A stretch of 64,000 bases of DNA from assembly GCA_964459095.1 (NCBI GenBank), contig CAYWKL010000002.1, positions 2,858 to 66,857 on the forward strand. The letters are read 5' to 3'. Made by a program: the position numbers and the translations under genes. Numbering within the stretch: position 1 is the stretch's first letter; each line of letters begins with the position of its first letter. Source of the stretch: an uncultured Gammaproteobacteria bacterium (GTDB lineage Bacteria > Patescibacteriota > Microgenomatia > Daviesbacterales > UBA10151). Positions 1-64,000 of this stretch are shown here, one piece after another. The notes below the pieces were generated by a model. The model did not search any database, was not told the DNA's origin, and worked only from the letters and a program-made list of their open reading frames with translations.

Positions 1-610
1 TTATCAAACCTTGCTCCTTTCTTATTTTTGTTGTTTCTCGTCCTTTATCTATAATTTCTTGAGTTAACTTTTTTCCTTGATTTACTTCTTTTAACCTTCG
101 TTTCATTTCTTTTGTTCTTTCTTCCCCATACAATTCTTCAAATGTTTTACCTTTTTGAATGGCTATCTTCCCTTTGTTAGATTGGGATATCATGTTAACA
201 CTAGAATGTGTCTCTTTAGTATACCCTTTATTCCAAGATTTGTGGTTCATGTTACCTTGGCTAATGTTGTGTTTTATCCTATTAGCCTTCTCTTCCCCAT
301 ACATCTCCTCAAAATTCTTTCCTTGATTCCAATTAAGTTTGGATATTCCTATTCTCTTCTTTGTTTCGTCAGAATGTTTACGCCCCAGTCTAATTTGCCT
401 TTGAAGTTCTCTTAATTTTCTTCCCTTTTCTTCTCCTAATCTTTCCTCGTAAGTTTTTCCTTTCCTGTCAGCACTAATCTTAGCACAATGCTCTTCTGTG
501 AATATTCTACCCCTATTCCAGTGACCATACTTCCATTTACCACGATTAGCCTCTTCTCCGCATCCGCAAGCACATTTAATTAATTCATTTTCCATATATG
601 ATTGCTCCAT
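1..610 (-). CDS. Partial CDS (N-terminal ~203 aa; continues past the left edge and is not in the ORF track). Cys-rich Zn-finger N-terminus followed by three NUMOD3-like repeats (GKTYEERLGEEKGRK / GKNFEEMYGEEKANRIKHNISQG / GKTFEELYGEERTKEMKRRLKEVNQG). Homing-endonuclease-type DNA-binding protein.
   Basis: Manual minus-strand translation from ATG at 608-610 is open to position 1. The G+xhSEETK-like repeat pattern matches the NUMOD3 modules of GIY-YIG/HNH homing endonucleases. Confidence 0.45.
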   Translation of the reverse strand, partial: MEQSYMENELIKCACGCGEEANRGKWKYGHWNRGRIFTEEHCAKISADRKGKTYEERLGEEKGRKLRELQRQIRLGRKHSDETKKRIGISKLNWNQGKNFEEMYGEEKANRIKHNISQGNMNHKSWNKGYTKETHSSVNMISQSNKGKIAIQKGKTFEELYGEERTKEMKRRLKEVNQGKKLTQEIIDKGRETTKIRKEQGLI

Positions 611-614
611 TTTC

Positions 615-1529
615 TTAACTCAAATATATAAATCCGTCAGGCGTTGCATTTATGACCCTAGCCAATTGGTTTCCGTTTTCATCTGTGTAATCCCATATCT
701 CTGCCAGTGTGCTCCTGTGCAAATCAAATCCTATGTCGTCGGTGAATATTGTAATGTTGTTGGATGGGTTTCCGTTGGTTGTTACTTTCACAGTCAGCGT
801 ATCCTTGCTGCCGTCTTCCAGCTTGCTGAACTCGTAGCATTTCAGCGCATTCTGGTCTGTGTTTCTCGCCAAGTCAAAGACAGACCTTGGAGGAGTGACA
901 AAATTTGTATTTGTTGATATGTCGCTAAGGTCGGCAGTCGCATATCCGAAGCATATCACATTTCCTTTTGCAGCATCCGGAGTTCCATAGCATTTGTCAG
1001 TATGGGATATCACACTTACTTCAAAGTCCGCAGTCTGCGTTGCGCCCATTGTGTAAGCACCTGCCCTGGATGTCTGGATGGCTCCTGTGGGATTCCTCAC
1101 TGTCACTTTAGGAAGAGTGTCTATGCTGCATCCGGTTCCGACAATATTATCAACAGACTCCTGGACCTTTGCGGTGTAATCCATTACATCAACATAAAAG
1201 TTAGTGCTTGGAACCGATGAGTTCATGAAGAAATAGAATTTATAGTTTACATTTGGAGTTACTGACAGTGTTCCGGAGTTTAATGATTTGGTTCCGAGGT
1301 CTTCCCTCGCTCCGTTCAGCCTGAAAACTCTTACTAATTCGTTTACCAGCAATGATGTACCCCCTATATATTTATCAACTCCAGTAAAGGTAACATCTGG
1401 CTCAATTAGATTAGCCAACGAAGAACTACTTGGAATTTGCTGTTTTACAACAGAAGAACTGTTATTTGACTGCGAAAGATAAACAAAAATGACTATAAGT
1501 ACTATTGCCCATAATGCGTTATTTTTCAC
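615..1529 (-). CDS. Secreted or surface protein, paralog A. N-terminal hydrophobic signal/anchor, Ser/Asn-rich linker, many N-x-S/T sequons, conserved C-terminal TLAEIWDYTDENGN motif.
   Basis: ORF track. Clear paralogy with 1580..2521 (shared FDLxxxTLAEIWxxxDExxNxL C-terminus). Visibly GC-richer than the flanks. Confidence 0.6.
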   Translation of the reverse strand: MKNNALWAIVLIVIFVYLSQSNNSSSVVKQQIPSSSSLANLIEPDVTFTGVDKYIGGTSLLVNELVRVFRLNGAREDLGTKSLNSGTLSVTPNVNYKFYFFMNSSVPSTNFYVDVMDYTAKVQESVDNIVGTGCSIDTLPKVTVRNPTGAIQTSRAGAYTMGATQTADFEVSVISHTDKCYGTPDAAKGNVICFGYATADLSDISTNTNFVTPPRSVFDLARNTDQNALKCYEFSKLEDGSKDTLTVKVTTNGNPSNNITIFTDDIGFDLHRSTLAEIWDYTDENGNQLARVINATPDGFIYLS

Positions 1530-1579
1530 CTTGCACCTCCGTTAAAAATAAAAATAAAAAAAAAATAAAAAAAGGTTTC

Positions 1580-2521
1580 CTAAGAAACCTGGATAGTTTG
1601 GTGCCTTCCTGCAATGGTTGTTGAACCAAGGTTGTTGTTAGACTCATCCTGGAATCCCCATATCTCTGCAAGTGTGTTTTGGTCCAAATCAAAGTCAACA
1701 TCTTCAATCATAATGCTGATGTTGGCTGAACTGCTTGCTGCAGGGTTCTGTCCGGATGCAGGCTTAACTGTAACCTTTAGAGTTTGGCTTGCCGTGTCTT
1801 CCAACAAGTTTAATTGATAGCAGCTTGTTGAATATCCAGTTGTCTGTATATTCCCTATAGAGTAAGGTATCGCGCTTGAAGGCGTGTCTGCTTTGACTGA
1901 CTCATAGGTTGTAGAGTTGTACTGGAAGCAGATGGCATTCTTGCTTGGCGCCCCTGGGTTCCCATAGCATGCGTCAGCTCCTGCTTTAACCTTAACTTCA
2001 ACATCAACAACTTCGTCTTGCGCAACATCTTCTACGTTTGTTGCGTTTGTCAAAACCTGCCCATCAGAGTTGTAAACCGTGATAGCCGGGTTGGCATCCA
2101 CTGTGCACAATTCTCCAACTTTGTTGTCAGTTGCCTTCTGGCATGGTGCCACATAACTCTCTACAGTTGTATAACGGGTGTTGCTTGATGTATTTTCCCC
2201 ATAATACAATTTATATGTAGCGCCTGGTACTAGGGTCACTGTTCCAGAATTCATTGATACCTGCCCTAAATCCATAATGCTTCCTTGTTTTATAACCCTT
2301 ACAAAATCAGTTGTAAGAGCTGTTCCCTTCAGGTGCTTGTTTAGCCCTGTAAAGGATGCTTGCCCATCAACAAGCTTGCACAAGTCCACTCCTGTGCCTG
2401 TGTCTCCGCCACCGCCACCACTATTAGGAGGGGGTAACTGAGGTGCCTGTTGCTGCTGGTTTAGTAACAACACTGCTACTATAATGGCTCCAGCAATCAA
2501 AAGTCCTTCATTCTTTGCCAT
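1580..2521 (-). CDS. Secreted or surface protein, paralog B (signal/anchor, Gln/Pro/Gly-rich linker, beta-rich body). Possible virion or pilus-like structural protein.
   Basis: ORF track. Tandem paralog of 615..1529. Confidence 0.6.
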   Translation of the reverse strand: MAKNEGLLIAGAIIVAVLLLNQQQQAPQLPPPNSGGGGGDTGTGVDLCKLVDGQASFTGLNKHLKGTALTTDFVRVIKQGSIMDLGQVSMNSGTVTLVPGATYKLYYGENTSSNTRYTTVESYVAPCQKATDNKVGELCTVDANPAITVYNSDGQVLTNATNVEDVAQDEVVDVEVKVKAGADACYGNPGAPSKNAICFQYNSTTYESVKADTPSSAIPYSIGNIQTTGYSTSCYQLNLLEDTASQTLKVTVKPASGQNPAASSSANISIMIEDVDFDLDQNTLAEIWGFQDESNNNLGSTTIAGRHQTIQVS

Positions 2522-2710
2522 GTTCTTTTCCTCGTCTCAATTTCCAGAAGCATTGAGATGGCTTCTTTGGTTAACTTAGATTTGTAGCACGCCTTTAAGC
2601 ATAGAGACAAGTTAGGTTTAACAGAACAAGGTATAATTTGCCATATAAGACTGCATTCTAAGTTATATTTAAATTGATGTCAGGACTTATTAATAAACTT
2701 TTCTAAAACC

Positions 2711-2724
2711 GAAAAGTATAAATA
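2711..2724 (+). promoter_or_regulatory. Archaeal-type BRE/TATA-like box (cgaaaagTATAAATA) about 30 nt upstream of the AbrB-like gene.
   Basis: Sequence motif only. Confidence 0.3.
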
Positions 2725-2754
2725 TACGCTGTATTACACAATATTACGAATAAG

Positions 2755-2928
2755 ATGGTCAGGATGCAGAAGATAGTAAAGAAGATTGGAAATTCCCTTG
2801 GAATAATCTTTAACAGGGATGAGCGGAAAATTATTGGGCTGAAGAAAGGCAGCATTCTTGAAATTGATGTTGAGAAGAAGGAGGAAAAAAAAGGTATAGA
2901 TGAACATAAAGATATTAGAACTGATTGA
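2755..2928 (+). CDS. Small (57 aa) AbrB/MazE/SpoVT-type swapped-hairpin DNA-binding protein (KIGNSLGIIFNRDERKIIGLKKGSILEIDV). Not in the ORF track (under 60 aa).
   Basis: Manual translation. The motif matches the SpoVT_AbrB family, and the gene is placed directly upstream of the integrase. Confidence 0.5.
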   Translation: MVRMQKIVKKIGNSLGIIFNRDERKIIGLKKGSILEIDVEKKEEKKGIDEHKDIRTD

Positions 2929-3149
2929 TAAAAGTATTGAAAGTAGAAAAAAATATTTCAATGAATTAAAAGATGGTTTATTTAGCAAAAAACAAAAAAA
3001 ATCATTATATAAACTGCAGATACAATTGCAGTTATTAAGGCGTCTTAAAAGAAAAATCATAAGAATAAACAGGAGAGATATTGTTGATGTTGAAAAAAAA
3101 GGGTAAAAAAGATATTCACTTGTTATATGCTAAGATGAGTTTTTGAAAG

Positions 3150-3980
3150 ATGGAAGAACTAAAAACATTCGAGCAGGTCATAGGGATACAGAGATATAGC
3201 AACTCAACAAAGAGGATTTATAGGTTTCATATTAAAAACTTCTTGATATTTTGTAGAGGCAAGCCTGCCCAAGATAAAATTTTGGAGTATTTATTCAACC
3301 TGGAAAGGTACAAACCATCATCGCTGAACATAGCAAAATACAGCATAATTTACTTTTTCAGAAATATTATGAATCAGGAGATAATTACCAAAATACCTAA
3401 AATAAAAAGGGAAAAATTATTGCCAAAAACGATTGATAGTGATGCGATAATGAAGATGGTAAACATAACTTCCAACCTCAAGCATAAAATATTGATAGAG
3501 CTTTTGTACAGTAGTGGGTTAAGATTGGGAGAGGTTAATAAAGTACAATGGACTGATTTAGATTTCAAGAACAGATTAATCTTTGTAAAGGGCAAAGGCA
3601 ACAAAGAAAGGTATACCAAGCTATCTGAAAGAGTTATTGGTGATTTGATGAAATATAAAGAAGTGAGGAATGCTAAGGGAGATAACAAAAACCCCTATGT
3701 GTTTGATAGTGAGCAAAGACCAGAAACCCATATATCCAAAAAGACAGTTCAGAAAGTTTTGGAGAATGCTGCAAGAAAACTGAATTTGGATGTTAGGGTG
3801 TCACCCCATAAGATAAGGCATTCTTTTGCAACTCATAGTTTAGAGAATGGAATTGATAGTAGGTTTATTCAGAAGATGCTGGGACATTCAAGCTCAAGAA
3901 CAACAGAGATTTACACACAAGTTACAAGAAATAGTCTGAAGAACATTGAAAGTCCTTTGGATGTTGCTTGCAGAGTGTAG
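3150..3980 (+). CDS. Tyrosine recombinase/integrase (XerC/D-like).
   Basis: Catalytic R (SGLRLGEV), HKIRHSFAT (HxxR), GHSSSRTTEIYTQV (catalytic Tyr). Confidence 0.85.
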   Translation: MEELKTFEQVIGIQRYSNSTKRIYRFHIKNFLIFCRGKPAQDKILEYLFNLERYKPSSLNIAKYSIIYFFRNIMNQEIITKIPKIKREKLLPKTIDSDAIMKMVNITSNLKHKILIELLYSSGLRLGEVNKVQWTDLDFKNRLIFVKGKGNKERYTKLSERVIGDLMKYKEVRNAKGDNKNPYVFDSEQRPETHISKKTVQKVLENAARKLNLDVRVSPHKIRHSFATHSLENGIDSRFIQKMLGHSSSRTTEIYTQVTRNSLKNIESPLDVACRV

Positions 3981-4021
3981 TTTAATCTAACCTCATTAGA
4001 TTAAACAGATAATTATCGAAA

Positions 4022-4309
4022 ATGAAAAAAATTATACTATTGATTGGAATTGTAACATTACTATTAATTAGTGGGTGTGATAAACAAGAACAATCTATTT
4101 GTGTTGATAAGAATTGTTCTAATTTAGTTATAAATAATTCCTCAACGATATTTAAGAATATTACAGCTATGTTTGTTATAGATTGTTCATTACCCGAATA
4201 TTATGGAAATGGAACTGTTGAAATAGTTTATGGTGAGGCGATATATAATAATACAAATGTAATAGAAATCCCATTTATAGAGTTTTGTAAAAGATTAGAG
4301 TCAAAATAA
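4022..4309 (+). CDS. Small lipoprotein (LLISGC lipobox), Cys-rich.
   Basis: ORF track. Signal plus lipobox. Confidence 0.5.
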   Translation: MKKIILLIGIVTLLLISGCDKQEQSICVDKNCSNLVINNSSTIFKNITAMFVIDCSLPEYYGNGTVEIVYGEAIYNNTNVIEIPFIEFCKRLESK

Positions 4310-4559
4310 TTTTTTTCACATCCGATAATAAAAATTAAATAACAGATTTAAAGATTCATTGACGGAAATTATAGTTTAAATCCGTCATTTGAATTTCATA
4401 CATTATGCTATATTAAAACACGAAACCCAAAAATAACTTATTTCACAACATCACCTATAAGTTAGATATAGTTAAAATTCAAAAACTATATAAACAAGCA
4501 CTAACTCCATATTTTGCGGCCCACACGATGGCGGTTTATTATTAAGTTTAGGTTTAGAG

Positions 4560-4754
4560 GTGATAAGCATCAGTGAAGAGTTTGTTGATTTCATTGCTTT
4601 CTTGGATGATAATGAGGAAAAGAGAGAGTGGTATGTAAAGATAATTGAAGCCAGCCACTTTGTAACATTCATAACCAAGGACGGAAATACTGTTTCTATA
4701 CCCTCAAGCAGGGTTTTGAAGATAAAAAAGAGGAGAGTTGCTTCAGATGATTAG
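4560..4754 (+). CDS. Hypothetical small acidic protein overlapping the MCM start.
   Basis: ORF track only. Confidence 0.3.
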   Translation: MISISEEFVDFIAFLDDNEEKREWYVKIIEASHFVTFITKDGNTVSIPSSRVLKIKKRRVASDD

Positions 4755-7700
4755 TGAAAGAATATCTGAGTTTGCAGACTTCTTTGCAAAGAACTACATG
4801 GCGGAGCTGACACAAGCTAAAGGCTGCATCATAATATCATTCACAAGCCTGTCAGAATGGAATGTTGACTTGGCCAGTGAGCTTCTTGGTTCTCCCGAAG
4901 ATTATTTGAAGATGGCAAACAAGGCTATTCAAACGCTTATTGATGAAAGAGAGATAACAGTGAGATTCACAGGGCTTCCAAATACACAGAATAGGAATGT
5001 TTGGGAAACAAGAAAAGAGGATGTTGGCAAGTTTATTGCATTGACGGGCATAATCAACAAGTCATCCAGTATAATTCACTTATGTGAAACTGCAAAATTT
5101 GAGTGCTCGAATTGTGGAACGGTGATGTCTATTGTTCAGAATGACGGCAAGTTCACAGAGCCTTCCAAATGCAACTGCGGAAGAAAAGGAAAGATGAATT
5201 TGATTGACAAGGAATTCACGGACATAATCAAATTGGGAGTTATAGACGACCTCATGGCAAGGGAGAATGTGGACAGAAGTATCGCAAGAGAAAAGCTTGC
5301 AATATTATCGCAGGACCTGACTTCGCTCGAAGTTGACCAGAAGATAAAGCCAGGTAAAAAGGTAGTTCTAAACGGCTACTTCAAATATCAGCAGAAATCC
5401 GGCAGTGCAGAGTTTGATTCCATCTTCCACGTTAATTCAATGGAATTTGTGCAGGTTGGGTGGGACACTGTCAAGGTGAACACAATAGAAGAATCACAAA
5501 TTAAAATGTTGGCAAAACAGGATGATATAATAAACAGGCTGGCAGAATCAATTGCTGATGTTGAAGGATTTGCAGAGGCAAAAAAAGCATGCTTATTGAT
5601 GCTAGCTGGCGCCCCCCATAAATATGATGAAAATGGGCACCTTGTATCAAGAGGGACCACCCATATCCTGTTAATCGGCAATCCCGGAGGCGGGAAAACT
5701 TTCTTAGCCAAAAGAGCAGGTTCCATCTCTCCAGTCTATTCTTTTGCGTCTGCTGCGACAGCTTCCGGAAAAGGGCTTGTGGCTGCAGTCAGCCAGGATA
5801 AGGATATAGGCGCATGGGTTATATATCCAGGAGTTGTGGCAATGGCTAATAAGGGTGTGTGTATCTCAGGCAATCAAAAAATTATGACTAGCAGGGGACT
5901 TTTATCAATTAAAGATGTTAAGCAGGATGATAAGATATTATCTTTTGGTTTTGACGGTGTGAAGGAGAAGCATGTATCCGGACTTATTTTTAACGGGGTT
6001 AAGGAGGTTGTACAACTAACACTTTATTCAGGAGACACAATCACATGCACGCCGGACCATAGAATAATGACCAGTGGCGGATGGAAGCCTGCTGGAGACT
6101 TAACCACAAAGGATTATATCAAAAATTACTTTACTTCAATTACCAACTTTGAGAACAGAGAGGATATTGAAGATGGATGGCTTTTTGGATTTGCATTGTC
6201 AGATGTGTGGTACAACACCTCCTTAAAGAAGGGTTCCAAAAATTGTGTGCGAAATGTCATGTCTTACAGTTCTTCCATAATAAACAAAGAAAGGTCGGAA
6301 TATGTGCATAAACTGCTGATTGGAAGGGGAATCAGGAGTATACATGTTAAAAATATTCCTTCCAATAAGCATCTTGTAGCTGGAAAACAGCAGAAGTTTA
6401 AGGAAGGGGTTACTTATAGATTTTCAGATAAGAAGCTGCATAATGAAATAAAAGATATGATGGAGAGCAATCTCCTCGTAAAATCTACTGATGATTTTTA
6501 TGCTGGATTTTTAGCGGGTATTCTGAGTACAGATGCTTGCATTAGCCACAAGAAAGGAAAGTATGGGATTAAGCATGAAATAGCAGTGACTCTGACAAGA
6601 TACAACAAGTCCAGCCAAACAAAAGAATGGAACAGAAACATTCAGATATTAGTGAACTCATTATTTCATCGCTTTGGAATTTTAAGTTGTATCAGGGGGG
6701 ATAAAATTATAATATCATCACTTACAAGCTACAATCTTTGTGTATCACTGCTCAAAGAGTTTATGGTTGGCAAGAATAAGGAAAAGTTATACCACGTTTT
6801 ACCAAAAAAGAGGATAAGCAGCTATGATGACTGGATGGATGATGAATATGTAAAATGGTTTTGTTCAATCAAATTTAAAACAAGCAAAACTGTCAAATAC
6901 GGATTACATTCTTCTATATGGTACTCACGTAAAAAAAAGAGGGTAAGCTCGCAATTGATGAATATACTGTTCAAATTTTGGGAGGAGATAACAGACGAGG
7001 AGTTCTGGCCGCCTGCTAAGGATTATTTGTTAAACAAAATAATTTCTGTGGAGAGGGCGGGAAGCCAGGAGGTGTATGACATCACTATTCCTGAAAATCA
7101 TAATTTTATGTTGACTGGGGGGTTAGCCCATAATTGTGTCATTGATGAAGTGGATAAAACACATAAAGATGATTATGGGGACCATAACAACGCAATGAAT
7201 GATATGGAATGTTTGATAGCCAAGGGCAATGTGAAAGGGAAGCTGGAGACAGAAACAAGCTATTTGGCGACAGCAAACCCGGAAAACAGGATATTTTCCT
7301 CGTATGATACATATGCAAACCAGATAGATATGCCCAAGGATTTTCAGGATAGGTTTGACCTGATATTGCCGATGGTGTCCCCAACTGACAAAAAAGCCCA
7401 GGAAAAGATAATGGATATAATGCTTGGAAGACACACTGATGATAAAAGCAAAAAAAGCTGGAATCCGGAGTTTACCCATAATTTTATTCAGAAGTATGTG
7501 GCATATTGCAGAAGGAGTAATCCCAACCCAATATTATCTCCAGAATTGTTTGCATACATAAAGAAGAAACTCATTGAGCTGATGAAACCAAGAAGCGAGG
7601 AGCAGTCAATGATATCTTTCAGGCATCTTGAAAGCATACTAAGGTTTGAATATGGAGCAGCAAGGTTAAGGCTTAGGGATATAACTGAAGAAGATGTGGA

Positions 7701-8001
7701 CCTTGCGTTTAACCTCAAGAAGAAATCATTTATAGAGCTTGGGATAATATCAGAGGCAGGGGGATTCAGCTGGGCAAAGCTTGAGGAGGTAGAGGAAAAA
7801 GTTATATCTGAGAAAGAAATAATTCATAACATACTGAGGGAACTGATGCCAGATGGCAGCACCATGGCTGAATGGCACGAGATAATTAAGAGATGCACTG
7901 AGAAAGGGATAGAAGAGGATAAAGCTGAAGAGCACATCCAGAAGCTGATTACAAAGGGAGATTATTTTGAACCGAAGCGGGGATTCCTGAGGAGGATATG
8001 A
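4738..8001 (+). CDS. mcm: Archaeal-type MCM replicative helicase (662-aa extein) interrupted by a 425-aa intein. N-terminal C4 zinc finger (CSNCG...CNCG), Walker A GNPGGGKT, Walker B reconstituted as GVC|VIDEVDK, C-terminal winged helix.
   Basis: Motif match to the MCM AAA+ core. The ORF-track start at 4738 is TTG. A likely ATG start is 4747. Confidence 0.85.
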   Translation: MLQMISERISEFADFFAKNYMAELTQAKGCIIISFTSLSEWNVDLASELLGSPEDYLKMANKAIQTLIDEREITVRFTGLPNTQNRNVWETRKEDVGKFIALTGIINKSSSIIHLCETAKFECSNCGTVMSIVQNDGKFTEPSKCNCGRKGKMNLIDKEFTDIIKLGVIDDLMARENVDRSIAREKLAILSQDLTSLEVDQKIKPGKKVVLNGYFKYQQKSGSAEFDSIFHVNSMEFVQVGWDTVKVNTIEESQIKMLAKQDDIINRLAESIADVEGFAEAKKACLLMLAGAPHKYDENGHLVSRGTTHILLIGNPGGGKTFLAKRAGSISPVYSFASAATASGKGLVAAVSQDKDIGAWVIYPGVVAMANKGVCISGNQKIMTSRGLLSIKDVKQDDKILSFGFDGVKEKHVSGLIFNGVKEVVQLTLYSGDTITCTPDHRIMTSGGWKPAGDLTTKDYIKNYFTSITNFENREDIEDGWLFGFALSDVWYNTSLKKGSKNCVRNVMSYSSSIINKERSEYVHKLLIGRGIRSIHVKNIPSNKHLVAGKQQKFKEGVTYRFSDKKLHNEIKDMMESNLLVKSTDDFYAGFLAGILSTDACISHKKGKYGIKHEIAVTLTRYNKSSQTKEWNRNIQILVNSLFHRFGILSCIRGDKIIISSLTSYNLCVSLLKEFMVGKNKEKLYHVLPKKRISSYDDWMDDEYVKWFCSIKFKTSKTVKYGLHSSIWYSRKKKRVSSQLMNILFKFWEEITDEEFWPPAKDYLLNKIISVERAGSQEVYDITIPENHNFMLTGGLAHNCVIDEVDKTHKDDYGDHNNAMNDMECLIAKGNVKGKLETETSYLATANPENRIFSSYDTYANQIDMPKDFQDRFDLILPMVSPTDKKAQEKIMDIMLGRHTDDKSKKSWNPEFTHNFIQKYVAYCRRSNPNPILSPELFAYIKKKLIELMKPRSEEQSMISFRHLESILRFEYGAARLRLRDITEEDVDLAFNLKKKSFIELGIISEAGGFSWAKLEEVEEKVISEKEIIHNILRELMPDGSTMAEWHEIIKRCTEKGIEEDKAEEHIQKLITKGDYFEPKRGFLRRI
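5860..7134 (+). mobile_element. Intein (Cys1 ... His-Asn, +1 Cys) with a LAGLIDADG homing-endonuclease domain (LFGFALSDVWY, YAGFLAGILSTDACI), inserted in the MCM Walker B motif.
   Basis: Boundaries verified on the sequence: tgt at 5860-5862 begins CISGNQ..., and ...GGLAHN ends at 7134 followed by Cys. Splicing restores GVCVIDEVDK. Confidence 0.8.
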
Positions 8002-8690
8002 AGATGGATAAAAATAAAACACTAGTTATATTAAAAGGGTTACTATTATTTTTAGTGTTAAGCTTAATAATTCTAACTATCTTGTTTATTTATTTTAATA
8101 GCGAGTACCTTATCCAGAAATTTACACCCTATATTGATGAACCTCAACAATGCTTTTCAGTCTCCCAGGACTGCAGTGAATTTGCAGATAACCTGTCCTC
8201 AAAAGAGATTGACAGTTTGAAACTAGAGTATAACCAGCTAGTAACAAGATTTAATGATTTAATAAATGTTACCAATAGAGTATATGAAGAAAAAATATTT
8301 TGGAAAGAACAAGCGTTCAAGAAAGGAGATGGGAGAATGCTATGCTGGAATGAAAATACAGATGTTCCTGATAAAATATTGGATAAAAAGGAAGTGTGCA
8401 GGGAAGGATGCTACTATAAGATGCTATGCACAAACAGCATGAAGCCTTTGTTTGACTGCACGGATACACTGACGGTGTACACCAACCTAGAAGAGGATGA
8501 AATAGAGATGTGTGATGTGATAGGGTTTAGTACTCTGGAATATCCCGAATATGACTGGGTTGTTCATAGGGTGGTTAACATAACTGACGAGGGGTATGCA
8601 ACAAAAGGGGATGCTAACGCGTATCCTGACAGTTATATTGTTAAGTTTGAGGATGTAATATTTAAACTAATTGAGGTTAAGTACGGATGA
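7998..8690 (+). CDS. Type II membrane protein with a Cys-rich ectodomain.
   Basis: ORF track. N-terminal TM helix. Confidence 0.5.
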   Translation: MKMDKNKTLVILKGLLLFLVLSLIILTILFIYFNSEYLIQKFTPYIDEPQQCFSVSQDCSEFADNLSSKEIDSLKLEYNQLVTRFNDLINVTNRVYEEKIFWKEQAFKKGDGRMLCWNENTDVPDKILDKKEVCREGCYYKMLCTNSMKPLFDCTDTLTVYTNLEEDEIEMCDVIGFSTLEYPEYDWVVHRVVNITDEGYATKGDANAYPDSYIVKFEDVIFKLIEVKYG

Positions 8691-9622
8691 AAAAAGGAAA
8701 GAAATTTGAACATAAACAGGAATGTGATAGTTGCAAGACTAAATCTTGTTACAGACATTGTAATGAATATTCTGAATGTAGAGGAAAACATAAGAAAAAA
8801 GAGAATTGGTTTATGGAAATTAAAAAGTGTAACTTTTGTGATAATATTATTTATAAATCCGACAAACCAAAACAATTTCATTTAATTAAAACTTGTTTTA
8901 ATAAGGAATGCAAATTAAAACTTCATAGAATAAGTGCTAATAAATATTCACTAAAATTAAGAATATTAATACCAAGAAAAAATTGTGCATATTGTCAAAA
9001 AGAATACCAGCCTTATAAGGTAACAGGGAAAGTATGTTCTGATAATTGTGCAAAAAAATTATATGATTTAAATAACAAAGATAGCAAAAAATCAAGAAAT
9101 AGGGAGTATTGGCAAAGGAAAAAAGTGGAAGACCCAGATTATTTAAAACGATTATGGAAAAACAAATATCAAAAACGAAAATCTTATTATCTCATTTATA
9201 ATAAAAAAGTTTATGAAAAATTTAAAGATAAATACAGGCAAATTGAAAATAAAAGAAGGGAAAAATTAGGATTACCTTTAGTAAGTCATAATTATAAACG
9301 GGAGGTTGAATTAATTAAACGGATTTCTCAGTTATTTCCACAGGAAAAAATGAAAATACATGATAGGAGGACATTTAAAGGAGTAGAGTTAGACATACAT
9401 ATTCCTAACAAAAAACTCGTGGTTGAACATCAAGGTGTGCAACATTTTAAAGAAGTTCCATATTTTAAAAGTAATTCTTTAAAAAATAATCAAGCTAAGG
9501 ATGAATTAAGGAGAAAATTATGTATTCAAAATAATATTAAACTAATCGAAATAAATTATAATGATATTATATCTACAAATTTTATTATTAATAAACTAAA
9601 AGAGGTTGGAATTGATGCGTAA
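8687..9622 (+). CDS. Lys-rich protein with an N-terminal multi-Cys zinc-finger region and a C-terminal DUF559/Vsr-like PD-(D/E)xK endonuclease-like domain (GVELDIHIPNKKLVVEHQGVQHF).
   Basis: Motif resemblance to restriction-endonuclease-like DUF559 domains. Confidence 0.4.
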   Translation: MKKGKKFEHKQECDSCKTKSCYRHCNEYSECRGKHKKKENWFMEIKKCNFCDNIIYKSDKPKQFHLIKTCFNKECKLKLHRISANKYSLKLRILIPRKNCAYCQKEYQPYKVTGKVCSDNCAKKLYDLNNKDSKKSRNREYWQRKKVEDPDYLKRLWKNKYQKRKSYYLIYNKKVYEKFKDKYRQIENKRREKLGLPLVSHNYKREVELIKRISQLFPQEKMKIHDRRTFKGVELDIHIPNKKLVVEHQGVQHFKEVPYFKSNSLKNNQAKDELRRKLCIQNNIKLIEINYNDIISTNFIINKLKEVGIDA

Positions 9623-10697
9623 ACTATTTTTATTATTAATTTTAATTTTATTTGTGGTGGCAAGTTGTCAAATCAGGGAACTTTCTAAAACCCAAGCAGA
9701 ACTTGATATTGACGATTGTAACACCAATCCAAGAGAAGATGATTTGTGTAAGTGTGAAGAATATAACTACATTGATAAAGAAGCAGGAGGATATGCAGAC
9801 GAGGCTTGTAATTATTTTTATAAATGGGGTCATGCTGATTGCGCAGCCGAAGCAAAACAATATGTAGACTCAATGAACTGGTCTACAAACGAAAGCAAAT
9901 ACATTTCGCAGATTAAATATGAGATGTATTGTGAGCAGCGTAAAATAAGAACATCAGGGGATTTCCAAAGATTCTGCCAAATAACTTGTGGTAAATCCCG
10001 CCCAAAGACAGATTATGAAAAACACCCAGAGGATTATGTTGCTGAAATAAAATTGATTTCAAATTGTTCTTCAAAGGTTTCTGATTCTGAAATTAATATT
10101 AGTTTGAGCCAGATGGAGATTTGGGCGACTCAATGCCTTAATCAAAAGGTAAATTGTAACATTTCATGTTCTTTAGGAAACCAAACAACCTATCGCCTCA
10201 AGAACGAATGCGAGAAAGGAAATGATAGGTATATACTTTCAAATATTTCTATTGATTGTAGTTTAACTGCCAATGCAGACTGGGTAACAGCGTCATGTTA
10301 TGAATCAACAGAGTCTGTATGTAGACTAAAAAATCAATGTGAGCTTAATAATCCTGATTGGGTGGAAGAAACAAATCCAAATTATCAGGAAGAATTTGGA
10401 TGGATTAACAACTCGATATGGTGGTTTTGTGATTGGGTACCTACAAATTATCCCAATGAAACTGGTGATGAGTATATTCCATCTTACGCAGACAAATGTG
10501 ATTACTATAAAAAAGAATTATTAAAATTAAATCAAACAATATGCCGAGAGAAAACTGAAGTTGAGAAATTAATGGATAAAGACTGTAAAAATTTATTTGA
10601 TGAAATAATTAAATGGAATTGTAAATCTGAGGGATTGATAAGTAAAGAGTGCGCAGAAAGAAAACAAGCTTGGAGGCTTAAAGGGTGTAAGATATAA
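9606..10697 (+). CDS. Secreted Cys-rich protein (signal peptide, more than 30 Cys, N-glycosylation sequons).
   Basis: ORF track. Confidence 0.55.
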   Translation: MELMRKLFLLLILILFVVASCQIRELSKTQAELDIDDCNTNPREDDLCKCEEYNYIDKEAGGYADEACNYFYKWGHADCAAEAKQYVDSMNWSTNESKYISQIKYEMYCEQRKIRTSGDFQRFCQITCGKSRPKTDYEKHPEDYVAEIKLISNCSSKVSDSEINISLSQMEIWATQCLNQKVNCNISCSLGNQTTYRLKNECEKGNDRYILSNISIDCSLTANADWVTASCYESTESVCRLKNQCELNNPDWVEETNPNYQEEFGWINNSIWWFCDWVPTNYPNETGDEYIPSYADKCDYYKKELLKLNQTICREKTEVEKLMDKDCKNLFDEIIKWNCKSEGLISKECAERKQAWRLKGCKI

Positions 10698-10933
10698 TGC
10701 TTAAGAGATACAGGTTGTGGAACACATTTGAAAGAAGATGGTTTTGGAGCTGCTTGATTATTACAGCATTAGGCGCATATTCATTATTTATCTTCAAAAA
10801 TATTTTAGCAATAATAATCTTTGAAGTATCTCTGATATATTATGGAAATGTCATATTCAGAAGCTTATCACGGCAGGAAAGGGAGTGGAAAGGAGTTACA
10901 ACCTACCCAGTTACAGATGTGGAGGTAAAATGA
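10697..10933 (+). CDS. Small membrane protein.
   Basis: ORF track. Hydrophobic helices. Confidence 0.4.
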   Translation: MLKRYRLWNTFERRWFWSCLIITALGAYSLFIFKNILAIIIFEVSLIYYGNVIFRSLSRQEREWKGVTTYPVTDVEVK

Positions 10934-11317
10934 ATGTCATCGGGAAAGTATGTGGTATACTTGTTTATTTTGTTGGTTGTACTTGCAGAAAAGCCCTCAC
11001 CGCCTGTATGCACTGAAATTAAAATGAACAATATAACTGAAATTAGATATGTTAATTCAACCAGGAATGTTGTAGGTCATACAAACTGCAGCATCCAGAT
11101 ACCTGAAAAAACCGGGTTGGATATAAAATGCGAGAATGGGACTCAAATATTCTGCCAGCCTATGGAATTCAACTTTGAAAGGTTAAATTCATTTGGAGTT
11201 TATGGAGGGCAGTACTGCTACAATGGGAGTGTAGAGGATTGCGCAAGGATAGGTGGGTGTGAAAATATATTAAGTGGCAGGGAAGGCAACATATATTACT
11301 ACAAGGTGTTTTGTTAA
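10934..11317 (+). CDS. Small secreted Cys-rich protein.
   Basis: ORF track. Signal peptide. Confidence 0.5.
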   Translation: MSSGKYVVYLFILLVVLAEKPSPPVCTEIKMNNITEIRYVNSTRNVVGHTNCSIQIPEKTGLDIKCENGTQIFCQPMEFNFERLNSFGVYGGQYCYNGSVEDCARIGGCENILSGREGNIYYYKVFC

Positions 11318-11334
11318 AATGGAGGTGAACTAAA

Positions 11335-11517
11335 ATGTCAGCATTAACGCCGGAAACTACGGTAACTATATTGATTGTAGGATATATAATAACCTTTGCC
11401 TATAGCGTCTATATGGCAATATTGAACTGGAAGCAGGCAAAGGTCAAGGATATACTACTTGAGACAAACAGTATATTGAGGAGGATAGAAAAGAAGATAA
11501 AGGAAAAGCATGGCTGA
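11335..11517 (+). CDS. Small single-TM protein.
   Basis: ORF track. Confidence 0.4.
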   Translation: MSALTPETTVTILIVGYIITFAYSVYMAILNWKQAKVKDILLETNSILRRIEKKIKEKHG

Positions 11518-12223
11518 AAAAAGCAAAATAGAATGGACGAATGCTTCATGGAATTGTGTTACAGGCTGCACTAAAGTTAGCGCTGGCTGTACTAATTGCT
11601 ATGCAGAAACACTTGCATTAAGATTGCAGAAAATGGGGAGCAAGAGATACAGGAATGCATTTACATTAACATTGCACGAGGATGCTTTAAACCTGCCATT
11701 AAAGTGGAAGGAACCCAAGAAGATATTTGTAAACAGCATGTCTGACCTGTTTCATAAGGATGTGCCCGATGACTTTATTGACAAAGTTTGGGAAGTTATG
11801 GAAAAGGCAAACTGGCATATTTATCAGATACTGACAAAGCGACCGGAACGGATGGCGCAGTATAGCTGGACCAAAGAGCAATTATCTAATGTGTGGCTTG
11901 GAACTTCTGTTGAAGATTTAAGAGTCAAGGATAGGATTAAATTATTGCAAACTTCAAATGCCAAAATTAGGTTCATAAGTTTTGAGCCTTTGATTGGGGA
12001 TGTTGGAGAACTTAATTTATCCAACATACACTGGGTTATTGTCGGCGGAGAATCTGGAAAAAATCACAGACCAATTGAAAGAGAATGGGTTACAAATATT
12101 TTAGCCCAATGCAAAAAACAGAATGTTGCCTTTTTCTTCAAGCAATGGGGTGGATTAAAGTCGAAATCAGGTGGAAGACAGCTTAATGGCAGGACTTATG
12201 ATGAGTATCCTAATGCAGTATAA
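11510..12223 (+). CDS. Phage Gp37/Gp68-family protein (DUF5131).
   Basis: N-terminal IEWTNASWNCVTGCTKVSAGCTNCYAE signature and the C-terminal ESG/QWGG region typical of the family. Confidence 0.85.
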   Translation: MAEKSKIEWTNASWNCVTGCTKVSAGCTNCYAETLALRLQKMGSKRYRNAFTLTLHEDALNLPLKWKEPKKIFVNSMSDLFHKDVPDDFIDKVWEVMEKANWHIYQILTKRPERMAQYSWTKEQLSNVWLGTSVEDLRVKDRIKLLQTSNAKIRFISFEPLIGDVGELNLSNIHWVIVGGESGKNHRPIEREWVTNILAQCKKQNVAFFFKQWGGLKSKSGGRQLNGRTYDEYPNAV

Positions 12224-12225
12224 GA

Positions 12226-12504
12226 ATGGTTAAATCATACATCTATAGGATATTGGGAAAAGGCAAGTTCAAAGTAACCAGAATAGATGAGTCCATGGAG
12301 AGAGGAGCAAAAGGAAGATTAAAAGAATATTTGGTTGATTTAAGCGGCGGTGATATGTGTTGTGATTGTGAAGGATTTTATTACAGCAAGAAGCCATGCA
12401 AACATCTCAAATCCGTTTTATCTCAGTTAGCAGAAAATAAAGGCGGAATACTTGATTATGAAAGAAAAGGAGATTATGAAAGGTTGATTAACAATTTAAA
12501 ATGA
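12226..12504 (+). CDS. SWIM-type zinc-finger protein (CCDCEGFYYSKKPCKH = CxCx11CxH).
   Basis: Motif. Confidence 0.55.
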   Translation: MVKSYIYRILGKGKFKVTRIDESMERGAKGRLKEYLVDLSGGDMCCDCEGFYYSKKPCKHLKSVLSQLAENKGGILDYERKGDYERLINNLK

Positions 12505-12863
12505 TTAGGGAGGTAATAACAATGAAATCAAAAAGTTTAACTTATTACCAACTAGAAAAAGAATTTGACAGAAAAGTTAAGGAATTGCAGGATAGATGCC
12601 CACATAAGAGGATTACTAAATGGATGGAGGGATGGTGGGCGCCCGGACATGGAACAGGAACTTCAACCAGATTGTGTAAAAGATGCAATGCCCAAGTGTA
12701 CTCTAGTTACACCTGCAAGTTCTGTGACAAATGCAAGAAACAAAATCCTTGGTATGTTACCGCTTGTGGGGAATGTGAAAAGGGGAAGTTGATAACATAC
12801 TTTGTTATTGAGAGGTTGGGAAATATTATTAAGAAAGAGAAACTTAAAGAGGATTTAAAATGA
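12501..12863 (+). CDS. Zinc-ribbon protein (several CxxC pairs).
   Basis: ORF track. Cys spacing. Confidence 0.45.
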   Translation: MIREVITMKSKSLTYYQLEKEFDRKVKELQDRCPHKRITKWMEGWWAPGHGTGTSTRLCKRCNAQVYSSYTCKFCDKCKKQNPWYVTACGECEKGKLITYFVIERLGNIIKKEKLKEDLK

Positions 12864-13149
12864 GCGACGATGAATTTGATAATGAGGACCCCATAGGGCT
12901 GTTCAGGGGCATTAAGCCTTACAATAAGTGTGAGGACTGCAATAATAAAATAAAACCCGGCTATAAGAAATGTTACAGATGCCATCTAAAATCAGGAGGC
13001 CCGCCAAGATGATAAACTGGGATTACTGTACATTTGTATCTGCTTCCATAGGGATAGGAGGGGTAGGGCTTGGGATAATTATAGGATGGATTTTGAAGTC
13101 AAACCGCAAGATATAAATATAAGCGGGTAATATTGATAATATAGGTAAT

Positions 13150-13629
13150 ATGGTAAAACAACAATGCGGCAAGGATGGATGTAAAGAAAGTGCAGTTTAT
13201 TGTGAAGAGCATTACTTTAAGCTGAGAAGAAAATTGTCTAATAGAAACTACACATTATTAGTATTGGCGTTAGGCTTGCTATCTGTTTTTCTTCTGGTGT
13301 GGTTTCCTCTCAAAGATGTTGACGAGAATAAATTTTGTCAGGAAAAGGTAAACAAATACTTTCCGGAATTTAAGTTTGAGAATGTATATTTAAGTTTAAA
13401 TAGAGAATGTGTAGGGGAAGTTAGAGAGAATCAAATAAATGTCAAAAGAGATGGACTAACATTGGTTGAAGGCAAGGAAGAAGAACAGATAACTAAAACG
13501 TTTAAATTAGATGAAGCGGGCATAAGATATTTGGAAAGCGATGATTTATACGGATTAATGTTCCTAGTGGGTATATTTACAACTTTCATGTTATTTGTTG
13601 TTATCAAAGAATGGATAATGGGATTATAA
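13150..13629 (+). CDS. Zn-ribbon plus two-TM membrane protein.
   Basis: ORF track. Confidence 0.45.
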   Translation: MVKQQCGKDGCKESAVYCEEHYFKLRRKLSNRNYTLLVLALGLLSVFLLVWFPLKDVDENKFCQEKVNKYFPEFKFENVYLSLNRECVGEVRENQINVKRDGLTLVEGKEEEQITKTFKLDEAGIRYLESDDLYGLMFLVGIFTTFMLFVVIKEWIMGL

Positions 13630-13787
13630 TATTATATTAACTCAGATGACTAAGAAGCTTATGGATGTGGATGATGCACTATGGAATAAATTCAAGAAGA
13701 AGTGTGTCAATAATGATATCACTATGAAGGAACAGTTAAATATATTGGTTAAGGGATATGTTGAGAAAGGGTAAATGGAGGTAAAAA

Positions 13788-14393
13788 ATGAATAAGAAAA
13801 TATTGGTTATAGGTGCGTTGATAATAACAATTTTATCAAATTTGGCATTGGCATTATCATATCCGGTGTCAAGTATTGTGCATGGAAATTTTTCAGTCAG
13901 TCCTTGCGGAATTATCACAGGAGACCAATGTTCTGTTAAGTTGGATGGGCAGGGGGCATTGGACAAATTTGGTAAGAGAGGCATAATACAAACTACAATG
14001 CCAGGAATTGCTCCGAACAAATATTTTGTGCAATTAGATGGAAATATTACAACACAATGGTCAGGTGTATTAATATTCCCAAATGTTTATTGTGGTAACT
14101 CAACAGGTTATATCAATAATATAGATACCGATGGAGACAAATTTTCCTACACTATAAATGGAACTACATGCACAAAAAAACCTTCAATAGCAAATCAGGT
14201 ACAAATATTTAATGTAGGTGATTATACGGAATTTTCTGGAACATTCAGCATTTCTGGTGGAAATGGAAAGTATGCAGGTAAAACTGGAATTGGTCAATTA
14301 AAAATTTATGAAACAAAGAATATGTTAGCAAGATTTGCTTATAGGGCAAATTCGTTTTGGTATGCTACACTATATGGAACCATATCTGACTAA
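13788..14393 (+). CDS. Secreted beta-rich protein with signal peptide.
   Basis: ORF track. Confidence 0.5.
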   Translation: MNKKILVIGALIITILSNLALALSYPVSSIVHGNFSVSPCGIITGDQCSVKLDGQGALDKFGKRGIIQTTMPGIAPNKYFVQLDGNITTQWSGVLIFPNVYCGNSTGYINNIDTDGDKFSYTINGTTCTKKPSIANQVQIFNVGDYTEFSGTFSISGGNGKYAGKTGIGQLKIYETKNMLARFAYRANSFWYATLYGTISD

Positions 14394-14442
14394 AAGAGGT
14401 ATTCGAAAATGAAAAAACAAATAATTGAGGAGGTAGGCAAAA

Positions 14443-15273
14443 ATGGCAGTTTATAGCGGATATGTGATTGGTGGGATTGTTGCTTTATTTTTGATAGCAG
14501 GAGTTAGAATAGTAAGGCCTATTGAAAGGGGATTAATAGAAAGGCTAGGAAAATACAACAGGTTTGCAGAAGCGGGATTTCATTTTGTGATTCCCTTAAT
14601 AGAGAAAATGGTTAGGGTGGATATCACAGAGAATATGATGGAGATAGACACGCAGGAGATTATTACCGAGGATAATTTAAATGCAAAGGTGGATTTAGTG
14701 GTTTACTATAAAGTTATTGAAGATGAAAGCGCAGTCAAGAAATCAGTCTATAAGGTTTCAGAATTTGTGCCGCAGATTACAAGGCTTGCGCAGACAACTA
14801 CAAGAAATGTCATAGGAACAATGGCTTTTAAGGATGTTAATTCTAAAAGGAATAAGCTGAATGTAGATATTGCCACTATTCTGAAAAAAGAGACTGCAAG
14901 CTGGGGTGTTGAAATACTGAGGGTAGAGCTTAAGGAGATAATCCCGCCAAAAGAAGTTCAGGAAACCATGAACCAGGTTATACAGGCGGAGAATACCAAG
15001 AGAGCAGCTATTGACTTTGCTACCTCAGTAGAAACAAAAGCTGATGGCGAAAAGAGAGCATTAATCAAATCAGCAGAAGGGCAGAGGCAGATGAAAATAT
15101 TGGTTGCAGAAGGTGCAGCAAAGGCTTATGACCTTGTTAATGCACACTTTAAGGGAAATGCCCAGCTTCTTAAAAAATTGGAAGTTGCGCAGATAGCATT
15201 GCAGAACAACGCAAAAATAGTTTTAGGTGCGGACAGCAAACAAGTGCTTAAACTATTTGACTTGAACAGGTAG
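14443..15273 (+). CDS. SPFH/band-7 (stomatin/prohibitin-like) membrane protein.
   Basis: N-terminal TM, then RIVRPIERGLIERLGKYNRFAEAGFHFVIPLIEKM...DLVVYYKV, the SPFH signature. Confidence 0.85.
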   Translation: MAVYSGYVIGGIVALFLIAGVRIVRPIERGLIERLGKYNRFAEAGFHFVIPLIEKMVRVDITENMMEIDTQEIITEDNLNAKVDLVVYYKVIEDESAVKKSVYKVSEFVPQITRLAQTTTRNVIGTMAFKDVNSKRNKLNVDIATILKKETASWGVEILRVELKEIIPPKEVQETMNQVIQAENTKRAAIDFATSVETKADGEKRALIKSAEGQRQMKILVAEGAAKAYDLVNAHFKGNAQLLKKLEVAQIALQNNAKIVLGADSKQVLKLFDLNR

Positions 15274-15594
15274 GTGATTAAAATGGCAGAAGAAGGAATG
15301 GTTGAATGCTCCGAATGTGGAGAAGAAGTTGATGAGGATGATGTTTACGAATGCCAGACTTGTAAAAAAACTAACCTTTGTGAGGATTGTCAAGTTGGCT
15401 GTTCTGAATGTGAAGATGTGATGTGTGACAACTGCCAGATAGTATTTGAAAATGCAGATATAACTTTATGCAAGAAATGCATAGATAAGGTATATGCAGT
15501 AAAAGAGGTTGTCAAAGAAAAGATTGTAGAGAAGATAGTTGAGGTCCCAAAAGAAGTAATAAAGGTAATGGGATTCAGCGAACCAATACTATGA
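15274..15594 (+). CDS. Small acidic multi-Cys (zinc-ribbon) protein, coupled to the SPFH gene where NfeD would usually sit.
   Basis: ORF track. Confidence 0.5.
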   Translation: MIKMAEEGMVECSECGEEVDEDDVYECQTCKKTNLCEDCQVGCSECEDVMCDNCQIVFENADITLCKKCIDKVYAVKEVVKEKIVEKIVEVPKEVIKVMGFSEPIL

Positions 15595-15738
15595 ACACAA
15601 CATTACAAAAAGCTTTCAGTAAACTGAGAGACAGGATTGTGAAACATCGTAAGAATTGTAAAAAATGGCAAGATGGGAAACAGTGTTTTGACTGCCATAG
15701 GAATACTTTAACATCAATAGAAAAAGAGGTATACGAAT

Positions 15739-16371
15739 TTGACTAAACTAACTTTAATATGTATGATTGGAGTATTATTGATTGGTGGATGCTCTAGTTA
15801 TTACCCATCAGAAATAAGGATAGATAATCAAGCGGGTGAAAGGGTGTTAGTAGACATAAGCAAGAACAATACCAAAGTTGATATTACTATCCAGGAGAAA
15901 CCAAGAGAATTAGTTGAATACTATCTTAAAGGTGACCAACCAATTCAAATTTATTGTGTTGATGAGATAAACAACCAAATAATTTTAAATCATAGCATTC
16001 TCTCGGAGTATCAAAGAGAGAAAGTTGTGAGGGAAAATGTAGTATACACCTATCCAAGATTTGATGTAAATTCCATGCAGAATGTCTTAAAGATTAACAA
16101 TAGTAATTATCTGGATTGTTACTTGAAAGGAATGCTTGAACTCAGCAGAATTAGTTATGTAGACGGAATCTTCATATCTAATAACACAGAATTTGTAAGG
16201 TTTAGCGATATATTTAAAACACGTGAATTTAGCATGGATTGTATAAACTATAATAATAAACCACAAAATGAATGTTTGGTTACATCAACATCGTATGAAC
16301 TGCGGCAGTTTATAGAATCACCCAAAGGTGCAGGTTATTATATATTTGAGTATATTATTGAACTAAAATAA
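15739..16371 (+). CDS. Lipoprotein (LIGGCSS lipobox).
   Basis: ORF track. Confidence 0.5.
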   Translation: MTKLTLICMIGVLLIGGCSSYYPSEIRIDNQAGERVLVDISKNNTKVDITIQEKPRELVEYYLKGDQPIQIYCVDEINNQIILNHSILSEYQREKVVRENVVYTYPRFDVNSMQNVLKINNSNYLDCYLKGMLELSRISYVDGIFISNNTEFVRFSDIFKTREFSMDCINYNNKPQNECLVTSTSYELRQFIESPKGAGYYIFEYIIELK

Positions 16372-16375
16372 AAAA

Positions 16376-16672
16376 ATGGCCACCATAAACCCTAAATGGA
16401 TTATCACCATTGCCTTAGGGTTCCCAATACTCTACATATGGCAGAAATGGGAGTTCAGTATATTGTTTCTTGCAGGGGCTGCATTTTGGGCGTGGAAAAC
16501 CTTTGACGAGGAATATGTGCACAAGTCAGAAGTCGAGAAGAGGGATGTTCCAAGATTGGGGCCTGAGCAGCCTTTCTTCGCTGCAGAGAAGACATGGGAG
16601 ATTGCACCGGACGGAACACCAGTCGCAAAATACCAGGCTCCGCAGCAGTATACTACGCAGAGAGGGAGATAA
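16376..16672 (+). CDS. Small membrane protein.
   Basis: ORF track. Confidence 0.45.
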   Translation: MATINPKWIITIALGFPILYIWQKWEFSILFLAGAAFWAWKTFDEEYVHKSEVEKRDVPRLGPEQPFFAAEKTWEIAPDGTPVAKYQAPQQYTTQRGR

Positions 16673-17164
16673 AATATAGGAGGGGTATAAATGTTTAACA
16701 ATGAATTGGTTTTGGATACTTTTGGCAGAATAAGGTTAGTTGAATGCCATGATTTAGTGAATAACAATAAAGAGTGGTATATACAAAGAATGAGATGGTT
16801 TGGATGGGATACTGAAGAGTTTGGAAACAAAAAGAAAATTGTTGGAGCATATAATAGAATTAAAAAACACATCTCAAAAACTCAATACAATACATAAAAT
16901 TGGGTACATTCTAAAGTATAAAAATGATTAAGAAAGAAATTAAGACTGAATGGCAAAATCAGGATGGTGAAAATTTTGGTGGGTTTGAAGTATTTACTTT
17001 AATTTTAATAATCATAATGTTACCACTGTTAATTCTTTGGATATGGTCAAATGATAAATTTTATAAAATTATGCTTACTGTTTTTATAACTATATTTTGG
17101 TTGATAATTTATCATAAAGAGTTTCCAAAACGGAAGATATATTTGATAGACAAATAATGATGAG

Positions 17165-17929
17165 GTGGTTTTTATGAAGAAGAACAAATATAAATTATTC
17201 AGCAACCCAATCAAGTGGTATATCCAGAATGTTAAGGACAGCATTGAACCTACTAACTTAAGCCACAGGGTAAGGATGAATATTGATATACCTAAAGGAG
17301 CAACAAAAGGCAGGGCTTTGATTCCATGCGCTATCTATTCATTTGACCACTCTATTGACCTGAATCCTGCTTTAATCAGAAGAAAGGACAAAAAGAAGAT
17401 TAGTGAGTTTCCTGTGAATAAAAGATTCAGTTATGACAGCAATAAATATGATGTGCAGCTAACCAAACAAGAAAAGAAATTAGGATACACTTTAGATGAG
17501 ATTGAGAAATGCAGGCATTGCGGCCAGAGATTAGTTATCGCTGAAGTTGCAGAAACAAGATACAGAAGCTGCCCGGACATTAAAGTGAGAGTTGCTGACA
17601 ATGCAAAAGAAGACTTGAAAATACCTGTGGATTTTGGCATAAACAAAAAGGATGTGATGATGGGGATGTGGTCATGGCTGTTCTTTGACTCGGTAATCGT
17701 CTTTGTAGGGTTTAGCGCTGTTACTGGGTTCAATCTAAGTGAGTATACAACACCATTTATTTCGGCCATCCCTAATTGGGTAAAGTGGATTGTAGGCATT
17801 CCATTGGTAGCTTGGGTATTATTGATGTTAATTGTAATGTTAAGCAGAATACATTACAAAGCATATATGCTATGGAAATGGTGGAGGAATATCAAGCCTA
17901 CATTAACAAAAATTAGAGTTGCAAACTAA
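17165..17929 (+). CDS. Membrane protein with an internal Zn ribbon (CRHCGQ...CPD) and C-terminal TM helices.
   Basis: ORF track. Confidence 0.5.
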   Translation: MVFMKKNKYKLFSNPIKWYIQNVKDSIEPTNLSHRVRMNIDIPKGATKGRALIPCAIYSFDHSIDLNPALIRRKDKKKISEFPVNKRFSYDSNKYDVQLTKQEKKLGYTLDEIEKCRHCGQRLVIAEVAETRYRSCPDIKVRVADNAKEDLKIPVDFGINKKDVMMGMWSWLFFDSVIVFVGFSAVTGFNLSEYTTPFISAIPNWVKWIVGIPLVAWVLLMLIVMLSRIHYKAYMLWKWWRNIKPTLTKIRVAN

Positions 17930-17942
17930 GAGGTGAAATAAG

Positions 17943-18251
17943 ATGCTTAAAATAATAAAAAAACAAGAATGGTATAAACATATTTTTGCTAAATTTCAGC
18001 GCAAAGACTTTATGCATTTGATTATGTATGTATTGATTTTGTTGGGTGGACACATATTCTGGAAGATGATAGGATACTCAAAGCTTACAGAACAACAATC
18101 AATATTATTTCAAGAAAGATTAGTTTCATTCTTTGAAGTTTTATTATTGGTGATAGGAATCCATTATATTGTGAGAGTTGTAGAGTATATGTGGGAGAAG
18201 CTAAAATATCCCAAATTAACTTCAAATAAAATAAAGGAGGAAATACCATGA
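17943..18251 (+). CDS. Small membrane protein.
   Basis: ORF track. Confidence 0.4.
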   Translation: MLKIIKKQEWYKHIFAKFQRKDFMHLIMYVLILLGGHIFWKMIGYSKLTEQQSILFQERLVSFFEVLLLVIGIHYIVRVVEYMWEKLKYPKLTSNKIKEEIP

Positions 18252-18724
18252 CTATTGAAGAATTTTTGAGGGCATATTATGGATTTATAATATTGGGAGT
18301 GGTTGTCATACTGCTGCTTGCCTGGAATTCTGCTGTGCGCTATATAAAAAAGTCAAAAGCAAAAAATTTAGATATTCTGCCTCAGTCCGGGCTGGATGAT
18401 GCGCTTTTCAGCCTTGAGCAGGAAAGCCTGTTTGAGGATATTCAGGGCAAGGATGCTCTTGACAGCTTTCAGGAGCAGAGGGCAATGGCAGAGAAGCAGA
18501 TAAATAAGATTAAAGAAGACGGAAAAAAGATGGTGAGAGACGAGCTTAATTTTATAAATGAATACAGGCAGAAGAAGTATCAGTTTGACAGAGACAGGAA
18601 AAGCCTTGGGATGAAATATTCAGTATGGGTTAACCAGCTCAGGATGATAGACGAGATGATTGCCAACCAATCCAGAATAAGGGAAGAGTTCAACAAGATG
18701 AAAGATGTGAGTGGTGAACTATGA
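18248..18724 (+). CDS. Single-TM coiled-coil protein.
   Basis: ORF track. Confidence 0.45.
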   Translation: MTIEEFLRAYYGFIILGVVVILLLAWNSAVRYIKKSKAKNLDILPQSGLDDALFSLEQESLFEDIQGKDALDSFQEQRAMAEKQINKIKEDGKKMVRDELNFINEYRQKKYQFDRDRKSLGMKYSVWVNQLRMIDEMIANQSRIREEFNKMKDVSGEL

Positions 18725-18975
18725 AAAAGATGTTATTTGTTGTAGTTTTGTTGAGCATTCTTATTGTTGGGTGTTCAGCAAAAATAGTTAGTTTGAAAGG
18801 GAAGATAGTAAGGATAGATGATTCCGGAAATTCTATAATAAATTCAGCAAAAACAGTTATACCCATCTGTTATCCTGATTATAAACTGCTACAAGAAGGA
18901 GATGAAGTGATATTGACAAAAAAAGAAGGTTTTCTGGAAGTTACTTGTTATCATATTGAACATTTAGAATATTGA
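18721..18975 (+). CDS. Small lipoprotein (ILIVGCSA).
   Basis: ORF track. Confidence 0.45.
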   Translation: MKKMLFVVVLLSILIVGCSAKIVSLKGKIVRIDDSGNSIINSAKTVIPICYPDYKLLQEGDEVILTKKEGFLEVTCYHIEHLEY

Positions 18976-19026
18976 TTTTACTTTCGGAACTACTGAAAAA
19001 ACCTAAAAGTATATAAATAAGCTAGT

Positions 19027-20856
19027 TTGTATTATCTGTATTACCTTGTTTCCAAAATGCATGAATCTGACTTTGCTTTGCAGTGGCTGGATTACCTAGG
19101 CAATGAAATATATAACAACGGAAAAAGGATATTTAAATATGAAGGCCAGCCCAAATACGATATTTCTAGGCTAATCAGCAGGATAAGGATTGGTGAGGAG
19201 CTTGGGTCTGAGAAGAATATAGAATACACATTTATGTCTTATTCTGAACTTCAGAAGGTGGGGTATGTTGTATTTGCCGGAACTGACCTTATCTGGAGGG
19301 AGAGGCAGCAGTATTATTACAAGCTAAAGAAGAGGGACAGGGACAGTGTAGGAATCAATGAAAAGGTCTTTGATAGGAAGCTTAAGGTTCAGCATGACCC
19401 CACAAACAGAAGAATTCGTTTGGTTGGGGAGGATGTGCTGCCACCACAAAAATCACCCATAAATTCAGGAGTAGGCCCCTGGATAGTTTACGACGCAGAT
19501 GCTCCAAAAGAAAGTGATACCCAGGCAAGAAGGGATTTCGCGCTCAGCAAGGAGGGAATCAGGGCATCCTTAAGGAAATGGCAGTATGGGGATAACAGCG
19601 AAGAAGCCGAATATGCTGAAATCAAGGAGCTTCCGATACTCCTGTCGGATGAAAAGTATATAGTATGCATACGGAAGAATATAGTATGCCAAAGGATTAT
19701 TGTGGTAGGGGAGCCGGGTTTTGGTAAATCAATTTGTTGCAACTCGCTTGCAGGAAGAATCTTCTATATATGGGAAGACAGAGTAGGGTGGCTCATTGAC
19801 CCGTTAAACCAGTTTAATGATATAAGCATGCCGCAGGCATTTGACAAGTTTAACAAGATAAATGCATTAATTAATAATGAGCCAAAGCCAATCCCGGCAA
19901 TTCAGTTGTATCTTGCATGTAAGCATAAAGTAGATATGAAAAATAAGGATATTAGCCTGCTGTTAACCTTAGATTTTCTGGAGTTTCTGAACAAATACAA
20001 ATTTTATACCTTTGGCATAAAGGATATGGATGTGGGAGACACTATAAGATACCTCATGGACTTTATTAAGGAGATAAAAGATGTTACTACTTCTGAGGAG
20101 ATAAGTGAGATAATGTTGGATAAGGTCCCAAATGCCCACAAGGATAAGGGAATGAAGGCTATGATATACAAATGGGCAAACACATTTGAGTATATATTTA
20201 AGGAGAAGTTTACTTCCAATATGTACTTGGATGACAAGAAAGCCGCCCATTCATTGCAGCTTAAGCTGAAAGATGGCACGGAGATGGAAGGCCACCCATT
20301 CATTATGTGCTATGAAGCAGGGTTAATTCCTGTTTTGAATATGTCAGCCGCGCGCCGCCAGAGATGGATAAGGAATTACCTTGCTGACCTTATGCAGAAG
20401 ATTGTAGCACATCAAAGCAATGTTCCTGAGGAAAGGAAGCACAGGGTGTGGATTATTGCTGACGAGCTGAATGAGATATATGAAATTGGAAAAAAGAAAG
20501 ACAATGCATTTTTAGCATTTGAAGAATTATTTAGGCAGGGAAGATTCAACAATATAGGGTTTATAGGGAATACGCAGTCTCTTGAAAAGCTGAATCCGGA
20601 GATGTACAAAAATGCAACACATATCTGCTGTGTTTATATGAAGGACTCAAAAGACAGGAAAAGGGTGGGGGATACTTACAATCTCGACAGGGAGGAATAT
20701 GACAAAATTGAGTCCCTCAAGGAGCAGGAGATGATGGTGTTCAGCAAGGAGCCTTTCATAACTTATGACAGGTGGGGCAAGAGGAGGGTTACAGACAGGA
20801 AATGGTTCAGGGGAAGGATACTGCCGCCTATAAACTTCCACAAGGTGCCGGGTTGA
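19027..20856 (+). CDS. HerA/FtsK/VirB4-superfamily P-loop ATPase (Walker A VVGEPGFGKS, Walker B WIIADELNE, downstream FIGNTQS sensor Gln).
   Basis: Motifs and wide Walker A-B spacing. The ORF-track start is TTG. A likely ATG start is 19057. Confidence 0.55.
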   Translation: MYYLYYLVSKMHESDFALQWLDYLGNEIYNNGKRIFKYEGQPKYDISRLISRIRIGEELGSEKNIEYTFMSYSELQKVGYVVFAGTDLIWRERQQYYYKLKKRDRDSVGINEKVFDRKLKVQHDPTNRRIRLVGEDVLPPQKSPINSGVGPWIVYDADAPKESDTQARRDFALSKEGIRASLRKWQYGDNSEEAEYAEIKELPILLSDEKYIVCIRKNIVCQRIIVVGEPGFGKSICCNSLAGRIFYIWEDRVGWLIDPLNQFNDISMPQAFDKFNKINALINNEPKPIPAIQLYLACKHKVDMKNKDISLLLTLDFLEFLNKYKFYTFGIKDMDVGDTIRYLMDFIKEIKDVTTSEEISEIMLDKVPNAHKDKGMKAMIYKWANTFEYIFKEKFTSNMYLDDKKAAHSLQLKLKDGTEMEGHPFIMCYEAGLIPVLNMSAARRQRWIRNYLADLMQKIVAHQSNVPEERKHRVWIIADELNEIYEIGKKKDNAFLAFEELFRQGRFNNIGFIGNTQSLEKLNPEMYKNATHICCVYMKDSKDRKRVGDTYNLDREEYDKIESLKEQEMMVFSKEPFITYDRWGKRRVTDRKWFRGRILPPINFHKVPG

Positions 20857-20902
20857 AAAAATTAAAAGATATAACAGACCTTAAAAATTTTGGTTAAGAG
20901 GT

Positions 20903-21655
20903 GTGTGTAAAATGTGGAAAAAAATAATACTAATTAATTTGTTGGTGTTTACCCTGTTGATAGGTGTAGTTAGTGCAATATGCACAGATAGTGATGGTGG
21001 AATAAATTATAACGTGAAAGGTGCAACAAAAAGTGCCTATACTACTGGAATAGATAGATGTAGCGGTTATTCACTAAAGGAATATTATTGTAATAGGGGA
21101 GTAGTAAAATATAAAAATTATTTATGCCCTTATGGATGCACTAATGGTGTTTGTAAAAGTAAATATGTATGTGGGGATAATATTATAAATCAATTAGGTG
21201 AACAGTGTGATAATGGAGTAAACAACGGAATATTATGTTCACCATTTTATGGCACATTTTGTGATTATTGCAGTACTTCTTGTAAACTAACCAAAGTATA
21301 TGGAAGTTATTGTGGTGATGGAGTAGTTGATTCATCATACGAAACTTGTGATGATGGCAACAATGTAAATGGTGACGGATGCAGCTCAGCATGCCAGACA
21401 GAAATAAATTATGATGGGTTATGTGTAACTAATGGATACTTTGGTGAACAGCAGCAGGAAGCAGAGCAATTTTGTAGTTCAATAAGTAGCATATATGATT
21501 GTGGTTATAGTGAATTTTGTAAATGGGTTGACCTTAGGCATTGCACAGCGAATGGAGAGTTTGGAAGCCAGCAGCAGGAGATAGAACAATTTTGCAATTC
21601 TATGGATATCATACAAAGTTGTAATGATAATATTGAATTTTGCAAGTGGGGTTGA
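20903..21655 (+). CDS. Secreted Cys-rich protein with Myxococcus-type cysteine-rich repeats (CGDGVVDSSYETCDDGNNVNGDGCSSACQ) and a C-terminal tandem about 40-aa repeat (...EQQQEAEQFC...CKW).
   Basis: Motif and internal repeat visible in the sequence. Confidence 0.6.
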   Translation: MCKMWKKIILINLLVFTLLIGVVSAICTDSDGGINYNVKGATKSAYTTGIDRCSGYSLKEYYCNRGVVKYKNYLCPYGCTNGVCKSKYVCGDNIINQLGEQCDNGVNNGILCSPFYGTFCDYCSTSCKLTKVYGSYCGDGVVDSSYETCDDGNNVNGDGCSSACQTEINYDGLCVTNGYFGEQQQEAEQFCSSISSIYDCGYSEFCKWVDLRHCTANGEFGSQQQEIEQFCNSMDIIQSCNDNIEFCKWG

Positions 21656-22120
21656 TGAAAGATGTTGGTAATAATAAAACTTAAAGGAGGAAACTAAAAT
21701 GGCAAACCCAATAGATATATTACAGAAGGAAATTGAAGAGAAAGAGAGCAAGTTAAAGCAGGCAAAAGAAGAAGTCAAGCAAATCAGGGAAGACATCAAA
21801 AAAAAGAGGCTGCTAATACTGGATATAACCAGGGCGATGAAGCGTGGAGAACCTGATGTTAAGGAACAGAGTTAACAAGGTGATTGATGATAGAATTAGC
21901 CATCACTCCTTGCACAACGAACCCTGTAAAGACAGCAAGATTGATGAGCTGAAAATATTGAAATTGATATTAAGGGATAGGCTGGGATGAATAATAAAAA
22001 ATGCCCATTTTGCGGCGGTAAACTGATTAATAGAAAAAATGTTACATTCAGAGTAGGAACTATGATACTTGGTTCAGTAACATTCAAAGGAAGATTGGTA
22101 TGTTCAGAATGTAAATCTGT

Positions 22121-22603
22121 ATGTTTAAGGAGGTAGGCAAGATGGAAAACAAATATTTTAAGGTAAGTTATCAGGGTGTTAAAGGGGTCATTACATTTGT
22201 ATTGTTTGTAGTAATTGCTATTATTGTTATCGGTAATTATAAAGAACTTATTGTTAACTTTCAAATTAAGGATATTGTATCTGTGTCAGAACCCAACATA
22301 GTGATTATAATACTATTTATAGGGATGTATGCTGGAATTTATTTGGCATACATAATTATTAAATGGTGTGTTGGAATATTATATAAAACTTTTAATCATG
22401 AAAAATGGTATAAAACATTAACTCATGACATAATTAAATTTTCAGTTACGATATCACAGTATGAATCAATCAAAAACAATAAGATATTCTTTACTAAATA
22501 TCCGAATGACCCAAAGCCGGTATTTAGTTATAGGGAGTTAGAAAAATGGGCAGAAAGGATAATCAGCAAAGAATTGAAAAAATTAGGAGGCAAAACAAAA
22601 TGA
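22121..22603 (+). CDS. Membrane protein.
   Basis: ORF track. Confidence 0.45.
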   Translation: MFKEVGKMENKYFKVSYQGVKGVITFVLFVVIAIIVIGNYKELIVNFQIKDIVSVSEPNIVIIILFIGMYAGIYLAYIIIKWCVGILYKTFNHEKWYKTLTHDIIKFSVTISQYESIKNNKIFFTKYPNDPKPVFSYRELEKWAERIISKELKKLGGKTK

Positions 22604-22881
22604 AAAAAGGATATGTAAAGTCAAACTGGGCTCCTATGGTTATAGTTGCATTGTTTGCTATAGGAACAGCATATTCAGGGGATTTCTGGATTGGAGTGCT
22701 AACACTCTTTGTGGCAGGAACATTGGTATACGGTTATATAAAGTTTGATGAAGACGAGAAAATGCACGATGAATGGTGGAATGCCTTAAGCAAGGATGAA
22801 AAAAGAGAGGTATACGGGAAAATTGCAGATTTTGCAAAAGATAAGTTTAAAGAAGAAGTGTACGGGGAAGGAAAAGCATGA
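22546..22881 (+). CDS. Small two-TM protein (true start probably the internal Met near 22601).
   Basis: ORF track. Confidence 0.4.
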   Translation: MGRKDNQQRIEKIRRQNKMKKGYVKSNWAPMVIVALFAIGTAYSGDFWIGVLTLFVAGTLVYGYIKFDEDEKMHDEWWNALSKDEKREVYGKIADFAKDKFKEEVYGEGKA

Positions 22882-23786
22882 AGACACTATTTTTGATTGT
22901 CCTGCTGGCTGTATTGCTTCCGTCAGTGCTTGCTGCAGATTTAAGAGTGGATGACATCAGGGGATTTGTAGGTAATGAAAGGGCCTCTGATGTAGACGAG
23001 GACGGCGGTGATTTTGACGTGCATCGCGGAGACATAATAGATTTGGTTGTATCACTGGAAAACAACGGCAACGAGACGATACAGGCAAAGCTGAAAGGCA
23101 CTATTGAGAATATAAACAGGGGGGATGACATCACAAAAGAACAGGACTTTTATGACATAGCCAAGGATGATACAAGGTCAAAGACATTATCCTTCTCAAT
23201 ACCTTCCGATGCAAGAAATGATATTTATGATATGGATTTAAAGATATTCTTCAGGAGGAGCAATGGCACAGAAGGCACTGTTGATGAAGTGCAGTATAAT
23301 GTGGTGGTAAGCGTATCGCAGGGGCAGGATGAGATTACAAGCAAAGACATTGACGGAATAATACTAAATTTAACTTCAAGCTGCAATTCAATAGCCGCAA
23401 CCACGAATACATGCTTTGGCTATATTGAAAAATCCAATACATGCTCCAACGAGCTGTCAACAGTAAAGGAGGAGAGAGGAGCATTCCAGCAGAAATCCAA
23501 TGACTGCGAATCTTCATTAGGCAGCGTCAGGTCAGAGAAAGCCGAGGTAGAGCAGCAGAAGGCAAGCATTGAAAGCCAGATGAATTCAATGATAACGCAG
23601 ATGCAGTGCAGCAACCAGACTGCCTTCGCAATCTCATCAGTAAGAAATGAGAATGACAGCAAGTTCAACCAGACACTCCTGATGATAGGCGGAGCTGCTG
23701 TAGCATATTGGTATTACAACGACAGGAAGAAAAGGAAGGCATCCGTCTTAAGCTCATATCAGTCAGATTATTATGAGAAGGCATAA
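22878..23786 (+). CDS. Surface protein with signal peptide, coiled-coil/Cys region and a C-terminal TM anchor followed by a basic tail (KKRK).
   Basis: ORF track. Confidence 0.5.
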   Translation: MKTLFLIVLLAVLLPSVLAADLRVDDIRGFVGNERASDVDEDGGDFDVHRGDIIDLVVSLENNGNETIQAKLKGTIENINRGDDITKEQDFYDIAKDDTRSKTLSFSIPSDARNDIYDMDLKIFFRRSNGTEGTVDEVQYNVVVSVSQGQDEITSKDIDGIILNLTSSCNSIAATTNTCFGYIEKSNTCSNELSTVKEERGAFQQKSNDCESSLGSVRSEKAEVEQQKASIESQMNSMITQMQCSNQTAFAISSVRNENDSKFNQTLLMIGGAAVAYWYYNDRKKRKASVLSSYQSDYYEKA

Positions 23787-24215
23787 GCAATGCGAAAGGT
23801 ATTTAATTTTTCATTTGTAATCACCCCCAATGTGATAAAATGATTCTTATATACCTCGCAAGATTGCTATCCTTTGGTTATACTTAAGTTTGAGATTTCA
23901 CGATGATAAAACACATGGCGATAGGAAACATAAGATATGGAAATCCAGAAGGAGAATCCTATCTTTGTAATCCAGTTCCTTATGCTAATCTAAATAAATT
24001 AGAGTATAGCTGGGAAAAGGTTACTTGTAAGAAATGTCTTAAAAAGAAACCTAAAAATGGCAAACATTGACTTATTGCAGGGGATTATGAACGGCTTTGC
24101 TGCCGGATTAGGCGCTGGCATCGCAAACTGGCTGCTAATCAAAAGGCTGGAAATTATAGAAAAAAAGATACAGAACAAAGTAAATAATAAAATAAATAAT
24201 TAGCAATGAAACCAA

Positions 24216-24743
24216 ATGCCAAGAACGGAACCGTTCGGAGTAGTGAAACTTAAAGGGATACTGTTTGGAGACGATAATTGGGGCACCGTGCTTGATGAAG
24301 AGCCGCCATACAAAAATAAGAAAGGGATAGAGATGAAAAAATACCTTGTGATTCCCGGAGAGCATCTTATGAAGCAGTTTCCCCAGCTGCAGAAGCCCGG
24401 AGCGCTGACCTACAAGAATACTGCATTGTGGGTGGAGTATCCTACATATTGGGTGAGTGACGATAATCCGTCAAGGACCAACGCGATTGCAAGGATTGAC
24501 TGCGGGTTTGACGGGAGGGAAACACAGCAGACTAAGAGATTTAAGAGGTATACTGATGAGATAAAAACGCTGAGGGAAGAGCTTGATAATACAATAATAA
24601 GCAATATGCACCTTACTGAAGAGAACAAATCGCTGCTTGGCGGCAAGAAAGAGATAATAAAGGAGGTGGTTGAGATGGTTACACAGATAAGGGGAATCAA
24701 AAGCTATGAGCCGGGTGAGGGTTATGAGCATAGAGAAGAATAA
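24216..24743 (+). CDS. Hypothetical protein.
   Basis: ORF track. Confidence 0.45.
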   Translation: MPRTEPFGVVKLKGILFGDDNWGTVLDEEPPYKNKKGIEMKKYLVIPGEHLMKQFPQLQKPGALTYKNTALWVEYPTYWVSDDNPSRTNAIARIDCGFDGRETQQTKRFKRYTDEIKTLREELDNTIISNMHLTEENKSLLGGKKEIIKEVVEMVTQIRGIKSYEPGEGYEHREE

Positions 24744-25209
24744 GTTTAACTGGAAATTGGTGGGAATATCGCTTGCAATAATAGTTGTGCTTTATTTTAC
24801 ATTGTCATTTGTAATTGCAAAGAATAAGCAGCATCCGAAAGAAACAGTATACTGCTATTTCAACGCTTCCATTAATGACAGCGTTCCAAGGGATGAATGC
24901 GGAATATTAAAAATAGTATCGAGGGATATCCAAAAGGAAGAGATAGATGAGTTTAACAGGTTCGGCAAGTGCTCCAAATTGCTTGATGAGCTTCCGAAAT
25001 GCGGGGGCGAAACATATCTTTTCAGCAAGTATAATTTGAAGGAGTTCTGCAAAGAGCCTGGCTGCAATGTTGATGGAGTTATATGCAGCGCATTCTTCAT
25101 AAATTACCACAATGAAAGCGAGTACAGAAAGATGTATGAGGAAAGCTTCACAGAATCAAGCATAACATCAGGAGAAAGTTTAATGAAAATGATTGACAAG
25201 TGCAGGTAG
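24706..25209 (+). CDS. Single-TM Cys-rich protein.
   Basis: ORF track. Confidence 0.45.
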   Translation: MSRVRVMSIEKNKFNWKLVGISLAIIVVLYFTLSFVIAKNKQHPKETVYCYFNASINDSVPRDECGILKIVSRDIQKEEIDEFNRFGKCSKLLDELPKCGGETYLFSKYNLKEFCKEPGCNVDGVICSAFFINYHNESEYRKMYEESFTESSITSGESLMKMIDKCR

Positions 25210-25338
25210 ATGCAGTGCGAAAAGGTTGGTTCCTCGCCGTAAAATCATGCCATTATCATTAGTGGCGTTGGTTATCCTCGCTAATCTTGTCTTTTAACAA
25301 AAATCAATAGAAGTGATTAAGATGAGATAAAAAATAAA

Positions 25339-25629
25339 ATGCAGGATGAAAGGAGTTTTATGGATATTGAGGATGTAACATTAATAACCAATAAGATTGA
25401 AGGCGCCGTTAAATTTATTTTGATTTACACCCACAGGTATGCTGGATTATGGTGCATCATTATGGGGTATGTTGTGTTGTTTGCATTAATGGCATTTGGG
25501 CCTATACTAAATTTTGACACTTTGAGGGCAGTTGGAATTCTAATCACAGCAGCAGTAGTGATAATTTCAATTTTTGCTGAAGAAAAATTTCAAAGGGATA
25601 TTTACAGAAGCTTTGGAGTTTGGTGGTGA
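25339..25629 (+). CDS. Small membrane protein.
   Basis: ORF track. Confidence 0.4.
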   Translation: MQDERSFMDIEDVTLITNKIEGAVKFILIYTHRYAGLWCIIMGYVVLFALMAFGPILNFDTLRAVGILITAAVVIISIFAEEKFQRDIYRSFGVWW

Positions 25630-26331
25630 TTGATGGGAGAATATTTTAAGGATGAGTCTAAAAAGGAGAAGCCTGCCCAGGAAGCTGTTCTTATTACAGA
25701 CTTCAATGTTTTATGTTCAACGTATGATATGGTTGTTAACAGGATTCAGGAAACCACAGGCCAGGGCTACGAAGCTATTTTACCTATAAGGGCGGAGCTG
25801 AGCGGAACCGGAAAGAGTCCGGAAGACACCGGACAGATTGGCGAGCTGAAAAAAGGAATACGAAATTCAAGAATATACAGGACAGATATGGGGATTACTA
25901 TGTGGAACGCCCTGAAGAATATAGAGGATTTGGACAGATGGTCTGAAAGATATGCCCAGTACCTTGAAGAGCATATGGATGGGCTTAAGCTGATAATAAA
26001 AAGCGCGTTCAGCATTATAGACGGTTTGAACAAGAAAATTATTGAATTAAATTTAGAGATACGCAGGATGAATGACAGGCTTGTAGCGCAAACAGATGTG
26101 ATGCCTATCTCAGTGACCTCCAGTGAATTTGAGTCAGACGCTAAAAAATTTCGCACGCAGCTTATAGAGGGGATTAAAAAATATGAGGATGCAAAGAGGG
26201 CTAATGACACGAATGCCATAAAAACCGTGCAGGCAAAAATATTTGAAATCTGCAAGGATGATTATGTGAAGTGGGAAATTGCCCAGAAAGAGATGGCATC
26301 GGCTGATAAAAGGGTGCTCAAACGACCATAA
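25630..26331 (+). CDS. Hypothetical coiled-coil protein.
   Basis: ORF track. Confidence 0.5.
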   Translation: MMGEYFKDESKKEKPAQEAVLITDFNVLCSTYDMVVNRIQETTGQGYEAILPIRAELSGTGKSPEDTGQIGELKKGIRNSRIYRTDMGITMWNALKNIEDLDRWSERYAQYLEEHMDGLKLIIKSAFSIIDGLNKKIIELNLEIRRMNDRLVAQTDVMPISVTSSEFESDAKKFRTQLIEGIKKYEDAKRANDTNAIKTVQAKIFEICKDDYVKWEIAQKEMASADKRVLKRP

Positions 26332-26572
26332 TGTACTATAAATCCCCGTTAAACCACGTCATACCCAACTACTTGACCAAAAAAAATTGAAAAAATGATT
26401 GTAAAGAATAATATAAAATATTAAAAATATATTAATTTAACTAAAAGGTGTGAGGATTACTTGAAATATATAAGTATTGCTTAAAAGTTTTAAGCGTATT
26501 AGCCAATTGAATAATAATGGTTGTGGTATATATGTTAGAGTGTGTAAACTTGTTTAAATAAGTTTAATCAAA

Positions 26573-26890
26573 ATGCACAATCTTGCGAAAAAAGAAACAT
26601 CGGAACATGCAGTAAAGAGGGCTATCAAAAAAATGTTAAGTGACAAGCATGCCATGGAAGTTATGGTCCAAATGACAAAAATATTTTGGAAACTGAATGA
26701 TGAGGAAAGGATGGCGCTGATGGACTACCATAAGATAATTGAAGATAACGCGCGATGGGAGATGCTTGTAAGATTGTTTAGTAAATTAATCTTAGTGATG
26801 CATGAAGAAGAATTTAGGCAGTTTGAGAAAGAACTGCGGAAAGAGTATGACGGCAAAAATGTGCAATTCAAAAACAAAATTAAAAAATGA
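26573..26890 (+). CDS. Hypothetical small protein.
   Basis: ORF track. Confidence 0.4.
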   Translation: MHNLAKKETSEHAVKRAIKKMLSDKHAMEVMVQMTKIFWKLNDEERMALMDYHKIIEDNARWEMLVRLFSKLILVMHEEEFRQFEKELRKEYDGKNVQFKNKIKK

Positions 26891-26960
26891 ATTAAATTTA
26901 TTGAAATAACTTCAATTTTATGAAAGAAAAAAAGCATCAATAGAAAAGAGAATATAAATT

Positions 26961-27284
26961 TTGAGGAAGATGAGATACAAAAAAAGCAACTGGAATAAAT
27001 ATTTTGACGGCAGCTGCAAGAAAACAACTATCAGGCTGAAGCCATGCAAGATAAAGAATCACAAGTGCTGGGCAGGAAGCTACTTCCATCCTGAATTGCT
27101 GGGCGCTCATGATATTGTGAAGGTTGTGCGCAGCAAATTCAGCAGGCTTACAGAAGATGACGCCATGAATGACGGATTCAAAACTCTTGAAGAGCTGAAG
27201 ATAGAACTAAAAATATTAAACTCAAAAATAAATCCTAAAACTGATGTTTACATCCACTGGATAGACAATATTAAAAAGGTATAA
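26961..27284 (+). CDS. Hypothetical small protein.
   Basis: ORF track. Confidence 0.4.
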   Translation: MRKMRYKKSNWNKYFDGSCKKTTIRLKPCKIKNHKCWAGSYFHPELLGAHDIVKVVRSKFSRLTEDDAMNDGFKTLEELKIELKILNSKINPKTDVYIHWIDNIKKV

Positions 27285-27285
27285 A

Positions 27286-27954
27286 TTGAAAGACGACAAC
27301 ATTGAGCTGCTTGAGTTAAACCAAAAATCCGACCTGTTGGCAGTTCAATGCCAATGCCCCATAGACGGCGATAAATACATTCACGGCGTCCCTTACGTGA
27401 TGGTGCCCTGCGGCAAATGCAGCAACACTTACAGGACAGATTTCGCGCAGGACATCTACACAAAAAAAGCCAGGCATCTTATTCAAAAGCTGGCATATGC
27501 AAATGGGGTGGTGGTGAGGGCAGATGAAAAATATGAATCATCCTTAACTCATATGAGGCAGCATTTCATAGAAATGCATTGCTGGGATGTGTCTGAAATT
27601 GAAAAAAGCAATGAGGAGTATAGTATGTGCCGGAGCTGCGGGATATGTTTTAATTGTTATACATGCAGCTCGTGCAGTGAGCATTTCCAGAGGAATATAA
27701 ACAGAAGAAAGCAGGCCTGCCCAAAATGCAAATCCGATAAATTTAATAAAAGCCATTTTAGTGATGTTGCAACAAATGAAAAAAAAATAAAATTATGCCC
27801 TTACTGCAAGTCAGAAAAAATAAGCATGACGAGGACAAAAAACAAGACAATGTGCCACGTATGCAGTTCAAAAAATTTGTCAGACAAAAAAACCAATATA
27901 ATTTATGAGTTCAGGATAGACAGGAAGAAAGCCTACAGGAGGGAGAATGTTTAG
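27286..27954 (+). CDS. Multi-zinc-ribbon protein (at least 5 CxxC pairs).
   Basis: ORF track. Cys spacing. Confidence 0.5.
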   Translation: MKDDNIELLELNQKSDLLAVQCQCPIDGDKYIHGVPYVMVPCGKCSNTYRTDFAQDIYTKKARHLIQKLAYANGVVVRADEKYESSLTHMRQHFIEMHCWDVSEIEKSNEEYSMCRSCGICFNCYTCSSCSEHFQRNINRRKQACPKCKSDKFNKSHFSDVATNEKKIKLCPYCKSEKISMTRTKNKTMCHVCSSKNLSDKKTNIIYEFRIDRKKAYRRENV

Positions 27955-28142
27955 GATAGTCAAGTGGAATCTGTTGGATAACGACCAGAAAAGAGAGATA
28001 TTGTTAAAAGAAGGAATTACAATAATTGGTGGGTTAGGTGTATTGATATTTTTGTGGGTAACGAGTTCATGGCTCGCAGGGATAATTGGGGGAGTTTCAT
28101 TGTGGGCAATGACAAGATTTTGGTGATGAAGGAAGGATAAAA

Positions 28143-28361
28143 ATGTATAATCATACAATCCTAATCAACATAAACCGGGAGGTTATTGAAATCCCGGTAG
28201 ACGAGTGCTTTATGTGCGGGAGCAATGTGTGCATCACCAAGCATTACGTGATTCCAAAAGAGTATGCACCAATGCGGAATGTTGCAATGCCTTTATGTGA
28301 AAAGCATAAGGATGCAACACATTATTTTTATAAGAGGGCTGTAACACTTAAAAATGTTTGA
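28143..28361 (+). CDS. Small Zn-ribbon protein.
   Basis: ORF track. Confidence 0.4.
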   Translation: MYNHTILININREVIEIPVDECFMCGSNVCITKHYVIPKEYAPMRNVAMPLCEKHKDATHYFYKRAVTLKNV

Positions 28362-28471
28362 AACTAAAACCTGCGACATATGCGGAAAGGATAAGGATGT
28401 GCAAGAGTTCAGCGAAGAGCATAAGTTCATTGAAACCAACACAGAGGAAGAAGTAAACATATGTATGGAGT

Positions 28472-29167
28472 GTGAATAAAATTTTTATAAGAAAAAATGC
28501 GGATGGAGATTGGTATGTTTGCAGAAATACAAAGGCAGGCCACAAGAGGAGTGGAAATGTCAAAGGCTCAACAAGAGACTGGTGGCTGGTTAAACATGGC
28601 TCGGGATTATCGCAGTTTATCTGCTATTTTAAGAAGGATTCATCTATTTATTGCCCAAAAGAATTTATCGGCAAGAGAGTCAGATTAAAAGTAGAGATAT
28701 TAAAATGACTACGGAAGAAATAGAAATGATAAGGTATTGTTGTGATACTGGACCAAGATTAGATTGTTGGGAAGTAGAAGATTATGAACACGATGAAGAT
28801 GCTGAAGAAGATGGTTGGATTACAAACGGCAAAGAAAACCTGTGCCCTTACTGCGCTTCAAAGGAGAAAAATGATTAAAGAGCAAGACTATAAAAAATTG
28901 TATGTAAAAACACAAAAGCAGATGGATTACTTTGTCAAGCATAAAAGGTTCCACAATCATCAGTGCAAATACTGCAGGGAAGATTATAATGAGATAGTTT
29001 CATTGACAAATAAAATAAGAAACATGAAGATAAGAAAAAATCTTGCTGGATTATGGAGAACACTGTGGATTAACGGCTGCAATGATTTTGATATAATCTT
29101 GTATGAAACTGATTGGGATTTGCTGAGGGAAGAATGCTTGCCAATACACAGGAAAAGGAGGATATAA
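28472..29167 (+). CDS. Cluster of three overlapping small ORFs (28472..28708, 28651..28878, 28784..29167), Cys-containing. True starts are probably internal Mets. Hypothetical.
   Basis: ORF track. Overlaps suggest shorter real genes. Confidence 0.3.
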
Positions 29168-29359
29168 ACAAATGATACACAAGCCATTTTATGACGAGGA
29201 AGATTACCGGGTGGTTATGAAACTGCTGAATGGAATGAGAGTTCCAGACGAAGAAAGGGAAAGAGTGTTCACAAGGCAATTATTTTTAGAAGGTATAACT
29301 GATAATCAAAACAGAGGGTAAGATGGCAAATTTGAATCTACTGAACACCCCCAACGTGT

Positions 29360-29629
29360 TTGTATTTCTATTATGCCATCTGCCCGTTTAAGATAAAAAT
29401 GATTAGGCAGGAGCTTTATGCGGACTTGGTGATACTTATAGGTGTAGGAGTGCTATTGATATTTATGTATGGCTTTGACATCAAGGAGCTGGTTAAAAGG
29501 CTACTGGAATGGACGTTTGTAGCGATTGGATTTAAGCTACTTATTGATTATGGTGCGTTACCTAAGCTGAGGGAGAGGATGATAAAGCGGGAAGAAAATA
29601 ATAAAAATGATTTTAGCAGCATAAGATAG
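29360..29629 (+). CDS. Small membrane protein.
   Basis: ORF track. Confidence 0.4.
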   Translation: MYFYYAICPFKIKMIRQELYADLVILIGVGVLLIFMYGFDIKELVKRLLEWTFVAIGFKLLIDYGALPKLRERMIKREENNKNDFSSIR

Positions 29630-29646
29630 GTAGGTACATAAACATT

Positions 29647-29937
29647 ATGACAAAATCAACAATTGGGCAGGAACTTGGAAAGTCCGTCCCAAAGATAGAT
29701 TTAAGAAAAGAAGAAGGAAGTTATTTATGTGACGATGATTACGAAGGGAATGGAAGCTTATTTGTAACTGTTGACAATGTTAAGGAAATAATTCAAAATA
29801 CAATCAAAGAAGCGGAGAGGAGGATTAACAGAGAGAAAGAAGAATTCACAATGTCATTGGGTTTAAAAGTTGGAAAGGATTATAATGATGGTTTGAAAAA
29901 ATCAATACGGATAATTAAAGATTGCTTTAAGGTATAA
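29647..29937 (+). CDS. Hypothetical small protein.
   Basis: ORF track. Confidence 0.4.
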   Translation: MTKSTIGQELGKSVPKIDLRKEEGSYLCDDDYEGNGSLFVTVDNVKEIIQNTIKEAERRINREKEEFTMSLGLKVGKDYNDGLKKSIRIIKDCFKV

Positions 29938-29942
29938 ACAAA

Positions 29943-30548
29943 ATGCCGACCGATGCAGAAGAGAAGAAGCAAATAGAAAAATTAGCCGAGGAGAAAAAGA
30001 AAGTAGCTCCGTGGTGGCAGAGGCTAAGCCCATTAGTTTTAGGAGGCGGAGGGATAGTTGCGTTCCTTATAATAAGGAATATAATGACTGATGTTAAGAA
30101 CAGGAACACCTATGTGTTCTGGCTGATTGGTTTGCTGGTTGTTCTTTATCTGCTTGCCCAGACCCCAAAGACAAAAGAGGAGGAGATAATTACACCAAAA
30201 GAAGCTGAGCTGTTGACTGAGAGGGAATGTGAGAGAAAAAGAAGATGGGAGCAGTTCGAGCCGATGTCAACATACAAGATAGGCCCGGTGTCCAGCCTGC
30301 AGCATAGGGATGGAGGCGGAGTGTATTATGATGTATCTGTGGAGGTTGCAAGCCCCTACCACAAGCCAATGCATTATGTGGCAACAGTCATGGCCAAAGG
30401 GATAGAGAAGGGGTTTGTAACAATACAGGAGAGCATAGGCCCGATAACCGGCAGGGAAAAAATTGCAGAAAAGACACTGTTCCCTGAATGGTTCAGAAGG
30501 GCAGAGAAGTCTCCGCTGCTGGAGAAGCTTATGCTGAGGGAGAGGTGA
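29943..30548 (+). CDS. Two-TM membrane protein.
   Basis: ORF track. Confidence 0.5.
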   Translation: MPTDAEEKKQIEKLAEEKKKVAPWWQRLSPLVLGGGGIVAFLIIRNIMTDVKNRNTYVFWLIGLLVVLYLLAQTPKTKEEEIITPKEAELLTERECERKRRWEQFEPMSTYKIGPVSSLQHRDGGGVYYDVSVEVASPYHKPMHYVATVMAKGIEKGFVTIQESIGPITGREKIAEKTLFPEWFRRAEKSPLLEKLMLRER

Positions 30549-30554
30549 GGTAAG

Positions 30555-30905
30555 ATGGTTGATGAAAACACAATATGGAATTCAAAACAAAATCATCCTG
30601 AACTTGTTATCAGGGATTGCATCAACCATTTTAATCTGTCGCAAGAACAGGTGATGAAGTTAAGATTTATATTGATGAACCGCGGGATTAATAAATGGCT
30701 CTATGCGAGGTATATGTTTATAAGATTAAAGCATGAAGTTAAGAAGATGAAAAAGCAAAATCCAACAGACAAGAATATTAGCTATATCCAGGAGAAAATG
30801 CAGAATATAGCAAGGACTCCGCGTTGGGTAGAATGGGGAACCCTCATCCATAAAAAAATGTCAAATAATATCAAAGAGATACAAATCAAAGGCAAGCATT
30901 GTTAA
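30555..30905 (+). CDS. Hypothetical basic protein.
   Basis: ORF track. Confidence 0.4.
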   Translation: MVDENTIWNSKQNHPELVIRDCINHFNLSQEQVMKLRFILMNRGINKWLYARYMFIRLKHEVKKMKKQNPTDKNISYIQEKMQNIARTPRWVEWGTLIHKKMSNNIKEIQIKGKHC

Positions 30906-31315
30906 AATCCTATGGAAGTGAACTGCCTGAGCAAGGCGATGATTTTATGAAATTAAAAAACATTGTAAAGAGGATAGAAAAGGACCTAAAAAAGGATTTC
31001 AACGCCTGTATGTTCCTGCTAGCCTTTGCTGTGTTTGTGTATGGGCTGTCGATGTTCTGGAGCGGGTTTCATACATTTGATATGGCCCAGAATTTAATAT
31101 TTATAAGGGATGATGTAACTATTGACCTGCTTAAGCAGAATATAAGTTTTAGTATGGGAACTTATTTGGAAACAACAACAAAAGGGTATAAGTGGACTCT
31201 GGAAGAAACCTATATAAATGGAGTAAAGAAAATTTTACTCAGTATTAATGTGATTGTTGCATCAATGTTTGTTATTGGATATTACTTCAGAAAGATTGAG
31301 GGAGGTAAACTATGA
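30899..31315 (+). CDS. Membrane protein.
   Basis: ORF track. Confidence 0.4.
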   Translation: MLKSYGSELPEQGDDFMKLKNIVKRIEKDLKKDFNACMFLLAFAVFVYGLSMFWSGFHTFDMAQNLIFIRDDVTIDLLKQNISFSMGTYLETTTKGYKWTLEETYINGVKKILLSINVIVASMFVIGYYFRKIEGGKL

Positions 31316-32079
31316 AAACACTAATCCTAACTCCAAACAAAAATTTAGTCTGTGGTATGTACCAACTCTCAAAAGACTTGGCTAAAGAGTTTGATGGAGA
31401 TATTGGTTTTAAAGATGAAATCATCCATTATACTGAATATGACCAAGTAATCACTTTATTTTATCCTATGCACAATTTTGGAAAAGATGCGAAAAGACAT
31501 GGCGCAAAATGGATTTGTTATAATCAAGGTATTCCACCAGTAACTGAAATATATTTTCCTAATTTCTGGAGAAGAAGTTATATGCAGATTTTTACATGGC
31601 TTAACAACAGAAGCATGAAAGGTGCTGATGAATATTGGGATGTCACTGAAAGAGAGCAGAAGCCGAGATGGACTGAAAAATCAGATATGTCGGTAAACCT
31701 CCTGCATAGTGTTTTAGGAGAAGTTGAAGAACCTTACGCAATATATTTAGGGAGGACTACCGATTACAAAAATTTTGAATGGCTAACAAAAATTATGGAA
31801 GAATTTGAGATAGCTTTAGTTCATCCTGAGAATCTTCCTGATGAACATGTTCACGCTTTGCTTTCAAATGCCAAAATGTATGTTACAGCTTCTCTTTGGG
31901 AGGGGTACGGAAGACCTGTACACGAAAGTGAAAATCTTGGCGTTCCAGCAGTTTCTTATGATGTGGGTGCACATAAAAGGCATACAAAGAAAGGCATCTG
32001 CGTTCCTTTAGACATAAACAATATGAAAGCGTCAGAAGAATTATTTAAGAAAGCAGTTTTGGAAGTGTGGAGCAGATGA
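31312..32079 (+). CDS. Possible GT4-like glycosyltransferase C-terminal domain (WEGYGRPVHESENLGVPAVSYD resembles the E-x7-E motif). Weak.
   Basis: Motif resemblance only. Confidence 0.3.
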   Translation: MKTLILTPNKNLVCGMYQLSKDLAKEFDGDIGFKDEIIHYTEYDQVITLFYPMHNFGKDAKRHGAKWICYNQGIPPVTEIYFPNFWRRSYMQIFTWLNNRSMKGADEYWDVTEREQKPRWTEKSDMSVNLLHSVLGEVEEPYAIYLGRTTDYKNFEWLTKIMEEFEIALVHPENLPDEHVHALLSNAKMYVTASLWEGYGRPVHESENLGVPAVSYDVGAHKRHTKKGICVPLDINNMKASEELFKKAVLEVWSR

Positions 32080-32477
32080 AGATAAAACACATCCCTTACC
32101 TCATATATGATTCTATTAAATCGCTTGTAATGGAATTGGTGGAGCTTGCAAATTCGATAAAAAAGGCAAAGACATGGAGCTTCATATTGTACGCAACATT
32201 CTTCCTTGCAGTGTATTTCAAGCAGTATACCCTGATGAAAATTGCGCTTCCGTTAATCCTCGTGCTGTATGTTATGAGAAGGCAGAAAGAGCCTGAGTTT
32301 AATTTAGCATTAAAGAGAAGGGCATTCCTAACTAACAACGATGAGGAGATAAGGGAATATTACAAACAATATGAACGGATATGTTATTTCACATTTCCAA
32401 GAAGAGAGCCATTAAGCTACGAAGACTATAAGAAAGAAGAGATTGAGAAGCTAAAGGAGAGAAAGGTTATTCAGTAA
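32067..32477 (+). CDS. Membrane protein. Last gene of the plus-strand block.
   Basis: ORF track. Confidence 0.4.
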   Translation: MEQMKIKHIPYLIYDSIKSLVMELVELANSIKKAKTWSFILYATFFLAVYFKQYTLMKIALPLILVLYVMRRQKEPEFNLALKRRAFLTNNDEEIREYYKQYERICYFTFPRREPLSYEDYKKEEIEKLKERKVIQ

Positions 32478-32489
32478 ATATTCTTTTAA

Positions 32490-32738
32490 TCATTGTGTCA
32501 GGCCCGCTTGCAGGGTAGGCTTGTACCGGATAGGGTCAGAGCTTCTTTCAACTATGAACTCGCTGCCTTTCAGCGACCTGTTGAAGATGAATGCCAGCTC
32601 CCTTGTTGTAAGCCTTTTCCTTATCAGCTTCCTGCCATTAATCTCCTGGCACCAGTCAGACAATCCCTTATCCTCGCCTATCTTTCCCTCTAAGAATTTT
32701 CTTATCTTGTTTACATCCTCTTTGCACATGTTGCCCAC
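32490..32738 (-). CDS. Hypothetical small protein. Last gene of the minus-strand block, convergent with 32067..32477.
   Basis: ORF track. Confidence 0.4.
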   Translation of the reverse strand: MGNMCKEDVNKIRKFLEGKIGEDKGLSDWCQEINGRKLIRKRLTTRELAFIFNRSLKGSEFIVERSSDPIRYKPTLQAGLTQ

Positions 32739-32815
32739 CTCTGTTAAGTTGTATAAAGGTAAAACTTAAGATTGGGTTGCCCCTTAGTGCGTCTTAAGTT
32801 ATTATTAACTATTCT

Positions 32816-33262
32816 TCAGCATCTTATCATAAACACGTTCCAGCCAAATATACTCCAATATACTTTCCTGCATTTCTTCGGATATTCAATATAACTCAGA
32901 TTCTTATAATCATCCAATTCAGTCCATGTATCATTTTCTGGATTATAAGCGAGATGGCAGCTTCCCCTGCAAGTGATGTTCCAGTTATAACTATAATCAC
33001 ATCTTCTAATAGTGGAGTTTGAAATAAATGTGTTGTTAAACCAAAAAGATGCATTGTTAAATAAGAGTATACTATCGTTTGCACTAAAGTTGAAAAGGCT
33101 TTGATTAATTGTGCCATTATCAGAACAACCATAATCATCTAAAGCTGATGTGAATTTTGAAGCATTGCATAATGCAAAATTGTATAATGCAAAATTACTT
33201 TCTGCTATAATTAAAGGCAATGAGATTAGCATAATTATTCCCAATATTAAATATTTCATCAT
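32816..33262 (-). CDS. Secreted Cys-rich N-glycosylated protein.
   Basis: ORF track. Signal peptide and many NxS/T sequons. Confidence 0.5.
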   Translation of the reverse strand: MMKYLILGIIMLISLPLIIAESNFALYNFALCNASKFTSALDDYGCSDNGTINQSLFNFSANDSILLFNNASFWFNNTFISNSTIRRCDYSYNWNITCRGSCHLAYNPENDTWTELDDYKNLSYIEYPKKCRKVYWSIFGWNVFMIRC

Positions 33263-33357
33263 TTCGTATCCTCGTTCTTACCATAATTTTATGTATATTG
33301 CTGTTACCACTACGAGAGTGATTACACTTAATATAAGCTGAACAATCCATAAATCTT

Positions 33358-33762
33358 TCATCTTCTCACCAGTACTATTTCATCATTTTCTTTGAGCTTG
33401 TGCTTATCCAGATTATTCTTTAAACAAGTTGCACTTGAGCATTGTTTGCCTCTCTGACAATAATCACAATTTACTTCACTCACTTTCTTTATCTCATAGT
33501 CTTTGAAGGGGATTTTATAGCCTGTGCCATCACATCTTTTACAGTCTGATACATCTTCATAATAGATGGGTATCCTATTTTTATCATATGCTTTAACATG
33601 AATTAAACAATCGCATTTCTCAAGATTCCTCAATGGATAGATGTGTATTATTTGCTGTCCTTTACCCACACATTTATAACACTCAAAAAACTTTTTATGA
33701 CCTGTTCCATCACATTCTTCACACTTCTGCTTTATTGTTAGAATTAATTTTGGCTGTTTCAT
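33358..33762 (-). CDS. DnaJ-type zinc-finger (CxxCxGxG x3-4) protein.
   Basis: CEECDGTG, CYKCVGKG, CKRCDGTG motifs. Confidence 0.5.
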   Translation of the reverse strand: MKQPKLILTIKQKCEECDGTGHKKFFECYKCVGKGQQIIHIYPLRNLEKCDCLIHVKAYDKNRIPIYYEDVSDCKRCDGTGYKIPFKDYEIKKVSEVNCDYCQRGKQCSSATCLKNNLDKHKLKENDEIVLVRR

Positions 33763-34067
33763 CTTATCCTGTCACACAAGTCTTTCATAGTCATATTGAT
33801 TGTGTAATTGCCATAGTCCAAACTTAAATTCATATTTGAGCAGGATATTATTATTCTTGGCTCATACTTTATGTCTGCTGTTGTAAATTGGCTGTCATTT
33901 AGAGTTGAATTGCCCATAAAATATTGTGCGCTGTCGTTTAGAGTTGAGTTTGCTATTCTATTACTTATTTCAAGATATGAGCATCCACTTATCAAAATCA
34001 AAATTCCGATTATAATTGGGAGTTGTTTCATCTTAGTCACAAAACTTGCACGATTCATTGCTATCAA
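33759..34067 (-). CDS. Small lipoprotein or secreted protein.
   Basis: ORF track. Confidence 0.4.
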   Translation of the reverse strand: MIAMNRASFVTKMKQLPIIIGILILISGCSYLEISNRIANSTLNDSAQYFMGNSTLNDSQFTTADIKYEPRIIISCSNMNLSLDYGNYTINMTMKDLCDRIR

Positions 34068-34431
34068 TAGTCAAGTCATGCCCTTCACATTCATCGTACT
34101 TTTCCTTCTCTTTCTGGAGTTTTTTCTGTATCTTAAAATAGTAATCAACATAATTTTCAATTTTTAATATCTCCTCCGCAAGCTGCTTTCTGCCTTCTTT
34201 GATGCCTTCAGCTTTGTATTTTCTTAATTTAATTAATACATCATTAACATAAGTATCCTCGAGTTCTTCTAAATTTAATATAAAAGATAAAAGGAATATT
34301 TCTTCTTTAGTTGATTTTTTGAGTATCTTGATTATATCTTTATTTATATTTGAAATGTTTAATTGATTATTCCTAAGAATCCTTGTAACCATATTATCAG
34401 TTATTTTCTCAATAATTTCTTTGTCGTTCAT
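34033..34431 (-). CDS. Hypothetical. Paralog of 34522..34932 (shared NDKEIIEKI N-terminus and RKQxAEEI region).
   Basis: Paralogy visible in the sequence. Confidence 0.5.
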   Translation of the reverse strand: MNDKEIIEKITDNMVTRILRNNQLNISNINKDIIKILKKSTKEEIFLLSFILNLEELEDTYVNDVLIKLRKYKAEGIKEGRKQLAEEILKIENYVDYYFKIQKKLQKEKEKYDECEGHDLTIDSNESCKFCD

Positions 34432-34521
34432 CTTAATTCTCCTTTGTGCCTTAGCACTCCATTTTCAACGAAAAACCCAGCTTTGATAAGTTCTTTTCTG
34501 TTGTAATATTTTCCCAATACA

Positions 34522-34932
34522 TTAATATATCCTCTTTGCTCTTGTTTTGCACCAGCACATTGAGCCTTCGCATCTTTCGTCATGAGGATAATAATACGCT
34601 TCAAAAATGTAAGTAATTTGTTTTTCTCCTTCGCCTTCTTTAAAGAATCCTTTTTCTTTTATTTCCTCTGCAAATTGCTTTCTGCCTTGTAGTTTGGATT
34701 GTTCAACAATTTTCTTTAATTGTGCTTGTGTTATAGTTCCAGCTTCCAATAATGCTTTCTGCTTTCCTTGTTCAATACCTTTTTCAATTCCCAATACAAC
34801 TTTATCATTGATGGGGTAGCCATCTGGAATTTCAGCCATAATTTCTTTTAATATTTTCTCAATGATTTCTTTGTCGTTCAATTTACTCACCCAATATTTG
34901 CTCAAAAATACAGACTGCTTCTTCTTCGTCAT
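34522..34932 (-). CDS. Hypothetical. Paralog of 34033..34431, with a C-terminal Cys/His cluster.
   Basis: Paralogy visible in the sequence. Confidence 0.5.
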   Translation of the reverse strand: MTKKKQSVFLSKYWVSKLNDKEIIEKILKEIMAEIPDGYPINDKVVLGIEKGIEQGKQKALLEAGTITQAQLKKIVEQSKLQGRKQFAEEIKEKGFFKEGEGEKQITYIFEAYYYPHDERCEGSMCWCKTRAKRIY

Positions 34933-35004
34933 CTGTTAAATATCCGTATTCATCAATAAACTTTTCTGTAATAAGTTCAACTATTTTATTTTCTTTGTCT
35001 TGCA

Positions 35005-35292
35005 TTATATCATCTTTACATACTTCTTATACGCTTCATTTAGAGGTAATGTTTTATCCCAATGTTTTTCCCTAAATTCTTTAATTTCTTTAACTATTGT
35101 TAGCATTGAAGGTATATTTGAGCTCTTTTTGAGGATATCTTTCAGTTTCATTAATTCATTCATAGAGATATAAGGAATTGTATCTCTGTTATACCAGGCA
35201 ATAATACAGTTTTCAATTTGTTCATCTGTCAGTTTATATTTTTTCATGTGTTTCATCTTTCTCATATCCACATATTGACATAGCAATTTCAA
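35005..35292 (-). CDS. Hypothetical small protein.
   Basis: ORF track. Confidence 0.4.
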   Translation of the reverse strand: MKLLCQYVDMRKMKHMKKYKLTDEQIENCIIAWYNRDTIPYISMNELMKLKDILKKSSNIPSMLTIVKEIKEFREKHWDKTLPLNEAYKKYVKMI

Positions 35293-35402
35293 ACTTTCTT
35301 TTATAACTCATTTTTGAAAGGTCTTTATCTGTATATCCTTTTGTTTTTAATACATCATCCGCATTCATTTTGAAAACCTCATTGAACATAATGTTCCCGA
35401 TT

Positions 35403-35708
35403 TCAAGAATGTTTTAATTTAGGCGAAGCCGTCTTGAAACCGCTTTTGGTGGTGCCAAAAACCGAAGGTTTTTTAGCATCGGAATTATCGGCAGTCGCCC
35501 TATCATCATTAACTAATCTCATTATTAAATAAAGTATAAATGCAAAAGGGAGGATTCCAGAGAAAACTCCGAGTAAAACATCTTTATTTCTTGCACCTAA
35601 AAAATACCAAGATATTGCCATAAAATTAGTTATTATCATAGCAATAAATACTATTCTGAAATATAAATCTCTATATTCTTTTTGTTGTATGTACAATATA
35701 TTTGTCAT
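35403..35708 (-). CDS. Small two-TM protein. Its last ~16 codons are encoded by the 51-nt repeat copy 1.
   Basis: ORF track. Confidence 0.45.
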   Translation of the reverse strand: MTNILYIQQKEYRDLYFRIVFIAMIITNFMAISWYFLGARNKDVLLGVFSGILPFAFILYLIMRLVNDDRATADNSDAKKPSVFGTTKSGFKTASPKLKHS

Positions 35709-35745
35709 TTTTTACCTCGTTGGCGATTGCCGATAATGTATAATT

Positions 35746-36015
35746 TCACGAAGATTTGTCAACAATATCTAATAATATCTCTTTCCTTTTTATTCCACAG
35801 CCATCGCAGTACATATCATTGCCATATTGACTAAATTTTTTATGTTGACAAACTTTGGGCGAATCGGGATGAGCCGTGAAATTATTATTATGAGAAGGTT
35901 TGAGGTTCTCTTCTCTTTCTGCATTTTCATTATAGATTAAATTAATTTCCCTTGTGATGATTTTCAACGCATCACGAATTCTATTTATTTTATTTCTTAA
36001 TTGTTTATCTTCCAT
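35746..36015 (-). CDS. Small Zn-ribbon protein with an NNFTAHPDSPKVC core. Paralog of 44344..44637.
   Basis: Shared 41-nt near-identical core. Confidence 0.5.
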   Translation of the reverse strand: MEDKQLRNKINRIRDALKIITREINLIYNENAEREENLKPSHNNNFTAHPDSPKVCQHKKFSQYGNDMYCDGCGIKRKEILLDIVDKSS

Positions 36016-36086
36016 TTTGAAAACCTCAAAACTTTTGTTTAATGTATATGGTTAAAAAATCAGCGTGATATCATTTTATACAATTT

Positions 36087-36497
36087 TTATGTTTCTCCTT
36101 GATTGTTAGGATTGGTTTTGTCTATTTCATCTTTAAGCTTGTACAGCAGCAATTCAAATTCTTTGGCGGTATACCTTTTCTTAAATTCCTTGTTGTATGC
36201 TTCTTTCTGGCCGTATACATATTCCGGATTTTTTTCAATCTTTTCTATTGCTAATTTCAGGAATTCTTTCTCCGGCTCGGTAAGTGCGCTGCGGCTGTAG
36301 AAAGGATTGCTTTCTAATAACTCATCAATGTGCTTTATTTTTAGCAGGAGCCTCTCCCTTTCTGCCAGTATAAACTCCTTGGACAGGTAATCGGAGTTTA
36401 TGTAATTTCTGATTTTGTCTGTTGTGTTTTTCCCCTCCATTGCGCTGTCTATCCTGTCGATTATATCGTCTGGGATTTCGATGTGTATCATTACCAT
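36087..36497 (-). CDS. Putative ribbon-helix-helix (CopG/Arc-like) DNA-binding protein (N-terminal IHIEIPDDIIDRIDSA beta-strand) with an alpha-helical extension. First gene read out of the origin-like region.
   Basis: Motif resemblance. Confidence 0.35.
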   Translation of the reverse strand: MVMIHIEIPDDIIDRIDSAMEGKNTTDKIRNYINSDYLSKEFILAERERLLLKIKHIDELLESNPFYSRSALTEPEKEFLKLAIEKIEKNPEYVYGQKEAYNKEFKKRYTAKEFELLLYKLKDEIDKTNPNNQGET

Positions 36498-36861
36498 TTT
36501 ATATCACCAAATATAAGTAATACGAGCTTATTTATATGGTTTTCTATTTAATATTAAAACGTATGATATTTGGGTGTAATATATATAAATAGGGAATATT
36601 AGGGATATATTATATATTTCATTAATTATTTTATATATTGAAAATATGTAGTAAATTGTTGTTGTGTAATATTATTTTGTTTATTGTATATATTGAAATT
36701 ATATGATTAATATAAAAAATTTCATAGTGCCTAACCATTTTCTCACTCGTAAATTTTACATAAATTTTACCTTTAAGTTACTCATAAAAAAATTGAATAC
36801 ACCCCATCGTTTCCACTGGAATGTAGGAAAATAAATGTTTTGACGACGATAACACTCCCAT

Positions 36862-36891
36862 TTCCTATGGAAAAATAAAAAAGGGAGGGGG
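36862..36891 (+). repeat. ORB-like element 1: dyad ttcctatggaa plus 10-nt spacer plus G-string gggaggggg.
   Basis: Seen in the sequence. Resembles the archaeal origin recognition box architecture. Confidence 0.45.
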
Positions 36892-37071
36892 TCCCTGAAA
36901 TTAAAAATATATATATTTCCTATACTATCTGTTTGTATAAAATATTAAAATGTATGTTGTGTGGTTTAAAGTTATATATAATATTAAAAATATATTATAT
37001 ATTAAAAAATACCATATAGTTAGGTATTACATAATTAATATAAGATATATATATATTTTTGTTTTTTTGTA

Positions 37072-37099
37072 CCCCCCTCCAAATTGCGTTCCAGTGGAA
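37072..37099 (-). repeat. ORB-like element 2 (inverted): G-string cccccctcc plus 8-nt spacer plus dyad ttccagtggaa.
   Basis: Seen in the sequence. Inverted relative to element 1 across the AT-rich core. Confidence 0.45.
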
Positions 37100-37305
37100 A
37101 TGAACGTAGCGGTCGTTAGGCTGTACAATTTACTCACTACCCTTTAAGCTCTACTTCCACTGGAACACGAGTGAAATTTAGTATGTATTTATATACTATT
37201 AAAATCAAAAAAACACATATGTTTCCTATGGAATATTTGATATAGGAAAATATAAACAACATTCTAAACTATTAAAAATATATTATATATTATTTAATAA
37301 ACACA

Positions 37306-37920
37306 CTATTCTATCCTCTCTATCATACCATTCTTATGGTGTATGACACAACCTCTATAACTTAATATCTTCATTGGCCAATAAAAATACTGAAGATAAT
37401 CATGGCGCGAACCAAAGAATTTGTCAAACTGAAATGTTCCAGAATCCCTGTTAAACCGCGTTATACCTAACTCCCTGCAGATATTCTCGGCCACTGTTGA
37501 TGTTCTTACCTTTCTACCTAAAGGCTGCCTTAAAACCACATTCTTCCATATTCTTCCAACAAGCACCTTGTCTACGTTATGCTTAAACTCTTTTACGCTA
37601 ATTTCACCAGTCTCCGGGTCCTCAACTTTTCTATGCTCAGTTACCTGGTAAATCTTTGGAAATTCCCTGATATCCTTGAAGTCAATACCTTTGAACGGCT
37701 GCGTTGCGACTTCTTGCTTCTTAAAGTCTTCCCGCAATCCGGGAACCTCTACAGTGCCGACAATGGCTTCTACCTTTTCAATGTCCGAGTACTTAAACAC
37801 CCATAAATAACCTTTTGAATAATAGTCATATATTGGATTAACAATCGTTAACTTCATCAATGGCTCATACTCTGTTCTAAGGTATTTCAACCTTATCCCA
37901 AAATACAGTTCTGATTTCAT
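37306..37920 (-). CDS. Hypothetical 204-aa protein directly flanking the origin-like region.
   Basis: ORF track. Confidence 0.5.
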   Translation of the reverse strand: MKSELYFGIRLKYLRTEYEPLMKLTIVNPIYDYYSKGYLWVFKYSDIEKVEAIVGTVEVPGLREDFKKQEVATQPFKGIDFKDIREFPKIYQVTEHRKVEDPETGEISVKEFKHNVDKVLVGRIWKNVVLRQPLGRKVRTSTVAENICRELGITRFNRDSGTFQFDKFFGSRHDYLQYFYWPMKILSYRGCVIHHKNGMIERIE

Positions 37921-38120
37921 ATTACCTTAGAAATAAATTTCAATATTTTCCACTTTCTAATCATAATTAATGGTATAACATTCTTTGGTCCAGCGTAGCT
38001 TGGAATCACCTTTTCTTTTTTCCATCGTTGAATAATTTTCTCTATATCCCTCCTTATCAATTCATTTTCAATTTTACGTTGTTCAAACATCTCAATCACT
38101 TCCATTCTTATACAACTCAT
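37917..38120 (-). CDS. Hypothetical small protein.
   Basis: ORF track. Confidence 0.35.
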   Translation of the reverse strand: MSCIRMEVIEMFEQRKIENELIRRDIEKIIQRWKKEKVIPSYAGPKNVIPLIMIRKWKILKFISKVI

Positions 38121-38421
38121 TCAACTCAGTATGACATCCATCACACAAAGGCACAAACACATTGTATTTTGCCTTAAGCATGTTTGGCAGCGAATGGTGG
38201 GAAGTTATCTGCTTCTCAAATATCTTTCCACACCTAAAGCAAAGGTTTCCCAATATATGTATGTTTGTTCCGTTTATCTTAAAGTGAATGTGGTTTACAA
38301 GATGTTCAAGCTCTGTGGCAAAGGATTTGCGCATAACATACTCCTCGCCGTTAATCATCACTTTGTAAGTATTGATAAAATGTATATCCTTGATTTTAGG
38401 CTGCTCCATCACCCACCTCAT
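38092..38421 (-). CDS. Zn-ribbon protein (CFRCG...CDGCH).
   Basis: ORF track. Confidence 0.45.
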   Translation of the reverse strand: MRWVMEQPKIKDIHFINTYKVMINGEEYVMRKSFATELEHLVNHIHFKINGTNIHILGNLCFRCGKIFEKQITSHHSLPNMLKAKYNVFVPLCDGCHTELNELYKNGSD

Positions 38422-38585
38422 TAAACCTTCACACAGGGTTTATTTGATTTTCAATTATAATCATCATAGCTATAACTAAAAACAAAACAAACCAAATCAA
38501 TTTCATTGTCCTGTCCCCTTTTGATTTATCCCATAAGGTAGACACCATCCCAATAATGCTTACCATCAAAATCCCAAATTGTAAG

Positions 38586-38948
38586 TCACTCATTTTTCAC
38601 CTCCACATCTCTCAATGTCCATAACTTCCCCTTACCCTTATTGCCTACCTTCCTCCATCCCCACACAGAAATCTTACCGCCGGCTTTTACCCATGTCTTG
38701 GCATTATTGTTTTCTTTAATCTTAGCAACTCTTGCTGCAACATTGCCGCCATCTCCAGTAGTGGCTTGCACAATCAAAAACTCCATCCTCTCCGAATGAA
38801 CAGCCAAAATGTCTCCGAAAGAAAAGAGGTCCTGCCGGATTTTTACCCAGGGATTAAACTTCTCAACTACTGCCACCATGTAGCCGCGCTTCCTCAACTC
38901 CTTCAAGCTCAATGCAGTCGGGCTTATTCTTTTAGTTTTCTTTGTCAT
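38586..38948 (-). CDS. Possible Hjc/resolvase-like PD-(D/E)xK-fold protein (RGYMVAVVEK...DLFSFGDILAV...FLIVQATT). The catalytic E-x-K is not conserved, so this is tentative.
   Basis: Loose motif resemblance. Confidence 0.25.
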   Translation of the reverse strand: MTKKTKRISPTALSLKELRKRGYMVAVVEKFNPWVKIRQDLFSFGDILAVHSERMEFLIVQATTGDGGNVAARVAKIKENNNAKTWVKAGGKISVWGWRKVGNKGKGKLWTLRDVEVKNE

Positions 38949-38958
38949 TCTACTTTTC

Positions 38959-39219
38959 TCAAATAAACTTCAGGTCGGGAAAAGTCTCATCAATTATAAT
39001 TTTAAATTTATGAATTTTATTTTCATATACTACTCTTTCTCCTCTTTCCCATGATTTAACATTTTCAACTATAAGCATATCAACTCTTTCTTTCAGCCTT
39101 TCAACTGCTAGCTTAACTGAATTAATAGCAAAGTACATATCACAATCTTCAAAATGTTTACCATCTATGTGTGGTCTTCCATCAAAACATTCAATTTTAT
39201 TCTTTAATGATTTATTCAT
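38959..39219 (-). CDS. Hypothetical small protein.
   Basis: ORF track. Confidence 0.4.
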   Translation of the reverse strand: MNKSLKNKIECFDGRPHIDGKHFEDCDMYFAINSVKLAVERLKERVDMLIVENVKSWERGERVVYENKIHKFKIIIDETFPDLKFI

Positions 39220-39301
39220 TTTTATCCTCCCACCTCACCAGTTCATCTTCCCCTCATACTTTGTATTGCAGTTCCTGCAGTAATAATTCCCGTTCAGCCC
39301 G

Positions 39302-39520
39302 TCAATCTTGAAGTTGTGTTTCTTGCACTTCTTGCAAGTTCTCTTTGGATAATTTGCCATCCTGCCCCCCTTCAAACATACTTTTCACTTTCACAACTAT
39401 CCCTTTTGCAGACTTCAATGAAGCCTTGTAATATTCATAGGACAGTTTTGGCTCTGTTATAAAAGTTGAAATAACAATCAGCACCAGCACAATCATTAAA
39501 ATGTTTTGGATTAATCCCAT
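39302..39520 (-). CDS. Small single-TM protein.
   Basis: ORF track. Confidence 0.4.
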   Translation of the reverse strand: MGLIQNILMIVLVLIVISTFITEPKLSYEYYKASLKSAKGIVVKVKSMFEGGQDGKLSKENLQEVQETQLQD

Positions 39521-39535
39521 GATTATTCATCCCCC

Positions 39536-39886
39536 TCAATGTATGGCAATCTTAATGCCGTCATATCTCTCTGTTTTTGGCTTTGCTTTGCAATTCAAGG
39601 TTGTGCCATCAAAACTATCAAAATCTTTCTTATATCTTTCTTCGCAGATTGCCTGCCCTAATTTGATGTAGTGTACAGGATTATCATCAAATGTATGACT
39701 TTCTTTTTTATTACCATAGCATTGCCAATCACACCACCCTTTCCCATTATCACAAACTGAACTCACATCGTAATAACCCTGGCTCAAACAATATTGACTC
39801 TTAATATCCTCTCTACCAGGTCTTACTGCACAAGCACTTAGTAGTAACAAACTTAATACCCCCACCAACAATATTATCCTTTTCAC
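39536..39886 (-). CDS. Cys-rich lipoprotein (LLLSAC).
   Basis: ORF track. Confidence 0.5.
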   Translation of the reverse strand: MKRIILLVGVLSLLLLSACAVRPGREDIKSQYCLSQGYYDVSSVCDNGKGWCDWQCYGNKKESHTFDDNPVHYIKLGQAICEERYKKDFDSFDGTTLNCKAKPKTERYDGIKIAIH

Positions 39887-40211
39887 TCTTAGTCACCTCC
39901 AAATTTTTATTTAATCTCCCTGCACTTTTCATCATGGTAATAAGCTTTGTATGCCCTCCCTTCCCATGATTTAAAAATATAGATGCAGGAGCTTTCCTTC
40001 TCTATCCACTGCCCACACCCTATACATTTCTTTGGCTTTGTTATATTGTTTAGACTATACACCTTTTTCATAATTCTCTTACCTCAAAATCCCCCTTGCT
40101 TAAATCCATCTTCTTTCTTATGTCCTTCAGGAAATACTCCTTTTCAATCAAGTCATTGAATTGCATCACCACCAGTCTGCCGTCGTGTATTAATTTCATC
40201 TTTCCCAAAAA

Positions 40212-40457
40212 TTAAATAATATCAATCTGTTCTTTCTTAAACGGAATGACTATAGGCTCCTGCAGTTCTTCCTGTATCGGGGCTACCCAATTCTCACTAA
40301 GCAGCCTTCTGAACCCATCCAGCATCCCGTCGATATCACTCAGCAGGATGTCAATGCCGGATATATCCTTGGATTTTCTTAAAGCATACTCCATTATCCT
40401 GGCCTCTTTCAGGCTCAATCCCACATTCAAATTTACACTGCCATTTTCTATTTCCAT
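40212..40457 (-). CDS. Hypothetical small protein.
   Basis: ORF track. Confidence 0.4.
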   Translation of the reverse strand: MEIENGSVNLNVGLSLKEARIMEYALRKSKDISGIDILLSDIDGMLDGFRRLLSENWVAPIQEELQEPIVIPFKKEQIDII

Positions 40458-40493
40458 TTTCCTACCTCCTTATCCATACACATCTTCTAGATA

Positions 40494-40712
40494 TTATCTC
40501 TCCCACTGCCCCTTGGCAGGTTCTCCTACTACTTTATTATTATTTATCCAAATCTTATAGTTTGTACCCATATAATACATAATAACAAATAGAAGTACTA
40601 TTGATATAAGGGATTCCACCAAATCATACCAATTGCCGGTAACCCCAATATACAGCAACACGAGACTACCAACTACCCACACAATATTTATCTGCTGGAT
40701 TTTGTTTATCAT
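40494..40712 (-). CDS. Small two-TM protein.
   Basis: ORF track. Confidence 0.4.
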   Translation of the reverse strand: MINKIQQINIVWVVGSLVLLYIGVTGNWYDLVESLISIVLLFVIMYYMGTNYKIWINNNKVVGEPAKGQWER

Positions 40713-40894
40713 CTTTCCCTCCTCTTATAATTTGCTGGAGGAACATTAAGGTTCACCCAGTATCCTTTCTTCTTAAGCATCTCAACGCAATCCTCTGTAG
40801 TCAGTTCTTTGTTCTTCCTAAAACCACCATACCATCTATCAACATATGCCCCAGCCAAAAATCCAATTCCCAATCCTGCAATAAACCAAGTCAC
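40709..40894 (-). CDS. Small single-TM protein.
   Basis: ORF track. Confidence 0.4.
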   Translation of the reverse strand: MTWFIAGLGIGFLAGAYVDRWYGGFRKNKELTTEDCVEMLKKKGYWVNLNVPPANYKRRER

Positions 40895-41363
40895 ATCAAA
40901 TCACCTCATAAAAGACATAACTATAGTTACTAATAAAAACAAACAGATATCTCTCCACAACAAAGTTAGCGGTTTAACTATAAGATACCCATTCCGATAA
41001 TGCCAATTCCAATCCATTTTTATACACCTTCACTCTCTTTTACATTTTCTTTTGGCTGTTCCAAACCAACAATTCCCAAATCAAATGGCCTTGCCAACCT
41101 GTTAAGGATTGATTTTGCGCTTGCTTCACTGCTCACCCTGATACTCTCAATTACCTTCCCAGTGTCAAAACCTCCTCCTGAATCACTTCCAACAAATACT
41201 TTCATCTCAGCTTGTTCCAATGCCCTTGCAGAGGCAACTCCAATCGCTTGCTGCATTTCAACAACTTTTTCCGCAACCAATGCCCTTATTGCCTTATCCT
41301 CAAACTTGTTTAATGCTTGCTGCAGTTTTTCCTTTGCATCCGCTTCTGCAAATCCCCTTTCCC

Positions 41364-42367
41364 TTAATGGTGAAGCATCTCCTTTGCTTTTTCTTCTGCC
41401 CTCAACCTGTCGCCTTCGCCTTCAAGCCGTTTTTGTGTTTTATTAATTTCTTCCACATCCATCCTTAAGTTTGCTTCAACAATTGACCTCTCCTTTTCTA
41501 TCTCTTGAGTTTTAACTTGCTGAACTCTAAACACCTCTAATTCTTTCTCTCTTGCCTCTTTCTGTTTTTCAGCAACTTTCATATTCTTCTCTTGTTCCCG
41601 TTTTGCAACTTCTTCATCTCGCATTATCTCCCTTTTTTTAGCCTCTTCGTCTGCTTCCGCTTCTTTGAATCTTGCAATCTTTGCCTGCTCAGCATTTTTC
41701 TGCCTTGCTTCGGAATTTATCTGCCTTTCTATTATAGATGAAATATCATGGATAACTCTTGAGTCAACCCCAAAAGAGGGGTCAGGGTCTTTAAAATCAA
41801 TTAATTCAAGACTCTTTAATTCAAGCCCCCAATTGGATATAGTCTCACTCAATATGGGATTGATTGCTTCAATTATATCCTGCCTATTATTAATTACTTC
41901 CCTTATTGCTTTCTTGGTGGTAACATCTCTCGTCGTAGACTGCACTATAACTGAAATCTGCTCATTTAATACCCTCAAATCCCCGCCAAACCTTTTTGCA
42001 GCTTCTATTGGGTCCTTGACTACTACATAAGTTATTATATCACAAACAAACCTAGCCCTATCCTTATCAAATGCCAGGAAGTTTGGAACATTAACGGGGA
42101 TAATGTTTAGTGGTATCCTATGGACCTGCATACCTAACTTAAGCATAAAAAACCAGCTTGGTATCTGAAAATAGGCGCTCTTGCCATCCGCACTATACTG
42201 CTTATGCGGCGAATATACCCTTCCTTTTCAATATAAACATCATTCCCATTGTCTATATCCTTGTAAGCACGCTCCATATCCTCTAACGTCTTAAACACAA
42301 TCTTATCCCCCTGGGTCCTTGAACCCAACGAAAAATCTTCAACTTTGTATGTTTCCATTTCATTCAC
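41364..42367 (-). pseudogene. Second SPFH/band-7 (flotillin-like, long C-terminal Glu/Lys/Ala coiled coil) gene, split into two frames. ORF 42134..42367 carries the domain start (DVYIEKEGYIRRISSIVRMARAP) and ORF 41364..42146 carries the rest. The two frames join at a T6A run (42146-42152). This is either a frameshifted pseudogene, a homopolymer sequencing error, or a programmed -1 frameshift.
   Basis: The upstream-ORF C-terminus aligns with the SPFH N-terminal strand of the intact paralog at 14443..15273 (IERGLIERLG ~ IEKEGYIRRI). Adding one T, or a -1 slip on T_TTT_TTA, fuses the frames into ...QAGFFMLKLGMQVHRIPL.... Confidence 0.55.
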
Positions 42368-42549
42368 CTCTCATAATAAAATGAATCCGTGGATGGTTCT
42401 GTATTTGTATCACTCTTCTGTTTTAGTTTCTTCTCCAACACGCTTAACATTTTATCAAATATAGTCTTGAAGGTTTCATCCAATCTATCCACCCTATACT
42501 CCAATTTTACAATTCTTTCTCTTAATTCAGTAAGTTCATCCATCTTCAA
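42364..42549 (-). CDS. Small coiled-coil protein.
   Basis: ORF track. Confidence 0.4.
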   Translation of the reverse strand: MKMDELTELRERIVKLEYRVDRLDETFKTIFDKMLSVLEKKLKQKSDTNTEPSTDSFYYER

Positions 42550-42724
42550 TCACCTCTACCTTTATCCCACCCTCTGCGCTTGCACGCAGGGCATTCTTTT
42601 GATTTGTGCTCCACTCTTGGTATCCATTCATGCCCGCACTTCCTGCATTTGTTCTTCTTCATCGACATCACCTTTGATTATGATAATCATAGCAAATATA
42701 AATAGTTTTGCTTTCCTGACAATT

Positions 42725-43210
42725 TTACGGACAATTTTTGTCCGAATTTTCTGACAATTTTTTCCTCATATCAAAAATTCTTGGGAAGAGCTTATGTTGA
42801 AAATTTTTTCTATTTTCATTAGGAGTAACAATCTCGAGGTTAACCTTCCGATTATCTAATGTATCATGATTTATATGATTTACAACCAACCCTTTAGGAG
42901 GTTTTATTATTAGACGATGCATTCTTTCTGTCTTTCCATCAATAACCGTCCTAGCATAACCTCCAGCATTACTCCATTTATACTTTTGAATCTTCTCTAT
43001 ATCCTCAACATCTATCTTTGTAACACCCACAATCTTTTGCTTGTTATCCCTTAAATAAATTTCAGCAAACTCATCATAAACATAAATATCATTTGGTGTC
43101 CAAGTATTCCTCTTTTCTTCCATACTCCAAATAATATCTAACTTATTTACATAGTTTACTATTTTGACATTCTCAGTAACAATTTTACTTGATTGAGAAT
43201 ATATCCACAT
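42725..43210 (-). CDS. HNH_3-family homing endonuclease (KYKWSNAGGYARTVIDGKTERMHRLII...VVNHINHDTLDNRKVNLEIVT).
   Basis: Strong family signature. Confidence 0.8.
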   Translation of the reverse strand: MWIYSQSSKIVTENVKIVNYVNKLDIIWSMEEKRNTWTPNDIYVYDEFAEIYLRDNKQKIVGVTKIDVEDIEKIQKYKWSNAGGYARTVIDGKTERMHRLIIKPPKGLVVNHINHDTLDNRKVNLEIVTPNENRKNFQHKLFPRIFDMRKKLSENSDKNCP

Positions 43211-43805
43211 TCTTTACTTTGGTATCCACTTCTTTGATGTACTCCATTTCAATAGATTTCTCATAATCGGGATTTATTATAAGCAGTTCATTGCGCGGCA
43301 CATCTATACTATTAATGCTTTTGTATCTCCCTTTGTAATTTAAAACAATCTCTTTCAGCTGCGAACCATTGACAAGATTGTTAACATTGATTGATTTTAT
43401 TACCCACCGCTCTATTTTGCCGCAGATGGTGCTATTGAACTCCCTTAGTGAGGGGCTGCTCAAAATAACCCAATTATTATTATGATAAACAAAATCAACA
43501 AATAGGTTTAGCTGTTCTGTATACCGGCGATTGTTTAAATTTAATTTAGATATTTCATCCAGCACAATCAGGCAATTCTTCTTGGTGGCAAGCTGCTCCA
43601 GAGAACTCACCTCATAAATTTCCTTAAAATTCTTGTTAAGCCATTCAAGGACAGGCTCCTCAAGGCCATACACATAGATGCGGACATCCTTCTTATGCTG
43701 CCTGAAATCCTTGATTAATGCTATCAAATTGTTTGTCTTTCCGCTATCCTTCTCGCCTGCCAATCCTACAATCCTACAATTTCCAAATACCTCTTTCAAT
43801 TTCAT
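43185..43805 (-). CDS. Small P-loop NTPase (Walker A GLAGEKDSGKT, Walker B LIVLDE). A packaging or partition-type ATPase is possible.
   Basis: Motifs. Confidence 0.55.
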   Translation of the reverse strand: MKLKEVFGNCRIVGLAGEKDSGKTNNLIALIKDFRQHKKDVRIYVYGLEEPVLEWLNKNFKEIYEVSSLEQLATKKNCLIVLDEISKLNLNNRRYTEQLNLFVDFVYHNNNWVILSSPSLREFNSTICGKIERWVIKSINVNNLVNGSQLKEIVLNYKGRYKSINSIDVPRNELLIINPDYEKSIEMEYIKEVDTKVKNVDIFSIK

Positions 43806-44037
43806 ACTCTTACCTCCTTAAGCTTAACATATTAATAGATTACTTACTTTTATGAGAGCGTTGTCGATGTGATTCATCTGCTTGTATATTTGTTATAAAA
43901 TATAATATCAAAAATCCATAAGTCAATGCAAAAAATAAAACAAACAAAAATTTATGGACAAAAAAACATTATATTAGTTCCTAAACTAAACATCATAATA
44001 TACTCCTTTTGTCCATCTGTTAAATATATGTTTTTAT

Positions 44038-44286
44038 TCATAATCGTTGTTTGGCGGATACCCTAGATTTTAGTCGAGTGGAGGAAACTAAACTTGAATT
44101 TACTTTGTCGCCTTTGAAGCAACCTTTAGGACAATACCTTACTGCTTCTTTATGGTTAAACTCAGTAGGGGTTTTGCAATATTTGCATTCCCTTACCCTT
44201 CCAAAAAAACCATCCATAGCACATTCTAAATTATATTCAATATCTCTTGCTCTTTTCCTTCTTAGTTTTTCTTTCTTGCTAATCAT
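44038..44286 (-). CDS. Basic Zn-ribbon protein.
   Basis: ORF track. Confidence 0.45.
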   Translation of the reverse strand: MISKKEKLRRKRARDIEYNLECAMDGFFGRVRECKYCKTPTEFNHKEAVRYCPKGCFKGDKVNSSLVSSTRLKSRVSAKQRL

Positions 44287-44343
44287 TGGAAACCTCCGAA
44301 TTTATTCGGATGGGAATTCTATTGAACATAATTGTATATAATT

Positions 44344-44637
44344 TCACGAAGGTTTGCCCGAACCTTTACCCATACACATAGCACAATAAACCCTCATACC
44401 TTTTATTATTCGTTCACCTTTACCTTTACATCGAGGGCAAACTTTGGGCGAATCGGAATGAGCTGTAAAATTATTATTCGGCGACTGAGGCGTAGCCGAA
44501 GCTTGAGGTTTTGAGAGAAAATCTTTTAATGACATCAGCCAATTATCTACATGGTCATAACTTAATCTATTCTCTTTTTCAAGCATTTCATATCTTTTAA
44601 ATGCGTCTTTTTCTTTGAAATATTTATTCCAATTCAT
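44344..44637 (-). CDS. Small protein with an NNNFTAHSDSPKVC core and DnaJ-like CxxCxGxG fingers. Paralog of 35746..36015.
   Basis: Shared 41-nt nucleotide core (44437-44477 vs 35849-35889). Confidence 0.5.
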   Translation of the reverse strand: MNWNKYFKEKDAFKRYEMLEKENRLSYDHVDNWLMSLKDFLSKPQASATPQSPNNNFTAHSDSPKVCPRCKGKGERIIKGMRVYCAMCMGKGSGKPS

Positions 44638-44662
44638 TTTCTCTCAAAACTTTTGCCTAATG

Positions 44663-44731
44663 TCAGGGTTTTACGAAGCCCTGAGCGTAGCGAAGGGTTT
44701 GGGAAAATCTGCGGATTTTCCGTAAAACCCT
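44663..44731 (-). other. GC-rich structured intergenic element made of two adjacent hairpins (tcaggg/ccctga, and a nested agggttt+ggaaaatc / gattttcc+aaaccct stem with tgcg loop). It lies between the stop of 44730..45173 and the start of 44344..44637. Terminator/attenuator or small RNA candidate.
   Basis: Perfect 6-, 7- and 8-bp complementary arms seen directly. Its GC content stands out against the surroundings. Confidence 0.4.
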
Positions 44732-45173
44732 AATCAAGCGACACCAAGTTATAGCGGTAGGTAGTGGAAACCGCCGAGCTTTGTATTTTTTCTAATTCAT
44801 CTAATTTATCCATAAGCAATAATATTGGAAATTTTCCTTTAACTTTAAAATTACAATTTAAGCCATCAATATTTTTAAGATTAAATAACTTAGGATACCA
44901 TTCTGAATTATATTTAGTAAAATTATAGGTATATTCTGTTTTCTCCTTATATTTCTCATTTACAAAATTAGCTTGGAAATCAACCCCAATAAAACCTGTG
45001 TTACAACTTCCTTCAAGTTCATAATCTGATAGTACCCCTTTCAATTTGAGTAATTCAGTTTTTGCATCCATTTCTTTTATTTTTAAAAATCCTAAAATAA
45101 TTATTGAACTAACTACCAAAATAGTGATTCCACACACAATAGATATACTCAAATAATTATTCTCTTTTTGCAT
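44730..45173 (-). CDS. Single-TM N-terminally anchored protein. The gene is bracketed by a perfect 13-bp inverted repeat (44768-44780 / 45194-45206).
   Basis: ORF track. Inverted repeat verified on the sequence. Confidence 0.5.
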   Translation of the reverse strand: MQKENNYLSISIVCGITILVVSSIIILGFLKIKEMDAKTELLKLKGVLSDYELEGSCNTGFIGVDFQANFVNEKYKEKTEYTYNFTKYNSEWYPKLFNLKNIDGLNCNFKVKGKFPILLLMDKLDELEKIQSSAVSTTYRYNLVSLD

Positions 45174-45692
45174 TTTTTTCCTCCTTTTTCGTTAGCTCGG
45201 CGGTTTATGTTTTAATATCGCTTAATGTTCCCGATTTCAAGAATGTTTTAATTTAGGCGAAGCCGTCTTGAAATCGGAATTATGCGATAGTAAACCCAAA
45301 ACCATCTATCTTAATTTTTTTATAACTTCATCTTTTCCAACTCTGAAATAATCATATCCTAAAAACTTTACATAATATCCTTCTTTATCTTCTTTTTTTA
45401 CTTTTCTTATTGCAGTAAATTGCCCATAATTTGTTGATACATGGAATTTTATCTTCATTTTTTATCATCTCCGTTTTGGGTTTATTTTGCATAAGTTCCA
45501 GTATAACGCAACTCTATTCTAAATATTTATATTGATTTTTGATATGAACCTATCCATCCATATCCTTATCAGCTTACTCCTGTCATAGCCTCTTGTATCG
45601 CATATCTTCCCAAACTTCTCCCATTGCTGCGGGTAAACTGTGATTGTTCTTGATTTAAGCTTTTCCATAGTAATTAGGTATTACACTATTAT

Positions 45693-46922
45693 TTATATAG
45701 TTTTCGGTTTAATCCTTCTGTTACCCTCAATTCCTTTCTCTTCAAGTATCATAAACTTGCTTATCTCTCTGTTCAACCCAACATTGAGCATAGTCTTAAA
45801 AATCTGCTCAGGGCTGATTCCCATCGCCTCTCCCATCCTCCTGACTTGATTACCTTCTTCCGTGAGTTCAAGTATTATCTCCCCATCTTTCTCGATAACA
45901 TTCTTCACAAGATTTAGGCCGCCATCTGCTCTCTTCTTCCTGCCTAGCTCGTCATAAATCTTTAAGGGGTTGCCATCTTCAATCTCCAGTCTGCCTTTCT
46001 CAGTAAGCCTTATGCCTATCCTTTCCTTCTCAATATCATCTAAAGTCTTCCATTCATCAGCAGTATACTCCTTCCCATCCATAAATTCTATCCAGCCTTT
46101 CTTGATAGCTTCATAAATTCCGCCCATGACCATGCTTGAGATTGCTTTGTCAAGTGAAATATTCTCCTTATCTAACGATTTGTTTAGCTCATCCAAATAA
46201 TTAGTTACCCTCTCTTTGCCTTTTCCGTCGCTGTCATTAACCCTGAACTTTCCGTCTTTCTCCTCTATAAACCCCTTGGCTATCTGCTTATCCAAACTTT
46301 TATTTATCTCTTTCAGCGAGATGCCAAGCTGCTCAGCCAGCTCTTCCCTTGTGGTCCATTCAGTCATTCCTTTAATCAAATCCATGCTGGGTTTATTATT
46401 ATTATCAAAATGTTTTAAGTAATCCTCAACTCTTAGGAATCTCATTGACTCCTTTGACTTGAACTTTCCATTGTCCTCTTCCATCAGCCCATCATTTACA
46501 AGCTCAGAAACATGCTCATCAATCTTCTTTAAGGGCATCTTCATCATCTCAGCCACTTCTTTCTTTGTTACCCACCTGTCAAAGTGCAGAAATATATTTC
46601 TTTTGTTGTCATCCATGCCCAATACTCTCCTGCCCTTGTCAGTAATATTAAACCTGACTTTATTCTTAGAGGATGCAGGCAAAGAATCATATTCTTGTGC
46701 AGTCAGATTATCACCATTCAGATTAGGAGTGATAAACCCCCAATGTAAAGATGCTTTTATATTTTCATCAACCTCATCATCAGGTGTTGCGCCTTCAGGA
46801 TAAAAAATTACCCTATCCTTTACCCCTTTAGGCAGCCTTCTCAGTTCTTGTGTTGTCAATATCCGGTCTCCCAACTTTGCAATGATTCCTTTATCTTCGA
46901 CTATTGGTTTCATCTTTCTCAA
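45693..46922 (-). CDS. Protein with multiple tandem winged-helix-like DNA-binding repeats (LxxIxExxxELxxxGLIEExDGKF pattern repeated at least 4 times).
   Basis: Internal repeats seen. No ATPase motifs. Confidence 0.45.
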   Translation of the reverse strand: MRKMKPIVEDKGIIAKLGDRILTTQELRRLPKGVKDRVIFYPEGATPDDEVDENIKASLHWGFITPNLNGDNLTAQEYDSLPASSKNKVRFNITDKGRRVLGMDDNKRNIFLHFDRWVTKKEVAEMMKMPLKKIDEHVSELVNDGLMEEDNGKFKSKESMRFLRVEDYLKHFDNNNKPSMDLIKGMTEWTTREELAEQLGISLKEINKSLDKQIAKGFIEEKDGKFRVNDSDGKGKERVTNYLDELNKSLDKENISLDKAISSMVMGGIYEAIKKGWIEFMDGKEYTADEWKTLDDIEKERIGIRLTEKGRLEIEDGNPLKIYDELGRKKRADGGLNLVKNVIEKDGEIILELTEEGNQVRRMGEAMGISPEQIFKTMLNVGLNREISKFMILEEKGIEGNRRIKPKTI

Positions 46923-47214
46923 CCAATTCCTTTAAACCTATAACTATCCTTCTAGTTTTCTCAATTTCTTTGATAAGCATATTCACCCTCCCTACTATTG
47001 ATTCAAGAGTCTTCTCAACATTTATCCTCTTATAAGGGATTGCAACTTCCTGATACCCAACCTCTTTAGCAGTCTTCTCGCTCCCAACCCACCTAAACTT
47101 ATCAGTTATCCATCCATTCTTTAGAGCGGCTAATGTATGGTCGTCACTCAATAATCTTTTCTCACCTTTCTTCCCATAATTCAAATTATTTCCCGTGCAA
47201 TTTACTTCAAACAT
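46891..47214 (-). CDS. Hypothetical protein.
   Basis: ORF track. Confidence 0.4.
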   Translation of the reverse strand: MFEVNCTGNNLNYGKKGEKRLLSDDHTLAALKNGWITDKFRWVGSEKTAKEVGYQEVAIPYKRINVEKTLESIVGRVNMLIKEIEKTRRIVIGLKELVEKDETNSRR

Positions 47215-48268
47215 TTTCCCTATACCTCACTGCGTCTTTCTCGCGCTTCTTATCCATTATCTGATGCAACGGCTTCTTCAAAGGCTCAATGTCGTCATAA
47301 AATATATTTTCTTTCTTAAGCTGAACTATCCTCTCATCCTCCTTATCATCAGTCACTCTGTATACCCTCTTAACCAAAATGCCTTCACCCTTGATGAAAG
47401 GTTCAATCTTTATCCATTGCCCCTTCTTGCTCTTGTACCTGTCACTTGCCAGATACCTCATATGACCCCTCACATAAAATGAGTAATTATAATGCCTTCC
47501 GCTTAACCCTCCGCCTAAACTATCAATATACCTTTTCAAAGTTCCTGTCAGTTTTATGACATTTGAATCCGGCAGTGCCATCTTGCCTTCCTTGATTCTT
47601 CGTTGGATGTTCTTCTCCTCCCTCTTCCTTTCCACTATCTGAATTTCCCTATCGTTGATAAACACCAGCAAATTCATTATAAACTCTTTCAGAAATCTTA
47701 ATGTAACCTTATCATCATAAAAAATAGGAACATTTGTCCTGTCAATTATTATCTTGAACTCATCTATAAATAATTTGTCTCCATCCTGGCAGAGATAATG
47801 CACCCTGTAGCCCATACCTATCTTCTCAAATCTTATCCCTTTTGAATCCTCCTTGTTTACTATCACCGGGGTTTCTGTAATCATTATCCCTATTATCTTG
47901 TCAACCCCAATCTCGCAATCCTCACCGTTTATCTCAGTGTCCAGGAAAATTGCCTTGAATGGCAGCGTGACATTCCTGTAAAACTCCTTCGTCTGCGGCG
48001 GCTTGTTTAATATCAAATACCTCTTTATGATTGTGTCAATTTCAAACACGTGCGCCATCTCCAGCGCCATATCAATATTGCCAAACATCTCTTTTGATTT
48101 CTTGTGCTCGTATTGTTTAATCTTATCCTCCGTGTCAAGGCCAATCATCTTGTAATGCTTTAGCCTTATCTTATTCATCACGTGGATGTCCAAGGAATTC
48201 AATCCCGTTTCCTCAAAAGTCTTCTTTATGTCATTGTAAACATTCACAAACATCTGGTAGTTAATCAT
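47207..48268 (-). CDS. Possible archaeo-eukaryotic primase (AEP) superfamily protein: FLDTE (motif I-like), GMGYRVHY (motif II-like sGxGYHxH), IDEFKIIIDRTN (motif III-like).
   Basis: Motif order and spacing only. Tentative. Confidence 0.35.
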   Translation of the reverse strand: MINYQMFVNVYNDIKKTFEETGLNSLDIHVMNKIRLKHYKMIGLDTEDKIKQYEHKKSKEMFGNIDMALEMAHVFEIDTIIKRYLILNKPPQTKEFYRNVTLPFKAIFLDTEINGEDCEIGVDKIIGIMITETPVIVNKEDSKGIRFEKIGMGYRVHYLCQDGDKLFIDEFKIIIDRTNVPIFYDDKVTLRFLKEFIMNLLVFINDREIQIVERKREEKNIQRRIKEGKMALPDSNVIKLTGTLKRYIDSLGGGLSGRHYNYSFYVRGHMRYLASDRYKSKKGQWIKIEPFIKGEGILVKRVYRVTDDKEDERIVQLKKENIFYDDIEPLKKPLHQIMDKKREKDAVRYRENV

Positions 48269-48292
48269 CTTCCCATCCCCTTTCCTTTCCCA

Positions 48293-48499
48293 TCACATAA
48301 CATAGGTGGATATCCCCCCTTCATTATTCTTACAATAACAAGTATGCACTGTTCCAACATACCCACTATCAAAATTTCCATAATATGATAGTTCATTACT
48401 TTTACATATCTCCTGGCAGGTTAATTTATAATTATCACCCACCCCACATGCATTTAACAATACTAACATCAGCAAAACTAATATTATTATTTTTTTCAT
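48293..48499 (-). CDS. Small Cys-rich lipoprotein (LLNACG).
   Basis: ORF track. Confidence 0.45.
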   Translation of the reverse strand: MKKIIILVLLMLVLLNACGVGDNYKLTCQEICKSNELSYYGNFDSGYVGTVHTCYCKNNEGGISTYVM

Positions 48500-48525
48500 C
48501 TTTCCTCCTTAATTTTCATCCTTCA

Positions 48526-48774
48526 TCACTTCAACAACCCAAACAAAAGCAAAATGTTTATAATAATCATTGCAATCAGTATGCCTAAAAGGAAAGCAGA
48601 GCATATCCATAAAATAAAAACTTCTTTGAACTCCTTCAGGTTTTCAGGCACACCTTTCCAAATTTCCCACAATGGTTTATTTATCATCTCACCCCCCTTG
48701 AGTACACCACAAAATGAATTAAGTAAACAAATATAACCAAAACAATAGTCAGTATAACCATAGATTTCAACCAA
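48526..48774 (-). CDS. Small two-TM protein.
   Basis: ORF track. Confidence 0.4.
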   Translation of the reverse strand: MVEIYGYTDYCFGYICLLNSFCGVLKGGEMINKPLWEIWKGVPENLKEFKEVFILWICSAFLLGILIAMIIINILLLFGLLK

Positions 48775-48843
48775 AGCAAAGGATGTTTAACCATCTCAAG
48801 GGGGTTGTCCAAATAGGTTAAATAGCTATCATAATCCAACTTT

Positions 48844-49137
48844 TTAGTTTTCATCTTTCCTCCTCAGCTTCTCTGCGGCAATCAAACATACATTAATCAA
48901 ATCCAATAACTCCTGGTACTGCATCTCCTCAAACTCTTCCTCTTCCTTAAGCCTGCCGTCAGATACTGCTTTTAATGTATCCCTATACCTCCCTCTCCAT
49001 TCATGATACTCCTCCTTTACAAGATTTGCAATGACATCAAAGCTCATGCTCTTCCAGCTGTCCCCTTTCCTCTTCTTGTGCACCATCCACAGGTTATCAG
49101 CGTCTTCCAGCACCTTGTCAAAATTGTTCTCAAACAT
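48844..49137 (-). CDS. Hypothetical. Weak MazG/HisE-like NTP-pyrophosphohydrolase resemblance (EExxE...ELLDLINVCLIAAEKL).
   Basis: Weak motif resemblance. Confidence 0.2.
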   Translation of the reverse strand: MFENNFDKVLEDADNLWMVHKKRKGDSWKSMSFDVIANLVKEEYHEWRGRYRDTLKAVSDGRLKEEEEFEEMQYQELLDLINVCLIAAEKLRRKDEN

Positions 49138-49138
49138 T

Positions 49139-49393
49139 TCAGTTCACCTCTTTCTTAATAAAAACAAATGTTCCCTTTACTTTACCATAATTATATAAAA
49201 TTAGGTAGCCTACATAAACACATATGAAAAATAAGGCAATCACCATATCATAATTTAGATTGTAACCATTTTCTATATCAAATGGCAAAATCCAATTACT
49301 AATCATCCCAATCATAAAAATTGAAAAAATTAGATTAGGCAAAAACCATTCTTTAGGTTCAAATATCTCCTTACTACAATGTGGACATTTCAT
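49139..49393 (-). CDS. Zn-ribbon plus two-TM small protein.
   Basis: ORF track. Confidence 0.4.
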   Translation of the reverse strand: MKCPHCSKEIFEPKEWFLPNLIFSIFMIGMISNWILPFDIENGYNLNYDMVIALFFICVYVGYLILYNYGKVKGTFVFIKKEVN

Positions 49394-49623
49394 CTTTCAT
49401 CCACCTTTTCAAATCTTAAAATTTCCACATCAGAAAGCATTGAACCAACAATATATTTATGTGGTTTCTTAACATAACATGTTTTAGAATTTGACTTCTT
49501 TAAAATATTAATAAAACCTGGCTTAAAACTATCCACATCCAAATTCAAAATATCAAATCCTTTCTTCCTTAACAATCCTACAGCTTCACAATCTTCTTCT
49601 CTAACTACTTCTATACATTTCAT
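49390..49623 (-). CDS. Hypothetical small protein.
   Basis: ORF track. Confidence 0.4.
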   Translation of the reverse strand: MKCIEVVREEDCEAVGLLRKKGFDILNLDVDSFKPGFINILKKSNSKTCYVKKPHKYIVGSMLSDVEILRFEKVDER

Positions 49624-49642
49624 CTTCTTTCACCTCTTCTCT

Positions 49643-49924
49643 TCAACATCGGTCTAACATATGCCCTAATGTTAAAAATACTATAATTGTTCCTATAACC
49701 ATTGATACCCTTGTCCAGATTATAGTCCATTCAAATATTAAATTGTATACCCCTGTTACTATCCAATCTAAGGTTCCAAATAAAATATTCGGAATAATCC
49801 ATACAACCCCCACAACGATAAACCCACATAAAAATAATACCAAAGCACTTAATGGAATCCCAATTATATATATAAAACTTCTAAAAAGCGTTCCCTTCCA
49901 ATCTAAATTCTTATTTATTACCAT
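49643..49924 (-). CDS. Small three-TM membrane protein.
   Basis: ORF track. Confidence 0.45.
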   Translation of the reverse strand: MVINKNLDWKGTLFRSFIYIIGIPLSALVLFLCGFIVVGVVWIIPNILFGTLDWIVTGVYNLIFEWTIIWTRVSMVIGTIIVFLTLGHMLDRC

Positions 49925-50104
49925 CTTTTATTCACCTCAAAATAATCTATCCGTCTACATCTTTGATAGTATACACTAGTATGCCTGTTATTGTCATGCC
50001 CTTTCTGCATCCCTCACAAAATAATCGGATGCTTGTTTGTTTATCTCTTCTGCGGTCAACATCAGTTAATCTAATATTTTCACTTTGACATAACGCACAT
50101 TCTT

Positions 50105-50311
50105 TCATCTTTCAGCCTCAAATTCAACACCAACCAATTTCTCTCCTTTGTATCTAACCCCTATAATCTTTATGTTACCATTCAACTCACTTATTCTTTC
50201 CCATAATATGTCTGGGTCTTTGCAAGTAATTTTAACCACCATTTTCTTTTTCACCTCATCCGCTTTCGCTAAATTCAATAATCTTCCCGCATTGCAGGCA
50301 TTTCCAGTCAA
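50105..50311 (-). CDS. Hypothetical small protein.
   Basis: ORF track. Confidence 0.35.
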   Translation of the reverse strand: MTGNACNAGRLLNLAKADEVKKKMVVKITCKDPDILWERISELNGNIKIIGVRYKGEKLVGVEFEAER

Positions 50312-50472
50312 AATGCGAGAGGCTGTACACCCTAACTCTTTGAGGGAGTACCCTCTCCCTTATTATATGGCTGCAGTCGTTATCTTCTCCCATAATCTAC
50401 CTTTGATTTGTAATACCTAAACTTATATTTAAATCTTTCCATTTTCAAAAACAAAAAGTATTTATACTAGTT

Positions 50473-50916
50473 ATGCTTATAAATAAAAATAATATTATAC
50501 ACGATAAAACGATGAACCATAATTTTGGCATTCACCTGACACTTGATATTGAAAACTGTGACGCCAAAAAACTTGTAGACAACAAACTCATTTACGCCTT
50601 GCTTAATAATCTTCCAGCGCAGTTTTCTATGAATAAGATGACTCTTCCCTACGTTGTGGAATGGAAGGACAAGTTTGCAGACACTCCGGGGATATCGGGA
50701 TTTGTGATGATTGCAGAGTCGCACATAAGCATACACACCTTTCCTGACCAGCGATACGCTTTCGTGGATATCTTCTCGTGCAACCATTTTGACGCCAAAG
50801 GCATGTCCCAAAGGATTATGAGAGAGCTTGGCTCCAGCAAGGCCGAGAAGCACGTGATAGAGCGCGGGAAGAACTTTGAAAGAAATATTGCTTCTCCTCC
50901 TGAAATACTTGTGTAA
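50473..50916 (+). CDS. speH: S-adenosylmethionine decarboxylase proenzyme, pyruvoyl-dependent class 1b (SpeH/SpeD-like; an arginine-decarboxylase paralog cannot be excluded). Carries the self-cleavage site in IAESHISIHTFPD and the VDIFSC motif.
   Basis: Strong family signature. A more likely start is ATG 50512 (MNHNFGIHL...) with a TATA-like cttataaata about 27 nt upstream. This is a lone plus-strand gene inside the minus-strand block and is visibly GC-richer than the flanks. Confidence 0.85.
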   Translation: MLINKNNIIHDKTMNHNFGIHLTLDIENCDAKKLVDNKLIYALLNNLPAQFSMNKMTLPYVVEWKDKFADTPGISGFVMIAESHISIHTFPDQRYAFVDIFSCNHFDAKGMSQRIMRELGSSKAEKHVIERGKNFERNIASPPEILV

Positions 50917-50926
50917 TAAACCAAAA

Positions 50927-51190
50927 TTATTTTTTTGCACGACCATGCAACGCGCATTTATACAAAATTCTTGCTTCCTTTTGGTTCAAATTCAATATTG
51001 ATGTAATCTCTGCAAAATCCTTCTTCTCGATATCTCTTAATTGGATGATTGTGTTCTTCAATTCTTGGCTCCACTTTGTATGATGTTTATGGGTTTTCCT
51101 ACTCTCTTTCAACTCCCTCTTAAGATTGACAATAATTCTCCTTAACATTTTATTCTCCTGCTTCAACTCTTTAATCAATAATTTGTTCAT
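50927..51190 (-). CDS. Small basic protein with a C-terminal HTH-like segment (FAEITSILNLNQKEARILYKCAL).
   Basis: Motif resemblance. Confidence 0.35.
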   Translation of the reverse strand: MNKLLIKELKQENKMLRRIIVNLKRELKESRKTHKHHTKWSQELKNTIIQLRDIEKKDFAEITSILNLNQKEARILYKCALHGRAKK

Positions 51191-51214
51191 TTTTCCTCCT
51201 CATATATCTGTAAT

Positions 51215-51460
51215 CTAAGTTCGGTTTTTGGATAGCAACTTCTTTATGTCTATCTCAAATGCCGAATAACTGAAAAATAATTCTGGATATTTTTCCCTCA
51301 ACATTCTGAATTCTGCTTGTGCATCGTCCTCTACTATTTGTAAATGGTTCCACTCTTCAGCATGCGCTCTCCTGAAATGCGCTTTAGCACTATCCTTAAA
51401 CTTATATTCCCCATTCGCCCTTATCACTGTTCCACAACTGCAAGTTTGTTCATATATCAT
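51215..51460 (-). CDS. Hypothetical small protein.
   Basis: ORF track. Confidence 0.4.
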   Translation of the reverse strand: MIYEQTCSCGTVIRANGEYKFKDSAKAHFRRAHAEEWNHLQIVEDDAQAEFRMLREKYPELFFSYSAFEIDIKKLLSKNRT

Positions 51461-51463
51461 CCT

Positions 51464-51922
51464 TCACCTCCACTCCACCAATGGCTTCCATTTTATTAAA
51501 CCGTAATTGAATGTCGTGCTGTTCAAGTAGCTTCTGATATCAAAGTCAGGGTTTCCGATAAACGAGTTAACCATCATGATATCTTGGCCTTCCTTGATTT
51601 CCTGCCTGAACACAAACAGCCTGCCATCCTCGGAAACCAAATCCGGATAGAACTCCACCTTATCCCTGAACTCGCACTTAAAGAATCTTATTTCCATCTC
51701 GTCTTTATCTATAACATTAATCAAATCAAGTATTCTGCCCCAGTCCAATCCAAGGTGCACGGACTTAAATAGTTTCTCCTCTTCCAGATTTCCGCTCTTC
51801 AGAACCTTAAAGTTATTCCTGATGCTGTTCTTCAAATCCAGCGTTTTGCCGTAGTCCACCCTAAACTGCTTCATATTAATCCTGCATGCAGCTACTACAT
51901 CTCCTATTATCTTAATTTCCAT
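51464..51922 (-). CDS. Hypothetical protein.
   Basis: ORF track. Confidence 0.45.
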   Translation of the reverse strand: MEIKIIGDVVAACRINMKQFRVDYGKTLDLKNSIRNNFKVLKSGNLEEEKLFKSVHLGLDWGRILDLINVIDKDEMEIRFFKCEFRDKVEFYPDLVSEDGRLFVFRQEIKEGQDIMMVNSFIGNPDFDIRSYLNSTTFNYGLIKWKPLVEWR

Positions 51923-51949
51923 TGTTGGTACCTCACTCCTCTAATTGTC

Positions 51950-52150
51950 CTATTGCTTAATAGCCGATTGATTTTTTCGGCTATTATGTTTAGTGAGATT
52001 TTCTATCTTTTGTATTGCTTCTTTTTCAATTTGACACAATTTACAATTAGGGTCATTTCCAACATGAGGAACAAACTCTTCACCTTCAGATTCATGATAA
52101 CTCTCATTCCAAAAATCCCTTAATATTTGTCTTGCTTCTTTTATGTTCAT
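51950..52150 (-). CDS. Hypothetical small protein.
   Basis: ORF track. Confidence 0.35.
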   Translation of the reverse strand: MNIKEARQILRDFWNESYHESEGEEFVPHVGNDPNCKLCQIEKEAIQKIENLTKHNSRKNQSAIKQ

Positions 52151-52152
52151 AT

Positions 52153-52425
52153 TTAATCCACCTCTTTATATTCCAACTTAGGATAATAAACAATTACTCT
52201 CCTTCCCATATTATCCGTTCTTGCGCCTTTCAGCCCTTTTGCAGCCGCAACCTCAATACATTCAGTTGCGTCTTCACAAACAATACCCCAGCACTCTTTA
52301 TCATCCATCCCTCTTCCACTATATCCCTCTCTAACATCGCCGCCAATCTCATCAGCAGTTTCTTTTAATGCTTCAATCATATCTTCTTGTTCCATAACAA
52401 CCTCCTTCCCTTTACTTCTTCCCAC
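52153..52425 (-). CDS. Small acidic protein.
   Basis: ORF track. Confidence 0.4.
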   Translation of the reverse strand: MGRSKGKEVVMEQEDMIEALKETADEIGGDVREGYSGRGMDDKECWGIVCEDATECIEVAAAKGLKGARTDNMGRRVIVYYPKLEYKEVD

Positions 52426-52694
52426 ATCACATCATTCTTTATGATTATTTTAGCCTCATCAATTGTGTTGGTTAAATCTACATCTATCTTTCCATACCTC
52501 ACCCATTCATACAAATCACCCTTATTTAAAAAGGCAACATAACCGCCACCTTCCATCTGTATAAGAATGCTCCTCTTGCCATAAGTAAGCTTGGCAACCT
52601 TGCCATCAAGTTGCTCCCCCTCAAAATAATAAACATCAACTTCTCCTATTAATCTGCTTACAACTTTCCTCTTCAGTCTTTCAGCTGCATTCAT
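52377..52694 (-). CDS. Hypothetical protein.
   Basis: ORF track. Confidence 0.4.
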   Translation of the reverse strand: MNAAERLKRKVVSRLIGEVDVYYFEGEQLDGKVAKLTYGKRSILIQMEGGGYVAFLNKGDLYEWVRYGKIDVDLTNTIDEAKIIIKNDVMWEEVKGRRLLWNKKI

Positions 52695-52978
52695 TTCATT
52701 TCTAATTTCTTCTGAGCAACTTCTACAACTTTATTCACATTCTTCTCTGTGTTGTTATTCCTGTGTTTCTGCTCCTTCATCTTCTTCAAAATATTATACA
52801 GCCCAGTAGTATTAAGGCAATCAACACAGATATCAAACTCTTCCCTAAAGATGGTTGTGGATACTTTCTTCCCTGTCCTTATTATAATATCCGTATTTAT
52901 GTGCCCTGCGTGCATCTGGCTTCCACTTTCACATACCTTCCCGCACAAATCACAAATTTTAATGTACAGGTGTGTCAT
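52691..52978 (-). CDS. Zn-ribbon protein.
   Basis: ORF track. Confidence 0.45.
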   Translation of the reverse strand: MTHLYIKICDLCGKVCESGSQMHAGHINTDIIIRTGKKVSTTIFREEFDICVDCLNTTGLYNILKKMKEQKHRNNNTEKNVNKVVEVAQKKLEMK

Positions 52979-52985
52979 TATTTCC

Positions 52986-53366
52986 TCACCTCTTTAATTT
53001 TATTGAATTTGAAATATTAAAAATATATTCCACCCTTTGGCAAGTGGTATGGTCTTTCACATCACCATAAAGGATATTACTTATCTCTTCAGTAAGATTG
53101 TCGCTTGAAGTCAGATAATCTACAGTTAAATCTTCTGGGAATACATCAAGGACAACAAAATCCTTGTAGCTGTCCTTATCTCTTTCAATCCACCCATAAA
53201 ATCTTAGCCTTCTTTGTTTGTTGTAAACAGTATCAACAAACCTGTCCCAATAAACAAAATTTAAATCACTCAGGCATCTCTTAACAAAATCATACTGCTC
53301 TTTTGTAAGAATGTTCATTCCTTGACCAACTCCGGATTCTCGTAAATGTTGCCAATTACTTTCCAA
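52986..53366 (-). CDS. Hypothetical protein.
   Basis: ORF track. Confidence 0.45.
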   Translation of the reverse strand: MESNWQHLRESGVGQGMNILTKEQYDFVKRCLSDLNFVYWDRFVDTVYNKQRRLRFYGWIERDKDSYKDFVVLDVFPEDLTVDYLTSSDNLTEEISNILYGDVKDHTTCQRVEYIFNISNSIKLKR

Positions 53367-53683
53367 TAGTTTGCAATTTCTGATAACCTACCAGATATAT
53401 GTTCTGGGTCATCGTTTACATTATTATAGCACCATCCATCTCTATACCACAAAACATAAAATAAAATCCCTGATGGGCTTTTAAAAATATCACCATCATA
53501 AACTTCTTTTTCATTCCTGTCCTTTAATCCAGTAAATTGTATAAGAATTAAATCTTTGTCTTCTTCAAAATCTCCGTTGTCATCATATATCCCAACTTTA
53601 CCATCCCATATAATATATCTATTACAACTATATTCTATTCTATTGTTTCGTTTATCCCAAGCCCTGAACTTAATTTCTCTCAT
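53315..53683 (-). CDS. YopX-family phage protein (MREIKFRAWDK ... IGNIYENPELVKE).
   Basis: N- and C-terminal YopX signatures. Paralog of 63311..63640. Confidence 0.75.
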   Translation of the reverse strand: MREIKFRAWDKRNNRIEYSCNRYIIWDGKVGIYDDNGDFEEDKDLILIQFTGLKDRNEKEVYDGDIFKSPSGILFYVLWYRDGWCYNNVNDDPEHISGRLSEIANYWKVIGNIYENPELVKE

Positions 53684-53943
53684 CCTCTTAACCTCTCAAT
53701 CACTTTCTCCTTTATATATTCATCAACATTCCTTTTAACACCGGGATATAAATTGTCAACTTGATTTAGTAATTCTTCTATAACATCTTTACCTAAATCC
53801 GCATCATGCAGGGCATCCACCCATTGTTCAGTTGTTAGATAACCCAACAAATAAACCAAAGTTAAGTTATCAGTTTCTATGTTCATTGTTTCAGCCTCAA
53901 TACAACTAATATCTTGTTTACTTTGTTTAAATCCAAAAACCAT
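53680..53943 (-). CDS. Hypothetical small protein.
   Basis: ORF track. Confidence 0.4.
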   Translation of the reverse strand: MVFGFKQSKQDISCIEAETMNIETDNLTLVYLLGYLTTEQWVDALHDADLGKDVIEELLNQVDNLYPGVKRNVDEYIKEKVIERLRG

Positions 53944-54209
53944 TTCAATGACCTATACCTCCCTCTGTAAAAATCTTCCACATCTTTCAACACCTTGCCA
54001 AACTCAACTAAACTTAAATCTTTAAATGTTGTAAATCCATGCATATTATGTACTGGAAGTATACTATCCATATCAAAGAATAGTTGTCCATTATACTTGT
54101 AGTCCTCTATATGTAAGACTCCTCTGCTGTTCTCAACATCTGCATATATCTTCCAGTTCTTCTGGGATTTTGCCTTTCCACGAATCCGGTAATGACCAAT
54201 CTCTTCCAT
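53883..54209 (-). CDS. Hypothetical protein.
   Basis: ORF track. Confidence 0.4.
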   Translation of the reverse strand: MEEIGHYRIRGKAKSQKNWKIYADVENSRGVLHIEDYKYNGQLFFDMDSILPVHNMHGFTTFKDLSLVEFGKVLKDVEDFYRGRYRSLKWFLDLNKVNKILVVLRLKQ

Positions 54210-54616
54210 TACTTAGTCAGCCTCTTTAAAGTCTCCTCCTTAATCAGCTCATTGAAAAACTTCTCCTGCGCCATCAGCACATCCTTGACTTTCTTCTTTG
54301 GCAGATGGGTCTTGTGTATAATATAAATCTCCAATACCTCCTTATTCAATCCACTACCCTTCTATAAATCAAAGGCATCCTTAATCGCCTTCAGCTGGTG
54401 GTTTAAGGTATCTATCCTTCCGTTGGTCATCATTCCTCCATAAACATTACTATCACTATAGATATAAAATATATTACTATGAACATCCTACCCCAAATTG
54501 TTAACATAGGGTTCCACCATTCCAGCAATAAAAACGAAATTATCAAATAAACAAATCCACCTAAAATAGATATTGCAAGCCCATACCCTACTCCCATTTT
54601 GTTCAACCTCCTCTAT

Positions 54617-54802
54617 TCATAAACTCTTACCCTCTTTCTTAACCTCAACATCAAAAACTATATTAACAACCCCCTTACCCTCTTTTATTGTTATCTTGTT
54701 TATGACTACAACACCCACACCCCAGCTGTTCTGCATTTTAAAAAAGTCTGCGAGATAATCACAGGCTCTCTCATCCAGCATAATCTCTTTTTCTTGCGTC
54801 AT
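54617..54802 (-). CDS. Hypothetical small protein.
   Basis: ORF track. Confidence 0.35.
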   Translation of the reverse strand: MTQEKEIMLDERACDYLADFFKMQNSWGVGVVVINKITIKEGKGVVNIVFDVEVKKEGKSL

Positions 54803-54910
54803 GGCTAATCATCCTCGTCATACTTTTCCAAATCTTCATCCTCATCATCTGTCTTGCTGTCATCAAATTCTTCATCATCCAACTTTAACATATTACATCA
54901 CCTCCTTCTT

Positions 54911-55369
54911 TTAGTTGCTAATCCTCGGCGCTAATATTATTATCATCTCGGCTGTTTCTACATACAAAGGATAATCCTTTCTGAACTTAAATATTACCTC
55001 ATCTGATTTTGTGTTGGTGCACAACTTCAAAATTAATTTTATATATTCCTTAGATAACCTAACAGAATTCTCATCAAACTTGCTTGTTGTGCCTTCCAAC
55101 CTTGCAAATACTTTAATCTTATCTTGGTTACCTTCTATAAAATGTATACCATAACTTAAATTTGGAATTTTATTAACTGGGTTAAAATTAAAGTTCTGCT
55201 CTATCATATCCCTAATCCCCCTAAGTTTAGGGATAACCATCATAACATTAGCAGGGTCATTATAACCAACATATTCTTCTTTCGGAATAACCTCCTCGTT
55301 AATTATCTTAGGCATAAATATATTCTGAAAATCCCTTATCAACTCAAACCTGTCTTTCTTTGTTGTCAT
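54911..55369 (-). CDS. Hypothetical protein.
   Basis: ORF track. Confidence 0.45.
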   Translation of the reverse strand: MTTKKDRFELIRDFQNIFMPKIINEEVIPKEEYVGYNDPANVMMVIPKLRGIRDMIEQNFNFNPVNKIPNLSYGIHFIEGNQDKIKVFARLEGTTSKFDENSVRLSKEYIKLILKLCTNTKSDEVIFKFRKDYPLYVETAEMIIILAPRISN

Positions 55370-55746
55370 CCTTTCAGCCTCGTTATAACAAGCTGCTTAA
55401 ATATCTCGTGCTTTAACTTTTCCCTTGATGTAATGTTCAACTCAACCAGTTCGCATTTCTGCGGGTTTAAAATCATCTCCAGTATAAACCTTAAATCATC
55501 TTCTGATTTCGGGATGTACAAAGGAATACTCTTCCTGTTAAAACTTAGGTTGCCCCATCCATCCTTAGTCTCTTTCTTCATCATAAATAAAATAATATTA
55601 TCCTCATCCTTGTGAAACCTAAACATATTTCCTTTTGTAGAGTTTCCTATATATATAAAATTTTTATACTTCCCATACCCTAATCTATAAAATAATTTGT
55701 ATTTCTTGTTGTTATCATAAAAATATCCTAATGTTGACTTAGCCAT
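55366..55746 (-). CDS. Hypothetical protein.
   Basis: ORF track. Confidence 0.45.
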   Translation of the reverse strand: MAKSTLGYFYDNNKKYKLFYRLGYGKYKNFIYIGNSTKGNMFRFHKDEDNIILFMMKKETKDGWGNLSFNRKSIPLYIPKSEDDLRFILEMILNPQKCELVELNITSREKLKHEIFKQLVITRLKG

Positions 55747-56000
55747 CAGCTCAGCCTCTGTATCACCCTGTCTTTAGTCTTGCTTCTCAACCTGTTCAAC
55801 ACCTTGTTAATCAATGAAAGCCTTAACTTATGCATACTTCTTCTGCCTACCAATAAGCCCTCTCCACATCTTAGACAATAGGTTAAGAAACTTGAACCTC
55901 CCCTCTGCTCCTCTATCTTGTATGTTTTGGCAGGCACTTCTTTGCCGCATTTGCACTTAAAACCCTTAGGACTCTTCACACATCTATACATATCTGTCAT
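55746..56000 (-). CDS. Zn-ribbon protein.
   Basis: ORF track. Confidence 0.45.
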   Translation of the reverse strand: MTDMYRCVKSPKGFKCKCGKEVPAKTYKIEEQRGGSSFLTYCLRCGEGLLVGRRSMHKLRLSLINKVLNRLRSKTKDRVIQRLS

Positions 56001-56145
56001 TACAATCCTCCACTAATAATCTCCTGGTATACTTTCCAGCAATTATCACACACACTTCCTAAATCAGGAATGGTTCCAGCTATGCTTGTCGGCTCCATAT
56101 GCTTCCTGCACTTTGCGCAGGTTCTATCAAATTCCATATTCTTAA

Positions 56146-56367
56146 TCACCTCTTCAGCCTTTCCAATACCAACTTCTTAGGAAACTTGCTCTTTAACATA
56201 CTTAGGAATACCTCCAATTCATCTATCTCTTCCTTTATCCTGAAATATCCGCAGGGGATGCAGTAATTACTGCCACCAAAATTAACTCTCAAAGAACCTT
56301 CACTAAAAAGCAATTGCTTGCATTCATGGCAATTGTGTGTGCGCTTCACTTTCTCAAGATTAGCCAT
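56146..56367 (-). CDS. Zn-ribbon protein.
   Basis: ORF track. Confidence 0.45.
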   Translation of the reverse strand: MANLEKVKRTHNCHECKQLLFSEGSLRVNFGGSNYCIPCGYFRIKEEIDELEVFLSMLKSKFPKKLVLERLKR

Positions 56368-56836
56368 TCTTCCTCTTCATTCCCTTAATCTTATCTTTCA
56401 GCCAATCAAATATAGAATATTTATACAACCAGATTTCTCTCGGAACTTTAGTGCAGTTAGCAATTATCTTCTGGACTTCCTCAACTGCATACTTGCTGTA
56501 GGATTCCTTGTTGGTAAACCTTGCGACGATAAACCCTTTCTTGACAGCATACCTCCACTTGATATAACCCTTAGCTGCCCTCTCTTCTAATTTATGAATT
56601 TCTCCATCAACCTCTATAAGTATCGGATAAGCTAAAATTTTAATATCAAATTCGTAGTCTCCAACCCTGAACTGCGGAATCACTGCTATGCCTGCTTTAA
56701 TCAAGTTATTTCCAAAAGCATTCTCAGAGGGAGTAACAGTATTCTCCCGGTTAACCAGCTCACCGGATTTTGCCAGCTGCCTCTTGATGTCGTCATAAGA
56801 CATCTTCTTCTTCAGCAATTCGGTTACTTCTTCCAT
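56360..56836 (-). CDS. DUF559/Vsr-like PD-(D/E)xK endonuclease-domain protein (YEFDIKILAYPILIEVDGEIH).
   Basis: Motif resemblance. Second such domain in the window. Confidence 0.45.
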   Translation of the reverse strand: MEEVTELLKKKMSYDDIKRQLAKSGELVNRENTVTPSENAFGNNLIKAGIAVIPQFRVGDYEFDIKILAYPILIEVDGEIHKLEERAAKGYIKWRYAVKKGFIVARFTNKESYSKYAVEEVQKIIANCTKVPREIWLYKYSIFDWLKDKIKGMKRKNG

Positions 56837-57156
56837 TATGAACCTTTCTTTAAAATTACATCTTTCATCTTGTCAAGATTATTAATAACATCTTCTGCAA
56901 CAGCAATCATTCCTTCAAACTTATCAGCATATTCCTGATTTACAGGTTCTGTTGTCTCTAATTTGTTAACCTTTTGCCTTAGTGCATCCTGCAAAATATT
57001 AATCTCGTCAATAACACTATCCGAAGGAATCCATTTCTTCCCCTTGAATTCAGTATAATCTTCTGACAACCAAGTTTGCCTATCATCATCATAAGTTTGG
57101 CAATTATCAAATAACCTAATTAGTTCATCACTAATTTCCTCACTTGTTCTCATCAT
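56836..57156 (-). CDS. Hypothetical acidic protein.
   Basis: ORF track. Confidence 0.4.
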   Translation of the reverse strand: MMRTSEEISDELIRLFDNCQTYDDDRQTWLSEDYTEFKGKKWIPSDSVIDEINILQDALRQKVNKLETTEPVNQEYADKFEGMIAVAEDVINNLDKMKDVILKKGS

Positions 57157-57402
57157 ATCACCACCTCAAATTAAAGTGAAAGGCAATCTTGCAAGGCACA
57201 TCCAAAGATAATTAGGTGGGTTTGTTTAATGATTGGCCCATTATCTCGCTTCAACCTTTTGCATTGTCTTCCACAATAAACAGTAATACCTAAACTTGTA
57301 TAAATACTTTGTTAATAAGGAACTTGCGAGGCTGGGCAGAATTCTCATATAAAACGTTGGGGAACGGTTATGAAAAATCAGAATCCCAATCCTGTCGCAT
57401 CC

Positions 57403-57594
57403 TTATTCCTCTTCTTCCTCCCAGTCATAATCTTCAGGAAACTCTCCAGGTTCCATAGTAAATCCTTCTACTGCATTCTCCCATGCTTCGTCTGGATTAT
57501 GACCATATCCGCTAAGCTCCAGCTTGAATATGTACCTTCCATACTCCTGACCTTTCAACCGTCTTATAACCTTTGCTTTGTCTGATTCAATCAT
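57403..57594 (-). CDS. Small acidic protein.
   Basis: ORF track. Confidence 0.35.
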   Translation of the reverse strand: MIESDKAKVIRRLKGQEYGRYIFKLELSGYGHNPDEAWENAVEGFTMEPGEFPEDYDWEEEEE

Positions 57595-57832
57595 ATTTAA
57601 AATTTCCTAGTTCTTCTAATTGTTCAATATGTTCAAAAACAATATGATTTATCAACCTTACACAAACTTGGCATAAATCTGGCTGTTTGTTAAACCCACC
57701 ATTATTAAATAAATCATCTGTCTCTTTTGCCCACAAATATCCAGGGTATTCCTCAAAGTTATGAAACTCCATAATCTCTTTTTTATTTCTTCTGCATACA
57801 TAACATCTTCTTTCTTCCATCTTCTTACTCAT
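57587..57832 (-). CDS. Zn-ribbon protein.
   Basis: ORF track. Confidence 0.4.
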   Translation of the reverse strand: MSKKMEERRCYVCRRNKKEIMEFHNFEEYPGYLWAKETDDLFNNGGFNKQPDLCQVCVRLINHIVFEHIEQLEELGNFKYD

Positions 57833-58709
57833 TCATCTTCACTTTCATTCCAAACGGCACCCAATTAGGGTTTCCAATATCCTTTCTGATATATTCAATA
57901 AATTCATCTTCTGATAAATCTTGTTTGCTAGAATTATGAGATAAACAAGCAGGGACTATATTCTTAACGACAGTCTTTCCATTCTTATTAACAGATATCA
58001 AGTGGTCCATAGTTAACTCTTGAGTTTTTATAAATCCTTCTTCATGTCGTTTATATAACTTACATCCACAATAATAACATCTACCCTCATACTTATTCAA
58101 AATAGTTTTCCATTCCTCTTCATCAAAGTTAAGCTTAACCTCTTTAGCCCTTCGTTTAGCCTCATATAACACTAATTTAAATTTATTTTTTTGTTTCCAC
58201 CTTCTATTTATCTCCGAGTGTTTATCTTTATTATTTCTCTTCCACTCTCTCAATCGTTTAAGTTCCTTATCTCTATGCTTATTTATCCAATTAATGTATC
58301 CAATTTTTCTCCTTATTGGATTATTCTTAAGATATTCTCTTGATTTTTGATACATCACATCCCTATTCTTAAGATAATAATTTTTGTGTAATATACTAAA
58401 TTTATATTTCCTAATATAATTCATAGCACTCGTCCTAAAATGTTTTCTCTTATTAATCTCCTTACATAACAAACTTCCACATTTGTCGTTGCTATATCTT
58501 ACTTTAAATGGATATCCGCACTCTTGACACAATTTTATTGTTGATAATTTATGTTCCCTATAATACTGCTTATACTCATCTATATTTAAATAATATAATT
58601 GCTTCCTTCTATCCAAAATAGATAACTCCCTACATAATTTACTTCCAAACATCTCAAAAGGATGTTGTTGAATAAACTGCTGACCACATCGCCTGCATTC
58701 TTTAATCAT
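57825..58709 (-). CDS. HNH endonuclease with N-terminal Zn ribbons (CYYCGCKL...LTMDHLISVNKNGKTVVKNIVPACLSHNSSK).
   Basis: HNH motif. Confidence 0.65.
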   Translation of the reverse strand: MIKECRRCGQQFIQQHPFEMFGSKLCRELSILDRRKQLYYLNIDEYKQYYREHKLSTIKLCQECGYPFKVRYSNDKCGSLLCKEINKRKHFRTSAMNYIRKYKFSILHKNYYLKNRDVMYQKSREYLKNNPIRRKIGYINWINKHRDKELKRLREWKRNNKDKHSEINRRWKQKNKFKLVLYEAKRRAKEVKLNFDEEEWKTILNKYEGRCYYCGCKLYKRHEEGFIKTQELTMDHLISVNKNGKTVVKNIVPACLSHNSSKQDLSEDEFIEYIRKDIGNPNWVPFGMKVKMNE

Positions 58710-58893
58710 TCTTCCAATTGTAGTAACCTATTGATAATTTCATCATAAGTTTCTCTTGATGTAATTCTCATCTTCTTTAATCTTTCAAGAGTCTTATGCT
58801 CAATCTGGATTGTCGTCCTTTGTTTCATACATAACCTCCACATAAGAAATACATAACTTATATTTATACTTTGTGGTTAAGATGTCAATTAAA

Positions 58894-61218
58894 TTAATCA
58901 TTCATTTTAACTTTCATTCCGAAAGGAACTTTGTCTAAATCTACACCATCTTTTGTTATTACCCATAATGTGGGATACTTCATCTTATCTGGCCATGGGG
59001 TGTACCCATCAGTAAAAATAATAACTACTGAGGGATTAATTCGTCTTTTAGCAATCTCATCTATAGCAACTCGTAAATCAGTTCCGCCCATTCCCTTATA
59101 CTCTCTCCTTATTTCATCCCCTTGATTATACTGGTGATGGGAAGTCACTTGAACGTCTGTCGTTAATAAGTGTAAATTCATCTCAAACTGCTGCAGCAGC
59201 CCATTGCACTCTGACAGGAACTGCTGTTGCGCTTTGCCGCCGGTAGAGCCTGAAACATCCACGATGACAGTAACATCCCCCAGGCTCTCACCAGTAATAG
59301 AAGGCATATACATATCCTGGTGTATAAACCTGCGATTAGATGGGAGCCAACTGAAATCAGACTTTGCTGAAGTAATCACAAACTGCCTCAGCATATTCCT
59401 CCAATCCAGCTTTGGAGCCAATAATTGCTCAATGAACACATCCATCCCAGCAGGCAGTTTCCCTGCCATCTTTGCCTGTTGCCATGCCTTTGACAACTGT
59501 ATTGCCCATTCCTTCTCAAGCTCATCCAACTCCTGCTTTGAGCCTTGAATATCCTTATGAACATCAAAAGGCTTGACTTCCTGTCCGTTTACCTTAATGT
59601 TGCCTTTGGCGTCTATCTCAATCTTTATGTCTCCCTTCTCGTATCTTCTGTAGCCGTTCTTGCCTTTGCCGTTCATCTCAGGCAGCTTGTTGTAGATTTC
59701 CTCTGCGGTCATATTCTCAAACTTCTCGTTGTATAGTCCGCCTTCAGGAACAAAATTAAACTCTTTCTTGAGGATAGCGTTGATGACAAAGTCACAATTA
59801 TGAACCACAACATTATTTACCATATAATTATGATTTTCTGTAGATAAATTATAAACTATTCCACTATACGTCTCTTTTTCTATTTTGACAATAGGGGTTA
59901 CAAAATAATTTCCTAAATCTTTCCACCTATAATTGTTACTATCAATAGTTTTACCATTTAGTATTCGAGTGGTAGTCTTAAATTTCCTCCATTCTAAACA
60001 ATATAGAATTTGTTTGGGAAGTATATGTTTTAGAATCATTCTCTCATCTTTCTTCCTCACACTAAAATTGCTAAAAATATCTAAACGAGTAAGCAACATT
60101 TGTAGTTGTAGAATCAACTTCTTGCTTGCTGAACCTACAAAGGTAGTAGTCCCATCTCTGTATATATGTCCATCTCCACAAACATATCCATCAATAAACT
60201 CTTTAATTATTTCCTCATCTTTATTATACAATATAAAATCTGGAATCTTCTTGTTTTTAGCACCCCTACCAAACCAATCAGTAAACGCCCTCTCTAGCAG
60301 TACACTGGATATATTTAATTTTATAACATTCCCCCTATCCTCTCTTTGAATATGTGTGTTAAAATTATTATTAACAATCTTATAAATTTTATCTAAATAT
60401 TTCTCATCTGTTTTCCCTAATCCTAAATTAAACCCTTGATTGCCACTTGAACTGCCTTCAGCAAGATATAATCCCATCAACCAAGCAACATCTTTATTAA
60501 GTATAATCTTCTTGTTCTTAATATTATGTCCATATCTATGAGTCTCTTTAGCATATTTAATTAAATCAAATTCATTAGGTGTTTCTCTTGGTTTAAGTTT
60601 AGGCATCACTAAATAACAATTCTTATCAAGGTCTTTAGCCCCAACCCATTCAAATCTCTTCTTAAATGTTATTGGATTCCCTATTTTCCTTCCTCTTCTC
60701 AAAATCAAAAAGGGATGTTCAGGGGTAACTTTAATCTCCCCTATTCCATTCGCTTTAATTTTATATAAATCACCAGAATATTCCCGTTTCATAACATCAT
60801 TAACTTTATTGTTTCCTTCAAAACATAATATGTCTTGGTCTACCTTAACATTCTTGATTTCTTCATAATCGCCAGATACTACAGTCTCTGATGTAAAGCA
60901 TGCAAAATTCCAGCGTTCAGGCTCTCGCTCCCCCATCCTTATCCCATGTAAAAACACATTATGGAGTACTTCATGCCCCAAAACAAATATTTTATCTTTG
61001 TCACTCAAGCTCTCCGCAAATTCTTTATTATAATATACCCTTTTGTAATCTGTAGCAAATGTGGGTATACTATTATCTTCAACCATCGGCAAATGTAACG
61101 CCAAATTTCCATAAAACGGAAAATCTAAGAGAAGAGCTATTCTTGCTTTAATCAAAGAATCTTTAAGATTCATCTCACACCTCGCCAAACCTCTGAGTTG
61201 CAAACAACCAAAACTCAT
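58894..61218 (-). CDS. DUF2201-type putative metallopeptidase (HEVLH) plus vWA (MIDAS DVSGST) protein, interrupted by a 368-aa intein. The extein is about 406 aa. An alternative start is Met16 at 61173.
   Basis: HExxH motif, N-terminal PFYGNLALHL pattern, C-terminal vWA-like DxSGS...TDG. Intein boundaries verified on the sequence. Confidence 0.75.
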   Translation of the reverse strand: MSFGCLQLRGLARCEMNLKDSLIKARIALLLDFPFYGNLALHLPMVEDNSIPTFATDYKRVYYNKEFAESLSDKDKIFVLGHEVLHNVFLHGIRMGEREPERWNFACFTSETVVSGDYEEIKNVKVDQDILCFEGNNKVNDVMKREYSGDLYKIKANGIGEIKVTPEHPFLILRRGRKIGNPITFKKRFEWVGAKDLDKNCYLVMPKLKPRETPNEFDLIKYAKETHRYGHNIKNKKIILNKDVAWLMGLYLAEGSSSGNQGFNLGLGKTDEKYLDKIYKIVNNNFNTHIQREDRGNVIKLNISSVLLERAFTDWFGRGAKNKKIPDFILYNKDEEIIKEFIDGYVCGDGHIYRDGTTTFVGSASKKLILQLQMLLTRLDIFSNFSVRKKDERMILKHILPKQILYCLEWRKFKTTTRILNGKTIDSNNYRWKDLGNYFVTPIVKIEKETYSGIVYNLSTENHNYMVNNVVVHNCDFVINAILKKEFNFVPEGGLYNEKFENMTAEEIYNKLPEMNGKGKNGYRRYEKGDIKIEIDAKGNIKVNGQEVKPFDVHKDIQGSKQELDELEKEWAIQLSKAWQQAKMAGKLPAGMDVFIEQLLAPKLDWRNMLRQFVITSAKSDFSWLPSNRRFIHQDMYMPSITGESLGDVTVIVDVSGSTGGKAQQQFLSECNGLLQQFEMNLHLLTTDVQVTSHHQYNQGDEIRREYKGMGGTDLRVAIDEIAKRRINPSVVIIFTDGYTPWPDKMKYPTLWVITKDGVDLDKVPFGMKVKMND
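59797..60900 (-). mobile_element. Intein (CFTSETVV ... VVVHN, +1 Cys) with a LAGLIDADG homing endonuclease (LMGLYLAEGS, FIDGYVCGDG) inside the metallopeptidase-vWA gene.
   Basis: RC of gca at 60898-60900 gives Cys1. RC of att at 59797-59799 gives the terminal Asn, followed by Cys. The extein junction ERWNFA|CDFVINAIL is contiguous. Confidence 0.75.
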
Positions 61219-61354
61219 CTGAATTCATTTTCTGATTTAGTGCCGGATTAAGTATTATCTTATGGTGTTTCCCTCTTACTCTATCCCACTCCAACAAAAC
61301 CAAATCCTTACCTACCATATCTTTTGTTACTATCATCCTTCTTTCACCTCATTC

Positions 61355-61729
61355 TTATACTAAATCTCCTTCTGCGATAATACTTGCAATATAATCATTA
61401 CTACCCGACATTTTGTAAACTTTAAGTATGGCTAATCTTAGTTCTTCAATCTGCTCATCATTAAAATCTTCAGACCAAAATCTATCAAGTTTCTCCTTAT
61501 CCTTTACAAATTTGCTTAATAATTTAGAAACATTAATAACATCTTCCGGATAATCAACAATTTTGGTAAAATTATATTTACTCTCATTAACGTAGTAATA
61601 ATCCTTTAGTTCTGTGTCATCTTCAACAGGTTTCTTCATGTATCTCCTAAAATCATCTTCTACTCTTATCTGTTCTTCTTGTTTTAACTCATTCCACTTC
61701 TTATAAAATTTTACCTTAACCACCTCCAT
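61355..61729 (-). CDS. Hypothetical protein.
   Basis: ORF track. Confidence 0.45.
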   Translation of the reverse strand: MEVVKVKFYKKWNELKQEEQIRVEDDFRRYMKKPVEDDTELKDYYYVNESKYNFTKIVDYPEDVINVSKLLSKFVKDKEKLDRFWSEDFNDEQIEELRLAILKVYKMSGSNDYIASIIAEGDLV

Positions 61730-61886
61730 CCACCTCCTCTCTCTTCACAAACCAGTCAGTATTCCTTAACTTCCCGCCGCACATAGGGCATACTATTGCA
61801 TCTATGTTGCTCCCAGTATACCCACAAAACTTGCCATCCTGGTTTCGGTTATGGCACTGATACAACTCTTTATCTTTCATTATTGT

Positions 61887-62135
61887 TCACCTTAATGTAA
61901 CCTCTCTCATAAATTTATTAGCACTTGCCTTTGTAAATAATTTATCAAAATCATTCTTTTCAATAAATACAACAAACACCTCGTCCCTCAACCTCCTTAT
62001 TCTGTGTATCATCTTTATTGCACTATTCTTGTTATTCACATTTGCGCATACTTCTAATGTTCTCTTTAACCTATCTTTCAGTTCTCTTTCACTTATCTTC
62101 CTATCCCCTAATATATTTAATTCATCTTTCTTCAT
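61887..62135 (-). CDS. Hypothetical small protein.
   Basis: ORF track. Confidence 0.4.
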   Translation of the reverse strand: MKKDELNILGDRKISERELKDRLKRTLEVCANVNNKNSAIKMIHRIRRLRDEVFVVFIEKNDFDKLFTKASANKFMREVTLR

Positions 62136-62316
62136 CTTCTCTTACCTCTTTAATCCCTTCTATAGCCTGCTCGATGTCAGTCATCTTCATGACAATCCCG
62201 AACAATGCCAGCACTTGTATGGACTGCAAAATTGTCCATCCGAAAAACTGCGGACCCACAAGCATTACCACAAACCCACTGACAATAAAAATTCCATGCC
62301 TCCAATCCTTGTTCAT
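62122..62316 (-). CDS. Small two-TM protein.
   Basis: ORF track. Confidence 0.4.
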   Translation of the reverse strand: MNKDWRHGIFIVSGFVVMLVGPQFFGWTILQSIQVLALFGIVMKMTDIEQAIEGIKEVREDEER

Positions 62317-62573
62317 TTTCTCTCCCTCTCCTTAAGTTTATTCCATTGACTATCACATTTACTCAATGCTTTCATCAGCAAATCTAATTCATCATTATTA
62401 AATGTAAATCCAAAATATTTCTGCTTCTTGTTCCACTCTTTCATAAACTTAGATTTTGGCAATGTTATGGTTATTCCTTTCTTGTTCAAATAAATCTTTG
62501 AGTCATCTTCATAAGTTAACCTCATAATATTACCATACTCCTTATGCACACAATAAGTTACATCTGCTTTCAT
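62313..62573 (-). CDS. Hypothetical small protein.
   Basis: ORF track. Confidence 0.4.
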   Translation of the reverse strand: MKADVTYCVHKEYGNIMRLTYEDDSKIYLNKKGITITLPKSKFMKEWNKKQKYFGFTFNNDELDLLMKALSKCDSQWNKLKERERK

Positions 62574-62908
62574 CCTTTCAGCCTCCTTAATACAAATGAT
62601 TTATCTACCTGTAAAAATAAGTTATCTACCTTTTTAAAGTCAATATCCGCCAACCCGTCCTTGACTAACAATTTTAACTCTGACATAGCTCTCTCCCTTT
62701 CCCTCAAACTATACACTCCAAGATTGTTTCCTTCACCAACCCACCTTGAAGCGTACCCTCTATTCCAAAACTCATTGTTAACCATATAAAAATCAACTTG
62801 TTCACAAACAACCTGAATCACCCACATCAGCCTGTCATCTGCAAAGTTCTCCAGCCAAATCGGAAACTTCCTATTATCAACCAATAGATTGCCTACTTTG
62901 GATTTCAT
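62570..62908 (-). CDS. Hypothetical protein.
   Basis: ORF track. Confidence 0.45.
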   Translation of the reverse strand: MKSKVGNLLVDNRKFPIWLENFADDRLMWVIQVVCEQVDFYMVNNEFWNRGYASRWVGEGNNLGVYSLRERERAMSELKLLVKDGLADIDFKKVDNLFLQVDKSFVLRRLKG

Positions 62909-63086
62909 TGTATTAAACCCTCACAAAACTAAAACATAATAAATAACATAAACCCATCCTAAAATCCCATGAATGATAACCCACAATACAGATTTATTTA
63001 AACTCCATGATATTGTTACTGCAATAGCGCTTCCCAAACTGATTCCCGTTTCTTTCCACATCTTAACCTCATACACTTCTATTAAT

Positions 63087-63314
63087 TCATTTAATCTCTT
63101 CTATTCTCCACTCCCTTTCTGATGTTCCAGCATAAAAATTAGTTGTGTGAAATTTTCCAAATAATTTAATAAAAATTCTATGAAGATTTGGTTTATCTGA
63201 TACAAACTGCTGAAATTCCTTTGAAAGCCATTTGTCATTGGCTAATTTAATTAACCACCCTAATTCATTACCCTTTAAGGAAACTACCTGTTTTAATTGA
63301 TTAGATGATTTCAT
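63087..63314 (-). CDS. Hypothetical small protein.
   Basis: ORF track. Confidence 0.4.
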   Translation of the reverse strand: MKSSNQLKQVVSLKGNELGWLIKLANDKWLSKEFQQFVSDKPNLHRIFIKLFGKFHTTNFYAGTSEREWRIEEIK

Positions 63315-63640
63315 TTCATCAACTCCGGATTTTCATAAATGTTGCCGATAACCTCTCTCCAATCTAAATTTGAACCAAACATAAATTGGGGTAGCTGTCT
63401 AATATCTTCAATAACAATTTCATGCATATCTTCTCCATCATGCCTTGAGCATAACACAATATCCCCTTCATAAATCTCTTTTCCATTCTTGTCTTTGATA
63501 CCTGTGAATTGCATAACTACTCCCATAGACTCAAAAAGTTCTTTCCAGGATATCCCACTATCCATTGTTTCGATGAATGATTCCCAATCAAACATCCTTT
63601 TATCTTCTCTACCAATACCTCTAAATTTAATCTCCCTCAT
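63311..63640 (-). CDS. YopX-family phage protein (MREIKFRGIGRE ... IGNIYENPELMK).
   Basis: YopX signatures. Paralog of 53315..53683 with DNA-level similarity at the 3' end. Confidence 0.75.
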   Translation of the reverse strand: MREIKFRGIGREDKRMFDWESFIETMDSGISWKELFESMGVVMQFTGIKDKNGKEIYEGDIVLCSRHDGEDMHEIVIEDIRQLPQFMFGSNLDWREVIGNIYENPELMK

Positions 63641-63834
63641 TTCATCAGCCTCAGCAAAACCTTATATTTATCTCTTTCTTCTTTGGATAATCTAAATGGT
63701 AACAACTTACCATACATCCAAGAGTTCCTACCTTCACTTTTATATCCCTTAAATTTTATACATACTTCACTTAAAAATTTACTTTGAGTTTGAAAATGTT
63801 TATTGTCCTTGCTTAACCAAAAATAATTTGGCAT
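63637..63834 (-). CDS. Hypothetical small protein.
   Basis: ORF track. Confidence 0.4.
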   Translation of the reverse strand: MPNYFWLSKDNKHFQTQSKFLSEVCIKFKGYKSEGRNSWMYGKLLPFRLSKEERDKYKVLLRLMK

Positions 63835-63842
63835 CTTTAAAT

Positions 63843-64000
63843 CAAACCTCTTCCCTGAGCTTTATGTTCTATTTCTGTATGCTCTAAAAAGAAATTCATC
63901 TTTGCAAAGCTATGCCCATACCTACATTTAGAGCATTCATAAAACACCCACCATTGTTTGCCTGCTGCGTCTTTCAATCCAGCGTTATGCTCATAGCCCA
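63843..64000 (-). CDS. Partial CDS (C-terminal ~52 aa; the N-terminus lies beyond the right edge) with a C2H2-like zinc finger (YECSKCRYGHSFAKMNFFLEHTEIEH).
   Basis: Manual minus-strand translation. Not in the ORF track because it is cut by the edge. Confidence 0.35.

Follow-up and report, generated by a model that had tools for sequence, protein, structure and literature searches.

The 64-kb stretch of DNA analysed here (the window) contains an 808-bp intergenic gap that looks like the origin from which an archaeal head-tailed virus or provirus replicates, with the build of a chromosomal origin of the oriC1 type. One full origin recognition box (ORB-a) and four mini-ORBs (ORB-b to ORB-e) appear to be arranged around a 180-bp A/T-rich segment, the candidate DNA unwinding element (DUE). 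On balance, we consider it probable that this is an ORB-type viral origin bound by Orc1/Cdc6, probably that of the host, which would load a viral MCM helicase of full architecture. By analogy with the origins of Sulfolobus, Pyrococcus and Aeropyrum, monomers of Orc1/Cdc6 would occupy each box with a defined polarity, distort the DNA and melt the core. The bound initiator would then recruit an MCM hexamer, which may be the virus's own. The features discussed below are as follows.

4738..8001, plus strand: MCM helicase with an intein (Pfam MCM_N, MCM_OB, MCM, MCM_lid, Intein_splicing)
36087..36497, minus strand: downstream flanking gene, 136-aa protein, possible ribbon-helix-helix (RHH) N-terminus
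36498..37305, no strand: intergenic candidate origin region, bounded by the 204-aa gene's stop and the 136-aa gene's start
36503-36508, minus strand: ribosome-binding site GGTGAT of the 136-aa gene, read from the sequence
36517-36536, minus strand: promoter-like TATAAATAAGnnnGTATTAC of the 136-aa gene, read from the sequence
36801..36821, minus strand: ORB-a, canonical full ORB TTCCAGTGGAAACGATGGGGT, G-string directed away from the DUE
36852..36872, minus strand: ORB-b, mini-ORB TTCCATAGGAAATGGGAGTGT, 14/20 on the minus versus 11/20 on the plus strand
36883..36891, plus strand: inner G-run GGGAGGGGG, the first 'G-string' of an earlier note on this DNA
36892..37071, no strand: A/T-rich core, candidate DUE, 85.6% A+T
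37072..37080, minus strand: inner G-run GGAGGGGGG (plus-strand reading CCCCCCTCC), the second 'G-string' of that note
37089..37109, plus strand: ORB-c, mini-ORB TTCCAGTGGAAATGAACGTAG, pointing away from the DUE
37137..37165, minus strand: ORB-d, mini-ORB TTCCAGTGGAAGTAGAGCTTAAAGGGTAG, 14/20 to the Common and 17/20 to the Thermococcaceae motif
37214..37233, minus strand: ORB-e, mini-ORB TTCCATAGGAAACATATGTG, 15/20 on the minus versus 10-11/20 on the plus strand
37306..37920, minus strand: upstream flanking gene, 204-aa protein with a C-terminal winged-helix domain
45693-46922: 409-aa double-wHTH protein, with weak DnaD_N, Phage_rep_O and replication-initiator PHROG matches

Boxes and core of the intergenic gap

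The gap (36498-37305) has an A+T content of 76.6% and is the longest run in the window in which no same-strand ORF reaches 50 aa. The runner-up among internal gaps measures 250 bp, which bears out its description in the earlier note as the longest non-coding stretch. That note also described an almost pure A/T core of about 180 bp; the core is present, although at 85.6% A+T its purity was slightly overstated. The weakest 100-bp duplex of the whole 64 kb lies inside it, at 36965-37064, between ORB-b and ORB-c, with a nearest-neighbour dG of -92.3 against a window mean of -124.8 (sd 7.7). The core also holds a partial duplicate of the segment upstream of the promoter.

The palindromic dyad TTCCWNTGGAA occurs in the gap at 36811, 36862, 37089, 37155 and 37223, so that all five dyads claimed previously were located, and only two further matches exist in the window. 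Counted by strand, this amounts to 10 matches in the window versus 0.80 expected, and no shuffled sequence reached 10. A looser pattern, TTCCNNNGGAA, recovered the same five sites and four others elsewhere in the 64 kb. The five TTCC-N3-GGAA dyads are packed into 423 bp, with dyad-to-dyad spacings of 51, 227, 66 and 68 bp and mixed orientation. An iteron-type origin served by an element-encoded Rep was rejected on account of these spacings, the mixed orientation and flanking genes without a Rep family match.

The two G/C runs reported earlier at 36883-36891 and 37072-37080 exist, but the reading of each as half of a 'dyad plus G-string' ORB unit is not supported. A canonical ORB has 5 nt between dyad and G-string, with the G-string distal to the core, whereas the inner runs are separated from their dyads by 8-10 nt and face the core; neither the spacing nor the polarity is canonical. 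Moreover, the run at 36883-36891 is replaced by non-G-run sequence in the 90%-identity relative L135, while that at 37072-37080 is kept there as GAAGGGGGG. The consensus also points the two inner dyads in the direction opposite to that first proposed. A third G-string, cccc at 36802-36805, had been overlooked, and it makes the first dyad a perfect canonical minus-strand ORB.

Read on the minus strand, this first dyad (36801-36820; TCCAGTGGAAACGATGGGGT) fits the published 20-nt ORB consensus exactly. ORB-a scores 20/20 against the Methanomicrobia regex TCCA[GC]T[GT]GAAA[CT][AG]A[AT]GGGGT (box consensus TCCAsTGGAAAyrAwGGGGT; PMC4164010, Table 1) and 19/20 against the 'Common' regex of the same source. 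It is the sole match to the Methanomicrobia regex in the window, even with three mismatches allowed, and the chance expectation for an exact match in the window is about 2-2.5e-6. The comparison with archaeal ORB profiles that the earlier note had proposed thus returned one perfect box and four oriented mini-ORBs. ORB-a is the only fully canonical box in the window, the other four scoring 14-16/20 against the common consensus. ORB-c, for example, reaches 16/20 (Common) and 17/20 (Thermococcaceae) on the plus strand versus 13/20 on the minus strand.

At all five dyads, the asymmetric GGAAA-Y-R-A-W extension is better on one strand than on the other. Summed over the sites, the better strand scores 20/25 versus 8/25 in the window, 23/25 versus 11/25 in L135 and 24/30 versus 13/30 in L127, a further relative. 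In this respect the dyads are unlike symmetric operators. Boxes a and b lie on the minus strand, followed by the core and then by box c on the plus strand, with the extensions distal to the core. The same order of the inner pair (minus on the left, plus on the right) was found in 11 of 11 inverted pairs from eight chromosomal loci.

A slightly narrower form of the ORB-consensus pattern matched at least 120 loci among 185,579 species genomes. Among the matches listed, 118 of 120 carried archaeal titles, from many phyla, and at 50 of these 120 an Orc1/Cdc6 protein is encoded within the 8-kb block, as confirmed by Pfam Cdc6_lid and Cdc6_C. By a criterion in the literature, an oriC can be called where a single intergenic region holds more than four mini-ORBs (PMC4640148). 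The gap contains five dyads, each with a polar extension; ORB-a carries every part of a full ORB (dyad, GGAAAyrAw and G-string), and an A/T-rich candidate DUE lies between inverted boxes with distal extensions. The ORB variants seen here resemble both DPANN and Thorarchaeota boxes. A 35-nt ORB-a probe matched no archaeal virus.

Conservation in related groundwater contigs

The orthologous gap is present in L135/L138 and in L127, which are related viral contigs from groundwater; sample names indicate the Rifle aquifer. Between the window and L135 the gap is 74.5% identical overall, whereas the dyad arms are identical at 40 of 40 positions (Fisher p = 7.6e-6) and the central trinucleotides at 11 of 15. 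Measured from the gene end, each of the five dyads of L135 is as far away as its counterpart in the window, and the least stable 100 bp of L135 likewise lie between the dyads. Within ORB-a, GGAAACGATGGGGTGT is identical in L135. The orthologue of ORB-b there, GGAAATGAAA, has the full mini-ORB extension, and GGAAATGA of ORB-c is retained. The orthologue of ORB-d (TCCATTGGAAATAAAGGGTA), which carries a G tail, scores 17/20 when counted against the regex, and the arms of ORB-e are conserved.

In L127, the flanking proteins are only 59-63% identical to those of the window. Of the 18 dyad-like sites in the 20.6-kb locus, 6 nevertheless fall within the 740-bp gap, one of them a box, TCCATAGGAAATGAAAGGGT, that scores 17/20 by count against the regex. 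Orthologues of the 136-aa protein follow the same gap at 63-84% identity. The boxes are missing from more distant relatives. L131 carries a palindromic repeat of another kind, and the gap itself is absent from L139, L132 and others. Thus, the ORB element is specific to one sub-lineage. In L131, a diverged homologue of the 136-aa protein accompanies the different repeat, an arrangement that would also fit a virus-encoded binder.

Arrays of TTCC-N3-GGAA also occur in phage contigs of non-archaeal look, and the dyad alone is therefore not diagnostic. A three-dyad pattern gave 79 matches in viral contigs, which were set aside as coding tandem repeats or phased arrays in high-GC phages; none was a relative. 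The coding repeats include collagen-like (L153) and acidic (L143) examples.

The earlier proposal of an Orc1/Cdc6-type origin around a DUE is supported by the 20/20 box, the mini-ORBs, the weakest duplex and their conservation; it is not supported in the details of its ORB units or in the GC skew considered below.

Replication genes and alternative readings

Pfam domains of MCM at 4738..8001 agree with the earlier statement that the element encodes its own MCM. The protein is built like standard cellular MCMs (N-terminal, OB, AAA+ and lid domains), with no extra N-terminal DNA-binding domain, and its C-terminal archaeal winged helix gave a weak Pfam match. It is 64% identical to the MCM of L127, and only about 24-27% identical to haloviral and other MCMs. 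The MCM gene starts 2.2 kb past the 136-aa gene and 2.6 kb past the gap end in L127, and 0.6 kb past the equivalent gap in L131. The possible primase that was also suggested earlier is unverified: sequence searches of Pfam, PHROGs, NCBIfam and PDB gave no sign of a primase in the 353-aa or the 409-aa protein.

A tblastn search with 39 diverse archaeal Orc1/Cdc6 proteins found no match in the 64-kb window or in L127-L133, and window ORFs of at least 300 aa contain no Cdc6 or AAA_22 domain. This agrees with the previous observation that no orc1/cdc6 gene is adjacent to the gap. Such adjacency is usual in archaea and not obligatory, the gene being 349-453 kb from the origin in two Thermococcus species. 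With no Orc1/Cdc6 gene in the 64 kb, the initiator would most simply be the host's. The host initiator envisaged in the earlier note cannot, however, be asserted from the 64-kb window, because the source contig measures 86.4 kb and about 22 kb of it lie outside. Exact protein matches were confined to a 1.2-kb Logan contig and the 86.4-kb NCBI contig. The phage collection gave no match, either by megablast of 30-45 kb or by tblastn of the terminase, and tetranucleotide similarity to archaeal loci did not discriminate.

It is unlikely that the gap is an origin whose ORB-like boxes are read by a protein of the element itself, which would be either an Orc1/Cdc6 encoded outside the window or the 204-aa or 409-aa winged-helix protein. 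The length of the source contig (86,411 bp) leaves about 22 kb for such a gene, and halovirus BJ1 has both Orc1 and MCM (PMC2194725). The 204-aa gene abuts the gap in the window and in L135/L138, L127 and L131; the 409-aa protein has its weak DnaD_N, Phage_rep_O and replication-initiator PHROG matches; and L131 carries another repeat in place of the boxes. However, the 204-aa family shows almost no variation in its recognition-helix region, including in relatives without dyads or gap, so that this region does not co-vary with the boxes. The full box is the pan-archaeal chromosomal ORB with its asymmetric G-string, as read by cellular Orc1, and neither the window nor 20 kb of L127 gave an Orc1 match.

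A regulatory switch in place of an origin, with the dyads as operators through which adjacent virus DNA-binding proteins control the flanking promoters, seems to us quite improbable. A largest intergenic gap with dyad-symmetric sites, flanked by small genes of DNA-binding look, is what phage switches typically show, and the gap does contain a conserved promoter, the motif being kept before the orthologous 136-aa gene in L135 and L127. A similar AT-rich motif stands ahead of the first downstream gene in L131. The duplicated promoter-upstream segment in the core, the occurrence of TTCC-N3-GGAA arrays in other phage contigs, the pairing of a diverged 136-aa homologue with a different repeat in L131 and the lack of a skew inflection at the gap would all suit a switch. 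Yet no dyad overlaps the promoter, as the nearest lies about 270 bp upstream of its TATA-like element. The boxes are polar rather than symmetric, the weakest duplex of the 64 kb falls exactly between inverted boxes, and the 20-nt consensus that ORB-a matches exactly is, among the matches listed, almost only archaeal and often found beside orc1/cdc6.

The 136-aa product, called RHH-like in the earlier note, has no family match and no Pfam match even at E = 10. Its AF2 model is poor (pLDDT 62), with helices at 10-19 and 25-34 that are compatible with an RHH fold and are not proof of it, so that the assignment is unproven. Neither ncRNA nor tRNA was found in the window (Rfam at gathering thresholds; ARAGORN). 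A role of the gap as attP, cos or pac was rejected, since no long direct repeat joins it to the integrase end and the terminase is far from it.

Cumulative GC skew, which the earlier note had proposed to examine for a flip at this locus, has no extremum at the gap; its only turn is a peak near 32 kb that coincides with the switch in gene orientation. Skew is weak evidence in this case because it tracks the coding strand, and it fails for the oriC of Thermococcales too (PMC4640148). With initiation at 37 kb, forks would meet most genes head-on. It is very improbable that the gap is a decaying or passive copy of a host oriC acquired by recombination, or a set of decoy or sensor boxes for host Orc1, with replication starting elsewhere: just a single box is perfect, the rest being degenerate, skew gives initiation at the gap no support and a classical skew pattern would place the origin where the gene blocks diverge, at or beyond the window ends, but the dyad arms are clearly constrained (40/40 versus 74.5% overall), the architecture is kept in L127 with flanking proteins only about 60% identical, no host-like genes flank the gap and the boxes bracket the weakest duplex.

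Comparison with known systems

The ORB-type origin proposed here shares its box, in one exact copy, with Sulfolobus oriC1 and with the oriC of Pyrococcus/Thermococcales and Methanomicrobia (PMC4164010). As in chromosomal oriC1-type origins, more than four mini-ORBs lie in one long intergenic region (PMC4640148), and inverted boxes surround an A/T-rich unwinding element with their extensions outward. Unlike chromosomal oriC, the gap sits between two small viral genes and not beside orc1/cdc6, polD or radA, the 64 kb encode no Orc1/Cdc6 and there is no skew extremum. The additional inward-facing G-runs are a further difference from chromosomal ORBs.

Haloarchaeal tailed viruses and plasmids that bring their own Orc1/Cdc6 are known. 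One such virus, BJ1, is similar in being a tailed archaeal virus with an integrase, an MCM and cellular-type initiation machinery (PMC2194725). BJ1 encodes its own Orc1/Cdc6, whereas the 64-kb window has none. A viral MCM without a viral Orc1/Cdc6 is also found in the MCM-encoding viruses and integrated elements (TKV-like) of Thermococcales (PMC12934983), a likeness that here applies to the 64-kb window only. Those viruses have been reported to be without classical ORBs, and their MCMs carry an extra N-terminal DNA-binding domain that is proposed to recognize the origin directly (PMC12934983). The present element differs in combining a plain cellular MCM architecture with classical ORBs, and this pairing is the reason why dependence on a host initiator is predicted. 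If true, it would be the mirror image of the ORB-less Thermococcales MCM viruses. How replication starts in archaeal viruses that carry only a helicase is an open question.

Origins are said to have been captured from extrachromosomal elements, a model attributed to Robinson and Bell in 2007 for Sulfolobus oriC3/WhiP. To our knowledge, every captured origin described to date arrived together with an initiator gene of its own. The element resembles that model in being mobile and in carrying an integrase, a candidate origin and some of the initiation machinery (PMC3607249; PMC4640148), and it could for this reason add an origin to a chromosome. It departs from captured origins in that its boxes belong to the universal oriC1 type and the window shows no initiator gene. 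If the reading is true, the element would be a living example of the type thought to seed extra archaeal chromosomal origins; confirmation would supply a concrete intermediate for the rise of multiple chromosomal origins by capture from mobile elements.

Confirmation would also provide a defined viral origin for uncultured archaea and would allow viruses to be linked to hosts by sequence, with ORB variants matched to host oriC. With five boxes in 0.8 kb, the gap offers a simple substrate for cross-species Orc1 binding assays; Cdc6-1 of S. solfataricus is a protein that recognizes ORBs of other species. More tentatively, and with the balance somewhat against it, we suggest that a lineage of large groundwater archaeal tailed viruses, possibly of DPANN or other uncultured hosts, may carry a chromosome-mimicking ORB origin without an initiator of its own and hijack host Orc1/Cdc6 to load the viral MCM. 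A handful of unrelated IMG/VR contigs, such as L246 and L238, show ORB-like clusters in stretches that encode no Orc1, and an ORB-without-Orc1 strategy may thus be recurrent.

The intergenic gap and its ORB-like boxes

The 808-bp gap at 36498-37305, which from its sequence we lean towards reading as an origin of the origin recognition box (ORB) type read by Orc1/Cdc6, probably the host's, is the longest stretch of the window that lacks a same-strand ORF, in agreement with the earlier note, which had singled out the region as the longest non-coding stretch. The second-longest internal gap measures 250 bp. Searches with Rfam and ARAGORN found no RNA genes. The five TTCCWNTGGAA dyads of that note were recovered in the gap (boxes ORB-a to ORB-e), and only two other sites occur in the 64 kb. 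Counted strand-wise, 10 matches were observed against 0.8 expected, a number reached in no shuffle.

Boxes of the gap (dyad start, strand, scores)
36811, minus, box a: 19/20 Common ORB regex; 20/20 Methanomicrobia regex
36862, minus, box b: 14/20 Common ORB regex
37089, plus, box c: 16/20 Common ORB regex; 17/20 Thermococcaceae motif
37155, minus, box d: 14/20 Common ORB regex; 17/20 Thermococcaceae motif
37223, minus, box e: 15/20 Common ORB regex

The core at 36892-37071, described as about 180 bp of almost pure A/T, is indeed present with an A+T content of 85.6%, and both of the G/C runs reported beside it were found. By nearest-neighbour energies, no other 100 bp in the whole window is as unstable as 36965-37064 (dG -92.3 against a mean of -124.8, sd 7.7).

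Ori-Finder 2 bases its ORB consensus expressions on archaeal origins that have been curated (PMC4164010, Table 1). On the minus strand, dyad 1 and its flank read TCCAGTGGAAACGATGGGGT, which agrees with the 'Methanomicrobia' expression in full (20/20) and with the 'Common' one at all but one position (19/20) (PMC4164010). The earlier note, which had suggested such a comparison, overlooked this full match; going by its base composition, the window should hold about 2.5e-6 exact 'Methanomicrobia' matches. A slightly narrower pattern, run against 185,579 species with a single genome for each, hit at least 120 loci, and 118 of the 120 among the matches listed bear archaeal titles, from methanogens, DPANN, Thermoplasmatota, Nitrososphaeria, Asgard and other groups. 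The commonest long-ORF family in the listed loci is Orc1/Cdc6 (Pfam Cdc6_lid, Cdc6_C), matched in 50 of their 120 8-kb blocks, followed by the PolD small subunit. This archaeal spread and the association with orc1/cdc6 identify the ORB-a motif as the pan-archaeal chromosomal ORB. One of the two 'bacterial' matches (L057, CAVZVH010000030.1, labelled Chloroflexia) has an ORB and flanks identical to those of the Nitrososphaerales loci L048 and L071; its contig is probably archaeal and mis-binned.

Among the chromosomal loci, inverted ORB pairs less than 800 bp apart have the minus-strand copy on the left in all 11 pairs (8 loci), so that their G-strings point away from the centre. By the strand scores, the A/T core is flanked in this canonical manner, with boxes a and b to its left and c to its right. 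The asymmetric extension GGAAA-Y-R-A-W likewise scores 20/25 on the best strands of the five boxes against 8/25 on the opposite ones. The earlier note had oriented b and c by inward G-runs (8-10 nt), but those readings score 11-13/20 with non-canonical spacing, and the run at 36883-36891 that it took for an ORB G-string is absent from the close relative L135. The inward G/C runs may be mere borders of an easily melted core.

Conservation and gene order in relatives

Homologues of the 204-aa protein encoded beside the gap number 13, on contigs from groundwater metagenomes that, judging by how the samples are named, were taken at the Rifle aquifer. In the close relative L135/L138, this protein is 90% identical and the five dyads have offsets of 79, 147, 213, 430 and 481 relative to where the gene ends, as against 73, 141, 207, 434 and 485 in the window. 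Identity between the gaps of the window and L135 is 74.5%, whereas the dyad arms are identical at 40/40 positions (Fisher p = 7.6e-6) and central dyad positions differ at 4/15. The GGAAACGATGGGGTGT part of ORB-a is unchanged in L135, the orthologue of box d, TCCATTGGAAATAAAGGGTA, scores 17/20 against the regex (manual count), the extension scores 23/25, and here too the boxes flank the weakest 100 bp. An inverted repeat enclosing boxes d through a, AAATTTCACTCGT (37166-37176) and ACGAGTGAGAAA (36745-36757), has both arms unaltered in L135 and might be bound by some other factor.

Another relative (L127-L130/L137) is a 98-kb contig found across many samples.

Genes of the window, with protein identity to L127 where compared
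3150-3980, plus: tyrosine integrase, start of plus-strand block
4738-8001, plus: MCM with intein, near start of block; 64%
19027-20856, plus: terminase large subunit, within block
36087-36497, in minus-strand block: 136-aa protein, start bordering the gap; 63%
37306-37920, in minus-strand block: 204-aa protein, stop bordering the gap; 59%
45693-46922: 409-aa protein; 46%
47207-48268: 353-aa protein; 69%

The orthologous gap of L127 (740 bp) contains 6 of the 18 dyad-like sites of that locus. One of them, TCCATAGGAAATGAAAGGGT (17/20, manual count), lies on the left side on the minus strand, again with distal polarity. The MCM gene of L127 starts 2.2 kb past the 136-aa gene, and its early genes, gap and MCM all share one orientation with a 572-aa ORF, which is possibly its terminase. 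From this gene order we infer that the MCM-to-structural block of the window is inverted with respect to the early block, which would explain why its MCM lies 30 kb from the gap. In the more distant L131 (51% identity), four copies of the palindrome TTTCAAAATATTATTCAATATTATTTTGAAAA (L131 1500-1770) occupy the equivalent gap instead of ORBs, with MCM starting 0.6 kb past its end; these could represent a swapped origin specificity. No equivalent gap was found in L139, L132 and other distant relatives, which confines the ORB cluster to one sub-lineage. L132 also carries an IS200/IS605-type cassette at 15627-17255 (a DNA methyltransferase flanked by a Y1 transposase and a Cas12f1-like TnpB fragment).

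The reader of the boxes and alternative explanations

An ORB-type origin is favoured by boxes that are polar, consensus-matching and selectively conserved and that enclose the weakest duplex in canonical order, and by the connection with the MCM module seen in relatives. Speaking against it, or at any rate adding no support, four boxes are degenerate, and boxes are lost or replaced in more distant relatives. TTCC-N3-GGAA arrays also occur in unrelated phage contigs, so the dyad by itself proves nothing; those arrays of 5-10 dyads (in L145, L149, L159, L173, L186, L194, L195 and others, contigs of about 60-66% G+C) are spaced 11, 21 or 22 bp, i.e. with helical phasing, and belong to a different system, presumably of bacterial phages, with the same dyad arms. 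The skew inflection anticipated at the locus did not appear: cumulative GC skew gives no signal at the gap and has its only peak, a maximum, at about 32 kb. Skew here tracks gene orientation, the plus-strand block ending at about 32.5 kb and nearly all genes from there to 64 kb being small and on the minus strand, so its silence at the gap is uninformative.

As the earlier note had said, no orc1/cdc6 gene is adjacent: tblastn with 39 diverse archaeal queries found none in the window or in related loci L127-L133, and window ORFs of at least 300 aa hold no Cdc6 or AAA_22 domains. This search covered a 64-kb window of the 86,411-bp source contig, about 22 kb lying outside. The MCM that the note assigned to the element was located, contains an intein and has ordinary cellular architecture. 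Thermococcales viruses in a 2026 survey are reported to encode MCM and no Orc1 and to lack classical ORBs, and an added N-terminal domain is proposed to let their MCM find the origin (PMC12934983), whereas the window has a classical ORB and an MCM without an additional N-terminal DNA-binding domain. Halovirus BJ1 encodes both Orc1 and MCM (PMC2194725), unlike the window, with MCM only within its 64 kb.

There is a minor possibility that the origin is of ORB type but is read by a protein of the element itself. The putative recognition region of the 204-aa family is near-invariant, also in members without boxes nearby. The neighbouring 136-aa protein, called RHH-like in the earlier note, shows a pattern at its N-terminus that would fit ribbon-helix-helix, but its model is poor and it has no family match. 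A purely regulatory role for the gap is rather unlikely; the 136-aa gene is indeed preceded by a GGTGAT ribosome-binding site and by a promoter-like motif that is conserved, the nearest box lying about 270 bp upstream of the motif. A passive, decoy or decaying copy is improbable given the selective conservation of the boxes, degenerate as four of them are.

An imperfect duplication of about 80 bp (36541-36618 and 36932-37003, 71-74% identical) repeats the sequence directly upstream of the 136-aa promoter inside the A/T core, which may therefore also hold a promoter-like element.

Possible recurrence among viruses and other features of the element

The origin type itself is well known. We found no description in the literature of an ORB-type origin on a virus of uncultured groundwater archaea that encodes MCM but no Orc1. 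Scanning 2.9 million viral contigs with a strict ORB pattern yielded only five isolated matches, about the chance estimate. A looser scan picked out a few unrelated IMG/VR viral contigs in which ORB-like boxes form small clusters and the stretch examined holds no Orc1, a hint that the strategy of using ORBs without an own Orc1 may recur among viruses.

ORB-like clusters in unrelated viral contigs
L246, 1925-2110: three boxes with G tails directly beside terminase and portal genes
L238 (= L239), 1724-2090: 330-bp A/T core enclosed by a canonical inverted pair whose G-strings are long
L234/L250, and L249 at 10469-10541: small clusters of ORB-like boxes

The virus-like element has a G+C content of about 36%. 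Besides that of MCM, an intein, bearing a LAGLIDADG endonuclease domain, interrupts a DUF2201 metallopeptidase/VWA-like protein (58894-61218), and each gene block encodes one SPFH/Band 7 family protein (14443-15273 and 41364-42146). A 54-nt direct repeat (35389-35442 and 45223-45276, 98% identical) and a 41-nt repeat within paralogous small ORFs (35849-35889 and 44438-44478, 93% identical) together indicate a segmental duplication in the early-gene block. The 54-nt element includes an 11-bp inverted repeat (CGATTTCAAGA...TCTTGAAAyCG); its 45.2-kb copy is intergenic and the one at 35.4 kb overlaps ORF 35403-35708 at the 3' end. The element may act as a terminator or encode a small RNA.

Follow-up and report, generated by a model that had tools for sequence, protein, structure and literature searches.

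A single small gene runs against a long block of oppositely oriented genes in the window, the whole 64,000-nucleotide stretch of DNA analysed here, which raises the question of which reaction its product catalyses, what kind of element carries it and for how long it has been there. The first-pass annotation had read it as a recently captured, compositionally foreign S-adenosylmethionine decarboxylase (AdoMetDC) gene of a virus or mobile element, with arginine decarboxylase as a fallback. The reading we favour, with a probability of roughly 0.62, is that it encodes a pyruvoyl proenzyme of the SpeDA lineage, which would turn arginine into agmatine and feed host polyamine synthesis, and which is carried by an archaeal virus-like element.

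Gene limits and coding frame

The longest ATG-to-stop frame spans 50473..50916 on the plus strand (147 aa). Translation probably starts at the internal ATG at 50512 rather than at 50473, because the segment 50473-50511 contains a 2-nt indel and stop codons in a collinear relative of the element (L088), and because all homologues start at MxxFG, the position of M14. The probable CDS, coding for a SpeDA-like AdoMetDC-fold pyruvoyl decarboxylase proenzyme, is hence 50512..50916 (+), with 134 residues (MNHNFGIHL...), and the orthologues in L088 and in a second relative, L092, are 405 nt long and colinear with it. The in-frame 5' extension (50473..50511, +) is probably a noncoding promoter or 5' region, whose TATA-like blocks are kept in L088.

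The opposite strand of the same locus holds an antisense shadow frame of 159 residues (50467..50946, -), which exceeds the real gene in length and can mislead gene callers. As a gene candidate it was rejected, since elsewhere it matches nothing but the decarboxylase read in antisense, and that at lower identity, and the domain, structure and dN/dS evidence favours the sense frame.

Fold and catalytic residues

The protein is a class 1b AdoMetDC-fold pyruvoyl-type proenzyme. Pfam PF02675 (AdoMet_dc) matches the ORF in full length (1-107/107) with E=2.2e-24 and 86.3 bits (cutoff 25), PHROG 3125 matches the protein as well, and the sequence matches in the PDB are the class 1b AdoMetDC proenzymes 2iii, 1vr7 and 1tlu (E 1e-10 to 1e-9). 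The AlphaFold2 model has a pLDDT of 92, and Foldseek places it on the T. maritima structures 1tlu/1vr7 with TM values, normalised to the target, of 0.84-0.86 and an rmsd of 1.6 A. All these data agree on the family proposed by the first-pass annotation, and the Ser needed for pyruvoyl formation, on whose presence that proposal had been made to depend, is in place.

The cleavage motif reads IAE/SHISIHTFPD, where the slash marks the cut. Glu82-Ser83 (50716..50721, +) aligns with Glu62-Ser63 of the T. maritima enzyme, the catalytic/processing His88 (50734..50736, +) corresponds to its His68, and the catalytic Cys103 (50779..50781, +) to its Cys83. Across an alignment of 42 homologues the cleavage Ser, the His and the Cys are invariant and the preceding Glu is nearly so. 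In the numbering of the 134-residue form, where the His and Cys become H75 and C90, the proenzyme would cut itself between Glu69 and Ser70, the Ser being converted to the pyruvoyl cofactor.

Cellular relatives and their gene neighbourhoods

The top matches bearing a name are all Woese-, Nano- or Aenigmarchaeota. The best matches among GTDB species representatives, at 48-57% identity, are Woese-/Nanoarchaeota/Nanoarchaeia with a few others (e.g. Aenigmatarchaeota), some being uncultured MAGs labelled Methanosarcinales or archaeon. Identity falls to 28-32% with the AdoMetDCs of T. maritima and A. aeolicus and to 33-35% with the marine viral copies adjoining speE. Aligned over the 55-residue core that surrounds the active site, the viral and DPANN proteins are almost identical. 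In a neighbour-joining tree, whose bootstraps were computed with a custom routine, the viral sequences form a clade (80% bootstrap) beside or within the DPANN clade; the bootstrap joining the two is 30% for them by themselves and rises to 62% once the single locus L057 is included, and a substrate shift may have taken place on the separate viral branch. The phylogenetic comparison with SpeH and PdaD suggested by the first-pass annotation thus gives DPANN homologues as nearest relatives, while PdaD is unrelated, its profile (PF01862) giving no match at E<=1 in the Pfam search of the protein. The accessions of assayed SpeDA enzymes (PIN80235 and PIN84875, both from DPANN, and PIS27863) were absent among those of 20 candidate homologue clusters.

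In 37 of the 56 DPANN loci the homologue lies at most 4.4 kb upstream of an agmatinase gene (PF00491) or of aguB (CN_hydrolase)/aguA (PAD_porph), where aguA/aguB stands for agmatine deiminase/N-carbamoylputrescine amidohydrolase, and these clusters often hold speY (PF01916), the gene for homospermidine synthase. Spermidine synthase was found by tblastn with E. coli SpeE in none of the 80 cellular loci and not in the window, and the same probe, as a positive control, found speE beside two marine viral copies. Likewise, no member of the Spermine_synth family is present among 47 downstream neighbours.

Substrate of the enzyme

Arginine is favoured as the substrate because the DPANN homologues are the nearest, because these sit in agmatine-gene clusters without speE, and because of assays on DPANN enzymes. 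The two DPANN homologues that Li et al. (2023) purified, from Ca. Woesearchaeota and Ca. Diapherotrites, come from clusters with speY/speB and speY/aguA-aguB; L-arginine was decarboxylated by both, and neither was active on ornithine or lysine (PMC10407285). Other homologues of the candidate arginine decarboxylase (ADC) set were expressed in a speD-deletion E. coli, and none restored spermidine synthesis (PMC10407285). A viral precedent exists in AdoMetDC homologues of phages that act as ADC or ornithine decarboxylase (ODC) (PMC9992855). The fallback of the first-pass annotation hence moves to the front, in the form of an AdoMetDC-derived enzyme of the SpeDA type and not of one with the PdaD fold.

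A true AdoMetDC (SpeD/SpeH), which, like cyanophage speD, would provide a spermidine synthase of the host with decarboxylated AdoMet, was the first choice of that annotation and now appears rather unlikely, even if several observations speak for it. The best database labels say AdoMetDC, but the names of these MAG proteins were assigned automatically, and the label "adenosylmethionine decarboxylase" is probably wrong for this clade. The TIGR03330 AdoMetDC equivalog profile scores 75.0 bits, below but nearly at its cutoff of 75.65, a shortfall so marginal that it is weak evidence. True speD is common in marine phages (PMC9992855), and the protein keeps all processing and catalytic residues together with the Pro of the HTxP motif. 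Fig. 8 of the DPANN study presents a Pro that never varies in true AdoMetDCs and that ADCs do not conserve (PMC10407285); if this is the Pro of HTFPD, which is kept here, it does not favour an ADC, and ADCs may keep the HTFPD Pro too. A literature search for substrate-binding residues of the T. maritima enzyme returned nothing usable. Against a true AdoMetDC stand the missing speE, the low identity (28-35%) to AdoMetDCs that are known or linked to speE, the position of the nearest clade in agmatine-to-homospermidine clusters, and the arginine specificity of the two assayed DPANN homologues from such clusters cited above.

A pyruvoyl-dependent ODC of the SpeDC type, making putrescine directly, is very unlikely. 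Several homologues of uncultured freshwater phages are ODCs (PMC9992855), and the FSCN-FD after the catalytic Cys is common to the present protein and SpeDC domains (PMC10407285 supplement), but the protein has neither the Gln/Thr/Phe/Tyr signature that is diagnostic of SpeDC nor the three extra residues ahead of the cleavage Ser. It carries GFVMIAE/SHISIHTFP...YAFVD where SpeDC has GFSLVQLIET/SLVSGHFA...VYxD (Fig. S5, PMC10407285), or IAESHISIHTFP...YAFVD as against QLIETSLxSGHFA...Y, and its cellular relatives adjoin agmatine-using enzymes, for which an ODC has no need. Least probable of all is a catalytically inactive protein or one with another role, for instance, as in the trypanosome prozyme, that of a regulatory or binding partner: an inactive AdoMetDC-fold domain is known from a V. 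vadensis fusion (PMC10407285) and the T. brucei prozyme is among the fold matches, but the cleavage Glu-Ser, the His and the Cys, residues of the kind that inactive paralogues characteristically lose (PMC10407285 supplement), are kept here under strong purifying selection.

The carrier element and its host

The decarboxylase gene sits on what is probably a virus-like element of archaea. The main evidence for an archaeal carrier is an intein-containing MCM replicative helicase (4738..8001, +; Pfam MCM, MCM_OB, MCM_lid, MCM_N and Intein_splicing), a replication gene of archaeal/eukaryotic type, for whose N-terminal extein a search gave 8 metagenomic matches only. The element also encodes a tyrosine integrase (3150..3980, +; PF00589, E=5e-40), a DUF5131 protein and a packaging-ATPase/terminase-like protein (19027..20856, +), residues 451-574 of which match PHROG 2666, "terminase large subunit" (E=1e-10), and weakly the STIV packaging ATPase B204 in the PDB (E=0.011). 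Searches of PHROGs and of PDB sequences recognised no capsid or portal gene, and its being a virus, as opposed to another mobile element, is therefore probable, not proven.

Taken with the phylogeny of the decarboxylase, the MCM suggests an archaeal, possibly DPANN, host. In the DPANN loci the other window proteins matched nothing, GenBank phages gave no match at the nucleotide level, and the best GenBank phage protein match to the decarboxylase (46%) lies in a 735-kb uncultured phage. A search for the exact protein led to one other contig, of 1.1 kb and from Logan, which is too short to be informative. A genome-wide analysis of TATA positions gave no clear positional peak and about half of the genes show Shine-Dalgarno-like motifs, so that these signals neither support nor exclude an archaeal host.

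Strand layout and transcription signals

Between 32.8 and 64 kb the window consists of a minus-strand block in which the decarboxylase is the sole homology-supported plus-strand gene. Independent gene calls on L088 give 51 minus-strand genes with the decarboxylase alone on the plus strand, and the same layout was seen in all six related contigs examined, including the more distant members L089, L094 and L095. The first-pass annotation was right on this point, and also in ascribing to the gene TATA-like elements of its own. One such box, TTATAAAT (50477..50484, +), has its centre about 31 nt upstream of the ATG at 50512, and a second element, TATTTATAC, is located at 50459..50467 (+), and neither varies among the window, L088 and L092, three diverged genomes. 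The position and conservation of TTATAAAT are consistent with a promoter of archaeal type whose mRNA would be leaderless or have a short leader; no Shine-Dalgarno motif precedes the ATG at 50512, and no sigma-70-type promoter is correctly placed for the gene.

On the other strand, a conserved block (50410..50433, -), invariant at positions 50410-50428 in the same three genomes, contains TTTAAATA some 33 nt upstream of the ATG (50393) of the leftward gene, and is a candidate divergent promoter of the adjoining minus-strand genes. At the 3' end of the decarboxylase gene no bacterial-type hairpin terminator is present, and a T7 run 14 nt past the stop codon (50930..50936, +), a place that is T-rich and not identical in L088 and L092, is a possible oligo-T archaeal terminator.

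Age of the gene on the element

That a host gene of foreign composition was acquired recently and is still unadapted to the element is very improbable, although its composition is indeed unusual within the window. The GC content is 41.4% for the ORF and 43.7% for the 134-residue CDS, compared with 35.8% for the window, where 10% of 444-nt windows equal or exceed the ORF, and with 34.8 +/- 4.9% for the other genes, 3 of 92 being as GC-rich as the decarboxylase. The likelihood of its synonymous codons is the lowest among 92 genes (z about -3), and its GC skew is about 0, where all other genes range from +0.3 to +0.45 (about +0.32). The first-pass claim of a noticeably GC-richer gene hence stands as a mild excess, but the orthologue in L088 is no outlier (z about 1; 9 of 51 genes equally GC-rich), and cellular homologue genes themselves exceed the loci in which they lie by about 3 GC points on average. 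The real oddity is the skew, whose contrast extends to third codon positions (-0.16 vs +0.48 on the opposite coding strand) and follows the physical strand, as expected for reversed gene orientation and not for foreign origin.

Comparison with related elements argues in the same direction. L088 and L092 (75-83% nucleotide identity) carry the decarboxylase in the identical place and orientation, with both flanks collinear, and its nucleotide identity to their copies, 78-80%, matches that of the flanks. The dS of 0.7-1.2 to these copies speaks against the recent capture proposed by the first-pass annotation, as do the shared layout of the more distant contigs and the identity of just 57% to the closest cellular homologue; the dN/dS of 0.07-0.14 reveals strong purifying selection. 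At the protein level, the 91% identity to L088 is above that of every neighbouring protein compared between it and the window. A mobile cassette was considered and rejected, the flanking repeats being short and at chance level. What holds is the notion of an auxiliary gene on a virus or mobile element, given its separate orientation and transcription signals, its collinear element flanks and its retention in relatives, with polyamine metabolism as its likely field of action.

Proposed function and significance

According to the arginine reading, the decarboxylase gene would be transcribed alone, against the surrounding flow, from the conserved TATA-type promoter, and the processed enzyme would convert arginine to agmatine and CO2. 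Besides the decarboxylase, the viral element holds no agmatine-using gene, no speY and no other polyamine gene, and the pathway logic therefore depends on the host: agmatine would be consumed by an agmatinase of the host, or by its agmatine deiminase/N-carbamoylputrescine amidohydrolase, homospermidine synthase would act next, and putrescine and homospermidine would rise during infection.

Agmatine itself could also serve. Archaeal TiaS uses agmatine to form agmatidine at position 34 of tRNA-Ile2, which is, to our knowledge, the only way for archaea to read AUA codons, and AUA accounts for 46% of the Ile codons of the element (40 per 1000 codons). It is conceivable, if doubtful, that a DPANN (Woese-/Nanoarchaeota) virus keeps the decarboxylase mainly to raise agmatine as such, boosting the substrate for tRNA modification in a genome-reduced host; if so, this would be an auxiliary function of a kind not described for viruses in the literature found.

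That viruses carry polyamine genes was known, and so was, from work of 2023, that viral AdoMetDC homologues have switched to arginine or ornithine. New is a lineage on an archaeal-type, MCM-encoding element that is related to DPANN ADCs, long kept and, as far as its signals indicate, separately transcribed; literature searches found no earlier report of such a gene in archaeal or DPANN viruses. Should both substrate and host be as proposed, viral manipulation of polyamines and agmatine would extend to viruses of ultra-small, metabolically dependent archaea, and the gene would serve as an inexpensive sequence marker by which such viruses could be assigned to hosts. We know of few viruses of ultra-small archaea, and of almost no auxiliary genes in them.

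Comparison with known systems

PdaD (PF01862), found in methanogens and Thermococcales, performs the reaction proposed here with the same cofactor chemistry on an unrelated fold, and has no sequence match to the present protein. The class 1b AdoMetDC of T. maritima, TM0655 (1tlu, 1vr7), has the fold, the Glu-Ser, the equivalents of His68 and Cys83 and the HTxP motif in common with it, but is 26-28% identical to it and has FTCG instead of FSCN after the catalytic Cys; the neighbourhoods of the present clade, for their part, are without spermidine synthase.

The phage homologues of PHROG 3125, namely cyanophage speD, the arginine decarboxylase of pelagiphage HTVC201P and the ornithine decarboxylases of freshwater phages (PMC9992855), are viral auxiliary polyamine genes of the same fold, and their arginine switch is a precedent. 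The present protein is 27-46% identical to GenBank phage copies; HTVC201P belongs to another clade, grouping with the ornithine enzymes, and a large insertion marks the marine viral copies L002-L006, two of which adjoin speE. Unlike these phages, the carrier described here encodes an MCM and would therefore be an archaeal, not a bacterial, virus.

SpeDA (PMC10407285), found in DPANN archaea, Marinimicrobia and others, comprises the nearest sequence neighbours (48-57%). The present gene differs from it in standing alone on a virus-like element without speB, aguA/aguB or speY, in forming its own clade, in being oriented for transcription against the surrounding genes and in being known from sequence, and resembles it in fold, in size (about 130 aa), in catalytic residues and in a near-identical active-site core.

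Identity of the decarboxylase gene

The plus-strand ORF at 50473-50916, with a translation of 147 aa, belongs to the AdoMetDC class 1b superfamily, of which it displays every defining feature that could be tested. Its Pfam AdoMet_dc match spans the entire model (E=2.2e-24), it matches PHROG 3125, 'S-adenosylmethionine decarboxylase', and among solved structures it hits the class 1b proenzymes from Aquifex and Thermotoga (E about 1e-10). Glu82-Ser83, His88 and Cys103 (147-aa numbering) align with T. maritima Glu62-Ser63, His68 and Cys83, which are required for self-cleavage, pyruvoyl formation and catalysis (PMC10407285). The AlphaFold2 model, obtained with 42 homologues as input, is confident (pLDDT 92) and superimposes on the T. 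maritima enzyme with a TM of 0.84-0.86 and an rmsd of 1.6 Å. These matches and the aligned catalytic residues bear out the first-pass annotation, which had identified the gene as encoding an AdoMetDC-like proenzyme.

Age, start codon and promoter region

Two collinear relatives of the element, the contigs L088 (16.4 kb) and L092 (4.6 kb), with 91% and 80% protein identity respectively, were located via the closest homologues of the decarboxylase protein. Between the window and these contigs, gene and flanks have diverged alike (78-83% nucleotide identity), the pairwise dN/dS of the gene is 0.07-0.14 with a dS of 0.7-1.2, and its product is the best conserved of the proteins compared (91% vs 72-89% for its neighbours, window against L088). 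No flanking repeats suggesting a cassette were found around it. The gene has long resided in the element lineage under selection, and the earlier proposal of a recent capture is wrong, given its equally diverged flanks, its dS and its dN/dS.

Concerning the start codon, the L088 counterpart of 50473-50511 carries a 2-nt indel and stop codons and all homologues compared begin with MxxFG, hence the true start is most likely ATG 50512, which would give a protein of 134 aa. The 118 nt upstream of the gene are almost invariant in the three genomes, unlike its silent sites. This region contains TTATAAAT (50477-50484), TATTTATAC (50459-50467) and, on the opposite (minus) strand about 33 nt before the ATG of the leftward gene, TTTAAATA. 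A search ahead of ATG 50512 revealed no Shine-Dalgarno motif, and neither a correctly placed sigma-70 promoter nor a hairpin terminator was found for the gene; a T7 run lies 3' of its stop codon. Conservation and spacing suggest that the region holds a pair of divergent archaeal-type promoters, and that the decarboxylase transcript would be leaderless or short-leadered.

An antisense ORF of 159 aa (50467-50946, minus strand) covers the whole 134-147-aa decarboxylase gene and exceeds its length; it was rejected as a gene, being the shadow of the latter. A gene caller favouring strand continuity could choose it and so mask the real gene.

Strand layout and composition

All other ORFs with homology or conservation support in the 32.8-64 kb block lie on the minus strand, so that the description of the decarboxylase as the only plus-strand gene of a minus-strand block holds for supported ORFs. 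The layout recurs in relatives: L088, whose genes were called independently, has 51 genes on the minus strand and the decarboxylase as the single plus-strand one, and the same is seen in L092 and in the more distant L089/L090/L091, L094 and L095/L096.

GC content is raised in the gene, as the first-pass annotation had claimed (41.4% for the ORF and 43.7% for the 134-aa CDS, vs 35.8% for the window), but only modestly: 10% of 444-nt windows equal or exceed the ORF, 3 of the window's 92 genes are as GC-rich, and the L088 orthologue is unremarkable (z about 1). Cellular copies also lie about 3 points over their own loci. What clearly stands out is the strand skew. GC skew is about 0 in the decarboxylase gene, against +0.3 to +0.45 for the remaining genes, whose coding strand is strongly G>C biased window-wide. 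The window gene set had been selected for positive skew; the genes of L088, to which no such filter was applied, gave the same result. The sign of the third-codon-position skew tracks the physical strand. Since strand-asymmetric mutation bias would do likewise to a lone reversed gene, the skew is no sign of foreign origin. The cumulative skew has its maximum at about 31-32 kb, where transcription turns from plus to minus (switch near 32.0-32.8 kb); this peak could be a replication origin or terminus, or could merely reflect transcription polarity.

The carrier element

The element encodes an MCM helicase (4738-8001; N, OB, P-loop and lid domains) interrupted by an intein (Intein_splicing, aa 393-799), a DUF2201 metallopeptidase/VWA-like protein (58894-61218) with an intein and LAGLIDADG domain (aa 136-474), a tyrosine integrase, an SPFH protein and a DUF5131 protein (11510-12223). 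As MCM is a replication protein of archaea and eukaryotes, the most likely identity of the element is an archaeal virus or provirus. The DUF2201 orthologue in L088 (390 aa) is intein-free, hence this intein was gained or lost recently within the lineage. The C-terminal part of a 609-aa protein (19027-20856) matches a 'terminase large subunit' PHROG (E=1e-10), the match being confined to aa 451-574, where the best solved-structure match, to the STIV B204 packaging ATPase, is weak (E=0.011). No matches were obtained for about a hundred small ORFs of the window, no capsid or portal protein was recognised among its products, it contains no tRNA genes, and no nucleotide similarity to GenBank phages was found. 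The element may be something other than a tailed virus.

Left of the integrase, two minus-strand ORFs of 304 and 313 aa (615-2521) differ in composition from the rest of the element, with 42-45% GC and almost no GC skew, and have no Pfam or PHROG match; this region may be host flank or the attachment-site boundary of a provirus. In L089, a contig from Hainich groundwater of which 12.5 kb out of 46.8 kb was examined, the decarboxylase (64% identity) is alone on its strand, overlaps a convergent PRK-family kinase gene and adjoins an extended series of glycosyl- and methyltransferase genes. The DUF5131 protein is common to L089 and the window (76% amino-acid identity over 242 aa, tblastn).

Relatives, gene neighbourhoods and substrate

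Besides true AdoMetDCs, the family includes neofunctionalised decarboxylases of arginine (SpeDA) and ornithine (SpeDC), and its members occur in both cells and phages (PMC10407285, PMC9992855). All named proteins within the top 120 homologues belong to Woese-, Nano- or Aenigmarchaeota. The best GTDB species-representative loci (48-57% identity) bear Woese-/Nanoarchaeota or Nanoarchaeia titles, a few being titled otherwise, e.g. Aenigmatarchaeota, or come from uncultured MAGs with the label Methanosarcinales or archaeon. The viral sequences group in one clade (80% bootstrap) of a neighbour-joining tree, placed beside or within the DPANN clade, with moderate support at deeper nodes, and distant from T. 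maritima, Aquifex and the marine viral copies linked to speE (spermidine synthase). The closest GenBank phage copy, 46% identical and unannotated, occupies positions 2339-2707 of LR756501.1 / LR756503.1, a 735-kb uncultured 'huge phage'.

Neighbourhoods were searched by tblastn, using references from loci with checked Pfam assignment plus E. coli SpeE. Agmatinase or N-carbamoylputrescine amidohydrolase/agmatine deiminase lies within 4.4 kb downstream in 37 of 56 DPANN loci, many DPANN loci additionally carry the deoxyhypusine-synthase-like homospermidine synthase speY, and a further cellular contig has the order Arginase-DS-SET-AdoMet_dc. The SpeE probe found speE in 0 of 80 cellular loci and detected it adjoining two distant marine viral copies.

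Li et al. described speDA of Ca. Woesearchaeota and Ca. Diapherotrites clustered with speY+speB or speY+aguA-aguB, and proteins purified from both were arginine-specific decarboxylases (PMC10407285). Phylogenetic neighbourhood and the relatives' gene clusters support placing the viral protein in this DPANN SpeDA clade. We favour arginine decarboxylase, with a probability of roughly 0.6-0.65; this function, named earlier as a fallback, is probably the correct one in view of the relatives' agmatine-gene clusters and of the near-identity in active-site core between the viral and DPANN proteins. This preference is tempered by the moderate support at deeper tree nodes, the kept Pro of HTxP and a TIGR03330 score that falls only just short of threshold. 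A true AdoMetDC seems unlikely; other candidate arginine decarboxylase homologues, expressed in speD-deletion E. coli, all failed to restore spermidine synthesis (PMC10407285). The ornithine enzymes' Gln/Thr/Phe/Tyr signature and insertion are both missing from the viral protein.

Several loci have a SET-domain gene between speB and speY. One or two GNAT/FemAB-like genes of ~300 aa (PF13480 Acetyltransf_6, PF09924 LPG_synthase_C) follow the decarboxylase by about 0.1-2 kb in more than 20 DPANN loci, in many of them between decarboxylase and agmatinase, and are a recurrent partner of the polyamine cluster (L014, L023, L025, L028-L030, L032, L035-L042, L045, L047-L049, L051-L053, L055, L056, L058 and L062). 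In L074, L078, L079 and L083 (Micrarchaeota and relatives) AdoMet_dc has a hydrophobic domain fused to its N-terminal side, about 170 aa in length but longer in L079, within proteins of 298-366 aa, and a deoxyhypusine-synthase-like gene follows directly; the fusion would be a membrane-anchored decarboxylase.

Proposed role and known systems

With arginine as substrate, the gene would be transcribed early or independently from its own promoter, the proenzyme would self-cleave at Glu69|Ser70, and the resulting pyruvoyl enzyme would decarboxylate arginine to agmatine. Agmatinase, agmatine deiminase/amidohydrolase and speY are all absent from the element; conversion to putrescine and homospermidine would proceed through the host's agmatinase or agmatine deiminase/amidohydrolase, plus speY. 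Archaea also depend on agmatine to make the agmatidine with which tRNA-Ile2 reads AUA. AUA accounts for 46% of the element's Ile codons and for 41% of those in the DPANN loci, and supply of agmatine itself for this modification is a speculative additional role.

Viral AdoMetDC-fold genes, including arginine-specific ones, have been published (PMC9992855), and no example from archaeal or DPANN viruses turned up in the searchable literature. By its predicted function, the viral decarboxylase is closest in working to SpeDA, and a parallel exists in a pelagiphage, whose arginine decarboxylase is thought to feed the agmatine-converting enzymes of the host (PMC9992855).

Follow-up and report, generated by a model that had tools for sequence, protein, structure and literature searches.

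A predicted class-1 LAGLIDADG intein in the peptidase active-site region of a DUF2201/vWA protein from a probably archaeal virus

In the window (the whole 64-kb stretch of DNA analysed here), a gene for a putative metallopeptidase with a vWA domain is interrupted by what is very likely, with a probability of roughly 85%, a canonical class-1 intein with an active-looking LAGLIDADG endonuclease, inserted into the peptidase active-site region of the co-chaperone of a viral MoxR-type AAA+/vWA module in a tailed, probably archaeal virus. Mechanistically the element is ordinary and leaves our understanding of how inteins work unchanged. What it adds to the known intein hosts is a non-replicative class, the metallopeptidase/vWA co-chaperone, and the repeated intein hits on such hosts in uncultured viruses bear on the debate over the clustering of inteins in particular protein networks.

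According to the ORF list, the longest ORF at the locus extends over 58894..61218 on the minus strand and would encode 774 aa. A sequence-only reading of this DNA had adopted these limits, which are correct for the ORF but probably not for the gene. Translation very probably starts at the ATG at 61173, giving a protein of 759 aa, rather than at 61218: a GAGGTG Shine-Dalgarno sequence is located 4 nt upstream of this ATG, homologues open with MNLKD, and P0134, a public NCBI protein identical to the window precursor, is also 759 aa long. From the start of the gene to its end, the features are the following:

58894..61173, minus strand: precursor gene for a DUF2201_N metallopeptidase with a vWA domain, interrupted by the intein (ORF list, Pfam, identity to P0134, GAGGTG ribosome-binding site)
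60901..61173, minus strand: N-extein, 91 aa, ending in RWNFA at 60901..60915 (homologue alignment)
60946..60975, minus strand: HEVLHNVFLH, the HExxH motif plus an invariant His, in the N-extein
59797..60900, minus strand: intein, 368 aa (junctions, Pfam, residues shared with 33 allelic inteins)
60877..60900, minus strand: block A with Cys1
60715..60726, minus strand: block B, TPEH (TxxH)
60166..60480, minus strand: LAGLIDADG homing endonuclease core (Pfam LAGLIDADG_3, motif conservation)
60451..60480, minus strand: LAGLIDADG motif 1, LMGLYLAEGS
60166..60198, minus strand: LAGLIDADG motif 2, FIDGYVCGDGH
59839..59868, minus strand: block F, YSGIVYNLST
59797..59811, minus strand: terminal VVVHN, followed by Cys+1
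58897..59796, minus strand: C-extein, 300 aa, comprising the remainder of the peptidase domain, a linker and the vWA domain
59779..59796, minus strand: CDFVIN, start of the C-extein with the +1 Cys
59245..59259, minus strand: MIDAS motif DVSGS in the vWA domain
58894..58896, minus strand: stop codon of the precursor gene

The profile search of the extein bears out its earlier assignment to the DUF2201/vWA family. Both Pfam profiles are matched above threshold, DUF2201_N (“putative metallopeptidase”) in two stretches at 4.2e-36 (125.4 bits, cut-off 23.2) and DUF2201 (“VWA-like”) at 1e-17 (64.8 bits, cut-off 26.4), and both the HExxH zinc motif and the MIDAS (DxSxS...T...D) are found. The proposal of a 368-aa intein with a LAGLIDADG endonuclease within the HExxH domain proved equally sound: the insert is exactly 368 aa long, it matches Intein_splicing PF14890 (1.5e-15, 57.8 bits, cut-off 35.8) and LAGLIDADG_3 PF14528 (1.8e-12, 47.8 bits, cut-off 22.5), and the splice junctions that had been read, ERWNFA/C...VVVHN/CDFVINAIL (a slash marks a junction here and below), are present in the sequence. 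Its in-frame position, Cys1, the TxxH of block B, the His-Asn end preceding Cys+1 and a splicing profile above its cut-off identify the insert as a canonical class-1 intein with all splicing residues, and splicing itself is predicted. The LAGLIDADG endonuclease, which has an acidic residue in each of its two motifs, appears intact and is active-looking, and both cleavage and homing are predicted. The GC content of the intein is 30.3%, compared with 42.7% for the C-extein.

The nearest solved relative found by PDB sequence match is PI-PkoII, the Pol intein of Thermococcus kodakarensis (2cw7). Like this intein and the V-ATPase inteins (7qsu, 7qss), the window element consists of a Hint splicing domain into which a LAGLIDADG endonuclease with two motifs is nested. 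The match to PI-PkoII (6.5e-10) covers the endonuclease region and block F/G, and similarity is low. The hosts also differ, since the archaeal inteins reside in a DNA polymerase or ATPases, which are classical targets, whereas the host in the window is a metallopeptidase/vWA protein.

Where the intein sits can be judged from an alignment with 25 intein-less homologues of ~390 aa, with which the spliced extein of 391 aa is colinear from end to end; the best of them, P0001, shows 82% identity. The insertion point lies ~20 residues past HExxH between the invariant Ala91 and the invariant Asp93, and the +1 position is variable in the intein-less homologues (I/T/V/G/A/C). The other invariant residues are H67, E68 and H71 of the HExxH motif, H76, R79 and N97 in the peptidase part and D271, S273, S275, T330 and D354 of the MIDAS. 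Modelled with AF2, the intein-less homologue with 82% identity has HExxH in helix 60-75 and the insertion site in the helix that comes next, 87-106. We infer that the peptidase domain of the precursor is broken beside its catalytic motif and that splicing is needed to rebuild it. After translation, splicing would begin with an N-S acyl shift at Cys1, proceed by trans-thioesterification onto Cys+1 and be completed by the cyclisation of Asn368 and an S-N shift. The ligation product, ...RWNFA-CDFVINA..., would restore the helix beside the HExxH helix, and the peptidase/vWA protein would be functional only once spliced.

Peptidases of the minigluzincin/M48 type (MJ1213 ‘selecase’, 4qhf; M48, 3c37; BepA) give a weak profile match to the HExxH region (E ~1e-4), which is confined to the ~45-residue zinc-binding segment of the window protein. 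In contrast to them, DUF2201_N possesses an invariant A-x-D-xxx-N motif of its own, and it is in this motif that the intein is found.

The sequence-only reading had considered a host of this kind an uncommon intein site. In an exhaustive HMMER search of 1.84 billion cluster representatives with the intein and its 25-aa flanks as the query, 55 of the best 149 representatives turned out to be DUF2201 proteins with related inteins. The window's own protein, P0134, was recovered by this search. At least 33 of these DUF2201 proteins use exactly the same site, WNxA/C...HN/CD. Their inteins range from 354 to 435 aa and share 29-54% identity with the window intein, and in the alignment all 33 conserve C1, TxxH, both LAGLIDADG motifs, block F and HN, with a Cys at +1 in 32. 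When the matches are ranked on the intein sequence alone, numbers 2-13 are all DUF2201 proteins (the first match being the query's own protein); the junction used in the window is visible in 11 of them, and P0150 has a different insertion point. Mapping of the junctions on the extein profile revealed at least seven further insertion points nearby in the same active-site region, which lie just before HExxH, inside it (HEx/CH), three residues past it and around WNxAxD. P0135 and P0209 even contain two inteins apiece, the second intein of P0135 being located inside HExxH. As judged from these alignments, the window element belongs to a diverse intein family that uses one shared insertion point in DUF2201 proteins encoded by uncultured viruses. 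For annotation this means that DUF2201 proteins of ~760-800 aa should be read as intein-containing precursors and not as novel fusions.

Word-index searches, one with the spliced extein as the query and one with only the intein, had hinted that the intein might be unique, an idea overturned by the exhaustive search. The word-index searches returned no intein-length DUF2201 match, and their best intein match was 33% identical, with hosts that were unknown, SufB or RNR. Since both missed the query's own protein, P0134, their silence is no evidence of rarity. Among 50,697 GenBank phage records, 809 have DUF2201 genes, each matching as a single place, and no allelic intein was found in this collection; scans of IMG/VR, JGI metagenomes and GTDB genomes found no close relatives. 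In the literature we found no paper that combines an intein with DUF2201, and no report of an intein in a vWA or MoxR protein. A peptidase, vWA or MoxR host is absent from the main text of Novikova et al. (PMC4760082), from that of Kelley et al. (PMC5050341) and from that of a 2025 actinophage survey (bioRxiv 10.1101/2025.01.02.630785). The host family is missing from the main text of these published surveys, yet inteins have hit it repeatedly in public metagenomes. The site can therefore be called uncommon with respect to the literature and the GenBank phages, but not with respect to metagenomes.

Among the alleles, P0135, P0136, P0137, P0140 and P0141 share with the window protein the host family, the junction WNxA/C...HN/CDxxxN and a full-length LAGLIDADG endonuclease. 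Their inteins are 40-54% identical to that of the window, none exceeding 54%. They lie on other contigs, and none was found described in a paper. P0141 is encoded directly downstream of an AAA_5 ATPase.

The closest relatives are without an intein at this site. One of them, on contig L001, has the uninterrupted site GCG/ATTGAC, in the sequence GAACGCTGGAATTTAGCG/ATTGACTTTGCCACGAACGCC. Nucleotide identity between the spliced window gene and L001 changes in steps along the gene:

nt 1-270 of the spliced gene (whole N-extein): ~60% identity to L001
nt 270-360 (first ~90 nt of the C-extein): ~80% identity to L001
nt 360-960: ~90% identity to L001
nt 960-1176: 62-70% identity to L001

The adjoining downstream gene is 87% identical to its L001 counterpart. 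On the other side, the divergent 5' tract runs ~1.2 kb beyond the gene and takes in two upstream ORFs, 61355..61729 and 61887..62135, that have no counterpart in L001. This pattern is consistent with homing and co-conversion, in which a diverged donor would have contributed the intein along with adjacent extein sequence; indirect support comes from the mosaic identity around the site and from the fact that close relatives differ in having or lacking the intein. In such an event, the LAGLIDADG enzyme would cleave the intein-less alleles of co-infecting relatives, and repair would then copy the intein and flanking extein into the cut allele. However, since the divergent 5' tract is long, ordinary exchange of modules among viral lineages may have produced such a mosaic without homing. 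With one allele carrying the intein and the other lacking it, and with such high identity in the middle of the gene (~90%), the window and L001 constitute a natural pair for the analysis of homing and co-conversion in what is probably an archaeal virus.

To our knowledge, no intein has been reported in the characterised MoxR/vWA pairs (the jumbo-phage pair, NorQ/NorD and RavA/ViaA). Unlike these MoxR AAA+/vWA pairs, the window does not contain the partner ATPase. A profile derived from three partner ATPases detected no MoxR-like ATPase anywhere in the 64 kb, no E-value being below 0.03, and Walker A motifs occur in the window only in MCM, TerL and a 206-aa ORF. In jumbo phages, a MoxR ATPase and a vWA protein with an N-terminal metallopeptidase form a chaperone/co-chaperone pair, for which a role in virion assembly and proteolytic processing has been proposed (Iyer et al. 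2021, PMC7824862). By analogy, this would be the best available guess for the role of the extein here.

That no MoxR ATPase is adjacent to the gene, a point already made in the sequence-only reading, is true within the window, though synteny with relatives that have the ATPase upstream makes it probably an edge effect. In the contigs with P0001 (L001-L004), synteny with the window extends to either side of the gene, and the neighbouring proteins are 59-93% identical, most of them more than 80%. These contigs encode, 2.5 kb upstream of the vWA gene, a 752-aa protein whose Walker A motif is split by another LAGLIDADG intein (GAVGIGK/C...HN/SS). In its spliced form this protein passes Pfam AAA and AAA_5 and shares 80% identity with the 337-aa ATPase of L005 and L006, which has no intein; there, a single small ORF separates the ATPase gene from the vWA gene downstream of it, and in L005 the distance is only 0.2 kb. 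The window stops (64000) within the homologue of L001:8175-8462, and the ATPase would be expected about 0.7 kb further on; its absence is therefore most likely due to the window edge, and the partner is probably just outside. In an unrelated lineage (L007 and L008), the intein-bearing vWA gene comes directly after that of a 756-aa AAA_5 protein, in which an intein splits the sensor-2 motif (PR/SW), so that the partner ATPase carries inteins in two lineages. As with the long DUF2201 proteins, “AAA_5” proteins of ~750 aa that adjoin DUF2201 genes should be annotated as precursors with an intein and not taken for novel fusions. A jump of the vWA intein from the partner ATPase of L001 was considered and ruled out, the two inteins having no significant similarity.

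Altogether, related LAGLIDADG inteins occur at at least eight points within ~30 residues of the DUF2201_N active site. The viral MoxR-ATPase/peptidase-vWA module, including that of archaeal viruses, may thus be an unrecorded intein hot spot, a suggestion for which we see the odds as even. If true, the MoxR/vWA module would rank with replication and packaging proteins among the preferred targets of inteins, and the existence of the hot spot would argue for strong conservation and importance of the module in these viruses.

Alternatively, the intein could have been co-opted as a switch, with conditional splicing (e.g., redox control through a Cys1/Cys+1 disulfide) keeping the metallopeptidase inactive until a certain stage of infection. 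Insertion next to the catalytic HExxH helix should indeed render the precursor inactive, and nucleophile and +1 residue are both Cys, as in 32 of the 33 alleles. However, the presence of a full-length LAGLIDADG endonuclease in all alleles points to ongoing mobility over domestication, and the closest relatives lack the intein. The concentration of inteins at these eight or more points of the active site, as well as in Walker A and sensor-2 of the partner ATPase, would also suit a regulatory role, but active-site clustering is usual for purely selfish inteins, since conserved DNA makes a good homing target. We therefore regard a switch as unlikely and retain the reading of a mobile, canonical intein.

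The gene has also been reached by selfish DNA at its 3' end, where the window contains a cassette that is absent from L001:

57825..58893, minus strand: inserted cassette directly 3' of the gene
58706..58828, minus strand: DUF7557 ORF, 40 aa, in the cassette
57825..58709, minus strand: HNH endonuclease ORF, 294 aa, in the cassette

The HNH ORF ends in 11 codons (57828..57860, VPFGMKVKMNE) that duplicate the C-terminus of the vWA protein (58897..58929, VPFGMKVKMND), and this distal copy is nearer to the L001 DNA (6/36 mismatches) than the proximal one (10/36). By bringing in this recoded version of the 11 codons, the HNH cassette leaves the C-terminus of the vWA protein preserved. That the gene was struck twice, by the intein and by the 3' HNH cassette, and that no partner ATPase is seen within the window might be taken as signs of decay, in which case the insert would no longer splice and the vWA gene would effectively be a pseudogene. 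Such decay is very unlikely in view of a 759-codon frame that is open throughout, of the integrity of every catalytic splicing residue and of both acidic residues of the endonuclease, and of the retention of all invariant extein residues, including HExxH, D93, N97 and the MIDAS; the recoded 11-codon copy, which keeps the vWA C-terminus, likewise argues for a gene that is maintained.

That the insert is no true intein at all, being instead a bacterial intein-like (BIL)/Hint domain or an assembly chimera, can be dismissed as extremely improbable, for although the sequence is known from a single contig (P0134 was seen on one contig, of 86,411 bp), it has a His-Asn end followed by Cys+1, a nested LAGLIDADG endonuclease and a precise in-frame position with respect to the intein-less homologues, the same junction occurs in at least 33 independent metagenomic proteins, and the flanking genes are syntenic with independent assemblies.

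As to the genome that hosts the intein, the window encodes a large terminase at 19027..20856 (phrog_2666) and an MCM helicase whose nearest named cellular homologues are found in DPANN archaea (Woesearchaeota, Pacearchaeota, Nanoarchaeota) at 31-33% identity. No tRNA genes are present in the window, and megablast of positions 52000-64000 gave no match to GenBank phages. The window most likely represents a tailed archaeal virus or provirus, the archaeal host being a hint. A second intein of the window interrupts the MCM helicase at Walker B (GV/C...HN/CVIDEVDK). Kinship between the two window inteins was ruled out, as only block F/G is alike (32% over 44 aa), and the two would thus be independent acquisitions. 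The vWA intein is in this way one of several selfish elements in the genome, together with the MCM intein and HNH cassettes.

Directly 3' of the intein-bearing vWA gene, which codes for a DUF2201_N metallopeptidase and vWA protein, lies a compact cassette that is missing in the relative L001, an otherwise syntenic contig with an intein-less vWA gene:

57825..58929 (within), minus strand: cassette of about 1.07 kb
58706..58828, minus strand: DUF7557 ORF, 40 aa
57825..58709, minus strand: HNH endonuclease ORF, 294 aa

The stop of the DUF7557 ORF overlaps the start of the HNH ORF, whose C-terminal end (VPFGMKVKMNE) duplicates the C-terminus of the vWA protein itself (VPFGMKVKMND). Compared with the ancestral L001 DNA, the distal copy of this duplication has 6 mismatches in 36 positions versus 10 in 36 for the other copy, and is thus the nearer of the two. 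The final ~210 nt of the vWA gene are just 62–70 % identical to L001. The cassette resembles the insertion of a free-standing homing endonuclease that would have carried with it a recoded replacement for the 3' end of its target.

Two further ORFs are located directly upstream of the vWA gene:

61355..62135, minus strand: two ORFs of 124 aa and 82 aa

They have no match in Pfam and no counterpart in the four contigs (L001–L004) that are otherwise syntenic with the window. The divergent tract that holds the N-extein, i.e., the part of the vWA protein preceding the intein, also contains both of them.

Selfish elements are abundant in this genome. The first intein of the window and a second endonuclease ORF are found far from the vWA gene:

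4738..8001, plus strand: MCM helicase, intein at the Walker B site (KGV|C...AHN|CVIDEVDK)
8687..9622, plus strand: 311-aa ORF matching HNH, intron-encoded and homing endonuclease PHROGs

The 311-aa ORF is the second gene downstream of the helicase. In two lineages, the AAA/AAA_5 ATPase partner of the vWA protein harbours a LAGLIDADG intein of its own, which interrupts a different catalytic motif in each:

L001:5228-7486, plus strand (L001–L004): Walker A split, GAVGIGK|C...HN|SS
L007:5720-7990, plus strand (L007/L008, an unrelated lineage): sensor 2 split, NPR|C...GN|SW

Metagenomic DUF2201_N proteins carry related inteins at at least seven more insertion points spanning about 30 residues, upstream of, within and downstream of HExxH and also around WNxAxD (P0135, P0209, P0168, P0213, P0261, P0160, P0163, P0205, P0207, P0203, P0150 and P0164). 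Two of them, P0135 (1193 aa) and P0209 (1133 aa), contain two inteins apiece. A word-index protein search missed the query's own public protein (P0134) and returned none of the 55 intein-bearing DUF2201 proteins recovered by exhaustive HMMER search (best 149 representatives), so that negatives from this index do not equate to absence.

The genes of the window are laid out in two divergently oriented arms: the coding strand changes at ~32 kb, from plus (3–32 kb) to minus (32–64 kb), and cumulative GC skew across the window reaches its maximum near the same point. Among named cellular proteins, those closest to the MCM extein come from DPANN archaea (31–33 % identity), a weak hint as to the host.
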